From the sequence record NC_024786.1: a stretch of DNA of 64,000 nucleotides; one strand, 5' to 3'. How positions within the stretch are numbered: position 1 is the stretch's first letter; every line of letters starts with the position of its first letter. A program made the translations under genes and the position numbers. Source of the DNA: Escherichia phage vB_EcoP_PhAPEC5. The notes beneath the pieces were generated by a model. The model was not told the origin of the DNA. It made no database searches and worked only from the letters and a program-made list of their open reading frames with translations. This document shows, piece by piece, positions 1 to 64,000 of this stretch.

Positions 1-30
1 TTAGTTATCTATCACGGTGTTCGTGACCTG

Positions 31-702
31 TTGTATAAACGCTCTGCTAAAAACCCTGCTGAAGAAGGATTCTGGCCTAACAACATCGTGGATATGCAGT
101 CAGTCACCATTGACATGAAAGCTACTCCACGACTGACTGTTGCTACCAAACTGCCTCGTGTAGTCTCCACCATCGAAGGTGAAGATATTAACTGGCATAT
201 TGATGTAGCAGGTGGTAAAGCACCATTTACTTATAAGTGGCAATTCAAAGCTGATACTGCTGGTGCAGTATTCGCTGATATTGACTCTGGTAGTAATGCA
301 TCCGCTGCTACTGCAACATTAACCCTTAACAACGTAACAGCTGCTTCTGCTGGTACTTATAAAGTGATTGTTACTGATGCTAATGGAACCACGGTAGAAG
401 ATACCTCACTGCTGGCTGTAGGTTACTACGAAGCAAGCTCACTGGTAGCTACTCCTGCTTCACTGGCTCTGTCTGTTGCTACTGATACTGCTGCTGGTAA
501 GACTGTAACCATTGTTGCTATGCCTGTTGGTTCATCTGCTGGTACTTTGTCTATCAAGACTGCTCCAGATTCTGCCCGTGCTACAGCTACCATTGCTGGT
601 AGCGTACTGACAGTTAAACCTGTGGCTGCTGGTGAAGCTACTTCTGTAGTAGTTACCAACGGTACTGTAGATGTAACCATCGCTATTACTGTTGCAGAGT
701 AA
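31..702 (+). CDS. Ig-like repeat protein, probable capsid decoration protein (N4 gp17-like); true N-terminus may lie upstream of the window
   Basis: Long Thr/Ala/Val-rich ORF with beta-sandwich-like repeats (e.g. TVKPVAAGEATSVVVTNGTVDVTIAITV); frame begins near the window edge; followed by a rho-independent terminator. Confidence 0.45.
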   Translation: MYKRSAKNPAEEGFWPNNIVDMQSVTIDMKATPRLTVATKLPRVVSTIEGEDINWHIDVAGGKAPFTYKWQFKADTAGAVFADIDSGSNASAATATLTLNNVTAASAGTYKVIVTDANGTTVEDTSLLAVGYYEASSLVATPASLALSVATDTAAGKTVTIVAMPVGSSAGTLSIKTAPDSARATATIAGSVLTVKPVAAGEATSVVVTNGTVDVTIAITVAE

Positions 703-752
703 GAGTATTCCTTATTTGGGGTTATAAACCCTGAAAGGAAACCCTCAAGTTT

Positions 753-782
753 GACCTCCCTATTGAAGGGAGGTCTTTTTTT
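753..782 (+). terminator. Rho-independent terminator
   Basis: Stem GACCTCCC / GGGAGGTC with loop TATTGAA followed by a T7 run. Confidence 0.75.
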
Positions 783-807
783 GACTTAAACAAACTGGAG
801 CCAGGAA

Positions 808-996
808 ATGTATAAAGAGATTGCAGTATTCTCGTTCATATTAGGTGGGTTCTTTGGTGCAGGATTTGTAGGTATTTCTAATACCTACTTTGGTTCTACT
901 CCAAATACTGTAACGCAAACCCTCAAGCATGAATGTGAATTGAATATCCCTCGTAATCAAAACTGCGTAATGCAGTTCGTACCGGAGAAGAAATGA
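808..996 (+). CDS. small hydrophobic protein (hypothetical)
   Basis: ATG start with GGAG RBS upstream; Gly/Phe-rich hydrophobic N-terminus. Confidence 0.3.
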   Translation: MYKEIAVFSFILGGFFGAGFVGISNTYFGSTPNTVTQTLKHECELNIPRNQNCVMQFVPEKK

Positions 997-1178
997 AACT
1001 TACCCAGTCCCAAGCAATCTTCCTTCGCATGGTTCATGGTGGTTCTGCCACCAGCAACCGTAATAACAAAACCGCACAGTCTCTTAAGAAGCTGGGCTTA
1101 GTACAGTTCAATACTGGTCTTGGGTGGTCATTAACCCCTACCGGAGTACTTCAACTCAACGAATTAAAAGGTAACTAA
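993..1178 (+). CDS. hypothetical protein
   Basis: ATG overlapping upstream stop (ATGA); basic 61-aa ORF. Confidence 0.3.
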   Translation: MKLTQSQAIFLRMVHGGSATSNRNNKTAQSLKKLGLVQFNTGLGWSLTPTGVLQLNELKGN

Positions 1179-1505
1179 ATGAAAACTTTAATTGCTGTTG
1201 CTGTAGTAGCTTTATCAGTTATGTCATTCGGTGCTCAAGCATCTAGTCGTGCAACCTTGCTGGAAGCTGCTGCTGATTACAAAGCTAATAATACAAACTT
1301 TGTGAACCAGGGTTACTTCATGGGCATGGTTACCATGGGGGTGGAAGCAGGAAAGAACTGTGTACCTGACGATATGAAGTTGGGGCACATTTTTGACAGA
1401 GTGGCTTCTATTATTCTGTATGACCGAAAGGTTAATGCAATGAAAGTACCGTCAGACATGGTTCTGTTAGCGATTGATACAGCGTATCCCTGCGTTAAAT
1501 CTTAA
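1179..1505 (+). CDS. secreted/periplasmic protein with N-terminal signal peptide (hypothetical)
   Basis: N-terminus MKTLIAVAVVALSVMSFGAQASS resembles a Sec signal peptide with AxA cleavage site; two Cys in the mature part. Confidence 0.45.
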   Translation: MKTLIAVAVVALSVMSFGAQASSRATLLEAAADYKANNTNFVNQGYFMGMVTMGVEAGKNCVPDDMKLGHIFDRVASIILYDRKVNAMKVPSDMVLLAIDTAYPCVKS

Positions 1506-1539
1506 TTAGTAATTCCATTAACTTTAGGAGAGTAAGTAA

Positions 1540-2592
1540 ATGGCGAGCATTGACTCCTTGACTGTATGTAATACACGCCAAGCCCGTAATTTTATTATCC
1601 GTGCCCTGCAAGCAGGTAACGTACCGTTCCTGACTTCATCACCAGGCATGGGTAAATCTGCAATTATCCGTTCTGTTGCAGAAGAATTTGGCATGAAGCT
1701 GATTGACCATCGTCTGTCTACTTCTGCCCCGGAAGACCTGTCTGGTCTACCATTCCGTAATGGTGACCGTGCAGAATTTATCCCATTCGCTGACTTATTC
1801 CCTATCGAGGGAGATGAAGTACCGGAAGGTTATAATGGCTGGCTCCTGTTCCTTGATGAGTTCAACTCAGCTAAGAAAGAAGTAGTAGCTGCAGCATACA
1901 AACTGATTTTAGACCGCATGACTGGACAGAAGAAACTTCACCCTAATGTGATGATTATCTGTGCCGGTAACAAAGCTACTGACCGTGCCATCGTTAACCC
2001 ACTGGGTACTGCAATGCAGTCCCGTGTTGTCCACTTCGAAATGGAACTTAACTTCGACATCTTTGTTGAAGACGTGATGATTCCACAAGAATGGGATGAG
2101 CGTCTGGTTGCATTCTTACATGCTAACCCTGGCTATCTGCACGACTTCGATCCTGCCCATAAGAACAAAACGTTCTGTTGTCCTCGTACCTGGGACTTTG
2201 TTAACAAAGACCTCAAGAACCAACCAGAAGGTGCTCTGCCTGATGAAGATTCCCTATACTACAGTGGTTTTGTTACACCAGGTAAGGCCGTAGAGTTTGT
2301 TCAGTTCACTCAGGTATACAATCGTATGATTACGATTGAGAAGGTAGTCAAAGACCCTTTAGGCTGTGCACTACCGGAAGATAATAACCTGTGTTGGGCT
2401 ACCGTTAACCATCTGGCTAACAAGACCACTGAAGATAACTTCGCTGATGTTCTTCAGTACATTGAACGCTTTAAAACGTTCACCCATAAGATTCTGTACT
2501 TCCGTACAGTAGGCAAAGCATTACCAGAAATTCAGGCTACCCCCGAATGGCGTAAGGCTGCTGCCAATATCTCTCGTTACATTCACGGGTAA
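1540..2592 (+). CDS. MoxR-like AAA+ ATPase
   Basis: Walker A SSPGMGKSAI, Walker B LLFLDEFNSA, sensor/arginine region; strong AGGAG RBS; immediately followed by a VWA-domain partner. Confidence 0.8.
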   Translation: MASIDSLTVCNTRQARNFIIRALQAGNVPFLTSSPGMGKSAIIRSVAEEFGMKLIDHRLSTSAPEDLSGLPFRNGDRAEFIPFADLFPIEGDEVPEGYNGWLLFLDEFNSAKKEVVAAAYKLILDRMTGQKKLHPNVMIICAGNKATDRAIVNPLGTAMQSRVVHFEMELNFDIFVEDVMIPQEWDERLVAFLHANPGYLHDFDPAHKNKTFCCPRTWDFVNKDLKNQPEGALPDEDSLYYSGFVTPGKAVEFVQFTQVYNRMITIEKVVKDPLGCALPEDNNLCWATVNHLANKTTEDNFADVLQYIERFKTFTHKILYFRTVGKALPEIQATPEWRKAAANISRYIHG

Positions 2593-2599
2593 TCACATC

Positions 2600-3775
2600 A
2601 TGAACCAGATACCTCAGCACACACTTAGCGATGAACAACTCATGCGTGAGTATGACCGTATACAAGCGCAGGCATTTTTAGGCCGCAGTGCAGCGTTTTT
2701 TGGTTCATTGCTGTGTAGTCTTAAGTTCTCATGGAAACGTGAAGACTGTCCCACTGCATGTACTGACGGGATAGAACTCCATTTCAACCCAGACTTCTTT
2801 ATCTGGATGTGCCCTGATGCGAGAGAAACAGTGCTAATGCACGAACTCTGGCATGTGGCATATCTACATGGCATCCGCTGTGGAAGCCGTGACCCGGAAA
2901 TCTGGAACCAGGCATGTGACCACTTCATTAACCTTCAGTTAGAAGAAGACGGTTACAAGTTCACTGGTATCGACAAAGGCATTTGCAAAGACCCTCAATA
3001 TAAAGGATGGGTTGAAGAAGACATCTACGATGACCTGATGAAGAACCCTCAGAAAAGGCAGAAGCCGTCAGGGGGTGCTGGAGCAGGTCTTGCTGGCGAC
3101 ATGAAAGCTCCCTCTTCGGGGCAGTCCCAGGGTGCTGTTGTCAACAACGTAGTACGTGCAATGCAAAGCCAGAAGATGGCTGGTGGAATAATGCCAGGTA
3201 AAGGTGCTGGTCGTATGGAAGAGGTTATTACCCAATTCCTTAAACCAGTGGTTCCATGGCAGGAAGTCCTTATGGACTTCTTCACTGACATTGATGACTC
3301 ACGCTATACGTGGGCCAGACCTAACCGTCGTTTCACTGACATCTATCTACCGTCATTGGAAGATGATGAAGGACGTTTACGACACCTAGCTTACTTTGAG
3401 GATGTATCTGGTTCTATTAGTAGTTCTGACTCTCTGCGTTTTAACTCAGAGGTTGCCTACGTTAAAAGCCAGTTCAATCCTAAGAAGATGACCCTTATTA
3501 CCTTCGACGATATTATCCAAGAAGAAATAGACATCACTGAAGAAGATACCTTTGAAGAGATTAAGATTACTGGTCGTGGTGGTACAAACCTTGAACCAGT
3601 GCGTGAATGGATTATTGAGAATAAGCCAACCGCTGCAATCATATTCTCCGATATGTATGTTCGTCCTATGGAAGAGTTACCATTTGATATCCCTATCATC
3701 TGGTGTGTTCTGAATAATCCTAATGCTACCGTACCTTTTGGGGAGGTAGTTCATATCCCTAAAGGAATGAAATGA
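2600..3775 (+). CDS. VWA-domain protein with N-terminal HExxH metallopeptidase-like domain (partner of the MoxR ATPase)
   Basis: HELWH motif in N-terminal half; MIDAS-type DxSGS motif (FEDVSGSISSSD) in C-terminal half; gene order matches MoxR-VWA pairs. Confidence 0.55.
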   Translation: MNQIPQHTLSDEQLMREYDRIQAQAFLGRSAAFFGSLLCSLKFSWKREDCPTACTDGIELHFNPDFFIWMCPDARETVLMHELWHVAYLHGIRCGSRDPEIWNQACDHFINLQLEEDGYKFTGIDKGICKDPQYKGWVEEDIYDDLMKNPQKRQKPSGGAGAGLAGDMKAPSSGQSQGAVVNNVVRAMQSQKMAGGIMPGKGAGRMEEVITQFLKPVVPWQEVLMDFFTDIDDSRYTWARPNRRFTDIYLPSLEDDEGRLRHLAYFEDVSGSISSSDSLRFNSEVAYVKSQFNPKKMTLITFDDIIQEEIDITEEDTFEEIKITGRGGTNLEPVREWIIENKPTAAIIFSDMYVRPMEELPFDIPIIWCVLNNPNATVPFGEVVHIPKGMK

Positions 3776-4224
3776 TTATTAACCGCAGTCGTTTATTAGA
3801 GCTGGCTCCTATAAAGAACATGGTGGACTCTAAGCAAACCAGTAATGGTTTCTCTTGGGGTCTTACAGAATGCGGATACGATATTCGTATTAAGCAGGAT
3901 GTGACCATGTTCTTGGGGCGACGATTCGTACTAGCGTCAGCCATAGAAGAGTTCGACGTCCCACCAAACCTTATGGGCCGTGTACTTAATAAGAGTACAT
4001 GGGCCAGAAAGGGGATTGATGCAAGCATGACAACCAATATCGAACCGGGGTGGAAAGGTTTCCTTACCCTTGAGCTTCGTTATTCGGGTATTTTGCCTGT
4101 TAAAATAAAAGCTGGTACTGGCATAGCTCAGGTTATCTTCGAAGAGATAGCAGAGCATTGTCGTTATGAAGGTAAGTACCAGTGTCAACCAAACAAACCA
4201 GTAGCTGCTAGACCTTCAAAATAA
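3772..4224 (+). CDS. dCTP deaminase/dUTPase-fold protein (putative)
   Basis: ATGA overlap with upstream gene; motif GFSWGLTECGYDIRI resembles the dUTPase/dCTP-deaminase Gly-rich/DLR region. Confidence 0.45.
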   Translation: MIINRSRLLELAPIKNMVDSKQTSNGFSWGLTECGYDIRIKQDVTMFLGRRFVLASAIEEFDVPPNLMGRVLNKSTWARKGIDASMTTNIEPGWKGFLTLELRYSGILPVKIKAGTGIAQVIFEEIAEHCRYEGKYQCQPNKPVAARPSK

Positions 4225-4254
4225 AAGGCTATCCAGCTTAACCAAGGAAATAAC

Positions 4255-4458
4255 ATGTCAGTATTCACTACTAAAGCAAATGGTCAGAAAGTAACTGTTA
4301 TAGCTGCAAACGTAGCATTCGTAACAGATAATGGTGGTCAAGCATGTATCACTTTTAACAATGGTGATGTACTTCAAACTGAAGTAGGTTACGACTCTGT
4401 TCGTAAGAACGTAGCTAAGGCACTGTCTGGGGCTAAGCCTAAGGCAGAAGCCGAGTAA
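4255..4458 (+). CDS. hypothetical protein
   Basis: ATG with AAGGA RBS; 67-aa ORF. Confidence 0.35.
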   Translation: MSVFTTKANGQKVTVIAANVAFVTDNGGQACITFNNGDVLQTEVGYDSVRKNVAKALSGAKPKAEAE

Positions 4459-4531
4459 GTAGCTGCCTAAATAGCCCAGCATAGTTGGGCTATTTGTGAA
4501 GAAACTAACTCAACCCCACATAGGAACCATC

Positions 4532-4792
4532 ATGGAATCTTTAGCAGCAATCCTCATTCTGTTATTTGCACTAGCTGTATACCTTATCCCTACTATTATT
4601 GCTTTTGCACGAGGCCATGCCTCTAAGTGGGGCATTGGTGTACTCAATATCGTATTAGGCTGGTCTTTAGTCTTCTGGGTAGTAGCACTGATTTGGGCAC
4701 TGTCTAACAAAGGGCAGTCTCAGACTACAATCGTTAACGTTGGTAGTGGGAACCAGTACAACGTGTCTCAAACGAGTCAGTCTGATAAGTAA
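4532..4792 (+). CDS. Imm-like superinfection immunity membrane protein (putative)
   Basis: Two TM segments with motif PTIIAFARGHASKWGIGVLNIVLGWSLVFWVVALIWAL, resembling the T4 Imm family; tracked ORF starts at GTG 4496, ATG 4532 with AGGA RBS preferred. Confidence 0.5.
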   Translation: MESLAAILILLFALAVYLIPTIIAFARGHASKWGIGVLNIVLGWSLVFWVVALIWALSNKGQSQTTIVNVGSGNQYNVSQTSQSDK

Positions 4793-4867
4793 CTAACCTA
4801 AGCATCATTGCATAGTGGTGCTTGTGGAAGTTACTTCCAGCTCATTGCTTATCCATCTCCTAATCCA

Positions 4868-4895
4868 AGCCCACCTAACCCGTGGGCTTTTTTAA
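4868..4895 (+). terminator. Rho-independent terminator
   Basis: Stem AGCCCAC / GTGGGCT, loop CTAACCC, followed by TTTTTTAATT; lies inside the tracked ORF 4808-5296, arguing for the downstream ATG 4910 as true start. Confidence 0.65.
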
Positions 4896-4909
4896 TTACA
4901 GGTACTCTT

Positions 4910-5296
4910 ATGTCAAACAGACAAAATGGTAAGTCTATCTTATATGGACTGGACTTAAGTAAACTGGAACAAACTGCAATGCTTACTTTAGGTAAAACTA
5001 TACATGACCAAGTAGAAGAGAATGGAATTGGTCCTGATGTTTATGCAGCAATGCAAGCTGCTATTCAGAAAGGATGGACTAGTAGATCATTTAATGTTTT
5101 CCCATACATCCCTCCTGAGCCTCATCTGAAATCTAAGGTAGACAGAATTATAGATAAGTTCTGGCTTAGCCCGTGTTATAACGACATGCATCTTTACCTG
5201 GCTCAAATACAAAAGAATACCCGTACTGAGGATGTGTTTAAAGGTAAGAGCACTACCCATCATTACCCTTGGTATAGAAGAGGTAGTAAATACTAA
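4910..5296 (+). CDS. hypothetical protein
   Basis: ATG downstream of terminator; tracked ORF begins with TTG at 4808. Confidence 0.4.
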   Translation: MSNRQNGKSILYGLDLSKLEQTAMLTLGKTIHDQVEENGIGPDVYAAMQAAIQKGWTSRSFNVFPYIPPEPHLKSKVDRIIDKFWLSPCYNDMHLYLAQIQKNTRTEDVFKGKSTTHHYPWYRRGSKY

Positions 5297-5739
5297 TGCG
5301 TATCCCATTTCTAAGAAAAAGAGAACGAAATCCTGTTCTTTATAATAAAGGCATAGAGGATGAGTATGAACTCAACCGTAAAGCCCGTTCCTACGCAACA
5401 AAATTGTTTATGGGGACTAATACCCCTGATAGATTACTGGACTTTGTTTTCGAACAAGTCTTTATCATATACAGCTTAGCTATGTCTGCTGGTTCACAAG
5501 AAGTAAGTGATAAGGCAAGAGATGCTCTCTGTATGCTCCGTAGGGAGTATGAAGCCCTCATGTATGTAGACTTATACTCCTTTAAAAAAGAAACCGCTGT
5601 AGCGTGTTCTGTGGCTCTTACTGAAGGTATAGCAGTATTACAGGAACTACCTCGTAGTGAGTTTAAACTGGTATATGTTCAGGCCAAGAGGATTACAGAA
5701 AGCCGTAGTGGTATTACCAACTATCTAAGGTCATTCTAA
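5296..5739 (+). CDS. hypothetical protein
   Basis: ATG start; 147-aa ORF, 1-nt overlap with next gene. Confidence 0.4.
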   Translation: MRIPFLRKRERNPVLYNKGIEDEYELNRKARSYATKLFMGTNTPDRLLDFVFEQVFIIYSLAMSAGSQEVSDKARDALCMLRREYEALMYVDLYSFKKETAVACSVALTEGIAVLQELPRSEFKLVYVQAKRITESRSGITNYLRSF

Positions 5740-6683
5740 TGATTAAGGCAACTGTCATTGCAGATTCCGTTCATCATGCAACTGGTACTCGTATTACCAC
5801 CTTTGAATTGGTTTACCCCCGATTCATTCATAGTGAGTTTATGACCCACCGTGTATTCAACCGCAATGCCTCAAGTAGTCGTGCTATCCCTACCTCTAAG
5901 TTCATTGAACAGGTTCGTAATGAACCAGTGATGCCAAGTCACTGGGGCAAGAACCAGAAAGGTATGCAAGCAGATGAAGAACTCACTCCTATGGAGATTG
6001 AGGATGCTAAGTTTATCTGGGATAACGCTGCATCTTCTGCTGCTGTATATGCTGAACAACTACGTCGTGGACAAGTACATAAGCAGATTGTTAACCGTAT
6101 TCTGGAACCATTCACGCATATCCGTGTGGTGGTAACTTCAACTAGCTGGGCTAACTTCTATGGCTTACGTGACCATGAAGACGCCCAACCAGAGATTCGT
6201 GAACTGGCTCAAGCAATGCGTAAGGCTCATAATGAAAGTGTTCCAACAAAACTCATGCAAGGGCATTGGCATATGCCGTATATCACTGATAATGATCTTT
6301 ATGTTGCTTACGATTTCTGCAAACATCAGCGAATTACTCGTGATGAACCAAGTAGTGAAGAAGTGTATGGCTTACTTCTTAAAGTAAGTGCTGCTCGCTG
6401 TGCTCGTGCTTCTTACAACAATTTCGAAGGTCGTCCTTCTACTATTGAAGAAGACTTAGGATTGTTTGCTAAGTTAGTTGAGAACCAACCTATTCATGCA
6501 TCCCCTACTGAACACCAGGCAACTCCTATGCTGTTCGGTGATAAGTTCATTAACAACCAAAACCCATTAACCTGGGAACAGGGTGTTACTTCAATGGATC
6601 GTGAAGGTAAGCTGTATTCAGGCAACTTACTGGATTTCATCCAATTCCGTAAACTAATCCCTGGTGAAACCATTACAGAATAA
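5739..6683 (+). CDS. ThyX-like flavin-dependent thymidylate synthase (putative)
   Basis: Motif SEFMTHRVFNRNASSSRAIP resembles the ThyX RHRx7S signature (first Arg replaced by Thr). Confidence 0.4.
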   Translation: MIKATVIADSVHHATGTRITTFELVYPRFIHSEFMTHRVFNRNASSSRAIPTSKFIEQVRNEPVMPSHWGKNQKGMQADEELTPMEIEDAKFIWDNAASSAAVYAEQLRRGQVHKQIVNRILEPFTHIRVVVTSTSWANFYGLRDHEDAQPEIRELAQAMRKAHNESVPTKLMQGHWHMPYITDNDLYVAYDFCKHQRITRDEPSSEEVYGLLLKVSAARCARASYNNFEGRPSTIEEDLGLFAKLVENQPIHASPTEHQATPMLFGDKFINNQNPLTWEQGVTSMDREGKLYSGNLLDFIQFRKLIPGETITE

Positions 6684-6823
6684 GGTAATTAAATGTCTCA
6701 AGAAGATGCACTGTTTATTATCCGTAATTTCCTAGATGCAAATTGGGAACAGTTTTCTGAGTTCTGTGAAGAACTAGGAGAATCTGCTGAGGAAACTTAT
6801 GAAGCAACTAGTGGGTAATCAAA

Positions 6824-7060
6824 ATGAAACGTTTAGCTATCCAAGCAATGATTATAAGTATCATCCTGGTTCTGGAGTTTGTATTTGCACTACATGGTGC
6901 ACAGAGCCTGGAAGAGATGTTCTTCGTAGTGGCCCGTTACTCTGCTTGTTCTATTGGCTTATGGTGTGTGTATTACTATACACGCGATTATGTAGCCATT
7001 AAGGAACATGATGATGCTAAGGAACGTCTACGACAATTCGTAGAAGAGAATCGTAAGTAA
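6824..7060 (+). CDS. small membrane protein (hypothetical)
   Basis: ATG start; hydrophobic N-terminal segment IISIILVLEFVFAL then charged tail; ends just before a terminator. Confidence 0.35.
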   Translation: MKRLAIQAMIISIILVLEFVFALHGAQSLEEMFFVVARYSACSIGLWCVYYYTRDYVAIKEHDDAKERLRQFVEENRK

Positions 7061-7065
7061 ACCTA

Positions 7066-7092
7066 AGACCTCCTCCGGGAGGTCTTTTTTTG
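7066..7092 (+). terminator. Rho-independent terminator
   Basis: Stem GACCTCC / GGAGGTC followed by TTTTTTTGA; near-identical stem and tail to the terminator at 753-782. Confidence 0.75.
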
Positions 7093-7119
7093 ATTATATT
7101 AACTCTTTTAGGAGGGCAT

Positions 7120-7347
7120 ATGCCTGCTAAATACCGTATCAAAGACACACCAGTACTCGGTGGGGCTGCCGATGAATATACTAAACAGGGAGACATTGTT
7201 TATCAATGCACTAAACATGATTACGGCTGTGCCAGTGATGATACTCGTGCAACAGGTTTTATGCATATATCCGTAACACTTGACCCTACTGGCGATTACC
7301 CATTCTTTACTATCCCTGTCCATAACCTGGAGCAAATCCATGATTAA
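7120..7347 (+). CDS. hypothetical protein
   Basis: ATG 7120 preceded by AGGAGG RBS (7110-7115); tracked ORF starts at TTG 7090. Confidence 0.4.
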   Translation: MPAKYRIKDTPVLGGAADEYTKQGDIVYQCTKHDYGCASDDTRATGFMHISVTLDPTGDYPFFTIPVHNLEQIHD

Positions 7348-7666
7348 CCCTGAAGTTATTCATAGTAAAACTGGTAAGGCTGTTCCACTTAGCGATATTG
7401 CAGTTACCGGTGATATTGCTGCTTGTCCAGCTAACATCGCTTCCCTGTGTATGTGCATTGCTGCACTAGCAGAGGAACGTAAATTATGGCTGGAACCAAG
7501 CAAAGAGATGATTCAGGCTGGTTTGGCAGAAGTACAAAGAACCGTAGACCAGTGGCATGAAGAGTCATTCGCTGGCTTATGTATGCCAGAAGATTTAACT
7601 GATGATATGGCATCAGATATGGCTGTATTCGTCCTTCAAGCAATGGCAGGTAAACGCAATGGCTAA
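7340..7666 (+). CDS. hypothetical protein
   Basis: ATG 7340 overlapping upstream stop; Cys-containing 108-aa ORF. Confidence 0.35.
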   Translation: MINPEVIHSKTGKAVPLSDIAVTGDIAACPANIASLCMCIAALAEERKLWLEPSKEMIQAGLAEVQRTVDQWHEESFAGLCMPEDLTDDMASDMAVFVLQAMAGKRNG

Positions 7667-7850
7667 TGTAAACATCGCCTCAGAGAAAACGTATAGCATT
7701 CAGATTAATGGCTTAACCGAATATCAGGTCTTATTCCTAATGAATGCTTTTCAAAACAGTCCAGTGGGTCACCATCCTAATGATGAACCACGGGAAGAAG
7801 CTGAACTTCGTAAAGCTATTTTTGATAAGTGTAAACAAGTACTACTTTAA
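7659..7850 (+). CDS. hypothetical protein
   Basis: ATG 7659 overlapping upstream stop codon; 63 aa. Confidence 0.3.
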   Translation: MANVNIASEKTYSIQINGLTEYQVLFLMNAFQNSPVGHHPNDEPREEAELRKAIFDKCKQVLL

Positions 7851-7877
7851 GCAACATTTAAACTGGAGAGTAAATAA

Positions 7878-10439
7878 ATGTTAGTTGCAGATACCAATCA
7901 ATCAGCCACTTCAGCGACACTGGGTGGCAAAGAAGCAATCGCCTTTGGCATCTCTGATGACCCGGCATTCTTTCACGTATTAAGTACTTCCTTATATAAC
8001 AACCCCACTCTGGCAGTAGTTCGTGAGACTATCTGTAACAGTTGGGATGCTCATATTGAAGCAGGTAAGACTGATACTCCTATCAGTATTACTATTGATA
8101 CCGACAATTTTATTACCTTCCGTGACTATGGTAACGGTATCCCGGATGAACTAATTGGTTCCATCTATGGTGTCTATGGTGCATCTACTAAGAAGTCCAA
8201 CAGTAGTGTTACTGGTGGCTTTGGTCTGGGATGTAAATCCCCATTCGCTTATACAGATAGCTTCCAGGTTACTTCATGGAACCAAGGGAAGATGTCTGTA
8301 TATAACGTAGCTAAGGCTGCAATTGAGAATGATGGTAAACCGAGTATTGTTCCTATCGTTACTGGTATTCCTACTGAGGAATCTGGACTGGAAGTTAAAT
8401 TCCAGCTAGGCAAGCATGATGTAAATACCTTTGTGCATTACATCACATCAATTGTATTTAACGGTGAGATTAAGGCTGAGCTTAGTATTCCCAAACTTGT
8501 TCGTGAAGAAACAGGTAATAGTATTCAGCAGGGTGACTACACTCTGCTGAATACCCTAGGCATGTCATTTGAACCTGGTTCATATGATATGACTGGTAGT
8601 TGGTATCAAGGCTATATGGGTAACAGTAACATCTTTGTTCGCTACGGTAACGTAATGTACCCAATAGTATCTAGTCCAGCTAGTGAAGAGGCTGTAGGTC
8701 TTATTCTTAACTTCATGAATATCATTGGAGCTGATAATTTAGTAGTTCAGGCTGCACCGGATACCTTAGCGATTGCCCCTAGCCGTGAAACACTGTCTAA
8801 CCAGAAGTTAACTGACGATGGTATTACTGCTCTATGTGTAGATTTAGTAGACCGTATGGAGAAAGAGATTAAGGCTAAGATTCCCGAAGCTATTAAGCAG
8901 ATTGAAAAGTATGCCTCCGAATCCTCTGCTGGGTACTGGGAATATCCGTCTTTCTTGGGTGTTGTTACGGACAGAATTGTTCAACGCTATATGTCCTCTA
9001 GCTTGTGGGCTAAGCAACGTAAACATCATATTAAGCACTGGCGTAATCTATCCAATAAGGCATTATTAGCTCGTCCTGAATATGCAGGTCTTAAGAAACT
9101 GTATAGTAAGGCTATGCGTGCTCTTAAGCATACTCGTACAGACGGTACTTCCTTATTCCAGGATTTAGTATACCGTCATCTGCATTTACCTCAGCTTGTT
9201 GCTTTAAAAGCCACTGGTGTTAAGTGGTCTGGTTACATAATGAACCAGGGTAACAGTGTTGGCCTGGTAAAAGGTAAACTTACTGACTACTTTAAGATGG
9301 GCTATAACAACCATTTGGGTATCGGTATATTCACTACCAAGAATGTTGTAGTTACCCGACGTTTATCTGACTGTGCAGACTCTTTCTCATACTTCCCTGA
9401 GTACAACCGAGGTGACCTGGAGCGTACTGCTTTTGTTCACGTCGTTGGTCCTAAAAAGGGCGAAGCAGAAGAAGCTGTAGCTAAGTTCACTGCTATGGGT
9501 TATCGGGTAATTGACCTTACTCAATATAATGAGTGGGACAAGCCAACTAACTTCCGCAGGGAACAGGCTAAGATAGCTGCTGAGAAACGTGCTAGTACAA
9601 TAGCTGCCAATAAAACCAAAGCAGGAGGTAAAACTAATGCATTAGTTTCATTGAATGCAGTACTAGGTACTACCCCTGTACGGGATAAAAGTGGTGATTG
9701 GGTATCTAAGCCGTATATCCAGAAGGAATTTGCTGACCCGAGCTACCATGAGAAATCTGGTTTCGTTGAAGTAGAATTGCCCAAGTACTACGTGCTAGCC
9801 AATCAGGTTGGTTCTGGTAGACCGGAAACTGCCAAGATTGGAACCATGTGGAAATGGTATGAACTGTCCGATGAGATGAAAGCAGAGACTGTTGTCTGTC
9901 GTAATCAAATCGAAGTTAACAAGGCCAAACGCCGTGGTGCTATTCACATTGACGATATTCGTCTTAATGAATTGATGTCTGTTATTACCAGCAAGGGATT
10001 CAAGAAGTATGTCAGTGAACAGCGTATTGGTGTTCTGGAATACGTAGGACTGGATGACAGGAAATATTGGGAAATTCTCGATATTCTGGGTCTAACCTTC
10101 AAACCATTACAGAGTCTGGTTCTTAAACCAGAGTACGAATGGGCATGTGACTTCCTAAGAAACCATCCACGTAACAAAGAGAGACTTGTTGAGATGGGCC
10201 TCATTAAGTCAGTAGATGACTTGGAACCATATGTAAGGATGGTTAATCCTCGTATGCACAAGCATTACGAAGTACTTACCAGGTACAAAGAGTTATTCTG
10301 TTATAGCTGGAGTGCTGGTGACATCTTACAAAACCTAGACTTGGGTAATTTAGTCAAGTATCTCAAGAAAAATCCAGAGGATATTCCTGGGTTTAAGTCC
10401 CTCTACCGTAATCGCCTAAATAAACTGAAAGGTAAATAA
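7878..10439 (+). CDS. rIIA: rIIA-like protein with N-terminal GHKL (HATPase_c) ATPase domain
   Basis: GHKL-like boxes ETICNSWDA, RDYGNGIP, TGGFGLG in the N-terminus; 853 aa; immediately followed by a rIIB-sized partner. Confidence 0.65.
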   Translation: MLVADTNQSATSATLGGKEAIAFGISDDPAFFHVLSTSLYNNPTLAVVRETICNSWDAHIEAGKTDTPISITIDTDNFITFRDYGNGIPDELIGSIYGVYGASTKKSNSSVTGGFGLGCKSPFAYTDSFQVTSWNQGKMSVYNVAKAAIENDGKPSIVPIVTGIPTEESGLEVKFQLGKHDVNTFVHYITSIVFNGEIKAELSIPKLVREETGNSIQQGDYTLLNTLGMSFEPGSYDMTGSWYQGYMGNSNIFVRYGNVMYPIVSSPASEEAVGLILNFMNIIGADNLVVQAAPDTLAIAPSRETLSNQKLTDDGITALCVDLVDRMEKEIKAKIPEAIKQIEKYASESSAGYWEYPSFLGVVTDRIVQRYMSSSLWAKQRKHHIKHWRNLSNKALLARPEYAGLKKLYSKAMRALKHTRTDGTSLFQDLVYRHLHLPQLVALKATGVKWSGYIMNQGNSVGLVKGKLTDYFKMGYNNHLGIGIFTTKNVVVTRRLSDCADSFSYFPEYNRGDLERTAFVHVVGPKKGEAEEAVAKFTAMGYRVIDLTQYNEWDKPTNFRREQAKIAAEKRASTIAANKTKAGGKTNALVSLNAVLGTTPVRDKSGDWVSKPYIQKEFADPSYHEKSGFVEVELPKYYVLANQVGSGRPETAKIGTMWKWYELSDEMKAETVVCRNQIEVNKAKRRGAIHIDDIRLNELMSVITSKGFKKYVSEQRIGVLEYVGLDDRKYWEILDILGLTFKPLQSLVLKPEYEWACDFLRNHPRNKERLVEMGLIKSVDDLEPYVRMVNPRMHKHYEVLTRYKELFCYSWSAGDILQNLDLGNLVKYLKKNPEDIPGFKSLYRNRLNKLKGK

Positions 10440-10443
10440 TCTG

Positions 10444-12486
10444 ATGAAAATCGAACTGATTTCTATCATCGCACTGGCAGTTGACAGTCGAAACCTCACA
10501 CTGTGGAAGCCTGATGGCTCCACGGTTGTATATCCTCAGAGCGACCCACGGGTTGCTCGCATTGTATCTGAAGCACAGACCAAAGGTCTTGGCACTACCC
10601 AGGACCAAATAGAAGTAAACATTGCACCAGAAGTAGAACTACGTACTGAATATCTGGAAGCAGAGAAGAACACCAACGGATTCGTCCGTTTCTTCAAGGT
10701 AGCTAAAGCTAAACTTAAAGAGTTCTTCGAAGATAGCACAGGTGTTTCACCAGCCCGTATCGTCTCAGATATTAAGCTGGGTAATCCTACTAAGACGCTT
10801 GTGTCTAAAGCTATGGATACCTTCCTGGCTGTACAGGCTAATGAACCAGAAGTAACGGTAGCAGACGGATGTTACGACAAACGTGACAATCTGATGTGGG
10901 TTACTGGCTGGGACAGGGACCATAACCATCCTGCACTGGTTCGTTTTATTAACGACGTACTGTGGATGGATTCCGGTCTTACTGACATTGTGCTTAGACA
11001 AGAATGGCCTATTGCAATTCGTGCAGTATCTGATGATGAAATGGGTGAGTTTGCTAAACAAGCCCAGAACATCAAAGGTGTACATGTTGTATTTACCAAT
11101 CGTGAAGAAACACCACTGCCTTATGTGGAAGTAGCTAAAACTACGAACCAGGATAAGCTGGCTGCTGCTTCAGAGAAGCTAGCTGCATTAGGTGCTATCA
11201 GTACCGATGATGCTAACTTCCACACTGATGTGAAGGAAGATGAAGTGGTTGTTGCTGTTACTAACAATGGGGTTATCCCTGGAGTTGAGAACCTACATCG
11301 TCACCTGCGTCAGTCTGCCAAGCTGAAAGACTACAAGGGCTTTACTAAATTCCTTGAACGTCTGGCTCCGGTTATTAAAGACCGTCTGCACTCAGTGGAA
11401 GACCTGATGAAGTTCATGGAAACTGCTGAACTGCCTATTGCTGATGATGGCTCTATCCTGTTCTTGAAACGCCTTAAGTATAAAGGCACGGAAGATGGTA
11501 AACGTGTATTCGTTGACTGTCACTCAGGCAACATCCGTCAGTGGGTAGGCTGTAAAGTACAGGTACGAGAAGACCTGGTAGACCCTGACCGACGTCAGGA
11601 CTGCTCTAACGGTCTGCATGTGGCATCCATGAGCTACATTCGTCACTTCGGTGGTAACGTAACTATCCTTGGTAAAGTAGCACCAGAAGATGTTTTTGCT
11701 GTTCCTGAGTACAACACTAATAAGATGCGTGTAGCTGCGTATCACATTATTGCTGAACTTCCAGAAGAGGAACGTTGCAACGTTAACAGTGGTATCTACC
11801 TGTCTAAGACAGAAGTAGGTAAGAAGTTGCTTAATGATGCCATCGTTGGGAACCATAGTTCACCTACTACACTTATTATGGTTGGTGGTCACTATGGTAC
11901 TAACCTCAAATACACTAATCTCTCATCTGGTTCTGTAGAACAATTCCGTACAGTTGCTAACAAAGAAGCACTGAATATGGAAGAGTCACTTAATGAGGCT
12001 TTAGCTGCTGAACCAGTGAAAGCTACTGACCTTAAACCTATTGTTAATAAGGCTCCTACTGTGAAAGAACAAATTCAGGAACTGGTTAAAGAGTTCCTTA
12101 ATGCTACTACTCCAGAAGATAAATTAGCTGCTGCTGATTTACTTGTGGAAATGCGAGGTAAGGCTCGTAAGCCTTGGGCTGCTTTAGGTGTTGGTTCTGA
12201 TGTGGTGGCGAAAATTGCTGATGTACGTACAACCTACACAGCTAAACCTATCGGTAAACCAAAACCAGTGAAGCAAGCTAAGGTTACTAAAGCTGCTCCT
12301 AAACCCATTAATGGAACACACGCTGATAATCTGCGTAGCATCCTGAATGATACGTCGTACTCCGACTATCAGAAAGGCCATGCTCTGCAAGACTATAAGC
12401 GTCATGCCAAGAAGTCATTCGCTGCAATGGGTCTGACTGAAGAAGAAGCTAAGTTAGCTACCAAGCTGACTAAAGCTGCTAAGTAA
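10444..12486 (+). CDS. rIIB: rIIB-like protein (putative)
   Basis: 680-aa ORF directly downstream of the rIIA-like gene; assignment by position and size, no diagnostic motif recognised. Confidence 0.45.
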   Translation: MKIELISIIALAVDSRNLTLWKPDGSTVVYPQSDPRVARIVSEAQTKGLGTTQDQIEVNIAPEVELRTEYLEAEKNTNGFVRFFKVAKAKLKEFFEDSTGVSPARIVSDIKLGNPTKTLVSKAMDTFLAVQANEPEVTVADGCYDKRDNLMWVTGWDRDHNHPALVRFINDVLWMDSGLTDIVLRQEWPIAIRAVSDDEMGEFAKQAQNIKGVHVVFTNREETPLPYVEVAKTTNQDKLAAASEKLAALGAISTDDANFHTDVKEDEVVVAVTNNGVIPGVENLHRHLRQSAKLKDYKGFTKFLERLAPVIKDRLHSVEDLMKFMETAELPIADDGSILFLKRLKYKGTEDGKRVFVDCHSGNIRQWVGCKVQVREDLVDPDRRQDCSNGLHVASMSYIRHFGGNVTILGKVAPEDVFAVPEYNTNKMRVAAYHIIAELPEEERCNVNSGIYLSKTEVGKKLLNDAIVGNHSSPTTLIMVGGHYGTNLKYTNLSSGSVEQFRTVANKEALNMEESLNEALAAEPVKATDLKPIVNKAPTVKEQIQELVKEFLNATTPEDKLAAADLLVEMRGKARKPWAALGVGSDVVAKIADVRTTYTAKPIGKPKPVKQAKVTKAAPKPINGTHADNLRSILNDTSYSDYQKGHALQDYKRHAKKSFAAMGLTEEEAKLATKLTKAAK

Positions 12487-12548
12487 TAGCCTGTTCAAAT
12501 GCCCTCACTTGTAATAAAGTGAGGGTAAATTTGAAGAGGAAATGTACT

Positions 12549-12944
12549 ATGAGTAATGTATATCGTGTAAACCGTAAGGCTACTGATGAAGACATCATTC
12601 GAATGAATGCTGTTGGATTGTCTCTGGCAACCATTGCTAAAACATTGGGTGTTCACCCAACGACCGTGACCTTACGGTTGCGTTCTTTAAACATTGAACC
12701 AGCCGACACACGTCGGACGTTCATGGAGAATGTACTCCGTCCATTACCAACCCATGTGGCAGATTGGCTGTCAGAGCAAGTTGGTCCTGCTTATGAGATT
12801 CGTTCATATGTAAGGGACTTGATACTGGAGGCATATAATAATCGCCACCTTAACCAAGAGAGTGAGCATGACAAGTTCATCCGTTTGTACGCTGGAAAAC
12901 ACACGGCAATGGTTTCTAAAAGCCATACCGAATCCGACGAGTAA
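12549..12944 (+). CDS. HTH DNA-binding protein (putative transcription regulator)
   Basis: Helix-turn-helix-like segment LSLATIAKTLGVHPTTVTLRL; ATG 12549 with GAAGAGGA RBS; tracked ORF begins at GTG 12519 inside a hairpin. Confidence 0.45.
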   Translation: MSNVYRVNRKATDEDIIRMNAVGLSLATIAKTLGVHPTTVTLRLRSLNIEPADTRRTFMENVLRPLPTHVADWLSEQVGPAYEIRSYVRDLILEAYNNRHLNQESEHDKFIRLYAGKHTAMVSKSHTESDE

Positions 12945-13332
12945 GAACATTAGTACCCAGATTGGTTGTCATCTGGAAGAAGTGGTGGAAATGCTGGATG
13001 TACTCCAGACTAAATTTCCTGGTTACAAAAATAAGTTAGACGATGCCCGTAAGCATTTACGCTTCATTTCTAACTTACTGAAGCAGGAAGAAGGCAGTTT
13101 CTTCATTCAGGAAGAAGACCGTCAAGAACTTCTGGATGCACTGGCTGACCAGATTGTTACAGCAACTGGCGTCGGTACTTTCCTTGGGATGAATGTCCCT
13201 GGAGCATTGGCTGAAGTCAATCGCTCAAACTATTCTAAGTTCGACGAAGACGGTAATCCTATCTTCAATGAGAATATGAAAGTAATGAAAGGCCCACATT
13301 ACACCAAGCCTGACCTCAAACCATACATCTAA
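12868..13332 (+). CDS. MazG-like nucleoside triphosphate pyrophosphohydrolase (putative); start uncertain
   Basis: EExxE-type helix HLEEVVEML and downstream acidic helix ELLDALADQIV; overlaps upstream gene by about 77 nt if ATG 12868 is used; alternative starts at 12982/12991. Confidence 0.4.
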   Translation: MTSSSVCTLENTRQWFLKAIPNPTSKNISTQIGCHLEEVVEMLDVLQTKFPGYKNKLDDARKHLRFISNLLKQEEGSFFIQEEDRQELLDALADQIVTATGVGTFLGMNVPGALAEVNRSNYSKFDEDGNPIFNENMKVMKGPHYTKPDLKPYI

Positions 13333-13353
13333 CCCTCTACGGAGGGTTTTTTA
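13332..13353 (+). terminator. Rho-independent terminator
   Basis: Stem CCCTC / GAGGG, loop TACG, followed by TTTTTT. Confidence 0.6.
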
Positions 13354-13365
13354 CTGGAGATTTAA

Positions 13366-14676
13366 ATGTTTTCCAAACCTACCAAAGCCCCATTGAACCA
13401 GGGGCAAGAAGCGGTTGCGAAGGAGTTCTTCGACTTCCTGCTCGACCCTAATGCCTCAGAATTCAATATCAGTGGACCTGGGGGAACTGGTAAGACATTC
13501 CTGATGTCGCACCTCATTGATGACACTATGCCTGCATATATGGAAACTTGCTCCCTAATGGGAACCAAGCCTCTGTATAACGAAGTTGTCATGACAGCGA
13601 CCACGAACAAAGCTGCTGAAGTTCTGGCTCAAGCTACGGGGCGTCCAACGTCTACCTATCATTCCTTCCAGGGGCTGATTGTTAAGAATGACTTTAAGAC
13701 TGGTGAGGCTAATGTTGTACCGTCTAAGTCATTCACCATTAAGAAGAACAAGATTATCTTCGTAGATGAAGCATCCATGATTGACCGTCAGTTACTTAAG
13801 TATGCTCGTGAAGGTACTCACCAGTGCAAACTGGTATTCGTGGGTGATGCTTCCCAGCTTCTGCCTGTTAAAGAGAGTAAGTCTCCAGTGTATGCAGGTA
13901 ATATCCCAACACACTATCTGACTGAACAGATGCGTACCGATACACCAGAACTCAAGGCATTGCATCAGCAATTGCGTGATACGGTGGAAGGTAAGACAGG
14001 CTTCCTGCCTATTAAATGTATTCCAGGCATCATTGACTGGGTACAGGAGGAAGAGATGGAGAAACTGGTTCTCAGTCACTTCACTCAACCCACCAATAGT
14101 CGTATTGTTGCTTACACAAATGACCAGGTTATTAATTACAATAACTACATTCGTGAAGCTAATGGCTACGTGGGTGAATACTCCATTGGTGAGCAGCTTG
14201 TTTCTAACTCAGCCGTTCGCTTGGGTGTGGATGACCGTCTGTCTATCGAGCAGGACGTAAAACTTATCGACCAGGATAGTAGTACTCGCATGATTAAAGT
14301 TACAGGTGACCTGGAACTAGAAGTCCGTGATAGTACTCTAGACCTTGGTTATGGTGGTATTGTTAGTGAAGTACCGGTTCCTACCGACCCAGACTACTTC
14401 AACCGTTTGGTTAAGTGGTTAGGTAAAGAGAAGAACTGGGAACCTTATTTCCGTCTTAAAGAAACCATTCCAGACCTTCGTGCTACTCATGCATGTACTG
14501 TTCATAAATCACAAGGCTCTACTTACGACACAATCTTCATTGATGCAAATGACCTCTCAAGCTGTCGCCAACCGGATATGGTTGCTCGTCTGCTTTACGT
14601 CGCTGTGTCTCGTGCCCGTAAGCGTGTAGTGTTCTATGGCAATCTTGCCAGTAAGTACGGTGGTCTAACTTTCTAA
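13366..14676 (+). CDS. Dda/RecD-like superfamily 1 DNA helicase
   Basis: Walker A GPGGTGKT, Walker B IIFVDEASMI, C-terminal VHKSQGSTYD motif. Confidence 0.8.
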   Translation: MFSKPTKAPLNQGQEAVAKEFFDFLLDPNASEFNISGPGGTGKTFLMSHLIDDTMPAYMETCSLMGTKPLYNEVVMTATTNKAAEVLAQATGRPTSTYHSFQGLIVKNDFKTGEANVVPSKSFTIKKNKIIFVDEASMIDRQLLKYAREGTHQCKLVFVGDASQLLPVKESKSPVYAGNIPTHYLTEQMRTDTPELKALHQQLRDTVEGKTGFLPIKCIPGIIDWVQEEEMEKLVLSHFTQPTNSRIVAYTNDQVINYNNYIREANGYVGEYSIGEQLVSNSAVRLGVDDRLSIEQDVKLIDQDSSTRMIKVTGDLELEVRDSTLDLGYGGIVSEVPVPTDPDYFNRLVKWLGKEKNWEPYFRLKETIPDLRATHACTVHKSQGSTYDTIFIDANDLSSCRQPDMVARLLYVAVSRARKRVVFYGNLASKYGGLTF

Positions 14677-14686
14677 GGGAGGGTAT

Positions 14687-15217
14687 ATGCCTCAGATTGG
14701 TTCAGCGACTATTGGTCAGGTTGCCAATAGTAGTGAGATAGTCAAGCACCTGTTCTTAGCAGAACTGGTTCGTCTTGATGGTGTGTTAAACGGTATCATT
14801 GATAAGAATGATCGTATCAATGGTGTAGATGTATCGGCTGGATTCCTTCACCAAGGGGAGTTCTATCAGCGTTCTAACGCTACCAGACCTCCAACCTACG
14901 GAGAACGATTAACGCTTAATCCAGAGCTTTGGCCTGTAATGGACAAGTATCTGAAAGCCTCCAGTCGTCTGATTACGGAAGTACATCTTGTGAACCAGAC
15001 TGTATATCGACTGGTTCGTGGTTGTATGTCCTATCAGGATGTACGTGATGCTCTGCCTGAATGTCTGGTAGCACAAGACCAGACTGGTCAGTACAAAGAG
15101 CTACAGCGTACTCGTGAAGCAGCTTGGACTCTTGCTGGTGATACTATGGCAATCAAACAGTATGAGAAGATTCTACCTTCTATTGAGTACTATGCAGCTT
15201 CCCATCTGATTTTCTAA
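14687..15217 (+). CDS. hypothetical protein
   Basis: ATG start with GGGAGG RBS; 176 aa. Confidence 0.4.
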   Translation: MPQIGSATIGQVANSSEIVKHLFLAELVRLDGVLNGIIDKNDRINGVDVSAGFLHQGEFYQRSNATRPPTYGERLTLNPELWPVMDKYLKASSRLITEVHLVNQTVYRLVRGCMSYQDVRDALPECLVAQDQTGQYKELQRTREAAWTLAGDTMAIKQYEKILPSIEYYAASHLIF

Positions 15218-15226
15218 GGTAAAGCT

Positions 15227-16897
15227 ATGCGTTACATCACCTCTCAGGATACTGGCAAGTATCCTATTGCTATCCTCGGTCATCAAATCCGAAGGGAGGA
15301 GATGATTAAAACCTACCTGCTGCCTTATGACCTAAGCATGGAAGATTTCATCTTCCTTGAGCTTCATTCTGCCCCAGGTAAGAAGAAGACTCCTGCAAGG
15401 GAGATTAAGGAGTTCATACAGCAGGAACTGCAACAAGTACTGGATGACGCAGAGACTCAGTACATTATCTGTACCGATTCTGACTACTTCAAAATACTGA
15501 CTAAAGAAGCTAAAGCAGAGGCTAACCTCGGCTATGTTTGTGATTCAGTATGGGGTAAGCAGAAGGTTATCTATACACCTAGCTACAGACAGGTCTTTTA
15601 TGATCCACCTGTAGTGAAAGCTAAGATTGCTCAGGGTATGGATGCATTACTTAACCACATTCGTGGGCAGTATGCTGAACCAGGACAGGGAATCATTGAG
15701 TTTGAAGCCTATCCGGATACACCAGAAAAGATTAAAGCCTGGCTAGACCAGTTGCTTGAGATGAATAAGCCTCTGGCTATAGACATCGAATCATTCGGTT
15801 TAAAGCACTATAACGCTGGTATAGGGACGATTACGTTCTGTTGGAGTAAGACACAAGGCATAGCCTTTAATGTGGACTACGAGCCGATTAAGGGGGCTAC
15901 TGAAGCACCCTATGGGCGTATTAACAGGAACGATGTTGTTCGTAACCTGTTACGTGAATTCTTCATTAAGTACACTCAACGGCAGATGTATCACAACATT
16001 AGCTATGACGTGTACATACTTATCTATCAGTTATTCATGGATAACCTGATTGATACGGAAGGCTTACTAAATGGCATGGAGATCATGCTACGTAATTGGG
16101 ACTGTACTAAGTTAATCACCTACCTGGCTACTAACAGTTGTGCCGGTAATCATCTTAGTCTGAAAGAACAGGCTCAGGAATATGCTGGTAACTATGCTCA
16201 GGATGATATTAAAGACATTCGTCTTATACCTAATGAGCAACTGTTACGCTACAACCTCATTGATGGTTTGTGTACGTGGTACACCTACGAGAAGCACTGG
16301 GATACTCTCATTGCTGATGACCAATTAGATGTTTACAACAACATCTTTAAACCAGCCTGCGAAGACATTATTCAGATGCAGTTAACCGGTATGCCCATGA
16401 ATATGGAAACCGTTAACCAAGTGGCTGAAGAGATGGAAACTGACAGGAACCAGGCTTTGAAAACTATTCGTGAGTCTAAGCTCATGAAGAATTTCACCCT
16501 GATGCTTCGTCAGGAATGGGTAGATGATAAGAATGCTAAGCTTAAGAAGAAGCAGGTAACATTGGCTGATTGTGACATTGAGTTTAATCCTAACTCCGGT
16601 CCTCAATTACAGAAACTGTTATTTGATTATATTGGCTTACCGGTTCTTGGTCTTACTAAGAGCAAGCAACCTGCTACTGACGGTGACACTATTAAAGCAC
16701 TGCGTACACATACGCAGAGTGAAGATGTTAAGGAACTGCTCAATGCACTTATCGACTATAAACTCGTGGATAAGATTATCACTAGTTTTATACCAGCTTT
16801 CAGGAATGCCCAACCGGGGCCGGATGGCTGGCACTATCTGTTCGGAAACCTTAATCTGGGAGGCACAGTCTCCGGTAGGCTATCGGCTTCAGAGCCT
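15227..16897 (+). CDS. DNA polymerase, family A, exon 1 (3'-5' exonuclease and N-terminal polymerase part)
   Basis: Exonuclease-like motifs (IDIESFGL, YNLIDGLCTWY); ORF ends with GRLSASEP, the first half of the Pol I GRLSSxxPNLQNIP motif; tracked ORF continues 7 codons into intron sequence (KINWAI stop). Confidence 0.75.
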
Positions 16898-17603
16898 AAA
16901 ATAAATTGGGCTATTTAAACCATGTGAATTCAGGGGAAACCCAGACCGGGCAATCCTGAGCCAAATCAACCATACCTGCCTTAGGAGGCACATGATGGAT
17001 ATCAAGAATCTGTACGAGAATACTGACCTATCTCAAGCAGAAATATCAAAGCGTTTGGGTATTAATTACAAAAAAGTCTCTAAATATATTATGGAGAACT
17101 ACAGTAAAGAATACCGCCAAAGCAGAAATGCAAAGTCTTACCGACGCTCCAAGCTGGGGAAAAATAACCCCATGCTCGGTAAATTCGGCAAAGACCATCA
17201 CAACTACAAAGGTTTAGTATCCGATAGTAAGGGCTACTTAATGGTACTTAAACCCGATTGGTATACTGCACGCAAAGGTAGCAAACATGTTTTTGCTCAC
17301 CATGTAGTGGTATGTGAGGCACTTAATATCAGTGAAATACCTAAGGGCTGGTGTGTGCACCATTGTGATGAAAATCCATACAACAACGACTTTGATAATC
17401 TTGTATTGCTAAGTGTTCCTGACCACGCTCGGTTACACTCAGCATTGAAAGGTGCAACGACTATCTCGAAAGAGAGTACACTCATGTGGGTGGAAGCGCA
17501 TGGCACGCCTTACTATCTGGCGTGATGATATAGTCTGCTCTGCATAGGAATATGCAGCAGTCGAAAGACGGGCATGGATTAACGACCCATGCTGAACAAC
17601 AGG
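16898..17603 (+). mobile_element. Group I self-splicing intron (predicted) carrying an HNH endonuclease ORF
   Basis: 5' exon ends in T pairing as U-G with intron GGGCT (P1); last intron base is G; P-like AATTCAGGGGAAA, Q-like AATCCTGAGCC, R-like GCAACGACTAT and S-like GATATAGTC elements; joining exons restores GRLSASEP-NLQTIP. Confidence 0.65.
16992..17525 (+). CDS. HNH homing endonuclease (intron-encoded)
   Basis: HNH core CVHHCDENPYNNDFDNLVLLSVPDHARLH; AGGAGG RBS at 16983-16988; lies entirely between the two DNA polymerase segments. Confidence 0.85.
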   Translation: MMDIKNLYENTDLSQAEISKRLGINYKKVSKYIMENYSKEYRQSRNAKSYRRSKLGKNNPMLGKFGKDHHNYKGLVSDSKGYLMVLKPDWYTARKGSKHVFAHHVVVCEALNISEIPKGWCVHHCDENPYNNDFDNLVLLSVPDHARLHSALKGATTISKESTLMWVEAHGTPYYLA

Positions 17604-27164: not shown

Positions 27165-27258
27165 GATGGGGTTCAATTCCCCCCAGTGGAGTAATCCACT
27201 AGCGTGCTTGGTGCACGAATAAGACTTAGTACTGGTGGTTCGATTCCATCCCCCGTTA
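27165..27258 (+). ncRNA. tRNA-like T-arm elements and hairpins
   Basis: TGGGG-TTCAATT-CCCCC hairpin, AGTGGA-GTAA-TCCACT hairpin, then T-arm GGTGG-TTCGATT-CCATC with acceptor-like CCCCGTT-A; no canonical cloverleaf found. Confidence 0.25.
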
Positions 27259-27452
27259 CCTGAAGTCGCCAGGTACTTATGGCAAACGGGTAGTAACGAA
27301 CTAGTCATTCGTCAAACGCCCACCCAATTATGAGTCAGCAAGAACGCCTTCACTTAAACTTAAACAAAAAAGCTTAACGCAATAATTATGTAGGGGTATG
27401 TAAGGATTGCGAAGAAGGAGCCAGTTAGAGCCTGGCATGACTCGCCCATTAT

Positions 27453-27526
27453 GTCCGCTTAGCTTAGACTGGGAAAGCAACCGACTAATAATCGGAAGGT
27501 CACTGGTTCAAATCCAGTAGTGGACA
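27453..27526 (+). tRNA. tRNA candidate (74 nt; anticodon loop CTAATAA, apparent anticodon AAT)
   Basis: Manual cloverleaf: acceptor GTCCGCT/AGTGGAC (7 bp, one G-T), U8, D-stem GCTT/AAGC with GG in D-loop, 4-bp anticodon stem CCGA/TCGG, 5-nt variable loop, T-arm ACTGG-TTCAAAT-CCAGT, discriminator A. Confidence 0.45.
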
Positions 27527-27756
27527 CCCATTCAGCAGTAACATAGTCCTGATTGCATAGCACTCTAAAGACAACACTGGTAAGACAGTCCAGTGGCTGC
27601 TAATGTATTGTTATTCCCCTCGACGGGAATTTCGCTAGTGAAGGTAACACTTAAAAATCCAAACCCACGTCTTACTACTATCGGGCTATCAACCCACGGT
27701 CGCTTAACCCTATAGTGGTAGTAGTTTGACGGCCTGCCTCGTTGACTGCGTTAAAG

Positions 27757-27797
27757 TCACTAAGTCCCTCAGAGCCGTCACTCTGGGGGACTTTTTT
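27757..27797 (+). terminator. Rho-independent terminator closing the structured region
   Basis: Stem TCCCTCAGAG / CTCTGGGGGA followed by TTTTTTATTT. Confidence 0.6.
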
Positions 27798-27825
27798 ATT
27801 TGAGCATTAATAATTGGATAATCAA

Positions 27826-27985
27826 TATGATTGATCTAATCTTAACCCCGTATGCCTATGAGGTAACGGATAACCGAGGATGTAAGTCTTTGGTATTTGC
27901 AGGTAGCGTAGCCTATAACAACGCAGTCATGTTTAAATACAAACTTAAACCACTCTATGAGGCTAATAATGGCAACAGTAAGTAA
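27826..27985 (+). CDS. small hypothetical protein
   Basis: ATG 27826 (tracked ORF starts at TTG 27800); 52 aa. Confidence 0.3.
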
Positions 27986-28349
27986 AGAATCAATCGAAGC
28001 TAAGATTAAGAGCGTCTACTATTTCAACGGTGCTGATGCAGTAAAGTCTGCCTTCGTTAACCCTTCTGCACTTCCGGCAGACGATTTGGCTAACCTGGGC
28101 CTGGTAACATACTGTATTATCATCCTGGAAAATGGCTTCAAAGTTGAAGGTGTATCTGCCTGTGTTGACCCAACCATCTATGATGAACAAAAAGGCCGTC
28201 AGTATGCATATGAAAATGCATTCGATAAGATTTGGGAAATGGAGGGTTACCTCCTACGTCAGGCATTACATGAGAAAGAGGAGACTGCTAAGGCTCTGGC
28301 TTCCTTTGCAGAAAACAACACCTGTGATGGTGGTGGTTGCACCATTTAA
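27969..28349 (+). CDS. hypothetical protein (possibly N4 gp49-family)
   Basis: ATG 27969 with GAGG RBS; sits two genes upstream of the virion RNAP as the N4 gp49-family gene does; weak similarity to the N-terminal half of the next ORF. Confidence 0.35.
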   Translation: MATVSKESIEAKIKSVYYFNGADAVKSAFVNPSALPADDLANLGLVTYCIIILENGFKVEGVSACVDPTIYDEQKGRQYAYENAFDKIWEMEGYLLRQALHEKEETAKALASFAENNTCDGGGCTI

Positions 28350-28467
28350 CAAATAAGAGTAAGGTGGTTTTTACCGAAAGGTACTGAACTACCCGACATG
28401 TGGTAAGGCTCATGAAGCCAAAACAAAACAAGCCCTCTTAGTGAGGGCTTTATCATTTGAGGTAGTT

Positions 28468-28956
28468 ATGTCAGAAGAAATTAAAGTTCACTTCACCAAC
28501 TACATTGGAACCAAGTGTGTAAATGGATTCCGGATGAACAAGGAAACATATTGCAAACTTCGTGGCTGGGATGTGCCTGCTAATGAAGACCCATTAGAAG
28601 TAGGTTACTTAGTAGAATACCCGGATTCTAAACCTAACCATGAGCAATTCCGTGGTTATATTAGCTGGTCACCAAGGGCTGCATTTGAAGCTGCATATTG
28701 TGATGTAGATAAGGGTTGTACTTTTGGTCACGCCGTAGAGCTTCTCAAAGCAGGCTTCAAACTAGCCCGTAAAGGTTGGAACGGTAAGGGAATGTATATC
28801 ACCTTAGTAACCGGTGAAAATTGGGCTATAGATAAACATGAGAATACTGTTTGTGAGAAACGGGATTGGCTGGGTATTAAGACCGTTGATAACCAATTTA
28901 TGCCATGGGTTCCATCCCAATCGGATGTATTAGCTGAAGACTGGGTATTAGTCTAG
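28468..28956 (+). CDS. DUF2829/Tad2-like domain protein (candidate anti-Thoeris sponge) fused to an N-terminal domain of unknown function
   Basis: C-terminal half carries KGWNGKGMYITLV ... PWVPSQSDVLAEDWVLV, matching the remembered DUF2829 pattern; ATG 28468 with GAGG RBS; tracked ORF starts at GTG 28441. Confidence 0.45.
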   Translation: MSEEIKVHFTNYIGTKCVNGFRMNKETYCKLRGWDVPANEDPLEVGYLVEYPDSKPNHEQFRGYISWSPRAAFEAAYCDVDKGCTFGHAVELLKAGFKLARKGWNGKGMYITLVTGENWAIDKHENTVCEKRDWLGIKTVDNQFMPWVPSQSDVLAEDWVLV

Positions 28957-28966
28957 TAAGAATTAA

Positions 28967-28992
28967 AGCCCCTCATTAGAGGGGCTTTTTTA
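28967..28992. terminator. Bidirectional rho-independent terminator at the strand switch
   Basis: Stem AGCCCCTC / GAGGGGCT with loop ATTA, A-tract upstream and T-tract downstream; between convergent + and - strand genes. Confidence 0.65.
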
Positions 28993-28994
28993 TT

Positions 28995-31900
28995 TTAGTT
29001 TACTAAGTTCATCCAAGGATTCAGGTTATGGGCACGAAGACCCTGACCAAAGCCCCATGAGTAATCCAGACTACCCTTAGCAGCAATGCTAAAGATGTTA
29101 TCCTGAATAGGTAAACCAACGTTACCAAACATGGTAGGAGTTGGAGCCAGCATAGCCATTGCTGCATGTACTGGGTTATTACGAATCATGGAAACTGCAA
29201 CTTTTGCAGAACGAATCTTAAAGTTGTAGAACCACATCAGACCAACACTTTCCATATACCCACGGAAGCGACCAGGTAAACGGTCATAGTTAACGAACTC
29301 TTCCGTCACACGTCCTAGTGCTTCTTCACGAGTCTTACCCTTACGCTGAGTCAATTCATCATAGATGATTGCTTTAGCGATAAAGTCAGAGTACTCAACC
29401 GTCTTCTGTATACCCTGGAACAAAGCAGTATCTTTAGTGATAAGTGCATAGCGACCGGCAGTACGTACTGACTTAGGTAACTTATCAGCCAGCTTATCCA
29501 TGTATTCATGAAGTTTACCTTCAGTAATCAGGATGTCATCACGACCGATACCAGCATCTGCAATTGAAGAGAACTCACCAGCTTCTAACAGAGGCCAGAT
29601 ACTCATACGCTTATGGCTATCAGTAATGGACTGAATCTCAGCCTTAAGTTTACGAATCTGGTTCGGGTTAGTAGCTGCACGTAATTCTGCTTCTGCATCT
29701 ACCTGACGCAGACGAGATTTAAGGTACTGGTTAATCTCAGCAGTTTTCTGTGGGATGCTCTTAGCAATGTTCTTAACTGGTACACCACGAGCAACCATCT
29801 GGTAAAGGTTAGCCAAGAAGTTAACAGCAGGTACGACTACTGACTTAACTACAATCAGAGTCTTAGCTTCTTTAACTAAGTTCTGAACCAGGTTCTCACC
29901 ACCCATTGTGTACTTATAAGCACGGTTGCCAAATACACCCAGCATAGCTTTCTTGAAGGTATCCAGTGTTTCCGGGGACCAACGAGAATTACCAGACCAA
30001 GCATCACCTACAGAAGCTGCACGATAACCAAGTGCATCATTAAGCATGTCACGACGCACCCACAATTCACCCTCACCGAACAAACTCTCTGCTTTCTGAC
30101 GTGTTTCACTGTTCATCAGCTTAAGAGCATCAGCAGTTACTGGGTCCAGTTTTGAACCAAGAAGGTTAACGTACTGGGACTTATTAGAGGCAGACATCTT
30201 AATGTCATTCTCATACATGCTATGCAGGTTCTCAATCAGCATATCGTTGAAACGCTGAGCCTTAGCTTCTTCCACCTGACGACCACGCCATATACCAATT
30301 GCACGGGCAAGATGGTTCTCACCTTCAATATGCTTCAGCATGTTAGGGTCAATGGATTGCTCATAGGCAACCACATTACCTTTATCATCATATACAGGCA
30401 GGAGTGGTTCATTACCACGTTCACCACGAGCCAGTGCTTTAGTGATACGGTCTACGGAAGGCTTGTCAGTGATACGACCAGCTACCATGGAACCCATCGT
30501 AAAGCCTGTGCCGAGGTCTACGCCACCAGCAGTATCACGAACGTTCTGTAGGATACCCTGTGAGAATGGAGCCTGTGCCTGTACCGGTGCGAAGTAGTAG
30601 CTACGTGCCGGACCACGGTTAGCAGAGCTACCCTGATAAGTACCCAGACGTACATAAGATTTCTCAATCAAATCAGCAAACTGATTATCTTCAGCAACAA
30701 TCAGATTAACACCCTGTTTGTTCTCACTAGGGATATGCCCTTTGTACTGGTTCAGGGTTGCACGCATATCAGATTTGGCTTTAGCCATTTCATCTTTACG
30801 TTGACCAACTAGATAAGAGGTAGCAAAGTCCATCCCATCAACTTCTGTCTGAGCCAGTGAAGATAACATCTCACGGTCGGACTTGTTCATTGCTTCCAGT
30901 GCATACAAAGTAATCAGCTTATCCAGTTGAGCTACATCTACAGTAGAGCGAGCAGCCTGACGTTCACCCAGCATACGAGAGATTGCAGTAGCATTACGCA
31001 GCAGGTTATTACCGACTGTACCGTTAATCATGTACTGAGCCAGTTGCTTAGATTTACGGTTAATCAGGGGCCAGTTACGACCAGCTTGCTTCTGCAAATC
31101 TGCTTCCAGCTTGTTCACTTCACGGTCAACAATCTTCTGGTCAGATAGCAGGTCACGGATTTCAGCCAGAGACATAGTGTCACGCAGAACAGCTAAGTCA
31201 GTTTTACCCATACCAGTGTGCATTGCTTTCCACTCATCATTAGTCAGCTTACGGCTGAACTTAGATGCGATAGTGGTAGGCAAATGTTCACGGAATTGTT
31301 GACGGTCAGCTTGTACCTGTGCACGAACTGCTTTAATTAAATCATATACAGAAGCATTGCTCTTAGTACGACCGGTTAAGTCATTAACCAGGTCATGGAA
31401 AGGTTGCCATACCTTACCCTGGTTCATTGCAGCCATAACACCTTCAGCTACGATTGCACCATTCTTCTCTGTAGCAATAGCAGCTACCAGTTGTGCAGCA
31501 TGAGCAGCACCTTTGACCAATGGGTTCTTAGTATTAGCTGCAACTTCACGAGCACTCTCTAAAGCACGAGTAGACAATGCATCAATAGAATCCACCAGAT
31601 ACTGGTTAGCACGGTCAATAGCATTACCACTAGGTGTGGCAACGGAATCATAGAATGACTGTGCATTGAGACTAGTCTGCATGATTGTCTGTGCCAGTGC
31701 ATCCATACCTTCCTGTACGTTAGTAGCTTTAGTGTCACCTGCTACACGAGCATTCAGGCTAGCCATTGCAGCAGTACCAATGTTAGTCAGCATTGCATCA
31801 ACGGTATTACCGGATTGCTTATCTGCTTTCATAACTGGAATGTCAACCAGTACATTACGTACATCTTCACTTACCATTGCCAGAGCTACAAAGGTAGGCA

Positions 31901-34900
31901 GTAAGGAAGAACGACCCTGTGCATCAAACTCAATGTTGTTAGCACCCATGATGGTATCGAACTTCTGCTGTGCATAGTAACGGTCAGCAGGGTTAGTACT
32001 ATCCGGGTCAGCCATGAATGATTCAACGGTCAGGTTCTTGGTAACATGTGCATAGTATTCCTGTGCACGAGAAAGAGCAGCCGGACTAATAGCAGCTTCG
32101 GTAGCCAAAGCAGCAACGATATTAGTGAACAGGCGTTGTTCCTGCATATTCATAGTGAAACCATGAGCCTGAACATCACGGGTTACTTTAGTAGCATTCA
32201 CTACTGCATCAGAGAACTTACCTTTACGAATTACTTGCTGTACTGGTTCTGAACCAATGTAGTTAGTAATCAGCTTATCAAAGGTCTTCCCTAGCTCTTC
32301 CAGACGATTATTGTCACCATATGCTTTGTTATGGAACAAGGTAGTGTCTTTGGATACAGCAGCAGTAGGAGCCTGTCCACGCATAACTACTGAGGAGTTA
32401 AACAGTAATCCTGAGAACATATCATCTGCATTAGCAGGAGCTTTCTTGCGACCAAATACCAGACGCTTGATTGCTTCATATACAGACTGAACCATAGTTT
32501 TCAGTGCTGTGGTCTTCTTCTGCTTACCAATCAGTTCACGGTTGGTTAAGCCCCAAGCCATGTACTCATTCAGTGCAGCAGCTTTAGCCATTGCTGGTTC
32601 AATGAAGCCATTAGACAAATGACCATTAATGGTATTGAGTGCATCAGCATATGCTTCACGTACTGCCGGAGATTCATCCTTAACATCCAGAGTACGGAAC
32701 TGGTTCATCAAGTCTTCAATATTCTGGACTGCTTCGTTAGGAGTACCCTCATAATGAGCCAGTACGGATTCAAAAGTAGAAGCATGTACCAATTCATGAA
32801 CCAGAGTCTCTAAGGAAGGGGTAACTAAGTAGATGGTCTTATCGTCGAAGTTAGTCCAGCCATATGCATTACCCGCTTCGGCAGCTTCAATATCTTCAGG
32901 TGCTGGGCGAGTAATGTTCTTCTCAATAGCGTAAGCATCCAGTTGAGCAGGAGTACCGTAAACAACCTTATAGTCTTTGGCAGCAAGGGAGTTCTGTACT
33001 TCTTTCAATACTGCCTGCTGTTCAGGAGACATCTCTTTAGCCAGCTTAGTGATAGCAGTATTGGACAGCAGACGTACACCAGACTTAAGTACACGACCAA
33101 CCTGTTCCATTGCCGGTACTTCTTTCACTGGTTCTGCTTTAGCAGCACGCACTGCATCACGTCGCTTGTTTAATTCAGCATCAAACAGTTCATTCAGCTT
33201 AGCTACTTGCTGGTCTACCGTCAGACCTTCCAGAGAGATTTTACCGTTGTTCACGTAAGGAGCACCCACAGCAGCCATCTGGTCAACAGTGGTCTGTACC
33301 TGGTTCATTACTTTGTGGCGAATATCTACACCCAGCGCAATGTTACGCAGGTTACGTTCAATCTGTTCAGCACCTACACGTAACAGGTCATCGGTAGCAC
33401 CTTCACGCTGGTCATATTCCAGAGCAGATTTAGCGATAGCCTGTTTGGTTTCATCAGACAGTTTGCTGAAATCTACATTCTTCATGAACTTAGCATAGGA
33501 GTCATAAACATTCTTGATAGGGTTCCCCTGCCAAGAAGTGTATACAGCCTCGTTAGCTTTACGACTTGCATCAGTGATGTCATTGATACCAATGTTCATA
33601 CCATCAAAGATTTTCAGGGTATTCTTCGGAGCACCTTTCATAGTAGAAAGGGTCTGCATCATCATGCCATCACCAGTGCCGATGGTCATAAATGGAATAC
33701 CTGCAACACCTGCCTGAGAAGGAGCATAGATGCTCATTGGCACACGCATACGGTCATCTAAGTTGGTAGCCAGTACTTGGTTAGCAACATCAGTATTCTC
33801 ACTACCAGCAATGTAGAAAGTCTGTGAACCAGTCTCAATCATTGGAGCCAGCGGAGATAATGATTCCTGGATTTCATTCAGTTCTTTCTGAGTTAAGAAA
33901 TCACCCTTCTTCCAGGTTGGGTCTTTTTCTTTTTCTGCCAGCTTAGCCTGTACTGCTTGTTGGAACATATCCTGCAATACCAGAGACTGAATCTGGGTAG
34001 CCTTCTGCAAGTTCTCAGTAGAGTGCATCAGACCATCGCCAACAGTATTCTGAATACCAGTACGCATTGGTTCAACGAACAGGTGGAGCATGTTCTCTTG
34101 TAAGTTCTTCAGGGCATTACCGGATACGGTAAATTTCTGAGGGTCTAACTTACCAGTCAGAGCACCATCTACTTGCTGAATAGACAATTCACCTTTACGC
34201 ATAACTGGAACATTGCCAGTCAGTGCTTCCATAGAAGTAAGGAAAGTATCCAGCATTGCCTGAGCATCAGCTTCAGACGCAGCCTCCTTACCAAACATTG
34301 CCATAGCTGGGGAAATGCTAGGGTCAGCAGCCCGTGCTTGCAGAACGTCACTGAAGCGTTCGTAGATGGTGTCAGTAATTGCACTAACCATCTTGCCAGC
34401 AATACCACGTGCACCAGAACCATAGATGGTAATGGTAAGTGGGTTCTTAGCGATACCACGTTTCAGGTCCAGAGTACCGTCTTCATTCAGGTTAAAGTCT
34501 TTAATGAACAGGTCCATTATCTTCTGGAGATGATTCATCTGGCTCATAACAGGAACGTTGTTACGGTAAGTAGTACGTAACTCATTCAGTGCTTGTTGAA
34601 GACCATTGGTAGATGCTTCATACAGGTCAACACTGTCATCCTGTGAACGATGTTCGTTCATAGTCTTACCGGCTTTACCGAAGAACAGACCACCTTTAGC
34701 AGTATTCTTAATCCAGTCTGGGGTGAACTTACCACCAGTCATTAATACCATTGCGTTAATTGGGCCGTTGGTTACACCATCAGCTTCAACGTACAGTGGG
34801 GTATTAAAGTTGGCACGGTCATCGCTGTTCAGGTAACGGGCATATTCCATCAGAGCCATGAGAGCTACGAAGGATTTGTCACCACCCAGGGAGGTCTTAA

Positions 34901-37900
34901 GAATATCTACTGCATCAGCAGGCAAGTGACCAGACTTATCAAACTCAACCATCATATCAACAGCAGGTTTCAGATTACCTTCCAGAGCCTTGGTCAGCTT
35001 TTCAGACATAGCTTCACGGGACATGTTATGTACCTTGATACCTAATGCCTGAGCCAGGCCTACCTGGAAGTCAGAGAACGCTTGGCTGTTTTCATTACTC
35101 AAGTCGATAGTAGAGAAGGTCGGCAGAATTGCTTCACGAACCAGTTTACTGGATTGTGGGTTATTCTTACCAAGCATCTGCATACGACCTACACGGGTCA
35201 TGTTGTAACCGTAGTGAATAGGTGTATCCAGACCAGCTTCTTGTTCCTGTACCTGATTAATTACACCGAACAGGGAATCATATGCCATAGACACAGACAG
35301 GTTTTTACCTTCCAGTGACTTAGCAGTGTTCACGTTCAGCAATTCAGGATTAAGAGTACCAGCTCCCATCAGCTCCAGAATATTGTCACGGCCCATTGCT
35401 TCATAGAAGTTAACCATCGGCATGTGCACACGGAACTCAGTAGCCTGTTCGGCTTTCAGAGCAGCTTTCTGTTCTGGGGTATTCTTAACAGCAGGGTTAC
35501 GCAACTGAGTTTGAGCCACGGAAGGAATGTCATCACCAAAATACATTTTCTCTTCTGGTTCTAAGAGGACAGCTTCCTCAATAGCAGTAGGGAACTTGTT
35601 AATGGCATCGTTATCATCCAGCTTCTCAATAGTATACAGGCCAACAGTCTTATTGGAGTCTGGGTCAATCTCAGACACATCCAGCATAGACTCTTTAACT
35701 TCACCCATCTCAATGAGGGAAGACAGAATCTCTGTAGCCATTGCCATAGGAATACCCTTGGTATAACCCAGTGGTGCATTAGGGTTACGATTCAAACCCC
35801 AGTAGGATTCAATCTTCTGAGCCAGTGAGTTAGTAGCTTCAACCAGAGTCTGGGCATTCTCAAACTCAGCCAGAATACCTTCTGGTAACAGAGATGCTTC
35901 TACACCAGTAATAGCAGCTACGTCTTTCATATCTTTAACGGCAGCATTCTGTGTAGCAGTCAGTCGCCATTGCAGTCCAGCAAGTACAGCAGTCTCTAAC
36001 AACTGGTCATTGAACTTAAAGGTATCTCCGTCTTTCTCTACGATGTTAAGTAACTTACCACCTACCCAACGGTTAGCTTCAGTACCTTCTGCAAAACGTT
36101 TACCAACATTCTTATTAGCAAGGAACTTAGCCAGTCGCTCAGACAGAGTAGTCTTCAGAGTTTCCCCAAAGTCCATCAAGTCCTGATAACGTTTCATCAC
36201 ATCACTAGTGAGAGCGTTATTTTCTTTTTGAGTGAATGCTTCAAAGCGAGCAGCAGAAGAGAGTGCTTGCTTAATATCAGCTAAAGGAGATTCAGAACCA
36301 ATGGTACGAGACTTAGGTTCCTCTGGTAAGGCAAATGCTTTCAGGAACTGGTTCGGTGTCTTTTCATTGTTATAGACAGGGAACACTGTTTCCATTTCAG
36401 AAAGAGGTTTGCCACCCACTGTATATTCTGCTTTCAGCTGAGCCAGTGATACTTCATCCTTCTCCACGTTGTTAGTGTTACGACCAGAGGTATCTACACC
36501 AACCAGAATCTGTGCATTATTAGCTTCAACGAAAGACTGAACAGTATTGAATTGTTCAGCAGTCAGCTTCTGATTATCAAACAGTTGCAGAGATACGAAT
36601 GGTTGCTCACTACCTTTGTAGAAGGTAGCACGTACAGCACCTGTATCCAGAGACATGTCACGATAGCCATCATGACCAAATACGTCAGACAGGCTGATAT
36701 GGTCACCATTAGAACCAACCACAGTACCATCAGCAAACAGCCATGGACTCTCTCTACGGTCACCATACTTATTAAGAGTTTCCTGTGAAATAGTATTTTC
36801 TTTCACATAAGCATCTACTGTTTCAGATTCAGTAGTAGAGACTTCTTCTGCTTTTGGACTAGTCTCCTTAGTAGGAGCAGTCTTATTTTCTACCACAGGT
36901 TTAGCTTTAGGCTGTACAGTAGTAGTGTCCTCTTGCACTGGTGCAGGAGATTTATCAACCCGATTCACTGGTTCATTAGTCTGTTGAGACTGAGTGGCAT
37001 CAAGACCACCTTGACGGAACTCTTTAACTACCTGGGCAGCTGGCTTGTTCAGACGTGAATCTAACGAGGTAACTTTCACATGAGAAACATTAAGCTCCGG
37101 GTAAGCCGTAGCAAGTGCATTAGCAATATCAGCTACGGTCTTGGCTTCCAGTCCTACTTGCTGGGCAAACTTAACAGACTTGGTATCGTAAGGATTGACA
37201 CCGAGGCCAGTACGACTACGTACCCATTCACGGGAAGGCGAGAGAGCCTGATAATGAACAGACTTATTCTTATCCGCATTCCCCGAAATCAGATGCTCAT
37301 TCAACGCTCCGACCTTATTCTGCATGTGCTGGGCGAACTTCATAAAGTCGCTCAGATAAGCGGAGGCCAAATCGAAGTTACCAGAGTTATACGCAGAACG
37401 AATGCGTTTCGCATGTTGCAACGCAGAGTACTGTCCTTCATTAGAACGAGACTCATCGGTTTTAATCTGTTTACTAACAATATCTTGAGGACGTAAGCCT
37501 AGTTCTTCTGCTTTAGCGTCGAACTCACGTGCACCCTGTAACAAGGCAGCAGCAGATTGCAGGGCAGCACGTTGACGATTCCCCAGTGTAATCTTACCTT
37601 CACTTGCATGCTTCAGAACCATGTTCACTGAGTCTGCATCCAGTACTTCTGGAGATACATCAGCAGCCATAGCAATATTGTTTGCTTGGGCTTGATTAGC
37701 TTCTTCAGTAGATTTCAGCTTACCTGCTTCAGCCTGTTCCTGAATCATGGAATGGATGGCACGGAATGCACGAAGTACTTTCGGGGTATTCTGTACGTTA
37801 GCCATCAGGCCGGAGAACTGGTCAACAATTGCAGCAGCAGGAGAACCTTGTTCCAGATTAGCCAGAGCACCTGGGTCACGGTTAATGAAGCTATCCATAG

Positions 37901-39728
37901 ACATGATGTTGTCATACATCTGGATTGCAGCTTCCATTTGAACGTTAGGGTCTTCAGCAGTATTAACCAAGTCAGCCATCTTCTGAATAGCTTCTACACG
38001 GTTAGTGGAACCAGAAACAGCTTCACGGATTGCCGGATTAGCTTGTTCTAATTCTACTGGGTCAAAGTTCATTGCCTGTGTTAAGTCAGAAGCATATTGG
38101 GTAGCAGCAGCTTTCTCTTCAGGAGAGATGTCCATTGCGTCTACTGCTTCCTGTACAGTCGCCTGTGCTTGCTCTGCTTGAGCAGTAGCTTCCTGTGCAG
38201 CAGCACTAACCGTAGCATCAGCTACAGGGGATGCCTGTTCATTACGCTTAGCAACTTCTTCTCCACGTTGAACCAGGATGTTAGTAATAGGGGAGGCAGC
38301 TTTTGCTAATGCATTACCAACCAGAGAAGCACCAGCCAGGGTAGTACGTACAGTAGGAGCAACGGCAGCACCAGCAGCTTTAACAGTTGCACCAGGAGCT
38401 TGAGCAACTCCAGCACTACCGAAGCCATAGAGTGCACCAAGACCTGCTTGTTCACCGACCCCTTTGAGGGTATCACGGGATGCATCAACATTTTCCTTGA
38501 TTGCAGTGTTCTGTGCGAACTGTCCGAAGCCGGATTGAATACCTTCTTCAACTGTTTCACGCAGCATATTAGAACCAGCACCTGCCAGTGAACCTACCTT
38601 AAGTGGGTTAAGTTCAAAGCGAGATACCAGTGGACCGGTAGCAGCAGCAACTGGAGCAGTTAAGCCAGCAGCAGTGATACCTGTTTCAGATGCAGTCTGA
38701 CGTCGTGCTTCATCAGGAGATAAACCATCAGCAATATGCTGTTGGTAAACAGGAGACTTACTTGCCAATTCTTGATGGGACATCTTCATGATTTCAGAAG
38801 CAGTCTGTTGGTATGCACCACCAGCTTCCATGCCACCGATTGCTACAGCAGGTGCAGCAACACGACCAGCAGAGAGTGCAACCTGTGCAGGACGTGAACC
38901 TAACCCAGCAGCTAAGGTAATACCCTTAACAGCTTTGTCACCACCTACCATTACTTTACCAAGTGCAGATACACCACGAATAAGTGGACCACCAGTAAAG
39001 AGGGAACCAATACCTTCGCTCAATCCGTCGGAAGCAGCCATACCATTATCAAGTGTATTAGCAACAGAATCAAAAGCGTCACGACCAATGCGAGACAAGG
39101 AGGCAACCAAATCACTCTCCCCGTTTTTAATGTCTTCTTCGTAGAGTTTCTGGTTCTCTTGTGCAGTAATCTGGTTCTGATTCTGAACAACTTTACGGGT
39201 AGCAGTCAGTGCATCAGACTGTAGATTGTGTACACCTTCATTCAACCAATCCATCCCGGAAGCAATGGATGCCCCGGCATTATCATTGACCAGACCTGTG
39301 CCAAGAGCAGCAATGCCCCCAAGGGTATTAGCAACACCAAGACCAACACCAGAAAGAGTATCGCCAAATGCTTCTGCGTTAGTACGTTGTTTAGATAAGT
39401 CCTGACGTACAACATCAGCAGCATTAGCTCGGCTATTAATAATCTGTAGACCTTGCTCATTACCATACTTATTAAGGATTTCTAATGGGGAGGCTTGTGT
39501 GAAATCAGCCTGAAGTGAACCTGGTTCGAATGCACCGATTCCAAGATTACCTACTCGTCCAGTCTGGAGATTGTAAGCATTCTCTGGGGTTAATTGGAAA
39601 GGGCTTTGCCCTTGTGCAGCTTGCTTCTGGGAGGTTGCAGTAGAGACATCGACTTGCTTAGCATTAGTGATGCTGTCTGCGAAACCTGCCAGACGGTCAA
39701 ATGTTGACATAGCATGTTTCCTGTTCAA
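28995..39728 (-). CDS. virion-encapsidated RNA polymerase (N4 gp50-like giant vRNAP)
   Basis: Single 3,577-aa ORF at the start of the minus-strand late block; size and position match the approx 3,500-aa N4 vRNAP. Confidence 0.85.
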   Translation of the reverse strand: MNRKHAMSTFDRLAGFADSITNAKQVDVSTATSQKQAAQGQSPFQLTPENAYNLQTGRVGNLGIGAFEPGSLQADFTQASPLEILNKYGNEQGLQIINSRANAADVVRQDLSKQRTNAEAFGDTLSGVGLGVANTLGGIAALGTGLVNDNAGASIASGMDWLNEGVHNLQSDALTATRKVVQNQNQITAQENQKLYEEDIKNGESDLVASLSRIGRDAFDSVANTLDNGMAASDGLSEGIGSLFTGGPLIRGVSALGKVMVGGDKAVKGITLAAGLGSRPAQVALSAGRVAAPAVAIGGMEAGGAYQQTASEIMKMSHQELASKSPVYQQHIADGLSPDEARRQTASETGITAAGLTAPVAAATGPLVSRFELNPLKVGSLAGAGSNMLRETVEEGIQSGFGQFAQNTAIKENVDASRDTLKGVGEQAGLGALYGFGSAGVAQAPGATVKAAGAAVAPTVRTTLAGASLVGNALAKAASPITNILVQRGEEVAKRNEQASPVADATVSAAAQEATAQAEQAQATVQEAVDAMDISPEEKAAATQYASDLTQAMNFDPVELEQANPAIREAVSGSTNRVEAIQKMADLVNTAEDPNVQMEAAIQMYDNIMSMDSFINRDPGALANLEQGSPAAAIVDQFSGLMANVQNTPKVLRAFRAIHSMIQEQAEAGKLKSTEEANQAQANNIAMAADVSPEVLDADSVNMVLKHASEGKITLGNRQRAALQSAAALLQGAREFDAKAEELGLRPQDIVSKQIKTDESRSNEGQYSALQHAKRIRSAYNSGNFDLASAYLSDFMKFAQHMQNKVGALNEHLISGNADKNKSVHYQALSPSREWVRSRTGLGVNPYDTKSVKFAQQVGLEAKTVADIANALATAYPELNVSHVKVTSLDSRLNKPAAQVVKEFRQGGLDATQSQQTNEPVNRVDKSPAPVQEDTTTVQPKAKPVVENKTAPTKETSPKAEEVSTTESETVDAYVKENTISQETLNKYGDRRESPWLFADGTVVGSNGDHISLSDVFGHDGYRDMSLDTGAVRATFYKGSEQPFVSLQLFDNQKLTAEQFNTVQSFVEANNAQILVGVDTSGRNTNNVEKDEVSLAQLKAEYTVGGKPLSEMETVFPVYNNEKTPNQFLKAFALPEEPKSRTIGSESPLADIKQALSSAARFEAFTQKENNALTSDVMKRYQDLMDFGETLKTTLSERLAKFLANKNVGKRFAEGTEANRWVGGKLLNIVEKDGDTFKFNDQLLETAVLAGLQWRLTATQNAAVKDMKDVAAITGVEASLLPEGILAEFENAQTLVEATNSLAQKIESYWGLNRNPNAPLGYTKGIPMAMATEILSSLIEMGEVKESMLDVSEIDPDSNKTVGLYTIEKLDDNDAINKFPTAIEEAVLLEPEEKMYFGDDIPSVAQTQLRNPAVKNTPEQKAALKAEQATEFRVHMPMVNFYEAMGRDNILELMGAGTLNPELLNVNTAKSLEGKNLSVSMAYDSLFGVINQVQEQEAGLDTPIHYGYNMTRVGRMQMLGKNNPQSSKLVREAILPTFSTIDLSNENSQAFSDFQVGLAQALGIKVHNMSREAMSEKLTKALEGNLKPAVDMMVEFDKSGHLPADAVDILKTSLGGDKSFVALMALMEYARYLNSDDRANFNTPLYVEADGVTNGPINAMVLMTGGKFTPDWIKNTAKGGLFFGKAGKTMNEHRSQDDSVDLYEASTNGLQQALNELRTTYRNNVPVMSQMNHLQKIMDLFIKDFNLNEDGTLDLKRGIAKNPLTITIYGSGARGIAGKMVSAITDTIYERFSDVLQARAADPSISPAMAMFGKEAASEADAQAMLDTFLTSMEALTGNVPVMRKGELSIQQVDGALTGKLDPQKFTVSGNALKNLQENMLHLFVEPMRTGIQNTVGDGLMHSTENLQKATQIQSLVLQDMFQQAVQAKLAEKEKDPTWKKGDFLTQKELNEIQESLSPLAPMIETGSQTFYIAGSENTDVANQVLATNLDDRMRVPMSIYAPSQAGVAGIPFMTIGTGDGMMMQTLSTMKGAPKNTLKIFDGMNIGINDITDASRKANEAVYTSWQGNPIKNVYDSYAKFMKNVDFSKLSDETKQAIAKSALEYDQREGATDDLLRVGAEQIERNLRNIALGVDIRHKVMNQVQTTVDQMAAVGAPYVNNGKISLEGLTVDQQVAKLNELFDAELNKRRDAVRAAKAEPVKEVPAMEQVGRVLKSGVRLLSNTAITKLAKEMSPEQQAVLKEVQNSLAAKDYKVVYGTPAQLDAYAIEKNITRPAPEDIEAAEAGNAYGWTNFDDKTIYLVTPSLETLVHELVHASTFESVLAHYEGTPNEAVQNIEDLMNQFRTLDVKDESPAVREAYADALNTINGHLSNGFIEPAMAKAAALNEYMAWGLTNRELIGKQKKTTALKTMVQSVYEAIKRLVFGRKKAPANADDMFSGLLFNSSVVMRGQAPTAAVSKDTTLFHNKAYGDNNRLEELGKTFDKLITNYIGSEPVQQVIRKGKFSDAVVNATKVTRDVQAHGFTMNMQEQRLFTNIVAALATEAAISPAALSRAQEYYAHVTKNLTVESFMADPDSTNPADRYYAQQKFDTIMGANNIEFDAQGRSSLLPTFVALAMVSEDVRNVLVDIPVMKADKQSGNTVDAMLTNIGTAAMASLNARVAGDTKATNVQEGMDALAQTIMQTSLNAQSFYDSVATPSGNAIDRANQYLVDSIDALSTRALESAREVAANTKNPLVKGAAHAAQLVAAIATEKNGAIVAEGVMAAMNQGKVWQPFHDLVNDLTGRTKSNASVYDLIKAVRAQVQADRQQFREHLPTTIASKFSRKLTNDEWKAMHTGMGKTDLAVLRDTMSLAEIRDLLSDQKIVDREVNKLEADLQKQAGRNWPLINRKSKQLAQYMINGTVGNNLLRNATAISRMLGERQAARSTVDVAQLDKLITLYALEAMNKSDREMLSSLAQTEVDGMDFATSYLVGQRKDEMAKAKSDMRATLNQYKGHIPSENKQGVNLIVAEDNQFADLIEKSYVRLGTYQGSSANRGPARSYYFAPVQAQAPFSQGILQNVRDTAGGVDLGTGFTMGSMVAGRITDKPSVDRITKALARGERGNEPLLPVYDDKGNVVAYEQSIDPNMLKHIEGENHLARAIGIWRGRQVEEAKAQRFNDMLIENLHSMYENDIKMSASNKSQYVNLLGSKLDPVTADALKLMNSETRQKAESLFGEGELWVRRDMLNDALGYRAASVGDAWSGNSRWSPETLDTFKKAMLGVFGNRAYKYTMGGENLVQNLVKEAKTLIVVKSVVVPAVNFLANLYQMVARGVPVKNIAKSIPQKTAEINQYLKSRLRQVDAEAELRAATNPNQIRKLKAEIQSITDSHKRMSIWPLLEAGEFSSIADAGIGRDDILITEGKLHEYMDKLADKLPKSVRTAGRYALITKDTALFQGIQKTVEYSDFIAKAIIYDELTQRKGKTREEALGRVTEEFVNYDRLPGRFRGYMESVGLMWFYNFKIRSAKVAVSMIRNNPVHAAMAMLAPTPTMFGNVGLPIQDNIFSIAAKGSLDYSWGFGQGLRAHNLNPWMNLVN

Positions 39729-39813
39729 ACTTATATCGTATATAGGTAACTTACTCTACAGTAAGCCTGTGAAAGAAAAAAGCCCCGTAGGGCTTTTATT
39801 AGTATGAAGTATT

Positions 39814-41769
39814 TTAGCGAGGTTGCATATACTCAGGTAAACCTTGAGCCTGACGTAAGTATCGTGCAGCACGTTCTTCATCTTCCTTAGCTCGTGCTCG
39901 GTCCACACTAGACTGTGACTGGAAACCTCTTGGAGCCAGGTTAGCTGGGTCTGCTTGCACTTGTCCCTGTGCTGCTTGAAGCATTGCAGCAGCTTTAGTA
40001 ACAGCTTCCTGACGTGCAGGTAACAGTGCAGTAAGGCCACTCTGCCCAGTGTTAATCTTGTTTTGGGTATTTGTCAGTGCAGCCACAGCAGCATCATAAG
40101 CAGTCTGTGCTGCCTGAATGTTCTGTGCAGCCTGTGCGCGACCAAGGTTACGCACACTACCTTCCAGTGGTTCACCTCGTTGTACACCCTCAATTAACTG
40201 TTCTACCTGACGGTCATTAAGACGCATACCATTACCAGCTTCATTGGTAATGAATGGGTTAACCGCATCAATAGCACGGCTAATGTATCCTTCAGGTACG
40301 CCAGTCTGTGCACGCTGCATAACAGCAGCAGCCATAGCCGGTGACATATTCCCACGTTGGGAAATATCAGTCAGTCGGTTCAGTACCCAGTTACGGTCAG
40401 CACCTTTAAAGTCACCTTCCAACAGACGGTTAGCAATCTCACCTACTGGGGTATTATCAGTGACTGTACCAAGGAAGTCAGTGTTAAGACTGCCGGTGTT
40501 ATCCTGCATAGAACGAGTACCAATCATACCTTGAGCCAAGGTAGATACGGCTTGGTTGCCTTGTGCAGTCTGTCGCATAGCCAATGGATTAGCACCAACT
40601 TCTGCTTGTGCAATAATTGGTTTAATCTCTTCCCATGACATGTCTTTATAAGCACCGACACCAGCATTAGGGAGTGCAGCCCAAGTATCTTTAAGGTTGC
40701 CATTCTTACGCTGTTCGAAGATAGCCTTACCAATCTTATCCTGGTTCTCAGCAGAAAGAGGCTGGCTTTGCCAATCTGAACCAAGAACTTTGGGAGCGAA
40801 GTCTTGCAGAGTAGCTTGGTTAATCTGGAATGCACCAACAGGTGATGCACCCTGGTTCGTCTTCATACCTTCCTGGTGCTTAACTACATCCCCAATACTC
40901 ATTTGAGTAATAGGGGTAGAAGTACCAGCAAACTGGTAAGTAACATCATAAGGGGAACCCTGACGTGTACCAGCAGTACCTGGAGCAGAAGCAGCACCCA
41001 CACCATTCCCATATACACCAGGATAAGCACTAGCCAGTAATCCCTGCAAACGTGCCTGTGCAACCGGGGACAGGTTCTTACTATATGCTTCTGCCAACAG
41101 ACGGGCATCATTAGGGTTCTCAGCACCACGGGTAATCTGTGACATTACACCCATAGCTGCCTGACTGTCAGCATCATTACGTTGAGCCACACCCAAGTCA
41201 AAACGGTTCTGTGCCTGATTAATAGCCTGACCACCCTGACCTTGAAGACGACCCATCATCTCCAGTTGTTGGTCAGCAGGAAGTGCAGACAGTGCCTCAC
41301 GAGTCTGCCCCAATGCAGCATTAATACGGTTCTGGTCACCGGACTGATAAGCCTCAGATAGCAAACGAATAGCAGGAGAAGCATTATCTAATGCAGAGTT
41401 AGTATCCTGTAAACGACCAAAGCGATATGCATTGTAGTCATTGGTTCCCTGCTGGCCTTGTTGGGTCAGTAATGTACCTGCTCGTTCATCCAGGTTTTGG
41501 AGGGTACGCTGATTTACCAGTGAAGGGTCAACCCCCTGAAACAGAGCACCAGATGCCAAAGCATTACGGTACTCATTCGGGTCTTGGTACTGCATAGCAT
41601 TCATCATGACGGCATTGCCAGCCTCCTGCTTGGCAGCGTTCTGGAAATTACCCAGTGCATCACTTAAGCCGGAGGTGGCGTTACCAATCATGCTGCCAAA
41701 TGTGCGAATGCTGTCACCTACTCCAGAGAAGTTAGGTGCATCAACATTACGCCATGTAATTTGAGCCAT
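39814..41769 (-). CDS. virion structural protein (N4 gp51-like by position)
   Basis: 651-aa Gln/Ala/Gly-rich ORF immediately downstream of vRNAP on the same strand. Confidence 0.4.
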   Translation of the reverse strand: MAQITWRNVDAPNFSGVGDSIRTFGSMIGNATSGLSDALGNFQNAAKQEAGNAVMMNAMQYQDPNEYRNALASGALFQGVDPSLVNQRTLQNLDERAGTLLTQQGQQGTNDYNAYRFGRLQDTNSALDNASPAIRLLSEAYQSGDQNRINAALGQTREALSALPADQQLEMMGRLQGQGGQAINQAQNRFDLGVAQRNDADSQAAMGVMSQITRGAENPNDARLLAEAYSKNLSPVAQARLQGLLASAYPGVYGNGVGAASAPGTAGTRQGSPYDVTYQFAGTSTPITQMSIGDVVKHQEGMKTNQGASPVGAFQINQATLQDFAPKVLGSDWQSQPLSAENQDKIGKAIFEQRKNGNLKDTWAALPNAGVGAYKDMSWEEIKPIIAQAEVGANPLAMRQTAQGNQAVSTLAQGMIGTRSMQDNTGSLNTDFLGTVTDNTPVGEIANRLLEGDFKGADRNWVLNRLTDISQRGNMSPAMAAAVMQRAQTGVPEGYISRAIDAVNPFITNEAGNGMRLNDRQVEQLIEGVQRGEPLEGSVRNLGRAQAAQNIQAAQTAYDAAVAALTNTQNKINTGQSGLTALLPARQEAVTKAAAMLQAAQGQVQADPANLAPRGFQSQSSVDRARAKEDEERAARYLRQAQGLPEYMQPR

Positions 41770-41781
41770 GATGGGTTCCTA

Positions 41782-42246
41782 TTAACGAGTTAGTTTATTA
41801 GCTGCAATGTAAGCATCAGCCGAAGACTGGTCACGATTCTCTGCTGTAGCACGACTACGAGCACGGTCTTCCAGTGCAGTGTTATAAGACTTAATCTGGT
41901 TATTCAGGTTAGTGTTAGTAACACTCTTAGTGAAGTTCAACTGGTCTTTGGCTAACTTGTTAGCCTGGAAACCACCGTAGATATTCGCTAAGGAACCAAT
42001 TGCACCAAGTCCTAGTTGGAAAGTAGGTACGTTCATACCCAACTGATTAGCTGAACCAGATAAGAAGGAAGTTGGGGAAGCCACTCCTGTACCTGCATTC
42101 ATACCAATAGCTGCACCTGGGTTATAGTTCATAGCTGGGGTATTAAAGTTCTGATTGTTATTAGACATCCAAGACATAGCAGCTGGCTGTGGGGTTTGGT
42201 TGCCTGTTAAGAATGACAAATCCATGGGGATTCTCCTGTTAAACAA
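41782..42246 (-). CDS. virion structural protein (putative)
   Basis: 154-aa Asn/Gly-rich ORF in the structural operon. Confidence 0.35.
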   Translation of the reverse strand: MFNRRIPMDLSFLTGNQTPQPAAMSWMSNNNQNFNTPAMNYNPGAAIGMNAGTGVASPTSFLSGSANQLGMNVPTFQLGLGAIGSLANIYGGFQANKLAKDQLNFTKSVTNTNLNNQIKSYNTALEDRARSRATAENRDQSSADAYIAANKLTR

Positions 42247-44893
42247 GGTCAGTATTAAGAGTCATATCAGAGTAGCTGCCAACCATGTTTAAAGACATGT
42301 CAGCTATATCCGAACCAGTCATGAGAGTACGTGATAGAAATGAATCCATCGACTCCATTGACACAAATTGCATAGGGTCAATTACACCCTGTCCAGCAGT
42401 ACCAAACATTTCTTCATACTGCTTATTAATTGCCATCATATCAGTATTGTACTGCTGCATTACATTCTCTGCTTTCTGAATAGTAGCAGCCGTGGATGCA
42501 TTAATATACTGACTAATGCCGTTACCTACTGAACTTGTAAGCTGCATGATGTTTTGGGCATTCATCATTTCACTGGCTAAGGTAGATAAGGATGTACCGG
42601 TAGACAGAGCAGTACCAACGTTCATAGCCACCATAGAAGCAACAGCAGCAATGATAAAACCTAGCTTATCACCAAACAGTGAAGTGGATACTTTAGTGAT
42701 AATAGATACCAGAATCATTGCAGCAATGGCGTTTGCTACAGCACCTACTATTACAGCAGCTAACCCAACAAAACCAAGTGATGCACCAACTGCACCGTAT
42801 GCTCCTAGGATACCTGCACCACCAGCACCCATAGTGAATACAGATACAACCACAGCAACTACAACAACCACAATCTTAAAGGCAGATGTCGTATACCACT
42901 TCTGCTTAACCTTCTTATATGAGTTCATCACTAAGTAGGAACAAGCAGTAGAAAGTTGAGTACTACGGGTCAGTGACATCGAACGGTAGATGTTAGTGTG
43001 TAGTGGGATAATGAACCCACTCTCTTCTGCATCACCCATTGCTTCGGCAACATCAATGCTTACTGACTTATTTTTATATACCCTGTTGTTGTGGTTTAGC
43101 CCCAGTACCCTAAGTTTACGATAGGTGTTGTTACCGTCCTGCCAGAGCAACTCATACTCCTGCATAGAATAGAACGTAGTGGTAACTTCCAGTTTCTTAG
43201 TCGAACCAGAGTTACTGGCAGTACGTATATTCTTGCGAGTAAGAGTTATATCCCCTGCATATCTGGCCCGAAGTTGTCCTTGCTTAGCACCAGACCATGC
43301 TTCACCGGAATGGGTAGTTTCAGACACATAGTTCCAACCAATGGTCATGTCGTATTTGTACTGCTTATTACTATGTACCCTAAACTCTCGCTTAGGTATA
43401 ACGGGGTATTCTGGCAAGGGTGGGGGTGTTCCAACAATTTGGCCTTCCTGTCTGTTCCACCATTCTACATATGCATCGACTGCATCGTTTGCTGCCTGAT
43501 AACCTGCAATCACTGCTTCCAGTGTGGGGTAGGTTGGGTCAGGTGGAAATGCTTCAGTAGCCATCTGAAAGAAACGGTAAATGTATTCCTTAGCAGTATC
43601 CTCTGGAGTATTAAGGGATACACCGAATGTGCCATAGATGTACTGAATATCACCTATGTCGTCATTCTTCTTAAGCTCGGTTACTACTTTATCAAGCTTA
43701 CCACCCGTAGCTTTATAGAGTGCCTTCTTACAGTGGGGGTAGATTGGGCCATTCTCTACCCATTGTTTATCATTCCTGATTGGGATAAATGGATAGAATC
43801 GGTTATCAGTAGCTTCAGTTTCAAACAGTGAATCGAGTGCAACGTTACCAGAGTTCTGCTTATAGATAAGCATCTTAGGAGTACCAACAGCAGTCATCTC
43901 AGTATCAGTACGAGTAGTCTGGGATGAGTACTTACGAACCAGTGTCTCTGTAGTTGTAGTAATTGTATCAGTGCGAGTAACACCTCCACCTAAATCAACT
44001 ACATTGGTAGTTACAGTAGTACTGGATTGAATCTCACCAAACTTTGTATGAGTCATTACCCTGTCAGATACAACTACAGTTACATCGTCAGGCTTCTCAG
44101 TGAATCCTCTACGGTAAACCTTAACGTAGGAGTTCCAGTTATCCACACTTGGTTCAGTAACAGTACTATCTTCATCCGGTCTACCATCAGAGTAAACAGA
44201 ATGAGTCTGTATAGTCTTAGTAAGATTGGCTGTATTAGCTGTCGTATCACTTGAGATGGTAGTCCACAACAAAGTAGATGGTAAGTCATCTTCACTATCG
44301 TAGACAGTAGTCGGACCTACTACCGGTGGATTGATGGTAGGGGACTTATAGAATGAGTAATCAGCATAGAGATACAAAGCACCTGGTTCAAAGTTAGTAG
44401 GTGTGAACGTAATGGTAGAACCACCATCCAGGGAGGTCATAGTAATTTCATTGGTATCTTCGTCAATGTCTACGTCGAATCGTTCCATGATTCGACTTGG
44501 GGCATTCTCATAAAGATACTGGTCACACCATTGTTCAAAGTCAGCAAAGCCAATCTCTGCTGCCTGAACATAGACTGATTCTCCAGCAGGTGGGGTAATT
44601 TGACCCTCTATAACAGTAGGATCAATCTTAGCCAGTACACCTAAAGAAGAACCAGCCATACCAACTTCTGAGTCATAGTGGTTCTTACTCCAGCTAGAGA
44701 ACAGTCGCATACGAATACCCGGTCCATTCAGATAACTATCAGAGATAGTGTCTGCCATAGTGAAGCCTGTATCAGCAACAATCTTACCGATGACTACAGT
44801 CTTCATATAGTTTGGACGTTTGTGTATATCCCCTGCCATGTTATAGACAGAAGATGCTACGTATACTTTGGTCTTCCCACTGAATAAGCCCAT
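42239..44893 (-). CDS. large virion protein with C-terminal multi-pass hydrophobic region (putative ejection/channel protein)
   Basis: 884 aa; C-terminal Gly/Ala/Val-rich transmembrane-like block (VVVVAVVVSVFTMGAGGAGILGAYGAVGASLGFVGLAAVIVGAV...). Confidence 0.4.
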   Translation of the reverse strand: MGLFSGKTKVYVASSVYNMAGDIHKRPNYMKTVVIGKIVADTGFTMADTISDSYLNGPGIRMRLFSSWSKNHYDSEVGMAGSSLGVLAKIDPTVIEGQITPPAGESVYVQAAEIGFADFEQWCDQYLYENAPSRIMERFDVDIDEDTNEITMTSLDGGSTITFTPTNFEPGALYLYADYSFYKSPTINPPVVGPTTVYDSEDDLPSTLLWTTISSDTTANTANLTKTIQTHSVYSDGRPDEDSTVTEPSVDNWNSYVKVYRRGFTEKPDDVTVVVSDRVMTHTKFGEIQSSTTVTTNVVDLGGGVTRTDTITTTTETLVRKYSSQTTRTDTEMTAVGTPKMLIYKQNSGNVALDSLFETEATDNRFYPFIPIRNDKQWVENGPIYPHCKKALYKATGGKLDKVVTELKKNDDIGDIQYIYGTFGVSLNTPEDTAKEYIYRFFQMATEAFPPDPTYPTLEAVIAGYQAANDAVDAYVEWWNRQEGQIVGTPPPLPEYPVIPKREFRVHSNKQYKYDMTIGWNYVSETTHSGEAWSGAKQGQLRARYAGDITLTRKNIRTASNSGSTKKLEVTTTFYSMQEYELLWQDGNNTYRKLRVLGLNHNNRVYKNKSVSIDVAEAMGDAEESGFIIPLHTNIYRSMSLTRSTQLSTACSYLVMNSYKKVKQKWYTTSAFKIVVVVVAVVVSVFTMGAGGAGILGAYGAVGASLGFVGLAAVIVGAVANAIAAMILVSIITKVSTSLFGDKLGFIIAAVASMVAMNVGTALSTGTSLSTLASEMMNAQNIMQLTSSVGNGISQYINASTAATIQKAENVMQQYNTDMMAINKQYEEMFGTAGQGVIDPMQFVSMESMDSFLSRTLMTGSDIADMSLNMVGSYSDMTLNTDLV

Positions 44894-44894
44894 A

Positions 44895-45737
44895 TTAGTT
44901 CAGCCCATTGTTAGACTTCAGCTTGGTCAGAATGGTATCAATACTTGCGTTAGTGAAACCATTAGGTGGGTTCAAGCCTTCATCAATAGTCTTCTGTGTA
45001 ATCCATGCATCAGTAAACAGCTTAGATGCTTTAACTTCTGCATCTCGTTGGTAAGAGGTAATCTGCTGAGAGTACAACTCTTTCTGCTTACCTACAGAAC
45101 CAGTAACAGTAGCTCCATCGCTTCGGGTATCCAGTGTCTGTGCACGCTGTGCTTCAGTCTGCTCAGTAATCAGTTTAAGCTGTTGAGGTAACATCTGGTC
45201 AGCGTTAAACAATGCAGCACAGTATGTTTCAGACTCAGTAGCAATCTTCAGTTTAGTAAGGGCATATTCACTCTTAGCAGACAGTGCTTGTACCTTAGCC
45301 AGTACAAACTGTGCTTTAGACGTTGCCAGTTGAACACGTGCAGTAACTGCCTGAATCTGTGCCATAGCAGCAGCCCAGTATGCTTGGTCACGACCAAGTA
45401 AGAACTGAACAGCATTACCCATGCACGTTTCCATCATAGCAATATATGCTTTGGTATATTCACCACCGGTAATACGGTTAGCTTTAAACTCAGCTTTAAG
45501 GTGATTGTGTGCAGATTCCATTAATGCATCAAACGTACCACTTCCACCTACTTCACGGGTAGTAAGTGATTCATTTGTTACTTTAGTAATAGCATCAAAG
45601 ATTGGGGAATTATCACCACCAGGGATATCCCATTCAGGACCGGACATATCAATATCAGGGAGGGTAAAGTCATCACCCTTAGTTAACTCTTCTAGGAGTC
45701 GGTTAGCTTCTACCTCAGCAGAACAAGACATAATCAT
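44895..45737 (-). CDS. virion structural protein (putative)
   Basis: 280-aa ORF in the structural operon; coiled-coil-like Ala/Gln-rich centre. Confidence 0.35.
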
Positions 45738-45807
45738 TCCTCTTGGTTCAAAAAGAAACGGCCCACGGAGTTACCCCAGTGAGCCGTGTTGAACTGTAGC
45801 TTATACG

Positions 45808-46449
45808 TTAATCGTTCAGGCTACCAGCAGCAATCTGTGCTTGAGCCAGTTGAGCCAATTCTGCTTCAGTCAGCGGAGGCAATACTTCAATGGAGAACTC
45901 GCGTGCTTCTGTTGCACGGATATCTGGTAAGCCATTCTTACCTTTACGGGTCGTAATGTTGATGAATTTACGCTCTTTAAGGAACTCGTAGATACAGTAC
46001 GGAATATGATAACCATTGTCGGTGACTTCACCGAATGGAACAAACTTACGTACAGTACCCATATATTCGTTAGCTACGGTGATAATCTCACCCGGCAGGT
46101 CTTTCTTCTTAGGATCAAGGTTCTGGATACGTACACGAATCAGTCGAGTCTGTTCTGCACGAATCTTCTGACCCAGGGTCATTTTCTTAACACCAGCTTC
46201 TTGTTTTTCACCCAAAGGATTAACAGCGGCTTCTGTTGCCTCTGGTTCATCACTTGCTTGTGCAGCTTCAATCTTCTCACGGAGCTTCTCAACGGAGATG
46301 TTGTTAGAAAACTTAATATTCATCAACGTTGCACGTTGCTTAAGAACATCAAGTTCGCTAGGCATTGCAATATCGTTAACGGTATCTTCGTTGCCCTGTA
46401 CGTCCAGTTCTACGTCAGCGGTCGGTTTATCGTTAATGCTCATGTTCAT
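45808..46449 (-). CDS. hypothetical structural protein
   Basis: 213-aa ORF just upstream of the capsid gene. Confidence 0.35.
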   Translation of the reverse strand: MNMSINDKPTADVELDVQGNEDTVNDIAMPSELDVLKQRATLMNIKFSNNISVEKLREKIEAAQASDEPEATEAAVNPLGEKQEAGVKKMTLGQKIRAEQTRLIRVRIQNLDPKKKDLPGEIITVANEYMGTVRKFVPFGEVTDNGYHIPYCIYEFLKERKFINITTRKGKNGLPDIRATEAREFSIEVLPPLTEAELAQLAQAQIAAGSLND

Positions 46450-46516
46450 ATTTCCTGTGGTTCAATTAGTTTTGTTAAGAGGGGGACTTATGTCCCCCTT
46501 GTTTTATTTCAGACTA

Positions 46517-47719
46517 TTACAGAGGAGCAACAGTCTTAATTACAGCCAGACGCTCTGGACGTTTAACCAGGATACCGTAGTACCACTTGATTGAACTGAA
46601 GCCAGTCTCACCATACGGGTCATTACGGTCAGCAGTTTCTTTACCCGGCATCTTAGTCATGATGGTGAACTTAACAGACTTACCATCAGTCTGGAAGCCA
46701 ATGGTAGAGAAGGAGTCATCACCAACTACCAGCATCGGGAACACGTCATAGTGTTCTTGGCCACTAACCATAGAAGAACGATAACCCGGGTTAGTAGTAG
46801 CTTGAGCACCAGCACCTGCCCAATGCAGCATCTCAGGAACCTGGATAATACGGAACTTATCGATACAACCAACTTCACCATTCATCAGAGTACCAGCATC
46901 AGCATAGTGCTGAATTTCGATGAATGCTTTATTACCGAACAGGTCTTTCATCGCTTTCAGTTCTGGAACCAGTTCAGAACCAACATACATTACACGAGTA
47001 CCACCAAGTACTTTGGTGTCAGTCAGTTTAGAACCAGTGATGATAGTAGTCTGAGTCGGGGTACGGTTCTCAGTAAGAATCTGGTCAAGACGCATCAGGT
47101 TCTTATAAGAAACTACAGACGGGGTAGCACCTTCACCAGTAATGGTGGCATCAGAGGTAGCAGCACCTGCATACAGTACAGTACCAGCAGCAGCCAACAG
47201 GTCTTTCTGGAGAACAGCTTCAGTCAGCTGTACAGCACCGTTCATCAGTTCACGAGACAGGTGTTCTTTCAGTTGGTCATCAGAATCAAAGTCCAGGGAC
47301 TCTTGAGTAAATTCGTAGAAGAAACCAAACTTATGGATAGAACCTTCACGGGACAGACGGGTAAAGCCTACACGGTTAACACGACCACCGTTCTCTGTCA
47401 GCAGAGGCAGTTTAGAGGTGATGTTACCAACGTCTCGGGAAGAACCATACAGGTTACCATTAACGATGGTAGCACCATTAGCATCAATACCCTGGTCGTT
47501 GATGTTCTTATCATCAAGCAGTGGAACGTACTCATACACCTTAACAGTCTTACCGTAGTTCTTCGGCATGTTGATGGTGTTAGCCAGTGGCATGAAGTAC
47601 TGGTCTTTACGAGACTGAATAATAGCTTTCTTCAGCCAGTAAAAGGTATTCATCTGGTCGGAACCAGCACCATCAATACTAGATTTCTGACCGTCAATCG
47701 GAGCGTTATAGTTTAACAT
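46517..47719 (-). CDS. major capsid protein
   Basis: 400 aa, matching the size of N4-type major capsid protein; position between scaffold-like acidic protein and upstream structural genes; highly expressed-type codon usage. Confidence 0.65.
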
Positions 47720-47735
47720 ATCATCTTATTCCTGT

Positions 47736-48956
47736 TTAAAGACTACCCGGTACTGGGAGTTTAGCGAAATCTTCATCACTCATAGCGAGTGGGTTTACAA
47801 TAGGTGTTGCTTTACGTGTAGCAGCCCGACTAGGGGAAGCTGCTTTAGCTTGCTCACTGTTAGCCAGAGTCTGCTTAGGTTGTGCTACACGCACTACCGG
47901 CTGAACCACTGGTTTAACTGCTTGTACCGGTTCTGGCTTAGCCACTCGATTAAATGCCCCTTGCTGTGCAAGGAGGTTACCGACGTGGTTATAAGCCTGA
48001 ATGAACGGAGTACCTACCGGAATCTGACCTAACATCTGAAGACGGTTCACTTCATTAGCAATGGTTTCATAAATACCATTCTCACGTTGTTCGTGAATAG
48101 TCTGTAGTAGGCCACGATTCTGGTAAAGAGCATCTTTACTGGCAGCATCCCATGTCGAGCCGATAACACCTAATGTAGCTTGTCCTTCTTGAGTAGACTT
48201 TAAGTCGTCAATTTCGGTTGCAAAATCTGCTTCGGTGTCGGTAACACGGTGATTGCCTCCCTGGTAGTTAATTTCATCTTCTGGGTTAAAGTCCAGAGGG
48301 TCTGTACCAGAGTCTTTCAACAACTTCTTAATGGCTTCAGGGTTCTTCTTATCCAAGTCAATCAGGTAAGAAAGTTTATCCTCATCCATCAAACTGTTGT
48401 TCTGTAACATCAGCAATACCTTACGGTACGGCTGTAGTTCTTGCATCTTGCGAGTATAGTTAGCACCCATCTGCATCAGGCTAATGGCCTCCTCCGGTGA
48501 ACGGGGAGTAATCATTTTACCGTTAGCTTTAAAAGGAGCCATCAACTTCTCGTAACCATCTTTATAGTTGAAGTCAGCAGGCAGACCTTCAGACTGTTTG
48601 CCTTCTTCATTCTGTTCCTGGCCTGGTTCAGTATTAGAAGGTTCAGCTTTAGTAATCGGCTTACCGTTACTATCAACTTCTGTGTCAACAACTTTATCAT
48701 CAACTTTATCAGAAGTTAAAGGATTTGCTGAATCTTCTTCATCAGGTTCAGTTTCAGGGGAGGTTTCTTCGGTTGGTAGGTCTTCAACAGCAGAGGTGTC
48801 AACTTCTTCATCAGGAGTCTGTACGCCGTTGGTTTCTGGGTTGTTCTGAGTGGAAGTATCTTCCTCAGCAATAATTGCTGGGGCTTCCATATTCAGAATC
48901 TCATCATCCGACATTGCGAGAATGTCGGAAGCTGTGGTTGCAGCTTCCGTAGTCAT
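47736..48956 (-). CDS. acidic scaffolding-like protein (putative)
   Basis: 406 aa, very acidic N-terminus (DEE/TE-rich); sits between portal and major capsid genes. Confidence 0.4.
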   Translation of the reverse strand: MTTEAATTASDILAMSDDEILNMEAPAIIAEEDTSTQNNPETNGVQTPDEEVDTSAVEDLPTEETSPETEPDEEDSANPLTSDKVDDKVVDTEVDSNGKPITKAEPSNTEPGQEQNEEGKQSEGLPADFNYKDGYEKLMAPFKANGKMITPRSPEEAISLMQMGANYTRKMQELQPYRKVLLMLQNNSLMDEDKLSYLIDLDKKNPEAIKKLLKDSGTDPLDFNPEDEINYQGGNHRVTDTEADFATEIDDLKSTQEGQATLGVIGSTWDAASKDALYQNRGLLQTIHEQRENGIYETIANEVNRLQMLGQIPVGTPFIQAYNHVGNLLAQQGAFNRVAKPEPVQAVKPVVQPVVRVAQPKQTLANSEQAKAASPSRAATRKATPIVNPLAMSDEDFAKLPVPGSL

Positions 48957-48975
48957 AGGAAATATCTCCGGTTAA

Positions 48976-49320
48976 TTATTCGTCTTCAGGTTCAGCACGA
49001 ACTACATCGAGTTCATCCTGTACCTGTAGAATAACATCAGCTTCACGTTCGCCCATACGAATGGCGAGGTCGAGCCAACGACGTAAGTGACCAGCAGCTT
49101 GAGCCATGTTCAGTGCATCTGCACGGTTGTTTGCTTCAAGCAGTGGGTCACCAGACTCTTGCACGTAACGTGCACAATCTTCTACACAGAACTGGCGAAG
49201 GATTACTTTACGGAACAGTGGGTTCTCCAGAAGTTTACGTACTTCTTCTGCATGTGCAACTGCACCTTTAGCAGATTCCAGTCGATGTTCCAGTCCAGCA
49301 ATTGTTAATTCTTTACTCAT
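48976..49320 (-). CDS. hypothetical protein
   Basis: 114-aa ORF between portal and scaffold-like genes. Confidence 0.35.
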   Translation of the reverse strand: MSKELTIAGLEHRLESAKGAVAHAEEVRKLLENPLFRKVILRQFCVEDCARYVQESGDPLLEANNRADALNMAQAAGHLRRWLDLAIRMGEREADVILQVQDELDVVRAEPEDE

Positions 49321-49333
49321 GTGAAGGTCTGCC

Positions 49334-51604
49334 TTACAGGTTCATGCCAAGAGCCGATGATGGGTCTTGACTAGGGTCATAGTATTGGGAACCAAGTGAA
49401 TAAGCTGGGTCTTGTTGAGCAGCTATGTCACGTTCTTGTGGAGAGTTCCCATCAGTCAAAGTATTATATCCAACAGCAGCAGATATGTTGGGGGTAGTTT
49501 CCCCTTCTTTAATGGGTGTTGTCAATGCCTTAGTTATCTGAAGGTTCTGGTTTCCTTGAGATTGTGCTTTTTGTTTTTCCATATCACGAGCATGTTTAGT
49601 ACCAGATTCCTGTTCCAGATAATCCAGGTCTTTAAGGTCACCAGCAGAAGCAGCCTCTTTAGCCTTAGCCATATTGAGTGCAATCTTGCTTTGTAACTCT
49701 TCATTCTCAAGCTGTGCTTTCTGAATTGCCAATTGCTTAAGCTGTTCTTCCATAGGGTCTGGCTGTGGTTGCCAAGTACGTAACTCATGAGCCAGGTCAG
49801 GCATACGTTTAAGTTCTGCAATCTTAGCTACAAGAGATAATGTAATAGTCTGGTCAACCGTATTACCCAATGTTTGAACCATGAAGCTCAAGTCCTGTGA
49901 CTTCTGGTTATCAATTTCAGCAGTGTTAATATCAACCTCAATGTCGAAGTTACCTTTAAGATCTTCACGGTTAATCTCTACATACTGTTCGTTAGTAATA
50001 CGTACTACTTCCTTCTCTGATAAGAACACAGCATTCATTGCGCAAATCTTAGTACCAATGTCTGCCATACCCTTAGCTAATCGACGAAGGATTGCCATCT
50101 CGCGTTTAGATGCTGCATCAAGTGCACCACGAATACCAGCAGCAACATCTCCATAAGCTGAACCAGTTACGCCACCAGAGAATGCTTTAACACCTGTTAG
50201 TGATTCAGCTTCCTGGTTTTGCATCTGAGTCATTACTATTGCCGACTGAGGTAACTCAGGGAACTTATGTTCCATAATGGACTGACTGGGGTTACCTTGC
50301 ATTGGGTTATATTCATAGTCTTGTCCATCATCATATCGACGACGGTTCAAAGTATCTAACATCCCTTTAGGATAACCACGCTGTCCGTTTGCACTTCGAC
50401 CCAGTAGGTCAATCATTCCACGCATAGTTGCACCAAGAATTGCTTGATTATCCCCTAACAGTTCAGCATCAGCTTCACCAAAGAGTTCACGTTTACGTGG
50501 CATGTATGGAACAACTACCAAAGGTAACTTACCATCAGGGAATGGGTTCTTCTCCATACGAATAAGGGTGGAACCAATCCAGGTAGCAACAATTGGTTCC
50601 AGTGAACCATCATCATCAATGTCGTAGAATCCCCAGTACTCATAAGCAACTACTTTCTTGCGTAGAGCATCCTTAAACTGGAAGTCACTAGGAGTTTTAC
50701 TTTCATGGTCTGGGTCAGTCATAGGACTGGAGCTTTCCCAGTCAATCTTATCTAGGTTGTGATAACGGTCTTTGTTCTTCATGAGGTCTGCTTTGCATGT
50801 CTCGAATGAGATAACTGCATACAGAGCCTTATCCAAATCACCATTACAGCTTGGGTCAATAACTACGTTGTTAGGGTTAAGCATCTCAACAGTAGGTCTG
50901 TTAACCAATGCCTTCTCTACTTCTACCTCAGTAACCCCAGTCTGGATTGCATATGTAGCTTCTCCAGTTTCATTGAAGTAGTTAACAGCTTCCTTGATAT
51001 CTTCTGGCATCGTCTCATCATACTCACGAGGATTCTCTGCCTGAAGCTGAAGAGCCTGTTGAAGAACATCTGCTTGTTCCTGGTTCTCAATTGGATACAA
51101 CTGAAATACCGGAGTTTCTGTTTTAATCTTAACAGTCTTACGTTCCCAACCGATACGAGCAATACCAGTACCATCATCTACGACACTATGTACGTAATCA
51201 TCTACCAGTTTTACTTTATTAAGCTGAGTACGGAATTGGTAGTTAAGCACTAACTCATTCTGACGTGCAGCTAACTCATCTTCAAAAGTAACAGGTGTTA
51301 GCTTAAAGAGTTTACTGGATGAGAGGAATGGTTCAGACAATGGTGCATAACGCCACTCTGCCTGACGGCGAACCAGTCTAGGTTGGACTTGTGAGCGTCC
51401 CTTAACCTTTGGGGGTTTAGCCTTACCCTTAACTTCCATCAAGTCATTCCACTCACGAATCTGTGACATGATTGCATCGTGAGCAGGTTTAGCTGATTCC
51501 AAATCACCCTTCAGTAATTGTATACTTGGTTCCTTCTTCCAGTCCGTTAGCTTCTCTGATTGAGCCGGGTCTGGTAAAGGCTTAAAAGTGTCTTGGTGTT
51601 CCAT
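49334..51604 (-). CDS. portal protein
   Basis: 756-aa ORF with size and position matching N4-type portal; C-terminal acidic/Gln-rich tail. Confidence 0.65.
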
Positions 51605-51612
51605 AGTTAATC

Positions 51613-52134
51613 CTATTCAAAAAGTTTACGGTCAGCCTGAATTTGTTTACCCAACTCAATTAGTTGGTTGTCACGGAGTCTAACAGTTGCCCGGAGTTCT
51701 TCAACCAAACGTCTGCCTTCTTCAAGACTGTTGTCGAGTCTGGCTGCATGGCTTGCAAGACTTCTGCACTCAAGGGTTCCGGCTTCGGCTTGACGTTGAT
51801 ATACCGATGCTCGTCTTTCAGACTGTTGCATCCGGCTGTCGTAATCACTGCTAACGCGAGCAAGCTCGCTTGCGTAATTACTCTCAGCCGTCTGCAACCG
51901 GGAAGTGAGTAACCCGACTTCATAACTATGGTTTCTTTGGAGAGCATTGTATTTGTCCTGTAGTTTTTGTGTTGCCTTCAGGTCTTCAACCTTTTGGGCA
52001 TCCCACTTCTTTTGAACAGTAGACTGTCCATTAGAATTGCCCCAAAAGTAAATGGTGGCCCCAAGGACCACCACCAGAAGATAAGGCCAACCTTTAGAGA
52101 TTAGCATCTTCATTACATGCCTCCAGTGGTACAT
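51613..52134 (-). CDS. Rz-like i-spanin
   Basis: N-terminal TM segment ([16 protein letters not shown]) followed by coiled-coil-rich periplasmic domain; adjacent to endolysin; contains embedded lipoprotein ORF. Confidence 0.6.
51660..51923 (-). CDS. Rz1-like o-spanin (lipoprotein, embedded in Rz in an alternative frame)
   Basis: Signal peptide with lipobox-like TAGC ([14 protein letters not shown]), Pro-rich short mature part; entirely inside the Rz ORF. Confidence 0.55.
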   Translation of the reverse strand: MKSGYSLPGCRRLRVITQASLLALAVITTAGCNSLKDEHRYINVKPKPEPLSAEVLQAMQPDSTTVLKKADVWLKNSGQLLDSVTTN

Positions 52135-52729
52135 TACCGATTCGGTTAGCTACCCAACCATACGTAAAGTCTGGCATGTTCAATGAGGTGTAGTGGTTCA
52201 GTTGTTTAGCATCAAGTAACTTAATCATTACCTGACATGCTGCAACTTTGCCTCGTTTTTTCTGTAATGCTTTATATGCATTAACAGTACCTGCACCGAC
52301 TTTACCATCAACTTGTACTTTAGGGTAGTCTTTGCCATTACGGGACATTTCATTAAGAGATTGCTGCAACCACTTAGCTGGTCTAGTTACACCGGTATTA
52401 ACCCCAGCATCAACCAGTTTGTGTGTTACAGCAGGAGATATATCAGCGAAGGCTACGAAGTTAGGTTTAAGTACGTAGTCATCAATGTATATCTCAGCAG
52501 CCATCTCTTTAGATAAACCCCTCATGGAACCATCCCAACCATACTCAGTAGCCAGAACTTCTTTATGAGACTTAGCTACTGATTGGGTAATACCATGATT
52601 AGTTTCCCCACCTGGGTCACGAGGATTGTTTACGTACCCTCCTTCCATATAGAACACTGCCCCCAGAATAGCAGCGACAACTCCTCCCACTGCACCACCT
52701 TTTGCAGCAAGTTTCTGTTTAGCTTTCAT
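52094..52729 (-). CDS. endolysin, GH108-type N-acetylmuramidase with SAR-like N-terminus
   Basis: Motif EGGYVNNPRDPGGETNHGIT typical of glycoside hydrolase family 108; Gly/Ala-rich weakly hydrophobic N-terminal segment. Confidence 0.75.
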   Translation of the reverse strand: MKAKQKLAAKGGAVGGVVAAILGAVFYMEGGYVNNPRDPGGETNHGITQSVAKSHKEVLATEYGWDGSMRGLSKEMAAEIYIDDYVLKPNFVAFADISPAVTHKLVDAGVNTGVTRPAKWLQQSLNEMSRNGKDYPKVQVDGKVGAGTVNAYKALQKKRGKVAACQVMIKLLDAKQLNHYTSLNMPDFTYGWVANRIGNVPLEACNEDANL

Positions 52730-53045
52730 GAGAATCTTCCTTTGGATGGAATCGTATTAGTCTGCCTACAATGTTTAAGGCAAACAGTGCGATTGTAATA
52801 CTGGAACCATGTGGAATATCTTCAAGGATGTGACGAGGTAGTCCTGTCAGCATTGGTTGGATAATATCTACAGCAGAAAACAGAATTAATCCAAATGTAC
52901 TAATCTGAACAGATGCCCACTTCCAGGACTTCTTCCAGTTAGGTACTAGCCCTATCTTTCTTTTTAACCTGCAAACCATGCGAATATCTCCCGTCTTGCA
53001 GCAGCCAATACACCAATAATTGCACCTGCCCCAGCCCATACCCAC
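52719..53045 (-). CDS. holin-like membrane protein (putative)
   Basis: Two hydrophobic segments (FGLILFSAVDII, ITIALFALNIV) with charged C-terminus; directly upstream of endolysin. Confidence 0.35.
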   Translation of the reverse strand: MGMGWGRCNYWCIGCCKTGDIRMVCRLKRKIGLVPNWKKSWKWASVQISTFGLILFSAVDIIQPMLTGLPRHILEDIPHGSSITIALFALNIVGRLIRFHPKEDSHES

Positions 53046-53296
53046 TTACCAAAAATTCCAGCACCAGCAACTTTATGTTTAATGGTGATAAACTCTTCGA
53101 TGGTAGGTTCAGACTTAGTGATGCTCTCCTCTACCCGTTTAAGTCGGGTACTAAGGTCGCCCATAGACTCACTTAGCTTTTTAATAGACTCTTCCATTTT
53201 CTCCCTTTCTCCCGATTCACGAGTTTGGTTTTCGAAAATGTTTCTCAGTCTCTCTTCGAGTCTGGCTAGAGTTACGTTATCCGGTTCATTTCCCAT
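52964..53296 (-). CDS. coiled-coil protein with C-terminal TM segment (holin/antiholin candidate)
   Basis: N-terminal charged coiled-coil, C-terminal GAGIFGKWVWAGAGAIIGVLAAA TM-like segment; overlaps the next ORF by about 80 nt. Confidence 0.3.
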   Translation of the reverse strand: MGNEPDNVTLARLEERLRNIFENQTRESGEREKMEESIKKLSESMGDLSTRLKRVEESITKSEPTIEEFITIKHKVAGAGIFGKWVWAGAGAIIGVLAAARREIFAWFAG

Positions 53297-53553
53297 AGGG
53301 GATTTCTCAGGTTAGTTAAGTCAGGATTGACTGAAACAGTCTACATAAAGGATTGTTTGCGGTACAACAAAAACCCACCCCTACAGCCTAGTTGGCAGGT
53401 TGGAACCTGAAACATCGAGTAGCAATTGGGTCAACAGCAGTGAACACCAAAACAGTAAAACCCACATGGAGGCAATGAGCCTACGATGGGTCCCGATAAT
53501 TCAATACCCTTCTGATGATAAAACTAGCCCCACTTCGGTGGGGCTAGTTTTAA

Positions 53554-55689
53554 TTAAATCAATCCGTAAATGGTATTGTGTATTACGACGCCACCAACAA
53601 CAGAGGAAACGTTGAAATTAATTTCAGCTTTGTAAGCTCCTTGCGGAACGCAATCCACCAAAGCATAAAAGTTGAACGTGTTCCCTACTGGGATGATGTA
53701 CCCTATGGAATCTGCTACAGCATTCCCCAGCTGGTCCAAGAATCTCAATGACACCAGGGTGGTTGTTGTACTCTTAGACCAAAAACCAAATTGAAAGTAA
53801 CGCCCAGGTTCACAGTCAATAATTGTTTGGGTGAAGTTAGCTGCTGCGTCAACCGATGGCACAGATAAAACAAAAGAAGTTGAAAACATTAAATCATTAG
53901 GGACATCGTTTCCTACAGTAGCAGTGACAATGCCGGTTCCGGTTTGCGAGAGTGTCCAGTTAGATATGTTATTAAACTGCCCAGACCCATTACTAATACT
54001 ATTAATATAGGGGCTTACAATGCTTCCTAGATTCCAGTTAGTTGTGATGAATCCTGCACGGGGGAAGCACCCACGTGATGTAATCTTCTTACTAGAGCCA
54101 CCTACTAACTGACGGGTTGGAAATCCAGTACCTACAGTAGTGTTACCATACAGTGGAAGTGAGCAGTTATTAAAACTAACTACCCCGTCACCGTTACTAA
54201 CAATAGGCACTGTACTGTAGCCTTCCGGAAGCAGAAGCGTAGAATCTTTAATACTGAGTCGGGAGCTTCCATTCACAGTAAAGACTACAAAACTCTGCCC
54301 AGGTTGATACTCAATATTACCGTTAGCAAACACCAAGGTAGCATTATCACCCAATGCCATTACCGGGTCGAAGTAGCCTGCCTTTTTACCTGCTGGCAAT
54401 GAGCATGAATCAAAGATGAACTGCCCATTCTCAAAGGTAAATGGACCTCCATTATCAACCATCCAGCAGTGGTTGAACTTTATAACCTCACCTGCATTAG
54501 CCGGGGAATTAAAGATTACAGAGTTAGTAAAACTACGAGAAATGATGCACTTATCAAACAGGACACGATATGCATTATCTTTAAACTCAATACCCGCAGT
54601 AGATATAAACCCGCAGTTAGATATACGTAATTCTGCTACCTCCCTTGAGGTGCTACCACCCAAACACATCTTTCGAGCACCTTTACCTACAAAGGAGATT
54701 CCTGTTAATAAGGCGGTAGCATTAATGGCATCACGGGCTGTGTAATCTGTATTAGAGTTGGTTACGATTAAGTAATACTCCCCTGTTAAACCTTCCACTT
54801 CCGTAAGGGTACACTTATTAGCTCCTACTAAAGATCCCTTAGCCACATCCAGTACGATAGGTGCACTAATGGTCCCTGAGGTAGGTACAAGACAGTCGTA
54901 ACCGGCAGAGTTTACCTTGTTAATGAACGGAGCAATATCCCCCGTACCGGTATACCCAGCATCATACACGTCCACGGTGCCGTTGAAGAATTTCCTTTTC
55001 CATACCACCCCACTTCCTAAGAAGGTAACAATATTGTCTATAGTGGTATCCTCACTAACAGCTACCATAATACCACCACCAAGATTAAACCCGCTCACAT
55101 ACGAATCAAGGATTATGGAATCGCCGATTGATCCTGATAATGATGATAACTCAGAAACCGATGATGCAGTTCCTATATAAGATAAGCCATTTGGTTTATT
55201 TAAATCACTCCTAAGAGCGTCAACACCAACACTAACCCATGCTCCCAGATCAATTCCGCCAGTTGAGGATGGGGTAGTCCCAGCAGGAACCTCTTTAGGC
55301 AGTGCCCCATCCCAACGGTATTTACCATCAGTAAATACAACCAGTTCATTCTTAGCATTAACAGTTACGCCAGTAGCAAATGTATCGGGTAAGGTTACAT
55401 ACTCTTCCCGGGTAACAGCTAGAGCACCTAAGTCCACACTACCAGCAGAATGTACTAATATACCGGAAGTACTAAGACTTACAGCAGTAACCCCTGAATC
55501 AATGTCAGCAGGCAATGAGTAAGCTAGCTGAGTCGTCTTGTCATAAATAACTTTATAACCACTAAGCAGTGCACCAACCGAGAAGTAAACAACTTCGTTC
55601 TGCTTAACACCAAATTTACGGGCAATGGCTTGCTTATTGGTGAGAATACCAGTAGAGCCTTTACCGCCTTGTGAGAATAACTCGTTCAT
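53554..55689 (-). CDS. tailspike/tail fiber protein with beta-helix-like repeats
   Basis: 711 aa; Gly/Ser/Thr/Asn-rich with repeated hydrophobic beta-strand rungs (NCGFISTAGIEFKDNAYRVLFDKCIISRSF...). Confidence 0.55.
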   Translation of the reverse strand: MNELFSQGGKGSTGILTNKQAIARKFGVKQNEVVYFSVGALLSGYKVIYDKTTQLAYSLPADIDSGVTAVSLSTSGILVHSAGSVDLGALAVTREEYVTLPDTFATGVTVNAKNELVVFTDGKYRWDGALPKEVPAGTTPSSTGGIDLGAWVSVGVDALRSDLNKPNGLSYIGTASSVSELSSLSGSIGDSIILDSYVSGFNLGGGIMVAVSEDTTIDNIVTFLGSGVVWKRKFFNGTVDVYDAGYTGTGDIAPFINKVNSAGYDCLVPTSGTISAPIVLDVAKGSLVGANKCTLTEVEGLTGEYYLIVTNSNTDYTARDAINATALLTGISFVGKGARKMCLGGSTSREVAELRISNCGFISTAGIEFKDNAYRVLFDKCIISRSFTNSVIFNSPANAGEVIKFNHCWMVDNGGPFTFENGQFIFDSCSLPAGKKAGYFDPVMALGDNATLVFANGNIEYQPGQSFVVFTVNGSSRLSIKDSTLLLPEGYSTVPIVSNGDGVVSFNNCSLPLYGNTTVGTGFPTRQLVGGSSKKITSRGCFPRAGFITTNWNLGSIVSPYINSISNGSGQFNNISNWTLSQTGTGIVTATVGNDVPNDLMFSTSFVLSVPSVDAAANFTQTIIDCEPGRYFQFGFWSKSTTTTLVSLRFLDQLGNAVADSIGYIIPVGNTFNFYALVDCVPQGAYKAEINFNVSSVVGGVVIHNTIYGLI

Positions 55690-55738
55690 AACGACCTCTT
55701 TGTTTTTCTAGAAAACCCCTCAGAAGAGGGGATTATTT

Positions 55739-58450
55739 TTATCGTTCCCAAACTACATCGTAGTTAACTCCGTTGGTATTAAAGTCACCGGTGTATAAAA
55801 CTAGATTGTTAGCTGGAGAATTAAACCATGCAGCATTAGTACCAGAAGCGTTAACCAAAATCTGGTCAACAATTAGGGTAATGCTCATGTTTGTAGTACG
55901 GTTACGAATAGTTAACTTACGCACCATTGCAGGAATAGCAATTGTATTGTTAGCTGCACCATTGCCCACATAAGTCAATGTTCCATACTTCCGGGATGTA
56001 CTATTCACATCACTGATACCAGTCTCATTCAGTAACAGAAGACTGTTATTACTCAACAGCATATCTGAGTTTGTAATGGTTAATTTAGAAGCTAACTTGT
56101 TACAGTCCCCATAAGATTCTTGAATCTTGTTGTAAGTACTGATTGAGGCAGCAGCAACACCACAATCAATCTCACCAGCATTCATTAGGAACAACGTATC
56201 AAAACGAGCAACACCAGCAGCAGAGGCAGCAAGTACAACCGTCTTACCACGGAAGGTATCAATGAATACTGAACCAGTACGAACAGTGGCAGTGGTATTA
56301 AACGCACTAGCAGCTACCAGACGAAGTGCAACAGTACTCTCATGGTTCACAATGAAGTTAAATACCTGAGTACCACGGATAACACCATAACCCGAGCCAA
56401 TGTTAGAGCCATTATAGACGACAAGCATGTCGCGAAGGTTGCGTGCTTCAATACTATCCAACTGTTGAATATTAGAGCAGGCTACGTTCAAGCAAGCACC
56501 CAGTCTAACACCTGCACCAGAGTTATCACCAATAAACAGTAAGTCAGACATACGCCCAAAGTTAGATGAAAGCATATCAATAAAGTTTACTGTCTGTGCT
56601 GGTAACCAAGGAGCAGAGCCAGAACCATACCAACGCTGACAAGCGATGGCTGGGTCAGTTGGGCTAGTAACGCCAGCATCCCATTCAAAGCGAATACCAG
56701 ACATATCAGCAAACTGGGCAAAACGCATACTCCACCAGATACCATCAGTTGTGTTCGAAGGAACACAGTTGATAATTGTTGGAGTAGAAGAAGCAGAACC
56801 TGCACCCCAAATCTGTACGTTTGATAAGTCTACCCCACGCAACTTAATAGCATTAAAAGTATGACGTCCAGCAGGAATGACAATTCTAAATGTTGATTGG
56901 TCATTCATAGAGTTTCTTCCTTGAAGGGAAGAAATATGACCGAGTGCATCGGATAACTGAGCAAAATCATAATAAGCAGTATTAGCATCATTGCCTACAA
57001 TGAACGAGGTATACAATGTAGCTTCAGCCCAATCTGCTGTCAAAGAAGCATTAGCAGACAAGGTGATAGGAAAAGCCCCGGAACCAACATAGGTATAAAA
57101 TTTACCATCTGCTTGATTCCATACAGCATCCCGTTTTTTATTAACAGTTGCCCCTTGTTTAAAGGAACCGTTTACTAAATTATACCCTTCATGCGCCAGT
57201 ACTTTTCTATATAGTTCAAAATCTGTATTCAAATAATCTTGAACAGATATACCCGCAGAGCTATTAATAAAAGAAGCACCGGTAGTTAAAGCTAAATTCT
57301 CGCTTGAATTTGGTACAGGTAACAAATCAACAGTGATGTTACCTGGGGCGTACGTTAACTGACCATTACTGACAGACTGGATGTACACGTTAGTCGGTAG
57401 AACGGGCAGACCGTAAGACTTCTGTTCACTAACAGAATAAATAACCTTCTTATTATTCAGGAACTGGGTAGTATCTGTACTAAGAATTACCTCACTATCC
57501 TTAACGTTAGTAGCACGAGCAACTTCCTGAAGAGTATGGTCTGGTGCTTCAAGTACCCGAGCTTCACCACCAATTTGTACAATCAAACGGTCATTGGTTG
57601 CCAGTGGTTCTGTAAGAAGAATACGTTGGTTATCCGGGTCAGCAGTATACGACTCAGTAGTTAATCCTTTATACAAACGAAGACCATTCTTATACACAGC
57701 CGGGATAGACTGGAAGGTATAAGGAATAGCAATAATCTGTTCTCCACCTACAGCAGCTCCATTGTTGTATAACCAGTTAATCTGAACCCAGTCATTAACA
57801 TTAGGGTTATCTGGTAAAGCAGGAACCCCAGTCAGAAGGAATACTACTTCATCACCTTCTTCCAGAGGCTGAGCCAGAGTTACGGACAGATTGTCTACGT
57901 TAAAATCAAAGCCACGGCCTACATACTGCATGTCACCATTAATAATAATGAAAGGTACACCTACCGTATTATCCGGTACGTTGATTGTAGTTTCCCCACC
58001 AGCAGCAGAACCATTTGCGTATACCCATGGAATGTAAGCACCTTCTCCGGAGGAAGTACTACCACCATTAGAACCAGATGTAGCAACAGTAATCCATGAA
58101 CCGGTTGCAGTAGTATCGTTAGGCAGAATACCTGTATGATCTCCTTCCACATACAAGTAGTCAGTAACCTGACGATCACCTGCACGAGAGAAGCCATAGA
58201 TACGTGCATATTTAGCTTTAGTAGTTAATGCTTTAAGTTCTGCCTCAGACTGTACGCCAAGTACCATTCCATACTGGTTAAGGAAGTCATAGATAAGTTT
58301 CAGGTTACCCAAATTGCAGTACACAGTACGAACCACATGGTAAGCATTACCAAGTAACGCATCTACCATTGGGTCGTTGGAACTGTTCTGGCAGTAAGGA
58401 TTGGTCCAATCCTGATTTGCATCGAAGGGGGTATGTGCGTTCATCGCCAT
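55739..58450 (-). CDS. tailspike protein with beta-helix-like repeats
   Basis: 903 aa; Asn/Gly/Thr-rich repetitive rungs; adjacent to the other spike gene. Confidence 0.5.
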   Translation of the reverse strand: MAMNAHTPFDANQDWTNPYCQNSSNDPMVDALLGNAYHVVRTVYCNLGNLKLIYDFLNQYGMVLGVQSEAELKALTTKAKYARIYGFSRAGDRQVTDYLYVEGDHTGILPNDTTATGSWITVATSGSNGGSTSSGEGAYIPWVYANGSAAGGETTINVPDNTVGVPFIIINGDMQYVGRGFDFNVDNLSVTLAQPLEEGDEVVFLLTGVPALPDNPNVNDWVQINWLYNNGAAVGGEQIIAIPYTFQSIPAVYKNGLRLYKGLTTESYTADPDNQRILLTEPLATNDRLIVQIGGEARVLEAPDHTLQEVARATNVKDSEVILSTDTTQFLNNKKVIYSVSEQKSYGLPVLPTNVYIQSVSNGQLTYAPGNITVDLLPVPNSSENLALTTGASFINSSAGISVQDYLNTDFELYRKVLAHEGYNLVNGSFKQGATVNKKRDAVWNQADGKFYTYVGSGAFPITLSANASLTADWAEATLYTSFIVGNDANTAYYDFAQLSDALGHISSLQGRNSMNDQSTFRIVIPAGRHTFNAIKLRGVDLSNVQIWGAGSASSTPTIINCVPSNTTDGIWWSMRFAQFADMSGIRFEWDAGVTSPTDPAIACQRWYGSGSAPWLPAQTVNFIDMLSSNFGRMSDLLFIGDNSGAGVRLGACLNVACSNIQQLDSIEARNLRDMLVVYNGSNIGSGYGVIRGTQVFNFIVNHESTVALRLVAASAFNTTATVRTGSVFIDTFRGKTVVLAASAAGVARFDTLFLMNAGEIDCGVAAASISTYNKIQESYGDCNKLASKLTITNSDMLLSNNSLLLLNETGISDVNSTSRKYGTLTYVGNGAANNTIAIPAMVRKLTIRNRTTNMSITLIVDQILVNASGTNAAWFNSPANNLVLYTGDFNTNGVNYDVVWER

Positions 58451-59151
58451 CCTCGTTGTTCAAATTTAGTTTCGGTAATTGAAATACTTCCATTAGCCAG
58501 GTCGTAATCAACAACCTCACCACAGATGCTTTCATACGTTTGCAGATACTCTGCTGCTTTAGCGTTAGCTTCTGGAGTATTCAAACCAGTGTGGTAACGA
58601 TAACCCACCCAGTTATGAAGTGCTGTCATTAGCGTATCAGCTAAGTCAACTTCCTGTTCTTCGTCACCCGTAAGCACTGGGTGCTTAGCTTGATACGTTA
58701 CGTTAAGTGCCTCGAAGTGTCGAGGTCGCATACACTGAATAGTATCAGGTCGTGGGGTGAAGATAGCATGAGGGTCTGAATCGTCGTTAAGTCTACGTCG
58801 ATTCCCAGAGTTATCAAACACATTTAAGATTTTAATAACATCATCCTGGAAAGGTTTCATGAACCCATCCATGATGTAAGGATACTGAATCTCAAGAGTA
58901 GGCTTAGTAAATCTGGAGTAAGCATATTTGGATTGAAGAGGATAATCAGTACGTCCTTCCTTCATCTCCACAATGCAGCTATTAGTCTTAAGAGGGAAAC
59001 GACTATGCAGTCGTACCAGCCCCTCATTAATAGCTGCCAGTATCTCCGGCTTACTATCCGGTTCAATACCCAGCCTGTCATCCGTGACTGCACCAGTACC
59101 CTTCAAGGTACTTAGTGCCAAGCCACGATATACTTCCGATAATTTCTGCAT
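58441..59151 (-). CDS. virion protein (hypothetical)
   Basis: 236-aa ORF between terminase and tailspike genes. Confidence 0.35.
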   Translation of the reverse strand: MQKLSEVYRGLALSTLKGTGAVTDDRLGIEPDSKPEILAAINEGLVRLHSRFPLKTNSCIVEMKEGRTDYPLQSKYAYSRFTKPTLEIQYPYIMDGFMKPFQDDVIKILNVFDNSGNRRRLNDDSDPHAIFTPRPDTIQCMRPRHFEALNVTYQAKHPVLTGDEEQEVDLADTLMTALHNWVGYRYHTGLNTPEANAKAAEYLQTYESICGEVVDYDLANGSISITETKFEQRGWR

Positions 59152-59157
59152 GGTTCC

Positions 59158-60768
59158 TCACACAATGTATGAACGTAGTGGGTTAACACTATCTTCTTCT
59201 TCCTCATCCCACATCGGGTCACCCTTGTTATCCACCATAGTCATACCTGCTTGTGGCTTCCAAGGATTGAGATAACCCAGCATGGAGATAGTATCAATAC
59301 AGTCATCCTTACCTTTGATTCCATTAATGGTAGCTAGTTTAATCTGGCCCATGAACAGACCCATAATAGTTGTATCTCTCAACTCCTCTGGGAAGTACAT
59401 CTTACCAACCTTGAACCATGGAACTACCAGGTTAAAGCGTGACAGCTTAGAGGTTACAGGACGGATGCCTGGCTTACCACCCTCAGAGGATGCAAAGTTA
59501 AAGAAGACATTACGGTTAATCATTTCTTTCTGAAGAAGTGAGATGAATCCACCCTGCTGCCCTGTGACTTCAATACCAACATTTTGTGGTTGGTATTCTT
59601 GAACCAGACGGAACAAGTCATCAAAGTTTTTATCCATAAGCTGACGATTAGCCACACCGTCAACCCAGAACCAATCTCCATTAGAACTATAAGCCCAAAC
59701 TGATATGACACTGTAGTCACTGGTCTGTTTCTCCGAGGTAGCAAAGTCGGTCGTAATGTAATAGTTGTAGCAAGACTTCATCCTCAATAGCTGTTGTCTG
59801 CTGTACCATTTAATCTCACTATCCTGAACAAGACGTTCATCTTCAGAACTAATACGAAGCATAAGTTCCTGATAGAAGCCAGCCAACTTACCGGTCTTAA
59901 CTGCCATGTCATATTGGGCTTTTATGTAGTCATATGAAAAACGGTCATCCCATGCACCCTGAAACTCTTCCCTACTACAGGGAAACTTCTCACACACAGG
60001 CCATACGTTGACATCCCATGCACCAGACTCAACTGCTTCAATAATGATGTCTTCCTTATTAAATGGAGTACCATTGAAGATTACTTTACGACGTGTTGGG
60101 TCAAGAGCATGGTTCACACCTTTATAGACAGTATCCTTAATAGCTTCCATACTCGTCTTAGAGTTAGCATCACCATCACTAATCAAGTCATCCAGTACAC
60201 AGAGCGTCGGACGTTTACCATATATCTTCGTACCACGAAGACCTGTCTTAGCACCAAACAACTTAACACCCAGTCGATGTCCTTCTGCATTACGGAACTC
60301 TAACAGGTTATCTGTAAAGGTAGCTTCAGGTATCCACTGTTGAAGGAACTCACTATTCTTGTATCGGAACTCAATGTTCTTACGTGCAGACTTAGCACCG
60401 TTATCCATTGAGTCAGATACGTAAATCATCCCTTCTACCTTGCCCAGACTTGGTAAGTGCCCAAACACTGCCAAGAACAAAGTAAAGTATTCCATGAACA
60501 CAGCAGTCTTACCTGCACCACGGAAACACAGGTTAACTACATACTGGTTCGGGGTAATCATCTTATCCAGCATCTTCAGGTGAACCGGGGGTGTTTTGTT
60601 GGATTCACCTTCTTTGCCATTAACCAACTTAATAAAGTTAGCAAAGGTAAGAGCAAACTGACTGGGAACGTAGTTAGAAGAGTTAAGGTGGGAGTAATCC
60701 ACCTGGTCTAGCCATTCATCTAGTTCCTGTTTAATTAACTCAGACATCTGTAATGTCCTCATCTGCAC
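59158..60768 (-). CDS. terminase large subunit
   Basis: Walker A-like FRGAGKT, Walker B-like LCVLDDLISDGD, C-terminal nuclease-like region; 536 aa. Confidence 0.8.
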   Translation of the reverse strand: MQMRTLQMSELIKQELDEWLDQVDYSHLNSSNYVPSQFALTFANFIKLVNGKEGESNKTPPVHLKMLDKMITPNQYVVNLCFRGAGKTAVFMEYFTLFLAVFGHLPSLGKVEGMIYVSDSMDNGAKSARKNIEFRYKNSEFLQQWIPEATFTDNLLEFRNAEGHRLGVKLFGAKTGLRGTKIYGKRPTLCVLDDLISDGDANSKTSMEAIKDTVYKGVNHALDPTRRKVIFNGTPFNKEDIIIEAVESGAWDVNVWPVCEKFPCSREEFQGAWDDRFSYDYIKAQYDMAVKTGKLAGFYQELMLRISSEDERLVQDSEIKWYSRQQLLRMKSCYNYYITTDFATSEKQTSDYSVISVWAYSSNGDWFWVDGVANRQLMDKNFDDLFRLVQEYQPQNVGIEVTGQQGGFISLLQKEMINRNVFFNFASSEGGKPGIRPVTSKLSRFNLVVPWFKVGKMYFPEELRDTTIMGLFMGQIKLATINGIKGKDDCIDTISMLGYLNPWKPQAGMTMVDNKGDPMWDEEEEDSVNPLRSYIV

Positions 60769-61429
60769 GTACTAGTTTAGAACCAGCAATCTCTTTAGTA
60801 GGTACGCCACTATTGATTGCACTAATTTGCTGTTCAGCCAATGCAGCAAGTGTTGCCTTGAGGTCAGTCAATCCAGAGTTCTCTCTTAAGTCCAGATTGA
60901 TATTCGTTACCTGGTCTTTCGGTTTAGCTAAGTGAGTGAGGATAGAGTTAGCTGCATCACACCTTACTTTCTCACTTGCTGCTGTATTCATTAGTTCAAC
61001 CTGTACGTTGATAGCCTTCTGATAATTGTCCTGGTTCACAATCCACACTGGAACCAAACTTTGTTCCATGATTAGGTTAACTAACTTACCTCTGTGATAA
61101 GCAGATACGTAAGCACTAATATCTTTCTCACTGGTTCCTCGTGCTACAAGTTCTGCTTGTCGGTTGGGGAATGTCTTGAAGTAGGCTTCCTTATTCGAGT
61201 AGCCCATGTGTTTGTAAGTTACATACTGAACTGCATTCATGTAGTCCTGTGTCTTAAACTTACCTTCCTTCATAACACCAGAGTAAGAGATGAAGTTTTC
61301 ACGGAATGACTCAGCAACCAGTTGGTCTTGGGTTACGTTGTTAATCGTGTCTACCAACTCTTGGCTCACACTGTTCTTGAAGTTAGCAGGTAAGGCATTA
61401 ACAATCTGCTGCTTAGTTAGTTCACTCAT
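60740..61429 (-). CDS. putative terminase small subunit or DNA-packaging accessory protein
   Basis: 229-aa ORF immediately upstream of and overlapping the large terminase gene; assignment by position only. Confidence 0.35.
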   Translation of the reverse strand: MSELTKQQIVNALPANFKNSVSQELVDTINNVTQDQLVAESFRENFISYSGVMKEGKFKTQDYMNAVQYVTYKHMGYSNKEAYFKTFPNRQAELVARGTSEKDISAYVSAYHRGKLVNLIMEQSLVPVWIVNQDNYQKAINVQVELMNTAASEKVRCDAANSILTHLAKPKDQVTNINLDLRENSGLTDLKATLAALAEQQISAINSGVPTKEIAGSKLVRADEDITDV

Positions 61430-61600
61430 ACTTATCTCTCTACAAAGTTATGTCTATTAACGAAGATTCTTTTCTTGGGGTGAGATACCCCTTGAAGAAA
61501 CTCTATCACACAGTTACACTTTAGTCATGATATAGAAAAAGTTCATGATACTAAATAGTATGTAATGTTCCGATGACCCTATTCCCCAAGGAGTACCCCC

Positions 61601-61891
61601 TTGAGAATCTATATGAGAGTCCAAGACTCTGAAGACAAATACTCAGAGATAGACCACACCAAAGCTGGCTTTATGGCTGGTGATATAATCCTTACCCATG
61701 ACGAAGATACATTCCATGAGTTATCTGGAATGATGCTGTTAGAGAACCGTCCCGGTGTTACAATCCTAGAACCACAAGAAACTTACTCTTTAGAAAAGTC
61801 TATTCCATCTCTTGTGTTCTTTACAAAATTACCTCATAGTGTCTCCATCAAACGAAGCAAAGATAGCGTTCGGATGACGGTGATGATGTGA
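61601..61891 (+). CDS. early-region small protein, paralogue family member A
   Basis: Shares motif (DIILTHDEDTFHELSGMMLLENRPGVTILEP) with downstream ORFs. Confidence 0.45.
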   Translation: MRIYMRVQDSEDKYSEIDHTKAGFMAGDIILTHDEDTFHELSGMMLLENRPGVTILEPQETYSLEKSIPSLVFFTKLPHSVSIKRSKDSVRMTVMM

Positions 61892-62040
61892 TTAGTCATA
61901 CCGCCTAGTAGACAGTGGCGGTACTCGTAAAGAGTTAATAACTTCTACAGTCAGGGTTCCCCGGCTCCTTTCCTACTCCGTAGGTCTAACGGTACATAAG
62001 TACCTAGGGGGATGAACTGACCCGTGATTGAAAACGGTAA

Positions 62041-62076
62041 GGGGTAGAGTCGAGAGGCTCTACCCCATTTCTTTTT
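62041..62076 (+). terminator. Rho-independent terminator
   Basis: Stem GGGGTAGAG / CTCTACCCC (9 bp) followed by ATTTCTTTTT. Confidence 0.65.
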
Positions 62077-62092
62077 CTGGAGGTATGCAATT

Positions 62093-62491
62093 ATGAGCAT
62101 CTACTTTTTTGATATTGATATTACTGGTGTACTGCATAGACAAGAACCCCATTGCTTGGGAGAACCAGAAGCAGTAAGTAAGATGCTTGCCCCATGGCAA
62201 TCAGTATTCTTTCCTAACTGCGATGAATCCCATGAGGTTATTGGCTCTCTTTTCTTATCCAACCTTCAGCTTAACACTGAGATACTTACTGAACCAAAAG
62301 TATATGATCTCACTCAGTACAGCGAGTTCAACAAGTTCTTCCCCGGTGTACGCTTCTATAAGATAGATGGTTGGGAATTGATAGCTGACCATAACGTCTT
62401 TAATAAAACACTTTCCATTTACTTCAGACCTATCCCTAAAGGAAGGAAAATCAATCATGAAATTCATAATGACTATCCCCAGTTTTGCTGA
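62093..62491 (+). CDS. early-region small protein, paralogue family member B
   Basis: Motif VFFPNCDESHEVIGSLFLSNLQLNTEILTEP. Confidence 0.45.
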   Translation: MSIYFFDIDITGVLHRQEPHCLGEPEAVSKMLAPWQSVFFPNCDESHEVIGSLFLSNLQLNTEILTEPKVYDLTQYSEFNKFFPGVRFYKIDGWELIADHNVFNKTLSIYFRPIPKGRKINHEIHNDYPQFC

Positions 62492-62771
62492 AAGGACACC
62501 CATGTACACAAATGACTTCACTTTAGAAGAAGTCATGGATAGTAGTTCCCAACGTGTAATACTAGTTCCTACCTTAGAGGACTACCATGAAGTAAGGGGC
62601 CAATTATTCTTAGCGGGTAATGACCGTAAGGTTGTATGTATTATTCCTCCTTCCATCTACCCCGTTAGTAGTGCAGATGACGCTCTACCTTTCATGATGG
62701 TGTCCGATGAATACCAGTGGAATACCCGTTATGAGAATGACGAATACCGTTACTATTACGTAAGGAAGTAA
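62457..62771 (+). CDS. early-region small protein, paralogue family member C
   Basis: Motif VILVPTLEDYHEVRGQLFLAGNDRKVVCIIPP. Confidence 0.45.
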   Translation: MKFIMTIPSFAERTPMYTNDFTLEEVMDSSSQRVILVPTLEDYHEVRGQLFLAGNDRKVVCIIPPSIYPVSSADDALPFMMVSDEYQWNTRYENDEYRYYYVRK

Positions 62772-62774
62772 GCC

Positions 62775-63092
62775 ATGCACTTCTACGGTTTGAGTAGTCG
62801 TAGTACCTGTCCCCTTAATCTGGGGGTAGGTAAATCTCCTTGGTTGGGAATAAGTAAACCCATGACCATGTACTATGAACAATGTGAAAAAGCAGATGAG
62901 TTCATCGGAACCTGTTTAATGTTAGGTGCACCTATTACCTTTATTAGGATAGATACTTCCATTGAAGTTCCAGAAGATGTCACTGTATACATCTACTCCT
63001 CCAGCGAACCTATGGTAGCTACTACTCTTACAGGTAGACTCATTACTCTGTATCCTTCTTCCTCATATTTATCTAGCGGTGAGAGCTACTAA
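62775..63092 (+). CDS. early-region small protein (divergent family member)
   Basis: Weaker copy of the motif (ADEFIGTCLMLGAPITFIRI). Confidence 0.4.
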   Translation: MHFYGLSSRSTCPLNLGVGKSPWLGISKPMTMYYEQCEKADEFIGTCLMLGAPITFIRIDTSIEVPEDVTVYIYSSSEPMVATTLTGRLITLYPSSSYLSSGESY

Positions 63093-63361
63093 TGATTATT
63101 AGTAAACTATATGATGATTACGAACACCGTAAAGAAGTATCTAACCTAATTGCTGATGTACTTATCCTGGTTCCAGACGAGCAGTCCTTGCATGAACTAC
63201 AGGGATTGCTTTTCTTATACAATAAGAAAGCAGAAGTACATCTACTTGAACCAGGAACACCGATGTCCTGGCAAGGTGGCTTTAGTCCTTGGCATCTCAA
63301 TACGGATGAGTACATTCTAGCCTTCGAGAATAACACCTCCATCTATAAGGAAAGACAATGA
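63092..63361 (+). CDS. early-region small protein, paralogue family member D
   Basis: Motif VLILVPDEQSLHELQGLLFLYNKKAEVHLLEP. Confidence 0.45.
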   Translation: MIISKLYDDYEHRKEVSNLIADVLILVPDEQSLHELQGLLFLYNKKAEVHLLEPGTPMSWQGGFSPWHLNTDEYILAFENNTSIYKERQ

Positions 63362-63672
63362 AACTAAACACATCCCCCTATCCAATACAGTTAGAAGTAG
63401 TATTCGACTGGGGTATATTCTCAAAGAAGTACAAGAAAGCTAAAAGCATTGAACCAGAGGAACAAAGCAAAGGTGTTACTACACTGCTTCCCGATGGTTC
63501 GGTACTTATCTATGTACAGGATAGTAACCCTATCACATTGGTTCATGAACTTAATCACTTCTGCATATACACGTTTGGCTTCGTTGGCTTACCAATTAAT
63601 GATGAATCATCCGAGGCATACTGTTATTACATGGACAGTCTTCTTAAACAGGTACTAAAGCATGAACGTTAA
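63358..63672 (+). CDS. early-region small protein with HExxH-like motif
   Basis: Contains LVHELNHF; ATGA-type overlap with neighbours. Confidence 0.4.
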   Translation: MKLNTSPYPIQLEVVFDWGIFSKKYKKAKSIEPEEQSKGVTTLLPDGSVLIYVQDSNPITLVHELNHFCIYTFGFVGLPINDESSEAYCYYMDSLLKQVLKHER

Positions 63673-64000
63673 ACTCTTAGGTATGCGTGGTACAGCTTTA
63701 CTGCACTACTCTTCTGAACCAGAGAAAGCAATCATCCACCTTATGTCCTATGGGGATTCCACACTAATAATGGAACCAGGAGAGTTAGCAGACTTTGCAC
63801 AAGGACATAAGATTCTTACTAACAGCAATGCAAAGATAGTTATCTTGCAAAATGGTGAGTCAGCCTTCATCTTATTAGGTGATTATGCTCATGTGTTTAT
63901 CAAAGATGCTGCCGTAAGACATAGTAGTGGTAACCCTAACCATCCTGATTATTACTCTGGCATAGCTCGTATTATCACCCGAATCTCACCTCCTATTTAA
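63662..64000 (+). CDS. early-region small protein, paralogue family member E
   Basis: Motif LIMEPGELADFAQGHKILTNSNAKIVILQ; stop codon is the last three bases of the window. Confidence 0.4.
   Translation: MNVKLLGMRGTALLHYSSEPEKAIIHLMSYGDSTLIMEPGELADFAQGHKILTNSNAKIVILQNGESAFILLGDYAHVFIKDAAVRHSSGNPNHPDYYSGIARIITRISPPI

Follow-up and report, generated by a model that had tools for sequence, protein, structure and literature searches.

The systems that lie closest to the two phage genes considered here come from phage T4 and from bacterial type VI secretion (T6SS). In T4, Spackle (gp61.3), a disulfide-containing helical bundle of 75 aa located in the periplasm, inhibits the gp5 lysozyme alongside the Imm protein, a two-layer exclusion of superinfecting phages (PMC7677548). 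In bacteria, the Rap1a/Tai4 family comprises proteins that inhibit, in the periplasm, peptidoglycan DL-endopeptidases delivered by type VI secretion. Its Rap1a-type members, represented by Rap1a of Serratia marcescens (3ZFI, 4BI8), Tai4 of Agrobacterium tumefaciens (6IJE, 6IJF) and the Pfam family PF18602, form homodimers that bind the effector and block its active site. T6SS immunity genes also occur as orphans on bacterial chromosomes and mobile elements, where they have no effector, evolve fast and are exchanged as alleles (PMC12247911, PMC10539506). Literature searches on phage Tai4/Rap1a, Gamaleyavirus superinfection and Imm_superinfect returned no functional study of either gene in N4-like phages.

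We analysed a window of 64,000 nt from Escherichia phage vB_EcoP_PhAPEC5 (NC_024786.1), a Gamaleyavirus of the N4-like Schitoviridae with ~93–95% DNA identity to PhAPEC7, KKP 3715 and Bas96. An earlier note, made from the sequence alone, had proposed two superinfection-exclusion genes in the early region of this phage, one encoding a secreted protein (ORF1) and one an Imm-like membrane protein (ORF2). Both frames are found exactly where the note placed them, at 1179–1505 and 4532–4792 on the + strand, encoding 108 and 86 aa, respectively. The assignment to the early region does not hold: synteny comparison locates both genes in the middle, replication-gene region, because the gene order of the window, with homologs of gp24, gp25, dCTP deaminase and gp28–30, matches that of N4. 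A terminator-like hairpin (753–775, + strand) terminates the upstream decoration-protein gene and therefore marks the start of the unit that contains ORF1 and ORF2; a second one (4867–4889, + strand), downstream of ORF2, marks its end, and PhAPEC7 has an annotated terminator at the site equivalent to each. ORF1 and ORF2 are separated by 3 kb of replication and nucleotide-metabolism genes, and would represent independent accessory envelope genes co-transcribed with the replication genes between the two terminators.

Since they are conserved across dozens of phage genomes and evolve with dN/dS <1, ORF1 and ORF2 are real genes. The shortness of both would speak for chance open frames or mis-called genes, a reading with virtually no probability left: their position is unchanged in more than 50 genomes, both have Shine-Dalgarno sites and confident profile matches, ORF1 additionally has a confident fold, and the conservation and selection data rule it out. 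NCBIfam and PADLOC searches yielded no match to ORF1 or ORF2. We assign high confidence to the identity of both proteins, ORF1 as a relative of Rap1a/Tai4 and ORF2 as a relative of Imm.

ORF2 starts at the ATG at 4532, which is preceded by AGGA 7 nt upstream; database homologs are 86 aa long when counted from this codon, and Met1 of T4 Imm aligns there. A GTG at 4496 was discarded as a start, as it lacks a Shine-Dalgarno sequence and lies inside a hairpin. Hydropathy analysis, with hydrophobic segments at residues 1–28 and 33–59, bears out the two transmembrane helices proposed in the earlier note, in a pattern identical to that of T4 Imm: helix 1 comprises residues ~3–25 (4538–4606, + strand; Kyte-Doolittle 19-residue window maximum 2.79) and helix 2 residues ~33–58 (4628–4705, + strand), including a GW...W..ALIW motif. 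The sequence motif that the note had quoted is likewise present. Between the helices, a short basic loop, (F)ARGHASK (4607–4627, + strand), contains R27, invariant down to T4 Imm, and is predicted to be cytoplasmic by the positive-inside rule. The polar, Q/S/T/N-rich C-terminal tail (4706–4789, + strand) varies between alleles: nucleotide alignments of ORF2 to PhAPEC7, PBM-2 and EC1-UPM break off after ~186–199 nt, and the tails of the homologs differ (alignment A3). ORF2 has a dN/dS of 0.15 (versus Bas96).

The resemblance to T4 Imm, for which a Pfam comparison had been suggested, is confirmed at the level of family membership. ORF2 matches PF14373 (Imm_superinfect) with 60.9 bits (E 1.1e-16, cutoff 27.9) over profile positions 1–42 of 42, nearly the same score as T4 Imm itself obtains on this model (58.2 bits). 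It further matches PHROG 1039 'immunity to superinfection' (E 2.3e-34) and aligns from Met1 with T4 Imm in BLASTP (31% identity over 68 aa, E 7e-10). Seven residues, P20, A24, R27, I35, W44, I54 and W55, are unchanged in the aligned homologs and in T4 Imm. The two proteins belong to the same length class (86 versus 83 aa) and have two transmembrane helices and a short basic loop in common; ORF2 differs in its allele-variable tail. They also operate in different phages, T4 being a contractile-tail myovirus, whereas the N4-like podovirus considered here ejects a giant RNA polymerase via a gp51/gp52 channel. ORF2 is thus a homolog of T4 Imm; its topology and function are inferred. It would form a hairpin of two helices in the inner membrane and most likely keep later-arriving phages, as T4 Imm does, from passing their genome or ejection complex through the cytoplasmic membrane.

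Because of the PF14373 score and the BLASTP match to T4 Imm, exclusion is the function of ORF2 best supported by homology, and ORF2 probably acts in exclusion. PF14373 is widespread and, to our knowledge, T4 Imm is the sole member tested. The family also occurs in many bacteria, its signature is a 42-residue hydrophobic hairpin, and homologs of ORF2 are found in 703 records of very different phages; short hydrophobic profiles of this kind can unite functionally diverse proteins. ORF2 could on these grounds be a small membrane protein that has the PF14373 hairpin and serves some other purpose, for instance in the timing of lysis or in membrane energetics, but we regard this as rather unlikely, given that its score equals that of T4 Imm, that length and architecture match, that polar and aromatic positions (R27, W44, W55, P20) are conserved beyond mere hydrophobicity, and that a holin and spanins are already encoded elsewhere in the phage.

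ORF1 encodes a Rap1a-type (Tai4-like) protein, made as a precursor and exported to the periplasm by Sec; a Shine-Dalgarno sequence AAAGG lies 7 nt upstream of its start. The N-terminus reads MKTLIAVAVVALSVMSFGAQA up to the predicted cleavage site, followed by SS. We judged signal peptide and cleavage site by rule (n-, h- and c-regions, AXA), so that the site itself is inferred: residues 1–21 (1179–1241, + strand; sequence and hydropathy) comprise an n-region with one Lys, a hydrophobic core with a mean of 1.92 (Kyte-Doolittle, 19 residues) and an A-Q-A motif. An AXA-type site is present in all alleles (alignments A1 and A2). The Sec-type signal peptide described in the earlier note stands. ORF1 has no Cys near the cleavage site and is therefore not a lipoprotein. 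The two cysteines previously noted are indeed the only ones, C61 and C105, and both are invariant in 17 homologs. Cys61 (1359–1361, + strand; alignments A1 and A2) lies in the loop after the second mature helix and corresponds in the alignment to the first Cys of A. tumefaciens Tai4; Cys105 (1491–1493, + strand) is part of a C-terminal YPC motif, aligns with the FPC of Tai4 6ijf and, together with P104, is invariant among alleles (A1, A2). Their spacing of 44 residues equals that of the disulfide-forming Cys78 and Cys122 of Rap1a (PMC3852654), and C61 and C105 are presumed disulfide partners in ORF1 as well.

ORF1 is a divergent homolog of Rap1a-type type VI amidase immunity proteins (Tai4). 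Its own score on Pfam Rap1a (PF18602) is sub-threshold (18.9 bits, E 0.002, curated cutoff 27.7); a syntenic allele in phage Moonfish, 50% identical to ORF1, scores 29.6 bits, above this cutoff. A word-indexed homolog search reached only close Gamaleyavirus relatives with at least 58% identity, and bacterial Rap1a proteins were reached only by exhaustive profile search: a profile of phage homologs compared with 1.84 billion representatives matched P0115 and P0116 at E 3e-4, both genuine members of the Rap1a family, scoring 55.8 and 53 bits. Sequence searches of the PDB with ORF1 alone and with the close-homolog profile A1 gave no match, and the broader profile A2 matched only A. tumefaciens Tai4, weakly (E 0.21), with both cysteines aligned. 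The AlphaFold model (pLDDT 84.9) has the five-helix fold of Rap1a, and the best seven Foldseek matches in the PDB are all Tai4/Rap1a; comparison with the other Tai4 fold (Rap2a/EcTai4/StTai4-type) showed no structural similarity. Databases already use this name for relatives of ORF1, in UniProt and in some GenBank records; a protein of phage SP5M, 95% identical to ORF1, is labelled 'Rap1a immunity protein domain-containing' in BFVD and UniProt.

The position of ORF1 next to replication genes is conserved across the Schitoviridae, while its sequence is not. Compared with EC1-UPM, ORF1 is 37% identical and the flanking genes are 89–96% identical; such comparisons indicate that ORF1 is hypervariable, with alleles replaced inside otherwise near-identical genomes. 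Its dN/dS is 0.12–0.34, compared with 0.02–0.08 for gp24 and gp25. We take allele divergence and raised dN/dS together as a probable arms-race signature. The closest relatives form a phage-only subclade. Because the nine nearest sequence clusters are all located in N4-like phage contigs (9/9), ORF1 looks like a long-term resident of the N4-like lineage rather than a recently captured host immunity gene. Beside ORF1 we found neither a cognate Tae4/Ssp1 effector nor a T6SS locus, its neighbours being small phage ORFs and a gp24-like ATPase. Pfam identifies the endolysin of the phage as a GH108 muramidase, and no NlpC/P60 or Tae4 domain was detected in the endolysin and nine virion proteins by a Pfam scan that could have missed remote homologs in the 3577-aa vRNAP or in virion proteins lacking annotation. 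With no adjacent effector and no such domain in the scanned proteins, ORF1 is an orphan immunity gene; it resembles the bacterial orphans in its fast evolution and allele exchange, and differs from them in residing on a strictly lytic phage, with expression confined to infection.

Fold and family suggest how ORF1 may work. Exported by Sec and relieved of its signal peptide, the protein would fold into the five-helix, disulfide-stapled Rap1a structure, bind an NlpC/P60-type peptidoglycan DL-endopeptidase acting in the periplasm and sterically block its active site, as its bacterial relatives do. That ORF1 is a peptidoglycan-endopeptidase inhibitor of this kind appears probable. As no such enzyme is detectable in the phage itself, its target is most likely foreign, either a T6SS effector or an enzyme of an incoming phage. 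Our first choice, tentatively, is an amidase of the Tae4/Ssp1 class that neighbouring bacteria inject via type VI secretion and whose inhibition would keep the infected cell from lysing before burst; any gain from T6SS immunity during a short lytic cycle is hypothetical. The phage-only neighbourhood of ORF1 could point instead to a phage-specific target.

The latter possibility leads back to T4. If ORF1 acted on a virion peptidoglycan endopeptidase of superinfecting phages, ORF1 and ORF2 would mirror the T4 pairing of Sp and Imm, which is exactly of this kind (PMC7677548). Like Spackle, ORF1 is small, periplasmic and helical, probably contains a disulfide, and is encoded by a virulent phage that also has an Imm protein; it belongs to a family of wall-hydrolase inhibitors, both genes are present in most Gamaleyavirus records, and allelic hypervariability fits phage–phage conflict. 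The likeness is one of outline, however. An hhalign comparison with Spackle (probability 11.5% over 10 columns) rules out homology, and the targets differ: a lysozyme in the case of Spackle, cysteine amidases (DL-endopeptidases) of the Tae4/Ssp1 class in that of the Rap1a-type proteins characterised so far, none of which has been described to act on a lysozyme (PMC3852654). Self-exclusion by ORF1 would, moreover, lack a visible target, because the Pfam scan found no NlpC/P60-type enzyme among the virion proteins and the N4 ejection proteins have no peptidoglycan hydrolase activity (PMC13434306). ORF1 homologs occur without an ORF2 homolog at loci L012, L014 and L016 (10–16 kb retrieved around each), which rules out an obligate pair, and the lack of a nearby Imm gene in Moonfish, L014 and L016 also weighs against a joint function. 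We therefore consider a Spackle-like role of ORF1 improbable. The homology of ORF1 points to the Rap1a/Tai4 family rather than to an exclusion factor, as had been proposed earlier; a part in exclusion is conceivable by analogy alone, as a periplasmic wall-hydrolase inhibitor in the manner of Spackle.

ORF1 might also act on a host enzyme or on the lysis programme of the phage, for example by inhibiting NlpC/P60 endopeptidases of E. coli such as MepS, such that wall growth is frozen or lysis delayed. Host MepS-type enzymes have the NlpC/P60 fold in common with Tae4, and the conserved position beside replication genes in diverse N4-like phages suggests a role in every infection, not only under attack. 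Cross-inhibition of this type is, however, in evidence for no Rap1a or Tai4 protein, and the specificity of these proteins is narrow and depends on fold and sequence (PMC3852654). Extreme allelic divergence would be unexpected for a conserved host target, and a GH108 muramidase is an implausible ligand for ORF1, so that we assign this reading only a slight chance. For the locus as a whole, an ORF1 that inhibits a foreign endopeptidase together with an ORF2 that acts in Imm-type exclusion is the explanation we favour, by a little over even odds.

ORF2 is one more Imm-family gene, already annotated as 'superinfection immunity protein' in relatives in GenBank, and adds nothing new. ORF1 has likewise been tagged Rap1a/Tai4 by database pipelines; we found no discussion in the literature of why virulent phages retain such a gene. 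Its conserved position, phage-only subclade, lack of a cognate phage enzyme and allele replacement recommend it as an inexpensive and unambiguous test of phage interference with contact-dependent bacterial antagonism, or of the use of T6SS-type immunity folds in phage–phage exclusion. Since Gamaleyaviruses find use against strains of APEC and UPEC, phage therapy in the gut could be affected by a gene that changes how well infected cells survive in mixed communities. It is conceivable, though doubtful at present, that the N4-like lineage has long carried a secreted, fast-diversifying Rap1a-type immunity protein that shields the virocell from T6SS amidases. If this were true, the phage would defend the virocell against interbacterial warfare so that infection can finish.

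We compared a 4.7-kb stretch around ORF1 (1179–1505, plus strand) and ORF2 (4532–4792, plus strand) with other phages at the nucleotide level and obtained 59 matching records, all Gamaleyavirus or related N4-like podoviruses (Schitoviridae, Enquatrovirinae) with hosts in Escherichia, Shigella and Klebsiella; the best matched with 93–95% identity across 85–94% of the query. The window shares its gene order with the annotated relatives PBM-2, PhAPEC7, PGN829.1, Bas96 and EC1-UPM: a decoration protein (31–702), a terminator (753–775), two small ORFs (808–996 and 993–1178), ORF1, a gp24-like AAA (MoxR-like) ATPase (1540–2592), a gp25-like metallopeptidase/VWA protein (2600–3775), a dCTP deaminase (3772–4224), the small orf4255 (4255–4458), ORF2 (all plus strand from ORF1 onwards) and a second terminator (4867–4889), beyond which gp28/gp29 homologs and ThyX are encoded. 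Both ORFs lie where the earlier note had located them, but in the middle, replication-gene block, judged by synteny with N4 as given in notes of the PhAPEC7 record, and not in the early block that it had assumed. With dN/dS values of 0.12–0.34 for ORF1 (four comparisons) and 0.15 for ORF2 (against Bas96), both are conserved and under purifying selection and, therefore, are genes rather than chance frames.

The two hydrophobic helices proposed for ORF2 span residues of about 3–25 and 33–58, connected by a basic loop (ARGHASK) and followed by a polar tail, and the proposed resemblance to the Imm family was borne out: Pfam Imm_superinfect (PF14373) matched end to end with 60.9 bits (E 1.1e-16; cutoff 27.9), a score close to the 58.2 bits of T4 Imm itself (imm from NC_000866). 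PHROG 1039, 'immunity to superinfection', matched with E 2.3e-34, and T4 Imm is 31% identical over 68 residues (E 7e-10). When ORF2 relatives are aligned with T4 Imm, seven positions never vary: P20, A24, R27, I35, W44, I54 and W55. These profile, pairwise and invariant-residue matches establish ORF2, at the level of sequence, as a member of the T4 Imm family; an exclusion function we infer from T4 only. Among phage records, 703 contain a homolog, with T-even-like, Jersey-like and Acinetobacter phages represented, and ORF2 alleles conserve the transmembrane hairpin and differ in the C-terminal tail. The correct start is ATG 4532, which is preceded by AGGA at 7 nt, aligns with Met1 of T4 Imm and yields the 86 aa of the database homologs; GTG 4496 was rejected, as it lacks an AGGA and lies inside a hairpin. 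This spurious start is overlapped by a perfect 10-bp inverted repeat between orf4255 and ORF2 (4467–4494, plus strand; AAATAGCCCA-GCATAGT-TGGGCTATTT), which the terminator scan did not report because no T-run follows it; the repeat may act as an attenuator or promoter element or mark an RNA processing site.

ORF1 begins with MKTLIAVAVVALSVMSFGAQA/SS, a textbook Sec signal in which the n-region is basic, the core hydrophobic and the cleavage site of the A-x-A type; inspection revealed no lipobox Cys and exactly two cysteines, C61 and C105, as the earlier note had described. Direct comparison with Pfam Rap1a (PF18602) remained below threshold (18.9 bits, E 0.002), and a word-indexed homolog search returned Gamaleyavirus relatives only. 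A profile of 17 Gamaleyavirus relatives was searched exhaustively against 1.84 billion representatives. Only 11 clusters were found, and every full-length one matched Rap1a; the two most distant, P0115 and P0116, match the phage profile with E of about 3e-4 and, at 55.8 and 53 bits, are bona fide members of the Rap1a family. The syntenic allele of Shigella phage Moonfish, 50% identical to ORF1, passes the Rap1a cutoff (29.6 versus 27.7 bits). The AlphaFold model of ORF1 is all-helical (pLDDT 84.9, pTM 0.74), and Foldseek against the PDB ranked seven Tai4/Rap1a chains on top (probability 0.69–1.0). A broader homolog profile matched only Tai4 6ijf and 6ije in the PDB, weakly (E 0.21) and with both cysteines aligned. 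In Rap1a, which carries a signal sequence of 26 residues, the disulfide Cys78–Cys122 joins the α2–α3 loop to the C-terminus (PMC3852654); ORF1 has the same 44-residue spacing, with its cysteines in equivalent parts of the structure. Rap2a, EcTai4 and StTai4 have another Tai4 fold, which is called distinct (PMC3852654) and is absent among the ORF1 hits. ORF1 is a Rap1a-type Tai4 homolog. Both genes are already classified in public databases: Gamaleyavirus records name ORF2 'superinfection immunity protein' or 'membrane immunity protein', UniProt lists the SP5M and Bp4 orthologs of ORF1 as 'Rap1a immunity protein domain-containing protein', and a few GenBank records label ORF1 homologs 'Tai4' or 'Rap1a'. 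Our literature searches found no published discussion of the ORF1 gene, and the UE-phage paper does not mention it.

In the phage collection, ORF1 is confined to 55 Gamaleyavirus-like records, which split into classes of ≥80% and <60% identity. Comparing the window with EC1-UPM gives 37% identity for ORF1 and 89–96% for its neighbours, and no part of ORF1 aligns at the DNA level; on these comparisons, ORF1 is an allelic replacement inside a conserved backbone. Even within the close class, dN is 0.056–0.086 for ORF1 versus 0.002–0.029 for gp24/gp25. We examined the contigs of six profile-search clusters (P0107, P0110 and P0112–P0115). Five are N4-like phage contigs, in which the gene lies upstream of the gp24-like ATPase as in the window or directly after another AAA ATPase; P0115, the one bona fide Rap1a member of the two that was examined, has a bacterial-looking context. 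With these five clusters in N4-like phage contigs, the gene looks like an old Schitoviridae resident rather than a recent host capture. In two loci of a more distant N4-like lineage (L014 3573–4654, L015 651–1723), the first base of the Rap1a-like gene is also the last of the AAA ATPase gene (249–250 aa) before it, which suggests translational coupling. ORF1 is independent of ORF2, since Moonfish, L014 and L016 carry an ORF1 homolog and no Imm homolog within the 10–16 kb retrieved around it.

Other genes of the block vary as well. The dCTP deaminase shares 51% identity with its PhAPEC7 counterpart and 95% with that of EC1-UPM, and orf4255 is only 35–36% identical to both, against 96–99% for gp24 and gp25; 3772–4458 (plus strand) thus holds replaced cassettes besides ORF1, and the block is a mosaic hot spot. 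The first gene past the terminator at 753–775, orf808 (808–996, plus strand; 62 aa, PHROG 7508, unknown function), has one N-terminal hydrophobic helix (residues 4–24) and two cysteines in its tail, and its product is predicted to be another small envelope protein of the ORF1/ORF2 unit, unlisted in the earlier note. Between its orf808 homolog and the decoration-protein gene, PGN829.1 carries an additional gene annotated 'superinfection exclusion protein' (L003 1175–1453); in the window, just about 100 bp separate the two genes. The gp25-like protein comprises putative metallopeptidase (DUF2201_N) and VWA-like domains; the label 'HNH endonuclease' in PHROGs and several GenBank records is unsupported by the Pfam result. 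A TTG-start ORF (4808–5296, plus strand) crosses the terminator at 4867–4889, and its PHROG match starts at residue 35, so that the true start is probably ATG 4910. Further downstream, 6824–7060 (plus strand) encodes a 78-aa protein without a family match, which is hydrophobic in a segment at its N-terminus and highly charged at its C-terminus; a bidirectional terminator-like hairpin comes next (7065–7086). An rIIA-like gene (7878–10439, plus strand; 853 aa, GHKL ATPase domain HATPase_c_3) is followed by an rIIB homolog in relatives; N4-like phages therefore have T4-type rII genes besides the Imm homolog.

Domain searches of the phage for an enzyme that ORF1 might inhibit identified an endolysin with a GH108 muramidase and a PG_binding_3 domain (52094–52729, minus strand) and no NlpC/P60, CHAP or Tae4 domain in nine virion proteins; N4 ejection proteins are reported to be without peptidoglycan hydrolase activity (PMC13434306). 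As no cognate enzyme is visible in the phage itself, the target is probably foreign. Known Rap1a-type proteins neutralise Tae4/Ssp1-class cysteine amidases, the Rap1a dimer blocking Ssp1 sterically (PMC3852654), and we therefore rank narrowly first, as a candidate, a T6SS amidase of this class from neighbouring enterobacteria, from which ORF1 would shield the infected cell. Close behind, the target may be the wall hydrolase of an incoming phage, which would make ORF1 an exclusion factor similar to T4 Spackle, a helical, disulfide-containing protein of 75 aa that acts in the periplasm as an inhibitor of the gp5 lysozyme and works alongside Imm (PMC7677548); T4 thus provides a functional precedent, but ORF1 and Spackle are not homologous. 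Of the role in exclusion that the earlier note had proposed for ORF1, an envelope-acting and probably protective function stands, whereas the family is one of T6SS immunity and not a known exclusion family. Lytic N4-like phages thus keep and diversify an orphan Rap1a-type inhibitor.

What the first reader, a model, noticed from the sequence alone, without database searches (positions are those of the whole stretch)
1540..3775. MoxR-type AAA+ ATPase paired with a VWA protein carrying an HExxH motif
The ATPase has Walker A/B motifs and the partner has both a metallopeptidase-like HELWH and a MIDAS-type DVSGS motif. MoxR-VWA pairs act as chaperone or metal-insertion modules in cells; the phage role is unclear.
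Basis: partly seen in the sequence, partly recalled or inferred. Interest (0 to 1): 0.4.

Follow-up and report, generated by a model that had tools for sequence, protein, structure and literature searches.

The report
N4 gp24/gp25 ATPase and peptidase-VWA pair
Two adjacent genes of this N4-like coliphage encode a ring-type ATPase motor and a partner that joins a zinc-protease-like domain to a metal-dependent protein-binding domain; the pair is real and conserved in nearly all N4-like phages, was already catalogued, and its job in infection is still untested.

Summary
ORF A (1540-2592, 350 aa) is an AAA+ ATPase of the helix-2-insert (MoxR/midasin/dynein) clade. ORF B (2600-3775, 391 aa) is Pfam DUF2201_N (zincin-like, HELWH) plus DUF2201 (VWA with a complete MIDAS: DVSGS, T329, D351). 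All catalytic residues are invariant from N4-like phages to jumbo phages and plasmids.

The window is a Gamaleyavirus (G7C/PhAPEC7-like, 97% identical). The genes are the orthologues of N4 gp24/gp25, near-universal in Schitoviridae and listed as "function unknown". The same architecture was described in jumbo phages by Iyer et al. 2021, so nothing here is new in kind.

Points I add:
- Homologous ATPase plus DUF2201 modules sit on conjugative and other plasmids.
- An invariant W-x-RPNRR-x4-Y-x-P motif lies in the predicted disordered linker.
- Inteins sit in the invariant A|CD helix of two homologues.
- The pair is repeatedly linked to dC-deaminase and thymidylate-synthase genes.
- The jumbo-phage ATPase homologue was detected in purified virions.

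Most likely mechanism, inferred: an ATP-driven hexamer engages the VWA-zincin partner, which captures a client through MIDAS and cleaves or remodels it. The client is unknown; the candidates are virion assembly, host or conflict targets, and nucleotide-metabolism enzymes. Interest is modest.

The parts
753..775 (+). Terminator-like hairpin plus T-run after the Hoc-like decoration gene; upstream limit of the transcription unit that holds the pair
   Evidence: 9-bp stem, 6 GC pairs, T7. PhAPEC7 has an annotated terminator at the equivalent place.
1526..1530 (+). AGGAG Shine-Dalgarno-like sequence 9 nt before the ORF A start codon
   Evidence: Sequence read.
1540..2592 (+). ORF A, 350 aa: AAA+ ATPase of the MoxR/midasin/dynein (helix-2-insert) clade, with an extra C-terminal helical domain (about aa 237-350). 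Orthologue of N4 gp24.
   Evidence: Pfam AAA 28.7 bits; PHROG 1297, 6e-133; Midasin; AF2 pLDDT 85, pTM 0.80; NorQ, CbbQ, dynein; PhAPEC7 gp24 'similar to N4 gp24'.
1636..1659 (+). Walker A / P-loop, S33-S-P-G-M-G-K-S40
   Evidence: P35, G38, K39 and S40 invariant in 36 homologues. G36, G38 and K39 invariant in the distant set.
1705..1752 (+). DHRLSTSAPEDLSGLP: conserved motif in the helix-2 insert, the presumed pore or partner-binding element
   Evidence: D56, H57, R58, S62, P64, D66, G69 and P71 invariant. P64, G69 and P71 invariant in distant homologues. Lies in the insert between beta2 and beta3 of the model, with low pLDDT at 66-72. The Midasin alignment covers it.
1843..1860 (+). Walker B, LLFLDE
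   Evidence: D106 and E107 invariant. D106 invariant in the distant set.
1963..1971 (+). Sensor-1, A142-G-N144
   Evidence: Invariant; at the end of beta4 of the model.
2017..2025 (+). Q160-S-R162, putative arginine finger
   Evidence: Invariant; R162 invariant.
2182..2193 (+). P215-R216-T-W218, putative sensor-2 arginine at the start of a lid helix
   Evidence: P215, R216 and W218 invariant; helix 215-225 in the model.
2600..3775 (+). ORF B, 391 aa: zincin-like metallopeptidase domain (about aa 1-235), linker, and a compact VWA domain (about aa 260-391). Orthologue of N4 gp25. The start codon lies 7 nt after the ORF A stop.
2840..2854 (+). HELWH (H81, E82, H85): zincin active-site motif in helix 72-87
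   Evidence: Invariant; helix assignment.
2867..2869 (+). H90: candidate third metal ligand (HExxHxxxxH)
   Evidence: At least 90% conserved; invariant in the distant set.
2906..2932 (+). N103-x-A105-C106-D107-xxx-N111 in the helix after the HExxH helix. D107 is a candidate ligand or catalytic residue. This is the site where homologues carry inteins.
   Evidence: N103, A105, D107 and N111 invariant. Intein-like insertions lie between A105 and C106 in P0251 and P0244.
3311..3352 (+). W238-A-R-P-N-R-R-F-T-D-I-Y-L-P251: invariant motif inside the predicted disordered linker between the peptidase and VWA domains
   Evidence: W238, R243, R244, Y249 and P251 invariant, and R240, P241 and L250 at least 90% conserved. 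P241, R243, R244 and P251 invariant in the distant set. pLDDT below 50 for 232-242 and 244-252.
3401..3415 (+). MIDAS motif, D268-V-S270-G-S272
   Evidence: Invariant; directly follows beta1 (263-268) of the VWA model.
3584..3586 (+). MIDAS threonine T329 (GGT)
   Evidence: G328 and T329 invariant.
3650..3652 (+). MIDAS aspartate D351 (FSD), at the end of beta4
   Evidence: Invariant; strand 345-350 in the model.
3772..4224 (+). dCTP deaminase gene. Its ATG overlaps the ORF B stop codon (ATGA), which suggests translational coupling.
   Evidence: (PF22769, 9.8e-18).
4867..4889 (+). Terminator-like hairpin; downstream limit of the transcription unit (small ORFs, ATPase, zincin-VWA, dCTP deaminase, two small ORFs)
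   Evidence: PhAPEC7 has an annotated terminator at the equivalent place.

Best explanation
The two genes encode a two-component, ATP-driven protein-processing or remodelling machine. It is the Schitoviridae core pair gp24/gp25.

Shown:
- ORF A has every catalytic residue of an AAA+ ATPase. Its fold and closest relatives place it in the MoxR/midasin/dynein clade.
- ORF B joins a zincin-like domain with an intact HExxH to a VWA domain with a complete MIDAS (DxSxS-T-D).
- The genes are co-oriented and 7 nt apart, in one unit bounded by terminator-like hairpins.
- Co-linear homologues of both occur together in N4-like phages, jumbo phages and plasmids.

Inferred, by analogy with NorQ/NorD, CbbQ/CbbO and Rea1:
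- ORF A forms a hexamer.
- Its helix-2-insert loops (invariant P64, D66, G69, P71) grip an element of ORF B. My candidate is the invariant, basic, predicted-disordered W-x-RPNRR-x4-Y-x-P linker just before the VWA domain.
- The MIDAS ion binds an acidic side chain of a client protein.
- ATP hydrolysis pulls or twists the partner, so that the client, or ORF B's own linker, is exposed to the zincin site and cut or remodelled.

The client is not identified. My ranking:
1. Phage assembly or maturation substrates (virion, ejection proteins, giant vRNAP), about 0.3.
2. Host or rival-element proteins, about 0.25.
3. The neighbouring dTMP-synthesis enzymes, about 0.15.
4. Something else.
For: - Domains and motifs.
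- Structure of the ATPase: AF2 pTM 0.80. Foldseek gives NorQ (9qh4, TMt 0.61), cso-CbbQ (5c3c, TMt 0.65), AfCbbQ2, dynein and Rea1.
- Zincin topology: helix, then three strands, then the HExxH helix, then a second helix carrying invariant D107. This fits the published definition of the zincin core (PMC5512222).
- Module conservation: gp25-like in 693 phage records (519 near full length) and the ATPase in 827 (553), against 475 records with an N4-like capsid protein.
- Same gene order in jumbo phages.
- On plasmids, ATPase-hypothetical-VWA or ATPase-VWA arrangements. The plasmid ATPase aligns over its full length (27% identity, E 3e-34).
- Inteins at the A|CD site of two homologues mark that helix as functionally central.
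- Mechanistic template: the finger-in-pore contact between a VWA element and the H2 insert, client binding by MIDAS, and linker stretching in NorQD (PMC13036017).
- Assembly reading: the precedent of ATV p618/p892 and the proposal for jumbo phages (PMC7824862). The phAPEC6 MoxR ATPase gp265c was detected in purified virions (6 peptides, 19% coverage). No scaffolding protein has been identified in N4 (PMC11445570).
Against: - No experiment on any member of this subfamily was found. Complex formation, hexamerisation, ATPase activity and peptidase activity are all untested.
- The VWA domain is short (about 130 aa) and shows no obvious NorD-type finger. The linker-in-pore idea is my inference from invariance and charge only.
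- Fold searches returned only VWA matches for ORF B, so the zincin fold rests on Pfam, the motifs and the secondary-structure order.
- AAA_5 is below the Pfam cutoff and AAA_3 and NCBIfam give nothing.

Against the assembly reading:
- In N4-like genomes the pair lies in the early/middle arm, translationally coupled to dCTP deaminase. It is not with the late structural genes on the other strand.
- Homologues exist on plasmids without virion genes.
- The phAPEC6 virion list also contains thymidylate synthase, so co-purification or contamination is possible. The gp25-like partner gp264c was not detected.
Confidence: 0.5

Rival explanations
1. Host-directed or inter-element conflict effector. The pair is a takeover, counter-defence or exclusion device carried by mobile elements. 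The MIDAS domain recognises a bacterial protein, or one from a competing element, and the zincin destroys or processes it under control of the ATPase.
For: - The same module is on conjugative and non-mobilizable plasmids in Betaproteobacteria, Alphaproteobacteria and Cyanobacteria.
- On pSYSA it sits among toxin-antitoxin and defence-type genes.
- MoxR-vWA systems with peptidase effectors are described as conflict systems (PMC7159879; PMC12839542).
- Zincin peptidases are the commonest domain of phage and plasmid 'polyvalent' early effectors (PMC5512222).
- The operon also holds a superinfection-immunity-like membrane protein, and rIIA/B lie nearby.
Against: - The pair is near-universal and slowly evolving in Schitoviridae, with about 50% identity across genera and many invariant residues. 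Typical anti-defence genes are sporadic and fast-evolving.
- No PADLOC family matches.
- No third component (VMAP, iSTAND, FtsH, beta-propeller) is present in the phage. The plasmid 'middle' gene has no homologue in the window.
Confidence: 0.25
2. Classical MoxR-VWA chaperone for an enzyme. The pair activates, assembles or metallates a phage enzyme or enzyme complex, most plausibly the adjacent pyrimidine (dUMP to dTMP) pathway. The HExxH site would act as a metal-handling or regulatory site rather than a protease.
For: - Characterised MoxR/VWA pairs act on a client encoded next to them: NorQD with cNOR, and CbbQO with Rubisco (PMC13036017).
- Here ORF B overlaps the start of dCTP deaminase, and ThyX follows 2 kb downstream.
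- The deaminase slot is kept but filled by a non-orthologous, Zn-dependent-type dCMP deaminase (PF00383) in a Mesorhizobium N4-like element and in roseophages (PMC2784036).
- In unrelated jumbo phages the pair lies 1-2.5 kb from ThyA-type thymidylate synthases.
- phAPEC6 thymidylate synthase and the MoxR ATPase were both found in the particle fraction.
Against: - Plasmid homologues have no such neighbours, nor does the rV5-like phage.
- dCTP deaminase and ThyX are not known to need metal insertion (own knowledge).
- An invariant HExxH with its general-base Glu points to hydrolysis.
- The linkage may only reflect a shared early/middle gene block.
Confidence: 0.15
3. The motifs are chance or relics. 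The two ORFs are unrelated neighbours, or the peptidase or MIDAS sites are dead.
For: - Pfam's AAA match is weak (28.7 bits) and AAA_5 is below its cutoff.
- No structural match was obtained for the peptidase domain.
Against: - All catalytic residues are invariant down to 23% identity.
- The two genes are adjacent in independent lineages.
- The family is very large, with 21,499 cluster representatives.
- Inteins occur in the active-site helix.
Confidence: 0.02

Closest known systems
Bacteriophage N4 gp24 (AAA ATPase) and gp25 (vWFA protein), conserved in N4-like phages (Schitoviridae)
   Same: - Orthologues with the same order and neighbours: RNAP1/2, then gp24, gp25, dCTP deaminase, ThyX, rIIA/B.
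- The PhAPEC7 and G7C records annotate them as 'similar to N4 gp24' and 'similar to N4 gp25'.
- The window is 96.8% identical in DNA to PhAPEC7 over the pair.
- Function is listed as 'Unknown' (PMC2784036, PMC6992544).
   Different: Nothing of substance. Here the genes are uninterrupted. G7C has an HNH gene between them, and U1G has the ATPase gene split by an HNH 'phage intron'.
MoxR AAA+ plus (metallopeptidase-vWA) pair of group 2.2 jumbo phages (Iyer et al. 2021; phAPEC6 gp265c/gp264c)
   Same: - Same two-gene architecture and order.
- HExxH, MIDAS and AAA+ residues are all conserved.
- phAPEC6 gp264c is annotated 'N4 gp25-like'.
   Different: - Only 24-29% identity, and the proteins are larger (about 440 and 460-475 aa) with insertions.
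- They lie next to virion-protein genes, and the ATPase was detected in virions.
- A virion assembly and processing role was proposed there, without experiment (PMC7824862).
NorQ/NorD and CbbQ/CbbO (MoxR-class AAA+ with a VWA partner)
   Same: - These give the most compact structural matches to the ATPase.
- They provide the mechanistic template: hexamer, H2-insert contact and client binding by MIDAS.
   Different: - The partner's N-terminal domain is a zincin-like peptidase, not a NorD/CbbO-type domain.
- The VWA is much shorter, with no evident finger.
- The ATPase has an extra C-terminal helical domain of about 110 aa.
- No respiratory or carboxylase client is present.
Midasin/Rea1
   Same: - The only solved proteins found by sequence for the ATPase (E 6e-5).
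   Different: - Six AAA modules and the MIDAS domain lie in one giant eukaryotic polypeptide.
- No peptidase.
Acidianus two-tailed virus p618 (MoxR) and p892 (VWA)
   Same: A virus-encoded MoxR-VWA pair, reported to be needed for tail development. It is the precedent cited for a morphogenetic role (PMC7159879; PMC7824862).
   Different: - An archaeal virus.
- No peptidase domain.
- I did not compare the sequences.
MoxR-vWA ternary conflict systems (VMAP, iSTAND, FtsH and beta-propeller types; Kaur et al. 2020)
   Same: A MoxR ATPase plus a vWA protein that can carry a peptidase effector.
   Different: - Those systems need a third signature component, and their MoxR has a special N-terminal region. 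Neither is present here.
- Those systems are cellular and enriched in multicellular bacteria. This pair is a core gene set of lytic phages.
Plasmid cassettes: Synechocystis pSYSA 'MoxR family ATPase' plus 'VWA-like' (a jumbo-phage record names homologues 'Sll7029' and 'Sll7028'), and Burkholderia, Cupriavidus and Rhodovastum ATPase-hypothetical-VWA-like cassettes
   Same: Homologous ATPase (27% identity over the full length) and DUF2201_N plus DUF2201 partner with the same invariant residues.
   Different: - The proteobacterial plasmids insert a conserved gene of about 300 aa between the two. It has no homologue in the window.
- The context is T4SS, partition or toxin-antitoxin genes.
CLCA proteins (zincin plus VWA in one chain)
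   Same: - The CLCA1 VWA is the top Foldseek hit for ORF B's VWA.
- CLCA also has an N-terminal HExxH metalloprotease ahead of a VWA and cleaves itself (own knowledge, not tested here).
   Different: - Secreted eukaryotic proteins with no AAA+ partner.
- The resemblance may be convergent.

Membership tests
AAA+ ATPase superfamily | Walker A, Walker B, sensor-1, arginine finger and sensor-2 on an alpha/beta core plus a helical lid | tested here: met
   All residues are present and invariant. Pfam AAA scores 28.7 bits, above its 21.2 cutoff. AF2 gives pTM 0.80, and 481 PDB chains match at E<=1e-3, all AAA+ among the 50 best listed.
MoxR-like / helix-2-insert clade (clade 7: MoxR, CbbQ/NorQ, chelatases, midasin, dynein) | Beta-hairpin insert in helix 2 and a pre-sensor-1 hairpin | tested here: met
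   The model has an irregular insert of about 40 aa with short strands between beta2 (52-58) and beta3 (100-106). It also has short strands at 127-133 before beta4. Confidence in the insert is low (pLDDT below 50 at 66-72). The best sequence hits are Midasin modules. The most compact structural hits are NorQ and CbbQ, but generic AAA+ proteins score similar E-values.
MoxR-like / helix-2-insert clade | Passes a curated family model (Pfam AAA_5 or AAA_3; NCBIfam MoxR) | tested here: not met
   AAA_5 scores 17.6 bits, below its cutoff of 22. There is no AAA_3 hit and no NCBIfam hit. The plasmid homologue scores 21.3 on AAA_5, also below 22.
MoxR-like / helix-2-insert clade | Works with a VWA-domain partner encoded nearby | tested here: met
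   The partner gene starts 7 nt downstream. Adjacency recurs in jumbo phages and plasmids. Physical interaction was not tested.
VWA domain with MIDAS | Rossmann-like alpha/beta fold | tested here: met
VWA domain with MIDAS | Five metal-coordinating residues, DxSxS...T...D | tested here: met
   D268, S270, S272, T329 and D351 are invariant. The motif definition is taken from PMC13036017. Metal binding itself was not tested.
Zincin-like metallopeptidase | HExxH on a helix, plus a third ligand on the following helix | tested here: met
   H81, E82 and H85 are invariant within helix 72-87. Invariant H90 and D107 are the candidate third ligands, with D107 on helix 99-116. Pfam DUF2201_N 'putative metallopeptidase' scores 4.6e-54. 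The plasmid homologue shows a weak Peptidase_M48 match at the motif.
Zincin-like metallopeptidase | [quoted passage not shown] | tested here: inconclusive
Zincin-like metallopeptidase | Peptidase activity | not testable with these tools
   Needs biochemistry.
N4 gp24/gp25 orthologous pair (Schitoviridae core genes) | Sequence orthology and conserved synteny in an N4-like genome | tested here: met
   - 92-97% DNA identity to Gamaleyavirus genomes.
- Record notes read 'similar to N4 gp24' and 'similar to N4 gp25'.
- The window also holds a 3577-aa ORF (28995-39728, minus strand) of virion-RNA-polymerase size, not domain-checked, plus an N4-like capsid protein, rIIA/B and ThyX.
MoxR-vWA ternary conflict systems (Kaur et al. 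2020) | A third signature component (VMAP, inactive STAND, FtsH or beta-propeller) | tested here: not met
   The neighbours are small ORFs, dCTP deaminase and ThyX. PADLOC gives no family match.
ATP-dependent metal chelatase or insertase pairs (CobS/CobT, BchI/BchD, NorQ/NorD) | A metalloenzyme or tetrapyrrole client encoded with the pair, and a partner of CobT/BchD/NorD type | tested here: not met
   There is only a marginal PHROG 249 'porphyrin biosynthesis' match (E 9e-4). The partner's N-terminal domain is DUF2201_N. No such client gene lies in the operon.

The most novel reading that the evidence does not exclude
gp24/gp25 may define a distinct class of AAA+ protease system used by mobile elements. 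The unfoldase ring (gp24) and the protease (gp25) would be separate polypeptides. The MIDAS site would select the client, and the invariant basic linker (W-x-RPNRR-x4-Y-x-P) would be the handle gripped by the helix-2-insert pore. In Schitoviridae this could be the missing morphogenetic chaperone-protease, since no scaffold has been identified and I know of no prohead protease (own knowledge). It might handle the giant vRNAP, the ejection proteins or the prohead. On plasmids the same engine would process transfer or establishment proteins.
Probability: 0.2. Interest if true: 0.6.

Novelty: already known. Interest (0 to 1): 0.3.

Why it matters
gp24/gp25 are among the few genes shared by essentially all N4-like phages that still have no assigned function. 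Relatives are abundant: 21,499 clusters at 50% identity match the profile, across phages of several families and plasmids.

If the predicted ATP-driven, MIDAS-guided peptidase is real, finding its client could have several consequences:
- It could fill a gap in Schitoviridae biology, for example in capsid or vRNAP assembly or in host takeover.
- It would add a protease-coupled variant to the MoxR-VWA chaperone family, whose mechanism has only recently been seen structurally (NorQD).

For genome annotation, many records and PHROG 1314 label this protein 'HNH endonuclease', which the domain evidence does not support.

Tried and rejected
- NCBIfam: no hit for either protein.
- PADLOC: only a sub-threshold DolB match for the ATPase (E 0.0044) and nothing for ORF B, so the pair is not a catalogued defence system.
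- PDB sequence searches for ORF B, as a single sequence and as a profile: nothing significant.
- The genome-contig scan used patterns specific to the phage clade. It returned only N4-like loci, not distant cellular homologues.
- Literature: 'DUF2201' gave three irrelevant papers and 'COG3864' none.
- The CRISPRi-ART paper and a phage Tn-mutagenesis paper contain no data on N4-like gp24/gp25.
- The Aravind 'polyvalent proteins' paper does not mention vWA or MoxR.
- The conserved middle gene of the plasmid cassettes has no detectable homologue in the window, and none among the neighbouring proteins tested from the jumbo (L009, L010) and rV5-like (L011) loci.
- The Rhodococcus pBD2 'AAA family ATPase' near its VWA-like gene is a helicase-type AAA_30 protein, not a MoxR partner. 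I do not count pBD2 as a pair.
- The PHROG label 'HNH endonuclease' for ORF B is rejected. Pfam finds no HNH domain. The label may stem from HNH homing-endonuclease genes inserted next to or within these genes in relatives; that origin is my inference.
- A clamp-loader reading (PHROG 168, E 5e-6) is rejected as generic AAA+ similarity.


Full report
WHAT IS THERE

The window is an N4-like podophage of the genus Gamaleyavirus. Region 1540-3775 is 92-97% identical to 54 of 57 matching phage records, with PhAPEC7 best at 96.8%. The window also carries the other N4-like features:
- a Hoc-like decoration gene (31-702);
- dCTP deaminase, ThyX and rIIA, with the 680-aa ORF at 10444-12486 in the rIIB position of PhAPEC7;
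- a 3577-aa ORF of virion-RNA-polymerase size on the minus strand, not domain-checked, and an N4-type capsid protein.

Two co-oriented ORFs occupy exactly the stated coordinates: ORF A 1540-2592 (350 aa) and ORF B 2600-3775 (391 aa). ORF A is preceded by AGGAG. ORF B starts 7 nt after the ORF A stop. The ORF B stop overlaps the ATG of dCTP deaminase as ATGA. Terminator-like hairpins at 753-775 and 4867-4889 bracket the unit, matching terminators annotated in PhAPEC7.

ORF A

Pfam gives AAA at 28.7 bits (cutoff 21.2). AAA_5 is below its cutoff (17.6 versus 22). PHROG 1297 'ATPase' scores 6e-133, and NCBIfam gives nothing.

In 36 homologues of 50-91% identity the following are invariant:
- Walker A (P35, G38, K39, S40);
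- Walker B (D106, E107);
- sensor-1 N144;
- R162 (QSR);
- R216 (PRTW).

Most of these are still invariant at 21-26% identity, in jumbo-phage, rV5-like and plasmid homologues. A conserved DHRLSTSAPEDLSGLP segment (56-71) lies in an insert between beta2 and beta3.

The AF2 model is confident (pLDDT 85, pTM 0.80). It shows that insert, short strands before beta4, a lid, and an additional helical domain at about 237-350. The only solved proteins found by sequence are Midasin/Rea1 AAA modules (E 6e-5). Foldseek's most compact matches are NorQ (TMt 0.61), cso-CbbQ (0.65) and AfCbbQ2 (0.58), next to many dynein modules. Generic AAA+ proteins score similar E-values.

I therefore place ORF A in the helix-2-insert (MoxR/midasin/dynein) clade. 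I do not place it in the MoxR-proper family.

ORF B

Pfam gives DUF2201_N 'putative metallopeptidase' (4.6e-54, aa 17-253) and DUF2201 'VWA-like' (5.3e-34, aa 263-386). In 38 homologues these residues are invariant:
- H81, E82, H85;
- D107;
- W238, R243, R244, Y249, P251;
- D268, S270, G271, S272;
- T329 and D351.

Apart from W238 and Y249, these persist in the distant set, where H90, N103, A105, N111, E140, Y143 and P241 are also invariant.

WHAT IT IS

GenBank and RefSeq notes for PhAPEC7 and G7C call these genes 'similar to N4 gp24' and 'similar to N4 gp25'. Papers on N4-like phages list both as conserved with 'Unknown' function (PMC2784036, PMC6992544).

tblastn finds gp25-like genes in 693 phage records (519 near full length) and the ATPase in 827 (553). 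An N4-type capsid protein is found in 475 records. The pair is therefore near-universal in Schitoviridae.

It also occurs in other lineages:
- In Asteriusvirus and Alcyoneusvirus jumbo phages it has the same order and adjacency.
- In rV5-like phages the two genes lie 4 kb apart.

Iyer et al. 2021 described the jumbo-phage version as a MoxR-vWA pair with an N-terminal metallopeptidase on the vWA protein. They proposed a role in virion assembly with peptidolytic processing (PMC7824862).

A profile of the phage proteins matches 21,499 cluster representatives at E<=1e-3 among 1.84 billion. It is a very large family.

BEYOND PHAGES

Ninety-eight plasmid records hold a homologue of ORF B. The contexts I examined were:
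- In Burkholderia, Cupriavidus and Rhodovastum plasmids the arrangement is ATPase, a conserved hypothetical of about 300 aa, then the VWA-like gene. In one case it lies directly upstream of T4SS genes.
- The Burkholderia ATPase aligns with ORF A over its whole length (27% identity, E 3e-34).
- The middle genes of the Burkholderia and Rhodovastum cassettes are homologous to each other but have no relative in the window.
- On Synechocystis pSYSA a 'MoxR family ATPase' overlaps a 'VWA-like' gene amid toxin-antitoxin genes.

The module therefore belongs to mobile elements in general, not to virions as such.

HOW IT PROBABLY WORKS

Nothing in this subfamily has been tested, so I reason from anatomy and from characterised MoxR-VWA pairs. 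In NorQD, an element of the VWA domain sits in the pore formed by the helix-2 inserts of the hexamer. MIDAS is thought to bind acidic residues of the client, and ATP hydrolysis twists and stretches a linker of the partner. The authors expect this mode to be general (PMC13036017).

By analogy I propose four steps:
1. ORF A forms a hexamer.
2. Its conserved acidic and proline-rich insert motif engages ORF B.
3. ORF B binds a client through MIDAS.
4. The zincin domain cuts or remodels the client, or ORF B's own linker.

My candidate for the pore-engaged element is the invariant basic W-x-RPNRR-x4-Y-x-P motif. It lies in a predicted disordered linker just before the VWA domain. This is inference from invariance, disorder and charge only.

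The functional weight of the helix after HExxH is underlined by two homologues with intein-like insertions at the same point. The insertions lie between A105 and C106 of the invariant N-x-A-C-D, and each begins with Cys and ends with His-Asn followed by Cys.

WHICH CLIENT

(a) Assembly or maturation.
- For: the ATV precedent and the jumbo-phage proposal.
- For: phAPEC6 gp265c, annotated as a MoxR ATPase and next to the N4 gp25-like gp264c, was detected in purified virions with 6 peptides.
- For: no scaffolding protein has been identified in N4, and I know of no prohead protease in N4-like phages (own knowledge).
- Against: in N4-like genomes the pair sits in the early/middle arm coupled to dCTP deaminase, not with the late genes.
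- Against: plasmids carry it too.
- Against: the phAPEC6 list also includes thymidylate synthase and lacks gp264c.

(b) Host or conflict target.
- For: the distribution on mobile elements, the defence-type neighbours on pSYSA, and known MoxR-vWA-peptidase conflict systems.
- Against: core status and slow evolution, no PADLOC match, and no third component.

(c) Nucleotide-metabolism enzymes.
- For: the dC-deaminase slot after gp25 is kept but filled by non-orthologous enzymes. It is dCTP deaminase here and dCMP deaminase in a Mesorhizobium element and in roseophages.
- For: thymidylate synthase lies within about 2.5 kb in both N4-like phages (ThyX) and jumbo phages (ThyA).
- Against: plasmid and rV5-like contexts lack these genes, and the invariant catalytic Glu suggests a hydrolase.

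I rate the molecular model at about 0.5. I rate the clients at (a) about 0.3, (b) about 0.25 and (c) about 0.15.

VERDICT

The thing itself is already known: it is N4 gp24/gp25, and the architecture was described in 2021. It remains functionally uncharacterised. Interest is modest at 0.3. It is a well-defined, testable unknown in a model phage family, not a surprise.

Noticed in passing
window 15227-18512: The DNA polymerase is split into two ORFs: 15227-16918 (563 aa) and 17589-18512 (307 aa), which match consecutive parts of the PHROG 17 profile. An HNH endonuclease ORF (16992-17525) lies between them. I did not test whether this is an intron or a truly split gene.
   Followed up: partly
window 3772-4224: The dCTP deaminase gene is a swapped allele. 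Identity to PhAPEC7 drops from about 97% to about 55-60% right at the gene start and returns to near 100% about 40 nt before its stop. The gene is also 57 nt shorter. The recombination boundaries coincide with the gene ends.
   Followed up: partly
L015 (phage G7C) and L016 (phage U1G), region equivalent to window 1540-3775: Relatives carry homing-endonuclease insertions here. G7C has an HNH gene (gp24.1) between gp24 and gp25. U1G has the ATPase gene interrupted after about 107 aa by an HNH 'phage intron', and its gp25 is annotated as two ORFs. The window has the uninterrupted form.
   Followed up: partly
window 2600-3775; PHROG 1314 and many RefSeq records: ORF B's family is widely labelled 'HNH endonuclease' (PHROG 1314 and many records). 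Pfam finds only DUF2201_N and DUF2201, with no HNH domain. This looks like a propagated annotation error.
   Followed up: yes
P0251 and P0244 (homologues of ORF B); equivalent to window about 2912-2917: Two homologues carry intein-like insertions of about 310 and about 146 aa at the same site. They lie between A105 and C106 of the invariant N-x-A-C-D helix, with Cys at the start, His-Asn at the end and Cys at +1.
   Followed up: partly
L004 (Mesorhizobium yinganensis, 727-kb contig), L003 (Roseococcus MAG, 297-kb contig), L018 (Mesorhizobium MAG, 153-kb contig): Blocks of N4-like genes (gp24-like, gp25-like, dC deaminase, ThyX, helicase, PolA, and RNAP1/2 in L003) lie inside large bacterial contigs. 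In L018 ordinary bacterial genes (LysR, NmrA, glycosyltransferases) abut the block directly. These may be integrated N4-like elements or assembly chimeras. N4-like phages are regarded as strictly lytic (own knowledge).
   Followed up: partly
L017 (phAPEC6), L010 (WPEC5), L009 (phiKp_21); window 3772-6683: The ATPase/zincin-VWA pair is repeatedly linked to thymidylate synthase. ThyX is about 2 kb downstream in the window, and ThyA-type genes are 1-2.5 kb downstream in two jumbo-phage genera. In phAPEC6 both the MoxR ATPase and thymidylate synthase were found in the virion fraction.
   Followed up: partly
window 27452-27530: A single tRNA-Ile gene with anticodon AAT lies at the end of the rightward gene arm.
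   Followed up: no
window about 28000-30000: GC skew changes sign near 30 kb. This coincides with the switch from plus-strand early/middle genes to minus-strand late genes, starting with the 3577-aa ORF at 28995-39728.
   Followed up: no

Follow-up and report, generated by a model that had tools for sequence, protein, structure and literature searches.

Escherichia phage vB_EcoP_PhAPEC5 is a G7C-like coliphage (Gamaleyavirus, Schitoviridae, N4-like) whose family A DNA polymerase gene, a homologue of gp39, is split by a 706-nt insertion at positions 16898-17603 of the stretch of 64,000 nucleotides that we analyzed (record NC_024786.1, the window). The question raised by this locus is whether the insertion is an intron, with the two parts of the gene joined in the RNA, or a gene cassette that stays in the mRNA and leaves the polymerase in two pieces. 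We conclude that it is very probably a mobile self-splicing group I intron of subgroup IA2 that carries an HNH homing endonuclease gene, and by analogy with its homologues this particular copy would be expected both to splice and to nick.

The polymerase ORF at 15227-16918 reaches GRLSASEP and then runs through KINWAI into a stop codon (TAA, 16916-16918), and the downstream ORF at 17589-18512 takes up the protein again with NLQTIP at 17604, 706 nt later, which is where a preliminary description of this DNA had placed the break. Both ORFs matched Pfam DNA_pol_A, at profile positions 11-128 and 124-303. Joining 16897 to 17604 restored the frame and gave 1671 + 909 = 2580 nt, which is also the length of the uninterrupted gp39 gene of G7C; the product has 859 aa, in agreement with the length of about 859 aa predicted earlier, and is identical to G7C gp39 at 855 of 860 aligned positions (stop counted). 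The alignment to G7C gp39 contained a single clean indel of exactly 706 nt, which lies between the Pro codon that ends GRLSASEP and the Asn codon that begins NLQTIP, and the intron-less G7C allele reads ...CAGAGCCA before the insertion point and AATCTAC... after it. Most related phages, G7C included, have an uninterrupted 2580-nt gp39. Within the 45 nt upstream and 66 nt downstream of the insertion, the sole difference between the exons and G7C is the last base of the upstream exon (A in G7C, T in the window), which is synonymous and provides the U of the U.G pair at the splice site. As this base is A in G7C and SP5M and T in ST4, which is without this intron, the exon-terminal T was rejected as a mark of intron-bearing alleles. 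Two other kinds of intervening element were also rejected: an intein, as the exon 1 frame is closed by the stop codon and Pfam shows no Hint domain, and a group II intron, as there are in-frame stops and no reverse-transcriptase domain. The Pfam matches inside the insertion were limited to HNH_3 and weak HTH matches. The features of the locus are listed in Table 1.

Table 1. Features of the interrupted polymerase gene, its intron and the endonuclease gene (window positions; the two strands of a helix are separated by a slash).
Feature	Position	Strand	Basis or remark
Polymerase exon 1, 557 codons, ends GRLSASEP	15227..16897	+	ORF list; Pfam DNA_pol_A; colinear with G7C gp39 nt 1-1671
Group I (IA2) intron, 706 nt, omega-G 17603	16898..17603	+	G7C indel; RF00028 partial matches; family model; covariation
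Polymerase exon 2, 302 codons + stop, starts NLQTIP	17604..18512	+	ORF list; Pfam; G7C alignment
P1 hairpin	16893..16912	+	exon AGCCU + intron AA (16893-99) / internal guide UUGGGCU (16906-12)
P3	16920..16926 (CCAUGUG) / 17497..17503 (CGCAUGG)	+	4/7 pairs changed on both sides; 99.3% of cells paired
P4 (16930-35 / 16954-59), enclosing J4/5 and P5 (16940-42 / 16948-50)	16930..16959	+	covariation; Rfam local match
P6	16960-61 / 17452-53	+	pair count
P6a	16966-69 / 17445-48	+	covarying at 4/4 pairs; ORF inside its loop
Two-tier hairpin over HNH RBS and start codon	16971..16994	+	local MFE fold
HNH homing endonuclease gene, 177 aa	16992..17525	+	Pfam HNH_3; phrog_7545; I-PfoP3I homology
J6/7 (GCAAC) and P7 5' strand (GACUA, 17459-63)	17454..17463	+	invariant in 20/20; matches Rfam consensus
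P7.1 (17464-67 / 17472-75, GAAA loop), GUA linker (17476-78), P7.2 (17479-83 / 17488-92)	17464..17492	+	covarying pairs in both helices
P8	17504-09 / 17519-24	+	both-sided changes at 6/6 pairs
J8/7 and P7 3' strand (UAGUC, 17531-35)	17525..17535	+	invariant GAUAUAGUC
P9 (GGAA loop)	17540-46 / 17551-57	+	both-sided changes at 5/7 pairs
P9.1, tentative	17560-62 / 17567-69	+	absent from MFE fold; region too poorly aligned for pair count
P9.2	17572-77 / 17587-92	+	both-sided changes at 5/6 pairs

The two boundaries have the bases of a group I intron, the 5' exon ending in T (16897) and the intron in G (17603), both as proposed before. The P1 helix suggested between AGCCT (16893-16897) and GGGCT (16908-16912), with a U.G pair at its end, was recovered and proved to be longer by two intron-internal A-U pairs (16898-16899 with 16906-16907), giving 7 bp in which U16897.G16908 marks the 5' splice site. 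Because the exons vary between hosts, P1 was assessed apart from the main pair count described below. All 20 members of the family that we aligned have an exon/guide helix of 5-8 bp, always with the terminal U.G, and over these members the guide sequence changes in step with at least 7 different exon contexts; the terminal intron G is likewise present in 20 of 20. Moreover, P1 was recovered in an unconstrained MFE fold. The P10 pairing of 16902-16907 with the start of the 3' exon (AAUCUA) forms at 5 of 6 positions, exactly the number claimed for it, so that P10 is weak in the window intron, and it is poorly conserved over the family.

The secondary structure that we derived for the window intron consists of P1 and P3-P9.2, with P2 absent. 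Sequence elements that the preliminary description had called P-, Q-, R- and S-like all found a place in it: the P- and Q-like elements are the two strands of P4, the R-like element is J6/7 with the 5' strand of P7 (17454-17463), and the S-like element is the 3' strand of P7 (17531-17535). The GACTA and TAGTC proposed to form P7 do pair as this guanosine-binding helix (17459-17463 with 17531-17535). For the P3-P9.2 structure, made up of 12 helices with 55 pairs, pairing was counted in an alignment of 20 homologues from which the ORF had been removed. Standard pairs were found in 97.8% of cells, compared with 29-41% when the partners were slid by 1-3 columns, and both-sided changes were found at 35 of the 55 pairs. 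The covariation score was 0.497 against 0.165 after shuffling, and the observed value was reached by none of 500 shuffles on any measure. P4 and P5 are 100% paired, with covariation at all three pairs of P5, and the P4-P5 region gave a local Rfam match to model positions 60-140. No variation was seen in P7, J6/7 or J8/7 over the 20 members, the self-splicing Pf-WMP3 intron among them, and P6a is closed by a short loop in the ORF-less relatives. The unconstrained MFE fold of the ORF-deleted window intron contained 57 of the 60 proposed nested pairs (z = -4.4).

The element therefore has a conserved P3-P8 core with a P4-P6 domain and a P3/P7 pseudoknot, besides the terminal U.G of P1 and the intron-final G, all of which are the marks of a group I intron. 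Since covariation, the tracking of exons by P1, the MFE fold and the family-model matches given below all agree, the RNA is a conserved, selected group I fold. P7.1-GUA-P7.2 lies between the 5' strand of P7 and the 3' strand of P3, and this arrangement, the same one used to recognize the subgroup in PMC3428280, makes the intron a member of IA2.

Searches with Rfam need some care at this locus. At the gathering thresholds, Rfam returned only one tRNA over the whole window and no group I match at 16898-17603, and the window intron stays below the RF00028 gathering threshold of 50 bits. A permissive local scan with RF00028 did find it with 38 bits (E 5.5e-8), in an alignment that was forced partly through the ORF, and a second local match of 17.7 bits covered the P4-P6 region. 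We attribute the sub-threshold score to the 472-nt ORF-bearing loop that sits in P6a. Indeed, three ORF-less homologues with the same core scored 84.7, 69.7 and 62.8 bits, and one ORF-bearing homologue was also above the threshold (56 bits); two of the three endonuclease-less relatives carry short annotated ORFs instead. As the local scan and the ORF-less homologues show that a P6a ORF lowers the score, we did not take the Rfam miss as a refutation. The RF00028 search that had been recommended was thus negative at the gathering threshold and positive in the local scan and for the ORF-less homologues, and the accompanying advice, that the lack of a significant group I covariance-model hit should count against an intron, would mislead at default settings. 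Default Rfam scans miss introns of this kind with an ORF in P6a, and for this reason one group has already reported 'no significant hits'. We also built a family covariance model from 18 relatives, with the window and Moonfish left out, and searched both strands of the 64 kb with it. Only two matches were obtained, both in this element, one to its 3' half (17368-17611, 143.4 bits, E about 1e-42) and one to its 5' half (16889-17097, 62.2 bits, E about 7e-18).

The ORF within the intron had been described as an HNH gene with its own AGGAGG and a 3' end lying over the R-like element, and all three parts of this description were borne out. The protein matched Pfam HNH_3 (PF13392) with 30.8 bits, above the cut-off of 24.8, and phrog_7545 with 1e-57; its N-terminus is HTH-like. 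The HNH motif residues H123, H124, D126, N131, N132, N136, H145 and H149 are invariant in 10 homologues including I-PfoP3I, and these residues together with the Pfam score place the protein among the HNH homing endonucleases. In the PhAPEC7 annotation the gene starts at the second ATG (16995). Compared with solved structures the protein gave nothing significant (best E = 0.83), and no sequence link to I-HmuI was found. The ribosome-binding site (AGGAGG, 16983-16988) lies in a hairpin of two tiers, in which 16977-16981 with 16986-16990 covers AGGAGG and 16971-16973 with 16992-16994 covers the start codon. Local MFE folding returned this hairpin for 12 of 12 relatives that carry the ORF, and compensatory changes occur in its inner stem. 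The ORF runs from the P6a loop through P6, J6/7, P7, P7.1, P7.2, P3' and P8 and ends at 17525, an overlap with the ribozyme core of about 80 nt, and therefore the conserved C-terminus of the protein (GATTISKESTLMWVEAHG) is encoded by the ribozyme core. Taken together, the earlier proposal of a group I intron with an HNH homing endonuclease is supported by covariation, by the ORF-less Rfam matches, by the family model, by the MFE fold and by the comparison with Pf-WMP3.

When the whole element, ribozyme and ORF, was compared with other phages, it showed 66-76% DNA identity (mostly about 70%) to insertions in their polymerase genes. Among these relatives are T7-like and other phages of Acinetobacter, Providencia, Pseudomonas, Dickeya, Pectobacterium, Klebsiella and Xanthomonas, together with cyanophage Pf-WMP3 and the N4-like Shigella phage B2. 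For insertions in RNA polymerase and primase/helicase genes, matches were obtained to the two ends of the element. This intron itself occurred, among 110 matching records, only in the two PhAPEC7 records and in Moonfish. Moonfish differs from the window intron at 27 positions, 26 of them inside the HNH ORF and 1 in the 172 non-ORF nt, and the 26 ORF differences alter 5 of 177 residues (protein identity 97.2%), whereas the exons flanking the intron show 15-17 differences per 100 nt. Divergence is thus much lower in the intron than in the exons next to it, which implies a recent transfer and an intron younger than the genes that carry it. The patchy distribution and the low divergence of the intron compared with the exons form a mobility signature that suggests homing of this intron.

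The nearest known system is the intron of PhAPEC7 (KF562340 / NC_024790), whose polymerase region is 98.4% identical to that of the window. It occupies the same position in the same gene, is likewise 706 nt long and is identical at 705 of 706 positions (99.9%), differing by one substitution at 17092, while exon 1 differs at 51 positions. In the PhAPEC7 GenBank record the polymerase CDS is joined, and the ORF is described as a 'putative HNH endonuclease inducing intron mobility, located in intron of DNA polymerase'; in the searchable literature we found no structural or experimental work on this intron. Among N4-like phages, the genome announcement of Pollock also gives an intron-encoded HNH in the polymerase (PMC4319500), and Shigella phage B2 (OM858838) has an intron at the same site between the Pro and Asn codons, with the GGGCU guide of the window and about 68% identity. 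B2 and Pollock are Schitoviridae with an intron-encoded HNH in the polymerase, as in the window, but belong to a different subfamily (Humphriesvirinae). The PhAPEC7 record and Pollock thus answer a question that the preliminary description had left open, namely whether a polymerase-site intron is known in N4-like phages. That description was accurate in almost all details.

The best characterized relative is the polymerase intron of Pf-WMP3, which self-splices and is an IA2 intron with no P2, a P7.1-GUA-P7.2 arrangement and an ORF from P6a through P7 (PMC3428280). Its HNH enzyme, I-PfoP3I, nicks the coding strand of the intron-less target 4 nt upstream of the insertion site (PMC3428280). The insertion point is that of the window, after the Pro codon of S-x-x-P/N-[LIM]-Q, called 'site 674, E. 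coli numbering', and the two introns share an HNH ORF from P6a to P7, sequestration of the RBS and an identical J6/7-P7-J8/7, with HNH proteins that are 46% identical. Pf-WMP3 differs in being a T7-like cyanophage, and its intron has 672 nt and is without P9.1 and P9.2. Furthermore, splicing and nicking were proven experimentally for Pf-WMP3, whereas for the window copy both are expected from its homologues. According to PMC3428280, introns in T7-like phage polymerase genes lie at site 676 in phiL7 and at site 881 in PhiI/W31 (Lee et al. 2009; Bonocora and Shub 2004, as cited there). These are also IA2 introns with an HNH ORF in P6a and belong to the core family of the window intron, with which the introns of phiL7 and of T7-like Vi06 align throughout; the phiL7 site is 6 nt downstream of that in the window, the Vi06 site is in the motif-B region, and the guide sequences differ accordingly. 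In our homologue set the same core is found in phiL7 and four other introns inserted between the NL and Q codons (site 676) and in Vi06, whose intron lies in the motif-B region; the Vi06 site probably equals site 881 of PhiI/W31. The polymerase introns of SPO1, SP82 and Bastille, which encode the nicking HNH enzymes I-HmuI, I-HmuII and I-BasI, are at the homologous site 674 (PMC3428280). Unlike the window phage, these are phages of Gram-positive hosts, and the comparison with solved structures detected no sequence similarity of their HNH proteins to that of the window.

An insertion that is not spliced would explain the locus differently, as an HEG cassette staying in the mRNA, with the polymerase made as two cooperating fragments, 563 aa at the N-terminus and 307 aa at the C-terminus (from ATG 17589). 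The in-frame ATG at 17589 is present, Moonfish is annotated with two separate polymerase CDSs, and a preprint of the Letarov group, which works on G7C (10.1101/542787), reports that an HEG insertion of about 800 bp in g39 of the G7C-like phage 10Gb gave no spliced product and two polypeptides. However, Table S1 of the preprint puts the 10Gb insertion at about 25420 of G7C, whereas the site of this intron is 25325, and other gp39 insertions map to G7C 25394 (ST4-type, 843 bp) and to about 25487 (SP5M-type, 695 bp). The ST4-type insertion follows gp39 nt 1739 in ST4, PGN829.1, U1G and phi G17, and the SP5M-type insertion follows about gp39 nt 1830 in SP5M and PD205, with copies about 77% identical in VEc25-like phages; the phage-collection matches to both types were to phages other than 10Gb. 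No group I signal was found in the ST4-type or SP5M-type insertions, whereas the window insertion has one. The preprint describes a properly spaced Shine-Dalgarno before the restart ATG in 10Gb, and the SP5M-type has GAGGAGG there (-12.3 kcal/mol), but in the window the anti-SD duplex reaches -3.5 kcal/mol and ATG 17589 is buried in P9.2, which leaves a separate C-terminal polypeptide with no usable signal for a restart. From its coordinate, stated size and SD description, the 10Gb insertion is therefore most probably not this intron but one of the other two insertions, to which the lack of splicing would then belong. With a ribozyme fold present and no Shine-Dalgarno before ATG 17589, the window insertion does not fit a free-standing HEG or 'fractured gene', and strong purifying selection on a full ribozyme fold with an exon-matched guide is hard to explain if it is never spliced. 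We consider a cassette retained in the mRNA very unlikely.

Slightly less credence still is due to an intron that, for all its intact ribozyme architecture, is spliced inefficiently or never in its N4-like host, as the preprint found for the gene 39 insertion of 10Gb, with the essential polymerase acting as two non-covalently associated fragments. The split point would then be inside the O-helix-proximal GRLSSxxPNLQNIP motif. If this were true, the G7C-like phages would be a natural series in which one enzyme is interrupted at three nearby sites and is restored through either the RNA or the protein. The least probable of the alternatives is that the intron is competent to splice while its endonuclease is no longer active, an immobile late phase of the homing cycle in which the intron is kept since its precise loss is rare. 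The RBS and start codon of the HNH gene are sequestered, and intron-bearing Gamaleyavirus-type genomes are few (three, the PhAPEC7 records and Moonfish, among the 110), both of which would suit such a phase, but the HNH ORF is intact at 177 aa with every motif residue conserved, the change of only 5 of 177 residues by the 26 ORF differences points to purifying selection on the protein, and the low divergence of the intron compared with the exons argues for recent transfer.

For the preferred reading, a mobile self-splicing intron, we propose the following course of events. P1 would arise by pairing of the internal guide (16906-16912) with the last bases of exon 1, placing U16897.G16908 at the splice site, and the P3-P9 core would fold round the guanosine-binding helix P7. 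An external guanosine would attack after U16897, and the freed exon 1, aligned by the short P10, would attack after omega-G17603, so that the exons are joined and the 859-aa polymerase is made with its GRLSASEP-NLQTIP motif restored. The P6a loop would supply the HNH enzyme from a gene whose RBS and start are held in a hairpin and whose last 80 nt or so double as ribozyme core. In a mixed infection this enzyme, by analogy with I-PfoP3I, may nick an intron-less polymerase allele a few bases 5' of the insertion site, and repair would then copy the intron in (homing).

The finding is one that is already known, with the intron annotated in PhAPEC7, that of Pollock published and the family characterized biochemically, and current understanding of group I introns and homing is unchanged by it. 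Its practical value lies in the annotation of the polymerase as a single spliced gene: the correct form is one joined CDS of 859 aa with the junction 16897/17604, rather than the two polymerase fragments annotated in several relatives (e.g., Moonfish, APK32 and phiB1_1). For the family as a whole, one IA2 core is common to phages of at least four unrelated lineages, and changes of the guide alone have directed it to at least seven exon sites, which lie in genes for polymerase, RNA polymerase and primase/helicase.

The polymerase gene that holds the 706-nt group I (IA2) intron in PhAPEC5 is interrupted at other positions in related phages. In phage ST4 an 843-bp insertion follows nt 1739 of the gene, inside PPGW|IFCGLDFAS and 68 nt downstream of the site of the window intron, and it is shared with phages PGN829.1, U1G and phi G17. 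It contains a 218-aa ORF for which we found no Pfam matches; a group I signal was looked for in the insertion and none was found, and there was no Shine-Dalgarno sequence ahead of the downstream ATG at which the polymerase frame could restart. The 695-bp insertion of phage SP5M lies about 160 nt downstream of the window intron's site (KVY|TDGYDGH), and copies about 77% identical are present in VEc25, AlfredRasser, Jura, PMBT57 and others. Its ORF carries HNH_3 and NUMOD4, a search for a group I signal in it was likewise negative, and a strong Shine-Dalgarno sequence (GAGGAGG) is followed by an ATG that reopens the polymerase frame. The SP5M-type insertion is a good candidate for the arrangement reported for the G7C-like phage 10Gb, in which the insertion stays unspliced and the polymerase is made as two polypeptides (10.1101/542787).

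The IA2 core of the window intron was also found, with its guide sequence re-targeted, in the RNA polymerase gene of Pseudomonas phage Draal03, the primase/helicase genes of Erwinia VL73 and Vibrio JSF38, and at other polymerase sites in Pakpunavirus ph0034 and Xanthomonas phiXacJX1; some ORFs in these introns bear other annotations, such as 'endonuclease VII'. In Acinetobacter phage KEN_02 the intron lacks an ORF. The DNA polymerase CDS annotated behind it spans just 309 nt and is succeeded by a gene annotated as an HNH endonuclease, an arrangement suggesting that the polymerase gene is interrupted a second time.

In phage G7C, gp41 and gp42 are separated by gp41.1, a free-standing gene for an HNH homing endonuclease. 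The homologues of gp41 and gp42 adjoin directly in the window, so no gene of the gp41.1 type is present between them. A tRNA gene in the window was assigned by ARAGORN as tRNA-Ile with anticodon AAT, which is uncommon among bacterial and phage isoleucine tRNAs.

Coordinates of features in the window and in related phages
Feature	Sequence	Position	Detail
HNH start-site hairpin, two-tier	window	16971-16994	encloses ribosome-binding site and start codon
HNH protein C-terminal ~24 residues	window	17454-17503	GATTISKESTLMWVEAHG...; encoded by J6/7-P7-P7.1-P7.2-P3'
gp41 and gp42 homologues	window	18814-19281; 19281-20261	region compared, 18814-20261
gp41.1 locus, G7C	L003	4924-5421	compared with window
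tRNA gene	window	27452-27530 (+)	Rfam 62.4 bits
Insertion, SP5M	L004	3330-4024	outside window
Insertion, ST4	L005	3240-4082	outside window
ORF-less intron, KEN_02	L017	1215-1403	
Same IA2 core at other sites	L019, L020, L021, L022, L016		

Within the window intron, the end of the HNH reading frame is dual coding, the same nucleotides forming part of the ribozyme core, and this stretch is almost without variation across the intron family, both as RNA and as protein. At the other end of the frame, all 12 of the relatives examined that contain the ORF have kept the predicted start-site hairpin, and it shows compensatory changes. Since the ribosome-binding site and start codon lie within this conserved structure, we suggest that translation of the endonuclease is repressed in the folded precursor RNA.

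Follow-up and report, generated by a model that had tools for sequence, protein, structure and literature searches.

Is a phage tRNA gene with the anticodon AAU a decayed remnant, a substrate for base modification, or a working adaptor in its own right? The question is raised by a 74-nt cloverleaf in Escherichia phage vB_EcoP_PhAPEC5 (NC_024786.1), of which we analysed one stretch of 64,000 nucleotides (hereafter, the window). Reviews describe AAU as ‘lost’ in prokaryotes, and phages as being without the same ‘prohibited’ anticodons (PMC8007984; bioRxiv 10.64898/2026.05.15.725136), and the 2026 preprint reports that ANN tRNAs are nearly absent, phages included (bioRxiv 10.64898/2026.05.15.725136). 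An earlier, sequence-only reading of the locus had called A34 atypical in bacteria, which agrees with both of these sources for anticodons other than Arg-ACG, and had proposed that the gene is either decayed or dependent on modification.

A canonical tRNA gene with an AAU anticodon

When the 64-kb window was searched against 4227 families, the locus matched the Rfam tRNA model RF00005 end to end (model positions 1-71 of 71, plus strand) with 62.4 bits, compared to a gathering score of 29 (E = 3.9 × 10−11). ARAGORN, one of the checks that the sequence-only reading had proposed, independently calls tRNA-Ile(aat) at the same locus. The stems comprise 7, 4, 5 and 5 bp, and the anticodon loop 7 nt (Table 1). 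The acceptor stem consists of the pairs G1-C72, U2-A71, C3-G70, C4-G69, G5·U68, C6-G67 and U7-A66; the D stem is GCUU/AAGC, with the D loop AGACUGGGA (A14 G15 A16 C17 U17a G18 G19 G20 A21); and the anticodon stem contains an A27·A43 mismatch followed by C28-G42, C29-G41, G30-C40 and A31-U39, enclosing the loop C32 U33 A34 A35 U36 A37 A38. The variable loop is AGGUC, the T arm ACUGG-UUCAAAU-CCAGU, and the discriminator A73. The set of tertiary nucleotides is complete (U8, A14, G18G19, G15:C48, U33, A37, G46, G53-C61, T54T55C56 and A58) and is also invariant in the alignment of homologues. The earlier description of a canonical 74-nt tRNA with loop CTAATAA and anticodon AAU is thus borne out by the sequence, by the Rfam score and by ARAGORN; the covariance score is far from the low value that would have spoken against it, and no alternative anticodon register is needed for a 7-nt loop with U33 and A37. 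The A·A mismatch at 27:43, also noted in that reading, is real and is kept in all 17 distinct homologues.

The CCA end is not encoded, the trailers across copies being CCC, CTT, CAT or TCC. ARAGORN proposes a wider span (27452-27530) with an additional U-1:A73 pair, an 8-bp acceptor stem and a ‘CCCA’ tail; neither the extra pair nor the tail is a conserved feature in relatives, and we therefore treat this span as a tool artefact. The single-sequence minimum free energy structure is not a cloverleaf (z = −1.9), but such predictions are uninformative for an AU-rich, unmodified tRNA, so that we rely on the covariance model and on comparative data. The gene is the sole tRNA call of both ARAGORN and Rfam in the window, which supports the earlier statement that it is the only standard cloverleaf; that statement has to be qualified to the extent that non-canonical tRNA-like modules lie just upstream.

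Table 1. Positions of the tRNA gene, its parts and neighbouring elements in the 64-kb window
Feature	Position	Strand	Description
tmRNA-like module	26401..26690	+	pseudoknot-like stems; long closing helix GGAAAGAGCA/UGCUCUUUCC
Tag frame	26468-26500	+	ANEEAYLMVA*, 10 codons; preceded by ...AUAAAU
tRNA-like module A	26859..26924	+	7-bp acceptor stem, central hairpin, T arm, encoded ACCA; 62 nt plus CCA
tRNA-like module B	26927..27050	+	7-bp acceptor stem, T arm, encoded ACCA; 120 nt plus CCA
Two T-arm-bearing elements	27146..27260	+	T arms at 27167-27183 and 27234-27250
5' leader of the tRNA	27443..27452	+	ends in CCCATTAT; CCCATT repeated right after the tRNA, 27527-27532
tRNA-Ile(AAU)	27453..27526	+	74 nt; Rfam RF00005, ARAGORN, covariation in 17 distinct homologues
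Acceptor stem	27453-27459/27519-27525		
D arm	27462-27478		
Anticodon arm	27480-27496		
Anticodon AAT (A34 A35 U36)	27487..27489	+	inside the loop CTAATAA, 27485-27491
Variable loop	27497-27501		
T arm	27502-27518		
Discriminator A	27526		
Intrinsic terminator	27762..27793	+	13-bp stem, then TTTTTTATTT; ~236 nt downstream of the tRNA; annotated in PhAPEC7

Selection on the structure and fixation of the anticodon

We collected copies of the gene by BLAST in a phage collection, by a viral-contig pattern in which the anticodon was left free, and by patterns for metagenomes and viruses in which nothing but the T arm and the 3' acceptor strand was specified, so that the anticodon arm was unconstrained; the invariance of the T arm among the copies is an ascertainment artefact imposed by the search pattern. 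The 24 AAT-type copies represent 17 distinct sequences, and the anticodon loop is invariant in all 24, including those found without any constraint on the anticodon arm. Among the 17 distinct sequences there are 14 variable columns, 9 of which fall in stems, where pairing is kept in all sequences but one (A1·C72 in L153). Three pairs have changed on both sides: 2:71 (U-A, C-G or U·G), 29:41 (C-G to U-A, in L155 and L156) and 30:40 (G-C to A-U, in ZQ2). The fraction of paired cells is 95%, compared to 17-46% when the 3' partners are slid. A discriminator variant, G73, occurs in L145 and L152. Copies in relatives score 63-66 bits against the Rfam tRNA model, and the gene is present also in phages with rearranged flanks.

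The tRNA initially appeared as an ‘island of conservation’ (94.8% vs. 34-70% in the flanks), but this contrast is inflated by the presence or absence of whole neighbouring modules. In the closest collinear relatives, 10.8% of the columns are variable in the tRNA and 6-14% in the flanks, that is, the tRNA is no better conserved than its surroundings, and we therefore dropped this argument. The pattern of substitutions is informative in another way: given that every copy is AAT, the double changes in the anticodon stem postdate the fixation of AAU, which fits poorly with a dead gene. The structure of tRNA-Ile(AAU) is under selection and its anticodon is fixed; the suggestion of a decayed tRNA is unsupported in view of the high Rfam score, the full tertiary set and the pair-preserving and compensatory stem changes.

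A cassette that is gained, lost and exchanged

The direct repeat CCCATT lies on both sides of the tRNA and marks the bounds of a cassette. The tRNA is cleanly absent from St11Ph5 and PGN829.1, where one flank continues directly into the other, and EC1-UPM is reported to carry no tRNA (PMC3853248). Bas96-type phages (L139, L149 and L151) carry a second allele at the same site, which shares the acceptor stem and the T arm and has a canonical D arm, with a 30-nt segment replacing the anticodon arm; it scores 54.4 bits against the Rfam tRNA model and is not called by ARAGORN. Clean losses and allele replacement indicate that the gene is dispensable and exchangeable. Hence tRNA-Ile(AAU) is a discrete gain/loss cassette, similar in this respect to phage ‘moron’-type or counter-defence genes.

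Relationship to isoleucine tRNAs with other anticodons

In the phage and E. coli collections, the best matches beyond the genus are genes of the lysidine-type tRNA-Ile2, with the anticodon CAU. Identity to tRNA-Ile(AAU) is 80% for a CAU-type copy of an Aeromonas phage, 75% for E. coli ileX and 73% for ileZ of Stx prophages. The corresponding values are 61% for E. coli tRNA-Ile1(GAU) and 67% for the elongator tRNA-Met. Only position 34 distinguishes the 21-nt anticodon arm from that of a CAT tRNA in the IMG/VR contig L003. These comparisons suggest that tRNA-Ile(AAU) most probably originated by a change at position 34 in a phage-borne tRNA-Ile2 (CAU; ileX/ileZ-like). We also considered an origin from a phage tRNA-Ile(GAU) via a G-to-A transition; GAU-type genes are less similar, at 59-71% identity. 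A jumbo phage has a tRNA-Arg(UCU) whose acceptor and T-arm scaffold matches at 78%, so that a CAU ancestor is not proven, and we regard descent from CAU as the best-supported hypothesis rather than as demonstrated, with a direction of mutation that we infer.

Aminoacylation, position 34 and decoding

Twelve determinants of isoleucine identity have been tabulated for bacteria (PMC9976931, Table 1). The phage tRNA carries eight of them, namely A73, C4-G69, U12-A23, C29-G41, A35, U36, A37 and A38, and deviates at four, namely position 34 (G or lysidine; A in every copy of the phage tRNA) and G16, U(D)20 and U(D)21 of the D loop. The MetRS determinants C34 and U4-A69 are missing. Judging from these positions, the tRNA is probably charged with isoleucine by the host IleRS, and the four deviations imply that charging or editing may be inefficient.

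Host enzymes are expected to provide t6A37. With regard to position 34, only ACG, AUG and AAG anticodons (i.e., ANG) were modified to inosine in E. coli, and an orthogonal tRNA that carried AAU in a tRNA-Arg2-type, TadA-optimal loop acquired no inosine (PMC11066159). The phage tRNA has A35 and U36, unlike the E. coli TadA substrates, which have C35 and G36 or at least G36. One preprint reports that a native Phe-tRNA(AAA) is converted to I34 in E. coli and suggests flexibility of TadA; such promiscuity of TadA then depends on the tRNA body. We further searched for a phage-encoded deaminase: among the 413 six-frame ORFs of at least 50 amino acids in the 64-kb window, none contains the deaminase motif [HC]AE...PCxxC and none is matched by phmmer with a TadA sequence, and no deaminase is annotated in positions 1-7700 of PhAPEC7, which correspond to the 7.7 kb absent from the window. 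A34 thus most likely stays unmodified, and dependence on A-to-I modification, the second of the two options proposed earlier, is less likely given the behaviour of AAU in E. coli (PMC11066159) and the lack of a deaminase-like ORF in the window.

Two sets of published measurements bear on what such a tRNA could decode. With AAU in the tRNA-Arg2-type loop in E. coli, AUU was read at 4.5%, AUC at 0.43% and AUG at 0.27%, and reading of AUA was undetectable (PMC11066159, Table 1). In at least two media, cells with a G34A version of native E. coli tRNA-Ile on a high-copy plasmid grew faster and reached a higher final OD (bioRxiv 10.64898/2026.05.15.725136). To gauge demand, we counted codons in 49 long ORFs (~18,700 codons). 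Isoleucine is encoded by ATT in 61% of cases, by ATC in 29% and by ATA in 9%; ATT, at 33.7 per thousand, is the fourth most used codon of the phage, ATA reaches 5.0 per thousand, and in the late-strand genes ATT accounts for 66% of the isoleucine codons. In E. coli, the sole means of decoding AUU is tRNA-Ile1(GAU), by G34·U wobble. ATT is only ~1.1-fold more common in the phage than in E. coli, so that classical codon compensation is weak, and the benefit may be kinetic (Watson-Crick vs. wobble) or lie elsewhere.

Genome context and the upstream RNA island

Escherichia phage PhAPEC7 matches the 7 kb around the tRNA at 97.4% identity; for Bp4, ECBP1, IME11 and further phages of the genus Gamaleyavirus (N4-like, Schitoviridae), identity is 90-95%. 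The gene lies at the end of a rightward cluster, following the genes for SSB, a RuvC-like resolvase and a gp47-like ORF and preceding homologues of gp48 and gp49, with the gene for the giant virion RNA polymerase on the opposite strand. An ORF similar to Tad2, a Thoeris anti-defence protein, is located ~940 nt downstream (PF11195, 86.7 bits). Copies of the tRNA with at least 92% identity occur in ~38 phage records, and in relatives the gene is already annotated as tRNA-Ile-AAT; we found no published discussion of the AAU anticodon of this phage gene. A typo in the Bp4 note, ‘tRNA-lle(aat)’, was turned by NCBI into ‘tRNA-Xle’, and across records the same island bears the labels “tRNA-Xle”, “tRNA-Val”, “tRNA-Cys”, “tRNA-OTHER” or none.

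The ~2 kb upstream of the tRNA are occupied by an island of structured RNAs, with five T-arm-bearing modules, and the island is closed by the intrinsic terminator downstream of the tRNA (Table 1). The motif CCA-ATTA(T) recurs at the module junctions. The tRNA-like modules A and B have perfect 7-bp acceptor stems and show compensatory changes of their own in relatives: the central hairpin of module A is rebuilt by covariation, and in module B the changes affect 3:70 and the T stem. The pair of T-arm-bearing elements between module B and the tRNA folds with z = −2.45 and has a weak match to the Rfam tRNA-Sec family.

In the tmRNA-like module, we found a short frame that starts at a putative alanine resume codon, a stop codon in a hairpin loop and flanking pseudoknot-like stems; 6 of the 25 predicted pairs covary, and two Rfam tmRNA families align to the tag frame below threshold (partial matches of 17-33 bits). 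A tmRNA tRNA-like domain (G3·U70, ACCA, ends flanking the tag) was not found, and ARAGORN called no tmRNA at any of the tag-module loci that were scanned. In six phage groups the tag frame, AN[DE]x..L..A*, persists with changes that are synonymous or conservative; the groups include the Gamaleyaviruses, a lambdoid prophage, Kuttervirus, Klebsiella siphophages and Felixounavirus, where it lies inside the tRNA cluster. Derivation of module B and the tag from E. coli ssrA was considered and rejected: a BLAST search against 5,426 E. coli genomes matched no ssrA and instead matched an unannotated lambdoid-prophage element, situated between the Q antiterminator and holin genes in ~115 E. coli genomes. 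As these distributions show, tRNA-Ile(AAU) is a component of a mobile, modular ‘translation island’ that is common to unrelated enterobacterial phages.

Possible functions of the AAU tRNA

The tRNA is canonical in structure, its anticodon is fixed, and this anticodon matches the main isoleucine codon of the phage. With about even confidence, we infer that it is expressed, charged and beneficial to the phage as a functional accessory elongator tRNA-Ile that is specific for AUU, with A34 probably unmodified. Its transcript would form the final part of a polycistronic RNA island at the end of the rightward cluster, which resembles the middle genes of N4. Maturation would involve RNase P of the host, trimming of the 3' end and, as the gene does not encode CCA, the CCA-adding enzyme, and the tRNA would then probably be charged with isoleucine by the host IleRS. 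The unmodified A34 would read AUU through a Watson-Crick A34:U3 pair, AUC weakly and AUA not at all. Given that AUU is the main isoleucine codon of the phage and is read by wobble in the host, the tRNA would add a perfect-match decoder, one that needs neither TilS nor TadA, the enzymes that act at position 34.

The same decoding could have been selected for another reason, although we consider this unlikely: the tRNA might be a nuclease-proof spare part that replaces host tRNA-Ile(GAU) depleted by an anticodon nuclease of the host or of a prophage or by the host shut-off of the phage itself, with A34 and the unusual D and anticodon arms making it a poor nuclease substrate. Codon compensation alone is weak, and a patchy accessory cassette is what is usually seen for counter-defence genes; evasion of tRNA-targeting defences by phage tRNAs with a different anticodon loop is an established idea (PMC10264068), and tRNA-Ile(GAT) is a secondary target of HepS, an anticodon nuclease of enterobacterial prophages (PMC13043305). 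HepS, however, is triggered by siphovirus tail-tip proteins, restriction of N4-like phages by a nuclease acting on tRNA-Ile is not known, and the proximity of the Tad2-like ORF, which might also be cited in favour of this explanation, is circumstantial. We consider it rather improbable that TadA or another enzyme produces IAU, such that a single species reads AUU, AUC and AUA and bypasses the rare lysidine tRNA. The loop, C32 U33 A34 N N A37 A38, is that of tRNA-Arg2 except for positions 35 and 36, but both of these differ from ACG, and in E. coli AAU remained unmodified even in the TadA-optimal loop, only ANG anticodons being converted (PMC11066159). The preprint on native Phe-tRNA(AAA) favours the inosine explanation, as does an Ile2-like ancestry, which fits a continuing need to read AUA; against it, the phage shows no enrichment of AUA (9%; 5.0 per thousand), no CDA-fold motif or TadA-like ORF was found in the window, and the 7.7 kb of PhAPEC7 that lie outside it have no such annotation.

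That the gene is a recently inactivated pseudogene, a former AUA or AUY reader disabled at position 34 and drifting to loss, appears very unlikely to us. Such a gene could well be lost or replaced in several relatives, be conserved no better than its flanks in the closest ones, lack several IleRS determinants and sit among degenerate tRNA-like sequences, as this one does; yet all 24 copies are AAT, pair-preserving and double compensatory changes have since accumulated in the stems with the loop unchanged, the Rfam score is healthy (63-66 bits in relatives), and loss takes the form of a clean cassette, without erosion. There is scarcely more than a slight chance that the gene encodes a structured RNA that is no adaptor at all, such as processing punctuation, a decoy for tRNA-binding proteins or a primer. 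An invariant canonical 7-nt loop with U33 and A37-A38, a compensated stem and a full tertiary set are decoding requirements, which argues against this explanation even though the conserved modules of the island are tRNA-like without being able to serve as normal adaptors, and the Bas96-type allele retains the acceptor and T arms without the anticodon arm.

Returning to the AUU-specific elongator, a bolder version of it, which we put forward as doubtful, is that A34 is the very point of the gene: as part of a translation island, the phage would possess an adaptor that is free of TilS and TadA, reads AUU by strict Watson-Crick pairing and may escape wobble-reading nucleases. If so, it would be, in the E. 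coli world, the first tRNA of a split codon box in which an unmodified A34 has been naturally selected, and the other parts of the island (the CCA-ended tRNA-like RNAs and the tmRNA-like tag module) might likewise act on the translation and ribosome-rescue machinery of the host.

Comparison with known tRNAs

Similarity is highest, at 73-80%, to the lysidine-type tRNA-Ile2 (ileX/ileY and ileZ of Stx phages), with which tRNA-Ile(AAU) shares C4-G69, U12-A23, C29-G41, A73, a weak 27:43 pair and an occurrence in phage tRNA islands. Unlike tRNA-Ile2, in which the anticodon CAU becomes k2CAU, the phage tRNA has A34, as well as an unusual D arm (GCUU/AAGC, loop AGACUGGGA). With A34 in place of C34, it is excluded as a TilS substrate and from mischarging by MetRS via C34, and is expected to read AUU rather than AUA; hence, given its AAU anticodon, it is not a member of tRNA-Ile2, although this is its closest relative in sequence. 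The cytosolic tRNA-Ile of eukaryotes (AAU, converted to IAU) has the same genomic anticodon and operates in the same split Ile/Met box, but is quantitatively deaminated by the heterodimer ADAT2/3, which is absent in bacteria, and shows no sequence kinship with the phage tRNA. AAU tRNAs that were engineered in E. coli (an orthogonal tRNA of M. jannaschii, PMC11066159; G34A tRNA-Ile, bioRxiv 10.64898/2026.05.15.725136) share the anticodon, the loop CU-AAU-AA and the host; these are laboratory constructs, whereas the phage gene is natural, has been selected in its lineage and is built on another scaffold.

Other ANN anticodons are likewise rare exceptions to a general avoidance, and some of them remain unmodified, but they belong to four-fold boxes, in which broad reading is harmless, whereas AAU belongs to the 3+1 Ile/Met box, in which reading of AUG is a missense error. 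The tRNAs with which phages counter defence (in T5, against retron and PARIS effectors, and in mycobacteriophage) are similarly accessory and similarly have an anticodon loop unlike that of the host isoacceptor; tRNA-Ile(AAU) adjoins an anti-defence gene, but for its phage group a cognate nuclease, and resistance to it, are hypothetical. We also scanned 185,579 genomes for CCGACTAATAATCGG. Among the matches listed, most are due to chance, and the 120 loci listed include at least three real tRNA-Ile(aat) genes, all unrelated to the phage gene, in a Pasteurellaceae isolate, a Pyrinomonadaceae MAG (within a 14-tRNA array) and a Bacillota MAG. The phage tRNA represents a natural exception, maintained by selection, within a split codon box, but it is not unique.

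The existence of the gene was already on record in databases; what is new is its recognition as a maintained ANN tRNA, together with its probable ancestry and probable decoding. In coliphages that are easily grown on E. coli, it offers a natural test case for why ANN anticodons are ‘forbidden’, and a natural system in which to ask about the state of A34, AUU-only reading, misreading of AUG, acceptance by IleRS and fitness. The database labels for the island are unreliable, and these phages are under development for therapy. The tmRNA-like tag module, of which we found no published description, matches 678 phage records, nearly all of them unannotated at this position, and deserves a follow-up of its own.

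Structured RNA modules upstream of the tRNA-Ile gene

Upstream of tRNA-Ile(AAU), we identified an unannotated tmRNA-like module whose 10-codon tag frame encodes ANEEAYLMVA*, with the stop codon placed in a hairpin loop (see table). Its pseudoknot-like stems covary. Unrelated groups of enterobacterial phages, with 678 phage records in all, contain the module, which also occurs in lambdoid prophages of approximately 115 E. coli genomes. Tag variants in other phages and prophages read ANDDVVLMAA*, ANEEMYLAVA*, ANDNTFLAVA* and ANDNVFLAVA*. The module falls below the ARAGORN and Rfam thresholds, and a search for a canonical tRNA-like domain in it found none.

The tRNA-like modules A and B, both non-canonical, adjoin each other and are kept in relatives, where acceptor stem, T stem and central hairpin carry compensatory changes. 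Two further T-arm-bearing elements lie in a segment whose fold gives z = -2.45; the element with the upstream T arm resembles E. coli tmRNA at its 3' end (GGGGUUCAAUUCCCCCCAG...).

Proposed exchange of modules and alleles

Copies of a junction motif on either side of tRNA-Ile coincide with the end-points of the clean deletions in St11Ph5 and PGN829.1, relatives that lack this gene, and the motif also recurs between the other RNA modules. Because the flanking copies match the deletion end-points, this comparison of sequences suggests that RNA modules come and go through recombination at the junction repeats. Relatives also contain extra weak tRNA-like calls, named 'Ala(cgc)', 'Cys(aca)' and 'tRNA-OTHER' (the latter with a 6-nt loop). 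A chimera in Moonfish, which joins the 5' half of 'Ala(cgc)' to the 3' half of module A, implies that recombination has taken place at T loops. The 'Cys(aca)' candidate, which falls short of Rfam E <= 0.01, would be a second A34 anticodon.

At the tRNA-Ile site, Bas96 and two other loci carry an alternative allele, labelled 'tRNA-Val' in GenBank, with the acceptor stem and T arm of tRNA-Ile(AAU), a canonical D arm and a conserved motif of ~30 nt (CAGGAAAGCUUCGAGAGAACAAGGUGUCUG) in place of the anticodon arm. The same motif is found in the RNA island of a lambdoid prophage (L158 4305-4334).

Coordinates of RNA modules, junction motifs, related loci and downstream genes
Feature	Sequence	Position	Strand	Details
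tmRNA-like module	window	26401-26690	+	
Tag frame	window	26468-26500	+	
tmRNA-like homologue	L158 (lambdoid prophage)	3990-4340		
tmRNA-like homologue	L159	~890-1150		
tmRNA-like homologue	L160	~840-1060		
tmRNA-like homologue	L161	~900-1200		
Module A	window	26859-26924	+	62 nt, perfect 7-bp acceptor stem, T arm, encoded ACCA
Module B	window	26927-27050	+	120 nt, otherwise as module A
Two T-arm elements	window	27146-27260	+	T arms 27167-27183, 27234-27250
Junction motif flanking tRNA-Ile	window	27443-27452, 27527-27532		(A)CCA-ATTA(T)/CCCATT
Junction motif between modules	window	26921-26928, 27047-27054, 27323-27333, 26320-26333		
Weak tRNA-like calls	L008 (relative)	1356-1427, 1719-1797		
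Weak tRNA-like call	L007 (relative)	2419-2491		
Weak tRNA-like call	L013 (relative)	~2430-2500		
Alternative allele	L139 (Bas96)	3700-3784		also L149, L151
tRNA-Ile(aat)	L058 (Pasteurellaceae isolate)	4226-4302	-	52.8 bits, CCA encoded
tRNA-Ile(aat)	L114 (Pyrinomonadaceae MAG)	1429-1502	+	14-tRNA array, also containing Ile(gat)
tRNA-Ile(aat)	L134 (Bacillota MAG)	4791-4867	+	
Phage_gp49_66 ORF	window	27957-28349	+	downstream of tRNA island
Tad2-like (Thoeris anti-defence 2) ORF	window	28468-28956	+	PF11195, 86.7 bits

Occurrence, annotation and neighbouring genes

The tRNA-Ile(aat) genes in at least three bacterial assemblies bear no relation to the phage gene, and AAU isoleucine tRNAs therefore recur sporadically outside this phage group. 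In NC_024790.1, NC_024142.2 and OP312987.1 (RefSeq/GenBank), the product name 'tRNA-Xle' derives from the submitter's typo 'tRNA-lle', written with a lower-case L, and in several close relatives the gene is unannotated or covered by spurious small ORFs. Judging from the Tad2-like domain in a downstream ORF, the tRNA island adjoins a probable counter-defence gene.

What the first reader, a model, noticed from the sequence alone, without database searches (positions are those of the whole stretch)
28468..28956. Candidate anti-defence protein: DUF2829/Tad2-like domain fused to an extra N-terminal domain
The C-terminal half (GHAVELLKAGFKLARKGWNGKGMYITLV ... DWLGIKTVDNQFMPWVPSQSDVLAEDWVLV) matches from memory the DUF2829 pattern (KGWNG...PWxxSQxDxLAEDW) of Thoeris anti-defence Tad2 proteins that sequester cyclic ADP-ribose signals. 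It carries an additional N-terminal domain of about 80 aa weakly similar to the upstream gene (27969-28349), so it would be a fusion or paralogue pair. It lies just before the strand switch, next to the structured RNA region.
Basis: partly seen in the sequence, partly recalled or inferred. Interest (0 to 1): 0.6.

Follow-up and report, generated by a model that had tools for sequence, protein, structure and literature searches.

The report
N4 gp49-like Tad2 sponge fusion
This phage gene encodes a recognised type of "sponge" domain, predicted to soak up a bacterial alarm molecule, joined to a widespread, unnamed 80-residue domain that is fused to alarm-molecule sponges in many other phages and so probably also counters bacterial immunity.

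Summary
The ORF at 28468-28956 (+) is real and encodes 162 aa. The window is an N4-like E. coli phage (Gamaleyavirus, 97.6% identical to PhAPEC7). The gene is the orthologue of N4 gp49 (88.8% aa identity).

Residues 84-162 are a clear Tad2 domain:
- PF11195 match, E=1.6e-24.
- SPO1 Tad2 and ModTad2 structures match at TM 0.8 and 42-44% identity.
- 8 of 10 gcADPR-contact residues are identical.
- The long cyclic-dinucleotide-binding insertion of HgmTad2 is absent.

Residues 1-83 are a separate, confidently folded small alpha/beta domain. It has no Pfam, NCBIfam or PDB match. That upstream gene is Acb4 (PF13876), the orthologue of N4 gp48, an experimentally shown nucleotide sponge.

The N-domain family is large (about 2000 clusters). 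Its identified fusion partners are almost all sponge domains: Tad2, Sequestin, Acb4, the Acb2/Tad1 hairpin and RyR-Tad. It also occurs alone. It is homologous to the strand-swapped dimerising N-domain of RyR Tad (hhalign 97%, E=5e-11).

Verdict: the Tad2 assignment is solid and already annotated in some public records. The N-domain is an uncharacterised module linked to sponges and is worth testing. No binding or immunity experiment exists for this protein.

The parts
28468..28956 (+). CDS of 162 aa plus stop. Orthologue of phage N4 gp49. Two-domain protein: N-domain followed by a Tad2 domain.
   Evidence: ORF and translation. 88.8% aa identity to N4 gp49. phrog_872 matches the full length at E=5.6e-66. 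571 homologous clusters, and 119 of the 120 best listed cover 91% or more of the query.
28468..28716 (+). N-terminal domain, aa 1-83. Small alpha/beta (SH3/Tudor-like) module with no family name. Homologous to the N-domain of RyR Tad and a recurrent fusion partner of sponge domains.
28717..28953 (+). Tad2 (DUF2829, PF11195) sponge domain, aa 84-162. Predicted ligand-contact residues: W104, N105, I137, T139, D141, W147, S150, S152, D153.
   Evidence: PF11195 E=1.6e-24. PDB sequence hits: ModTad2 9eib 3.4e-17, SPO1 Tad2 8sme 2.4e-14. Foldseek TM (target-normalised) 0.69-0.86 to SPO1 Tad2 and ModTad2 chains, most about 0.8, at 39-45% identity; all 24 significant hits are Tad2/AcrIIA7 entries. Contact residues taken from the paper and mapped.
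28459..28462 (+). Shine-Dalgarno GAGG, 5 nt before the ATG.
   Evidence: Read directly from the sequence.
28430..28450 (.). Intergenic stem-loop (8 bp, 5 G-C pairs) between acb4 and this gene. Its T tail is weak, so it may be a leaky terminator or a processing/stability element. Its role was not tested.
   Evidence: Consensus scan. In N4 the two genes overlap instead, sharing one base at record position 34003.
28965..28988 (.). Bidirectional intrinsic terminator hairpin (10 bp, 6 G-C pairs; T run on the + strand). It ends both this gene and the convergent vRNAP gene.
   Evidence: The same element is annotated as a terminator on both strands in PhAPEC7.
27969..28349 (+). Neighbouring gene acb4 (PF13876), orthologue of N4 gp48. 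It is a separate sponge gene, not a paralogue of the N-domain.
   Evidence: PF13876 E=2.7e-25. 47% identity, E=2e-45, to N4 gp48. N4 gp48 = Acb4 is necessary and sufficient to trigger Panoptes (PMC12657230). PF13876 = Acb4 family.

Best explanation
The gene encodes the Gamaleyavirus orthologue of N4 gp49, a two-module anti-immune-signalling protein.

It sits in the anti-signalling gene hotspot that N4-like phages carry between the primase and the virion RNA polymerase. It lies directly after acb4.

C-terminal module (aa 84-162). This is a Tad2-family sponge. By homology it assembles as a homotetramer. It should trap TIR-made ADP-ribose-derived alarm molecules in pockets between protomers, lined by W104/N105 and W147/S150/S152/D153, so the Thoeris effector is never switched on. 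Candidate ligands are 1''-3' gcADPR (3'cADPR) and possibly His-ADPR or N7-cADPR.

N-terminal module (aa 1-83). This is a separate small beta-rich domain homologous to the N-domain of RyR Tad. By that homology it most likely pairs two chains by swapping its first strand. Three observations suggest it has an anti-defence activity of its own, with an unknown target, rather than being a passive linker:
- The family also occurs as stand-alone proteins of 73-95 aa.
- It keeps about 20 near-invariant polar and aromatic residues.
- Its identified fusion partners are almost all sponge domains.

Shown here: domain identities, folds, residue conservation, purifying selection, fusion statistics and synteny.

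Inferred, not shown: oligomeric states, ligands and any effect on immunity.
For: Tad2 module:
- PF11195 E=1.6e-24.
- phmmer to solved ModTad2 and SPO1 Tad2, 3e-17 and 2e-14.
- Foldseek returns only Tad2/AcrIIA7 structures, TM up to 0.86.
- Of the ten SPO1 Tad2 residues that contact 1''-3' gcADPR or its ordered waters (W25, N26, I63, T65, D67, H71, W73, S76, T78, D79), eight are identical here. T78 becomes S. H71 becomes M, and H71 is also not kept in the active ModTad2.
- W104, N105, W147 and S150 are invariant and D153 nearly invariant in 31 family members.

Context:
- Synteny with N4 gp43 to gp50.
- A 2026 preprint reports this interval in N4-like phages as an anti-signalling hotspot holding Tad2, Acb4 and Sequestin.
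- The neighbour is Acb4. A homologue of Bes1 lies upstream (42% identity).

N-domain:
- Model pLDDT 92.7.
- 1094 representative clusters at 50% identity and 1961 clusters at 90% identity.
- Pfam partners among 149 representatives: Sequestin 51, Tad2 42, Acb4 21, Acb2/Tad1 hairpin 5, plus AP2 and HNH, both in one protein, P0249.
- Architecture table; 17 of 148 representatives are stand-alone. 37 of the top 120 profile hits have no Pfam domain, and many of those are 73-95 aa.
- Homology to RyR Tad gp68 N-domain: hhalign 97.1%, E=5e-11. A BFVD fold hit to a RyR-domain phage protein supports this. The gp68 crystal structure shows a strand-swapped dimer.
- Both domains are under purifying selection: dN/dS against N4 is 0.05 for the N-domain and 0.09 for Tad2.
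Against: - There is no biochemical or genetic test of this protein or of N4 gp49 in the searchable literature.
- Tad2 homologues differ in which signal they bind. [quoted passage not shown] Others bind cUMP or N7-cADPR. The ligand therefore cannot be read from the sequence.
- The only tested relative of the N-domain (CB1 gp68 residues 1-86) showed no anti-type-I-Thoeris activity alone, and the ligand in that crystal sits in the C-domain. That relative is only 29% identical over the aligned stretch. On my reading of that alignment it lacks several near-invariant residues (R32, W34, E50, N57).
- The N-domain is not obviously basic, unlike typical sponge pockets (my reading of the consensus).
- Oligomer geometry was not modelled.
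Confidence: 0.7

Rival explanations
1. Dual sponge. The N-domain is itself a nucleotide-signal sponge of a new family. It would bind a second immune messenger, for example a CBASS, Pycsar or type III CRISPR nucleotide or another TIR product, in pockets formed at its dimer interface. One polypeptide would then neutralise two pathways, as shown for Acb4-Tad2 and Acb4-Sequestin fusions.
For: - Sequestin was discovered by exactly this fusion logic: sponge domains are often fused to each other.
- The identified partners of the N-domain are almost all sponge families.
- The published screen searched Pfam families, so a domain without a Pfam entry would have been missed.
- Stand-alone N-domain genes exist without a known sponge gene next to them.
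- About 20 near-invariant residues include K16, R32, W34, E40, Y47, E50, Y51, N57, Y64, S66, W67 and S68.
- Selection is tighter than on the Tad2 domain.
Against: - No ligand is known.
- The divergent gp68 N-domain had no activity against type I Thoeris and carried no ligand in the crystal.
- The fold resembles SH3/Tudor-like protein-binding barrels only weakly (Z no higher than 4.5). It resembles no known nucleotide binder.
Confidence: 0.3
2. Pure scaffold. The N-domain only dimerises or stabilises the sponge oligomer by strand swapping, or tunes its solubility or turnover. It has no target of its own.
For: In the RyR Tad crystal both domains mediate dimerisation. The N-domain swaps strand beta1, and the C-domain alone is sufficient for activity. 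In most fusions the N-domain lies on the N-terminal side of Tad2, Sequestin or Acb4.
Against: - Abundant stand-alone forms of 73-95 aa, sampled in three unrelated genomic contexts, are hard to explain for a mere scaffold.
- Tad2, Acb4 and Sequestin oligomerise without it.
- Conservation of many surface-type polar residues exceeds what a dimer interface needs.
Confidence: 0.25
3. Anti-CRISPR. The protein acts as a Cas9 inhibitor like AcrIIA7. This is the older annotation for DUF2829, still propagated as 'anti-CRISPR protein' in phage Mimir124.
For: AcrIIA7 (HgmTad2) carries the same Pfam domain. PDB hit 8kbi has E=7.5e-11. Mimir124 labels both this gene and acb4 as anti-CRISPR.
Against: - Binding of AcrIIA7 to Cas9 was never shown, and DUF2829 proteins were shown to be signal sponges.
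- The sequence match to AcrIIA7 covers only the first 30 residues of the domain.
- To my knowledge E. coli has type I, not type II, CRISPR-Cas.
- The 'acr' label on acb4 is also contradicted by experiment.
Confidence: 0.03
4. Not anti-defence. The protein serves phage DNA metabolism or transcription. For example the Tudor-like N-domain might dock on host RNA polymerase, as CarD, Mfd and UvrD domains do.
Against: - The partner domains point to signal sponges, not transcription.
- The Tad2 ligand pocket is intact.
Confidence: 0.04

Closest known systems
SPO1 Tad2 (Gp34.65; PDB 8SME/8SMF/8SMG) and the Tad2/DUF2829 family (PF11195)
   Same: Same Pfam domain and same fold (TM 0.80-0.86, 42-44% identity). 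It has the same N-terminal helix plus antiparallel sheet. Eight of ten gcADPR-contact residues are identical. The insertion between beta2 and beta3 is short (19 aa here, 24 in SPO1).
   Different: SPO1 Tad2 is a single-domain protein of 89 aa. This protein carries an extra 83-aa domain directly on the N-terminus of helix alpha1, which is the helix that forms the tetramer interface in SPO1 Tad2. H71 becomes M and T78 becomes S. Ligand binding is untested.
ModTad2 / MoTad2 (PDB 9EIB, 8V3E), the His-ADPR and cUMP sponge
   Same: Best PDB sequence hit (E=3.4e-17, about 43% identity) with the same fold.
   Different: [quoted passage not shown] Whether this protein shares that specificity cannot be told from the sequence. 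ModTad2 has no N-domain.
HgmTad2 / AcrIIA7 and SptTad2 (PDB 8KBI-8KBM, 8WJD)
   Same: The core DUF2829 gcADPR site (the WN and S-x-[ST]-D motifs) is conserved.
   Different: These proteins bind cyclic dinucleotides through a 41-residue insertion. The equivalent segment here is 19 residues, so that second pocket is not expected.
RyR Tad (Pectobacterium phage CB1 gp68; bioRxiv 10.64898/2026.06.04.730250)
   Same: Same two-module plan in an N4-like phage hotspot: a homologous N-terminal domain (hhalign 97.1%, E=5e-11) followed by a gcADPR sponge domain. The N-domain is described there as a fold of unknown function that is often a single ORF and forms a strand-swapped dimer.
   Different: The C-terminal sponge is a helical ryanodine-receptor-repeat domain, not Tad2. 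The gp68 N-domain is only 29% identical over the aligned stretch and, on my reading of that alignment, lacks several residues that are near-invariant in the main family. gp68 lies next to the primase, not next to the vRNAP.
Fused sponges: Acb4-Tad2 (Pasteurella phage Pm86), Tad2-Sequestin, Acb4-Sequestin (Ab09 gp59, YH6)
   Same: One polypeptide combines modules from the phage anti-signalling toolkit. The Pseudomonas examples (Ab09 gp59, YH6) are in N4-like phages.
   Different: In those fusions both modules are characterised sponges. Here the second module has no known ligand. Ab09 gp59 is only 147 aa and contains no N-domain.
Phage N4 gp49 (ABK54417.1)
   Same: Direct orthologue: 88.8% identity, same two domains, same position as the last rightward gene before the vRNAP.
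   Different: In N4 the gene overlaps gp48 (acb4) by one base. Here a 118-nt spacer with a hairpin separates them. I could find no published function for N4 gp49.

Membership tests
Tad2 / DUF2829 (PF11195) | Match to the family profile above Pfam's gathering score | tested here: met
   86.7 bits against a cut-off of 25, E=1.6e-24, profile positions 2-73 of 73.
Tad2 / DUF2829 (PF11195) | Tad2 fold (N-terminal helix plus antiparallel beta sheet), superposable on solved Tad2 structures | tested here: met
   Foldseek: all 24 significant PDB hits are Tad2/AcrIIA7 entries. SPO1 Tad2 TM 0.80-0.86, ModTad2 0.69-0.84.
Tad2 / DUF2829 (PF11195) | Conserved gcADPR-pocket residues (SPO1 W25, N26, W73, S76, D79 and others; HgmTad2 W21/N22 and S90/T92/D93) | tested here: met
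   W104, N105, I137, T139, D141, W147, S150 and D153 are identical. T78 becomes S152 and H71 becomes M145. W104, N105, W147 and S150 are invariant and D153 nearly invariant across 31 homologues.
Tad2 / DUF2829 (PF11195) | Homotetramer with ligand pockets between protomers | not tested
Tad2 / DUF2829 (PF11195) | Binds and sequesters a TIR-derived signal and relieves Thoeris immunity | not testable with these tools
   Needs binding assays and plaque assays. No published test of N4 gp49-type proteins was found.
HgmTad2-type Tad2 that binds cyclic dinucleotides | Long insertion (about 41 aa) between beta2 and beta5 that forms the cyclic-dinucleotide pocket | tested here: not met
   The equivalent segment is 19 aa (TGENWAIDKHENTVCEKRD), shorter than the 24 aa of SPO1 Tad2, which does not bind cyclic dinucleotides.
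Sequestin (PF21825), considered for the N-domain | Match to PF21825; all-helical 60-80 aa protein | tested here: not met
   No PF21825 hit for the focal protein or for 41 N-domain sequences. The N-domain is alpha/beta. In fusions PF21825 occupies a different segment.
   BLASTP E>3. hhalign probability 0.3%. The upstream gene itself does meet PF13876 (E=2.7e-25).
RyR Tad N-terminal domain family (unnamed) | Sequence and fold homology to residues 1-70 or so of CB1 gp68 | tested here: met
   hhalign 97.1%, E=5e-11, gp68 residues 3-68. BFVD Foldseek hit to the Yersinia phage TG1 RyR-domain protein, E=2.4e-4, TM 0.70.
RyR Tad N-terminal domain family (unnamed) | Strand-swapped dimer (beta1 inserted into the partner) | not tested
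   Known only from the crystal description. No multimer modelling was available.
Lockin | Elongated beta-rich protomer forming cog-like hexamers; family reported absent from complete phage genomes (INPHARED) | tested here: not met
   The N-domain is found in 120 INPHARED records. It is a compact 4-stranded, 2-helix domain. No Lockin sequence was available for direct comparison.

The most novel reading that the evidence does not exclude
The 80-residue N-terminal domain is the founding member of a new, very widespread family of phage anti-defence modules. It has about 2000 clusters at 90% identity and is found in phages of Enterobacteria, Vibrio, Pseudomonas, Bacteroides and Clostridium. Most likely it is a sponge for an immune signal that Tad2, Acb4 or Sequestin do not cover. 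It would have been missed by fusion-based screens because it has no Pfam entry. N4 gp49-type proteins would then be dual-specificity sponges.
Probability: 0.3. Interest if true: 0.75.

Novelty: new variant of a known kind. Interest (0 to 1): 0.5.

Why it matters
The Tad2 half is routine. It adds the N4 and G7C-like coliphages, which are widely used model and therapy-candidate phages, to the list of phages predicted to disarm Thoeris-type TIR signalling. It also shows that this phage carries two sponge genes side by side, acb4 and tad2.

The more useful result concerns the N-terminal domain. This unnamed 75-80-residue module is under strong purifying selection. It exists alone and is also fused to at least five unrelated sponge families. 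The same reasoning led to the discovery of Sequestin.

If the module has its own target, it would be a new anti-immunity family. It could also be a handle for finding the bacterial signal or protein it neutralises. If it is only a dimerising scaffold, it would explain how phages build multivalent sponges from modules.

Either outcome can be tested directly with N4, a classic laboratory phage whose gp49 is 89% identical to this protein.

Tried and rejected
1. N-domain as a paralogue of the upstream gene: rejected (BLASTP; hhalign 0.3%).
2. N-domain as Sequestin: rejected. There is no PF21825 hit and the secondary structure is wrong.
3. N-domain as Lockin: rejected on description and distribution.
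5. Pfam at E up to 10 on 41 N-domains: no recurrent family. NCBIfam: nothing for this protein, acb4, gp46 or gp47.
6. A hidden N-domain in Ab09 'Acb4-Sequestin' gp59: rejected, since that protein is only 147 aa.
7. Prior experimental tests of N-domain-Tad2 fusions in Hadary et al.: the motifs GYISWSP, YLVEY and WSPK are absent from the table of tested proteins.
8. Known sponge genes next to stand-alone N-domain genes: none in three contexts. No 'split fusion' support was obtained.
9. The afdb50 fold library was unavailable.
10. phmmer of Acb4 against the PDB did not retrieve SPO1 Acb4, which is too divergent. I could not establish what 'PDB 6E3C' in Hadary et al. is.
11. The GTG start at 28441 was rejected in favour of ATG 28468.
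12. Rfam scan of 25500-29100: only tRNA-Ile passes threshold.
Full report
WHAT IS THERE

The window is an N4-like coliphage. The 1.3 kb around the finding is 97.6% identical to Escherichia phage vB_EcoP_PhAPEC7 (Gamaleyavirus, Schitoviridae), and 68 phage records match it. The 3577-aa ORF on the minus strand (28995-39728) is the virion RNA polymerase.

The finding's ORF runs from ATG 28468 to the stop at 28954-28956 and encodes 162 aa. GAGG lies 5 nt upstream of the ATG. A bidirectional terminator hairpin sits at 28965-28988.

It is the orthologue of N4 gp49. Overall identity is 88.8%, with 92.6% in residues 1-83 and 84.8% in residues 84-162. RefSeq already labels the PhAPEC7, ECBP1 and Bp4 copies 'DUF2829 domain-containing protein'. 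Shigella phage Moonfish labels its copy 'Thoeris anti-defense 2-like protein', and Mimir124 labels it 'anti-CRISPR protein'.

THE C-TERMINAL HALF IS A TAD2 DOMAIN

- Pfam PF11195 matches aa 85-162 over the whole profile: E=1.6e-24, 86.7 bits against a cut-off of 25.
- phmmer against PDB sequences finds ModTad2 (9EIB/8V3E, 3.4e-17), SPO1 Tad2 (8SME, 2.4e-14) and HgmTad2/AcrIIA7.
- An AlphaFold2 model from a 31-sequence alignment has mean pLDDT 88.7. Searched against the PDB with Foldseek, it returns 24 significant hits. All are Tad2/AcrIIA7 entries, with target-normalised TM 0.80-0.86 to SPO1 Tad2 at 42-44% identity.

Yirmiya et al. list the SPO1 Tad2 residues that contact 1''-3' gcADPR or its ordered waters: W25, N26, I63, T65, D67, H71, W73, S76, T78 and D79. 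Mapped through the HMMER alignment, these correspond here to W104, N105, I137, T139, D141, M145, W147, S150, S152 and D153. Eight are identical and one is conservative. The H71 position is also not kept in the active ModTad2. The mutations that abolish gcADPR binding in HgmTad2 (W21/N22 and S90/T92/D93) fall on W104/N105 and S150/S152/D153.

The insertion that lets HgmTad2 and SptTad2 bind cyclic dinucleotides is 41 aa, against 24 aa in SPO1 Tad2. It is only 19 aa here, so that second pocket is not expected.

Ligand specificity remains open. Tad2 relatives bind 3'cADPR, His-ADPR, N7-cADPR or cUMP, and this domain is about equally distant from SPO1 Tad2 and ModTad2.

THE UPSTREAM GENE IS ACB4, NOT A PARALOGUE

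ORF 27969-28349 matches PF13876 (E=2.7e-25) and is 47% identical to N4 gp48 (E=2e-45). PF13876 is the Acb4 sponge family (Chang et al.). N4 gp48 = Acb4 is necessary and sufficient to trigger the Panoptes counter-defence (Doherty et al.).

The N-terminal domain of the focal protein shows no similarity to it. BLASTP gives E>3 and profile-sequence hhalign gives probability 0.3%. The Pfam name 'N4 Gp49' for PF13876 does not correspond to GenBank N4 gp49, which may have encouraged the confusion.

THE N-TERMINAL DOMAIN

Residues 1-83 fold confidently on their own: pLDDT 92.7, pTM 0.79, with strands at 10-13, 17-24, 45-51 and 64-69 and helices at 25-32 and 70-76. No named family or solved structure matches the domain:
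- No Pfam family, even at E up to 10 on 41 members.
- No NCBIfam model.
- No PDB sequence relative with a profile search.

The family is nevertheless large. A single-sequence exhaustive search finds 1094 clusters at 50% identity with E of 1e-3 or better. A profile search finds 1961 clusters at 90% identity with E of 1e-5 or better. tblastn finds the domain in 120 of 50,697 phage records, from Escherichia, Vibrio, Klebsiella, Pseudomonas, Clostridium and other hosts.

About 20 positions are at least 90% conserved across representatives that are no more than 50% identical to each other: G14, K16, M23, Y28, R32, W34, P37, E40, G46-Y-L-V-E-Y51, N57, G63, Y64, S66-W-S-P69, F73 and Y77.

WHAT THE N-DOMAIN TRAVELS WITH

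I scanned the 149 best representatives against Pfam. Sponge domains accounted for all but two co-occurring families:
- Sequestin PF21825: 51
- Tad2 PF11195: 42
- Acb4 PF13876: 21
- Acb2/Tad1 hairpin PF24729: 5

The two exceptions, AP2 and HNH (one each), both lie in a single protein, P0249.

Local HMMs gave this architecture table for 148 proteins:

| Architecture | Count |
|---|---|
| N-domain-Tad2 | 41 |
| N-domain-Sequestin | 33 |
| N-domain followed by an unassigned region of at least 60 aa | 20 |
| N-domain alone | 17 |
| Acb4-N-domain-Sequestin | 9 |
| Acb4-N-domain | 6 |
| N-domain-Acb4 | 3 |
| Rarer orders | 19 |

Among the top 120 profile hits, 71 carry Sequestin, 12 carry Tad2 and 37 have no Pfam domain. 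Many of the last group are stand-alone proteins of 73-95 aa.

Three stand-alone genes that I looked up have no recognisable sponge gene beside them. One of them sits directly before a 4450-aa minus-strand gene whose size and position resemble a virion RNA polymerase, so it may occupy the same hotspot in another N4-like phage; I did not check that gene's identity.

LINK TO PUBLISHED WORK

A June 2026 preprint (10.64898/2026.06.04.730250) describes an anti-signalling hotspot in N4-like phages, between the primase and the virion RNA polymerase. It contains Tad2, Tad3, Acb4, Sequestin and the 'Bes' genes.

[quoted passage not shown] In the crystal that domain forms a strand-swapped dimer. Residues 1-86 alone had no anti-type-I-Thoeris activity.

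I retrieved gp68 and found its residues 3-68 homologous to the N-domain profile (hhalign 97.1%, E=5e-11, 29% identity). Independently, the N-domain model hits a RyR-domain protein of Yersinia phage TG1 in BFVD (E=2.4e-4, TM 0.70). The N-domain is therefore fused to a fifth sponge family.

On my reading of the alignment, the gp68 copy lacks several near-invariant residues of the main family (R32, W34, E50, N57). Its inactivity is therefore weak evidence about the canonical domain.

The screen that discovered Sequestin looked for Pfam families fused to Tad2 or Acb4. A domain with no Pfam entry would not have been seen. The tested Tad2 panel of Hadary et al. contains no N-domain motif.

SELECTION AND MODULARITY

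Nei-Gojobori estimates of dN/dS:

| Comparison | N-domain | Tad2 domain |
|---|---|---|
| N4 | 0.05 | 0.09 |
| Moonfish | 0.15 | 0.11 |

Both halves are functional.

The two halves have different histories inside the genus. Against Mimir124, dS is 0.20 for the N-domain and 0.86 for Tad2. Phage E20 is 98.8% identical in the N-domain but only 66.3% identical in Tad2. This points to recombination at the domain boundary.

MECHANISM

Most likely, the protein is made with Acb4 during the pre-late phase. Its timing is inferred from its position with the N4 gp43-gp49 replication genes and from the terminators and RBS. Expression was not tested.

The C-terminal domain should tetramerise and sequester a TIR-derived ADPR signal, blocking activation of ThsA-type effectors. 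This is by homology and I rate it about 0.8.

The N-domain most likely dimerises by strand swap, by homology to RyR Tad. I think it more likely than not that it has a target of its own. I give about 0.3 that it is specifically a nucleotide sponge and about 0.25 that it is only a scaffold.

An anti-CRISPR role and a transcription or replication role are unlikely.

NOVELTY AND VERDICT

The Tad2 assignment is correct but already annotated in some public records, and Tad2 genes in N4-like hotspots have been reported. N4 gp49-type N-domain-Tad2 fusions have not been tested in anything I could search.

What is new here is the size of the N-domain family, its lack of any family name, its strong constraint, its occurrence alone, and its near-exclusive fusion to sponge domains wherever the partner can be identified. 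That makes the gene a new variant of a known kind, with a concrete and testable lead.

Noticed in passing
window 25600-27800: About 2.2 kb has no ORF longer than 94 aa in an otherwise tightly packed genome. It holds only a tRNA-Ile (27452-27530, anticodon AAT). Rfam gives sub-threshold hits to tmRNA-like models at 26339-26547 (27 bits against a gathering score of 47). N4 has a similar unannotated gap between gp47 and gp48 (about 1.5 kb).
   Followed up: partly
L003 (PhAPEC7) 3669-4157 versus window 28468-28956: PhAPEC7 differs from the window by six amino-acid changes, all in the N-domain: Y12N, G20R, M23I, E50V, Q60H and S68L. M23I, E50V and S68L hit invariant or near-invariant positions of the family, and Y12 and G20 are also widely conserved. 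There are only two synonymous changes, and no change at all in the Tad2 half. This could be a decaying or adaptively inactivated N-domain, or errors in the older record.
   Followed up: partly
window 28468-28956 versus phages E20 (OP745616) and Mimir124 (L001): Mosaicism at the domain boundary. E20 is 98.8% identical in the N-domain but 66.3% in the Tad2 domain. Against Mimir124, dS is 0.20 for the N-domain and 0.86 for Tad2.
   Followed up: partly
proteins P0133, P0138, P0144, P0145, P0170, P0195, P0201, P0209, P0221, P0223 and others: Twenty N-domain proteins carry C-terminal partners of at least 60 aa that my Tad2, Acb4 and Sequestin HMMs did not match. Some look like Acb2/Tad1 hairpins (an FNPSG-type motif), but I did not scan them individually against Pfam. 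P0170, P0195 and P0223 share one partner domain, and most of the others are singletons. By the fusion logic these are candidates for further sponge families.
   Followed up: partly
protein P0249 (354 aa): An N-domain-Tad2 protein whose Tad2 domain is interrupted or preceded by HNH_3 plus AP2 domains. This looks like a homing endonuclease inserted in, or read through into, the sponge gene.
   Followed up: no
L001 3654-3884 (Mimir124); L002 3661-4090 (Moonfish): Close relatives carry one or two extra small genes between the tad2-like gene and the vRNAP (phrog_9565 in Mimir124; gp17 and gp16 in Moonfish). These are absent from this window. This end of the hotspot gains and loses genes.
   Followed up: no
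window 24576-25130: The N4 gp46 orthologue, annotated as RuvC-like in relatives, is 42% identical (E=2e-47) to Ab09 ORF60. That protein is 'Bes1', reported to help evade CBASS and Thoeris by an unknown mechanism. The window therefore carries a Bes1 homologue, acb4 and tad2 in one interval.
   Followed up: partly
window 27800-27985: A small ORF (61 aa from its TTG start; phrog_34266, E=4e-22) overlaps the start of acb4 and directly follows a strong terminator at 27762-27793. It is conserved in Mimir124 and Moonfish. Its function is unknown.
   Followed up: no
Pfam PF13876 and public annotations: Naming is inconsistent. Pfam calls PF13876 'N4 Gp49/Sf6 gene 66', but the N4 member is GenBank gp48 (= Acb4). 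GenBank gp49 is the N-domain-Tad2 protein. Mimir124 labels both genes 'anti-CRISPR protein'.
   Followed up: yes
L011 3001-3279 (metagenomic 92-kb contig): A stand-alone N-domain gene lies just before a 4450-aa minus-strand gene. The size and position of that gene resemble a virion RNA polymerase, so this may be the same hotspot position in a distant N4-like phage. I did not check the gene's identity. An acyl-carrier-protein-like ORF (PP-binding, E=8e-7) lies next to the N-domain gene.
   Followed up: no
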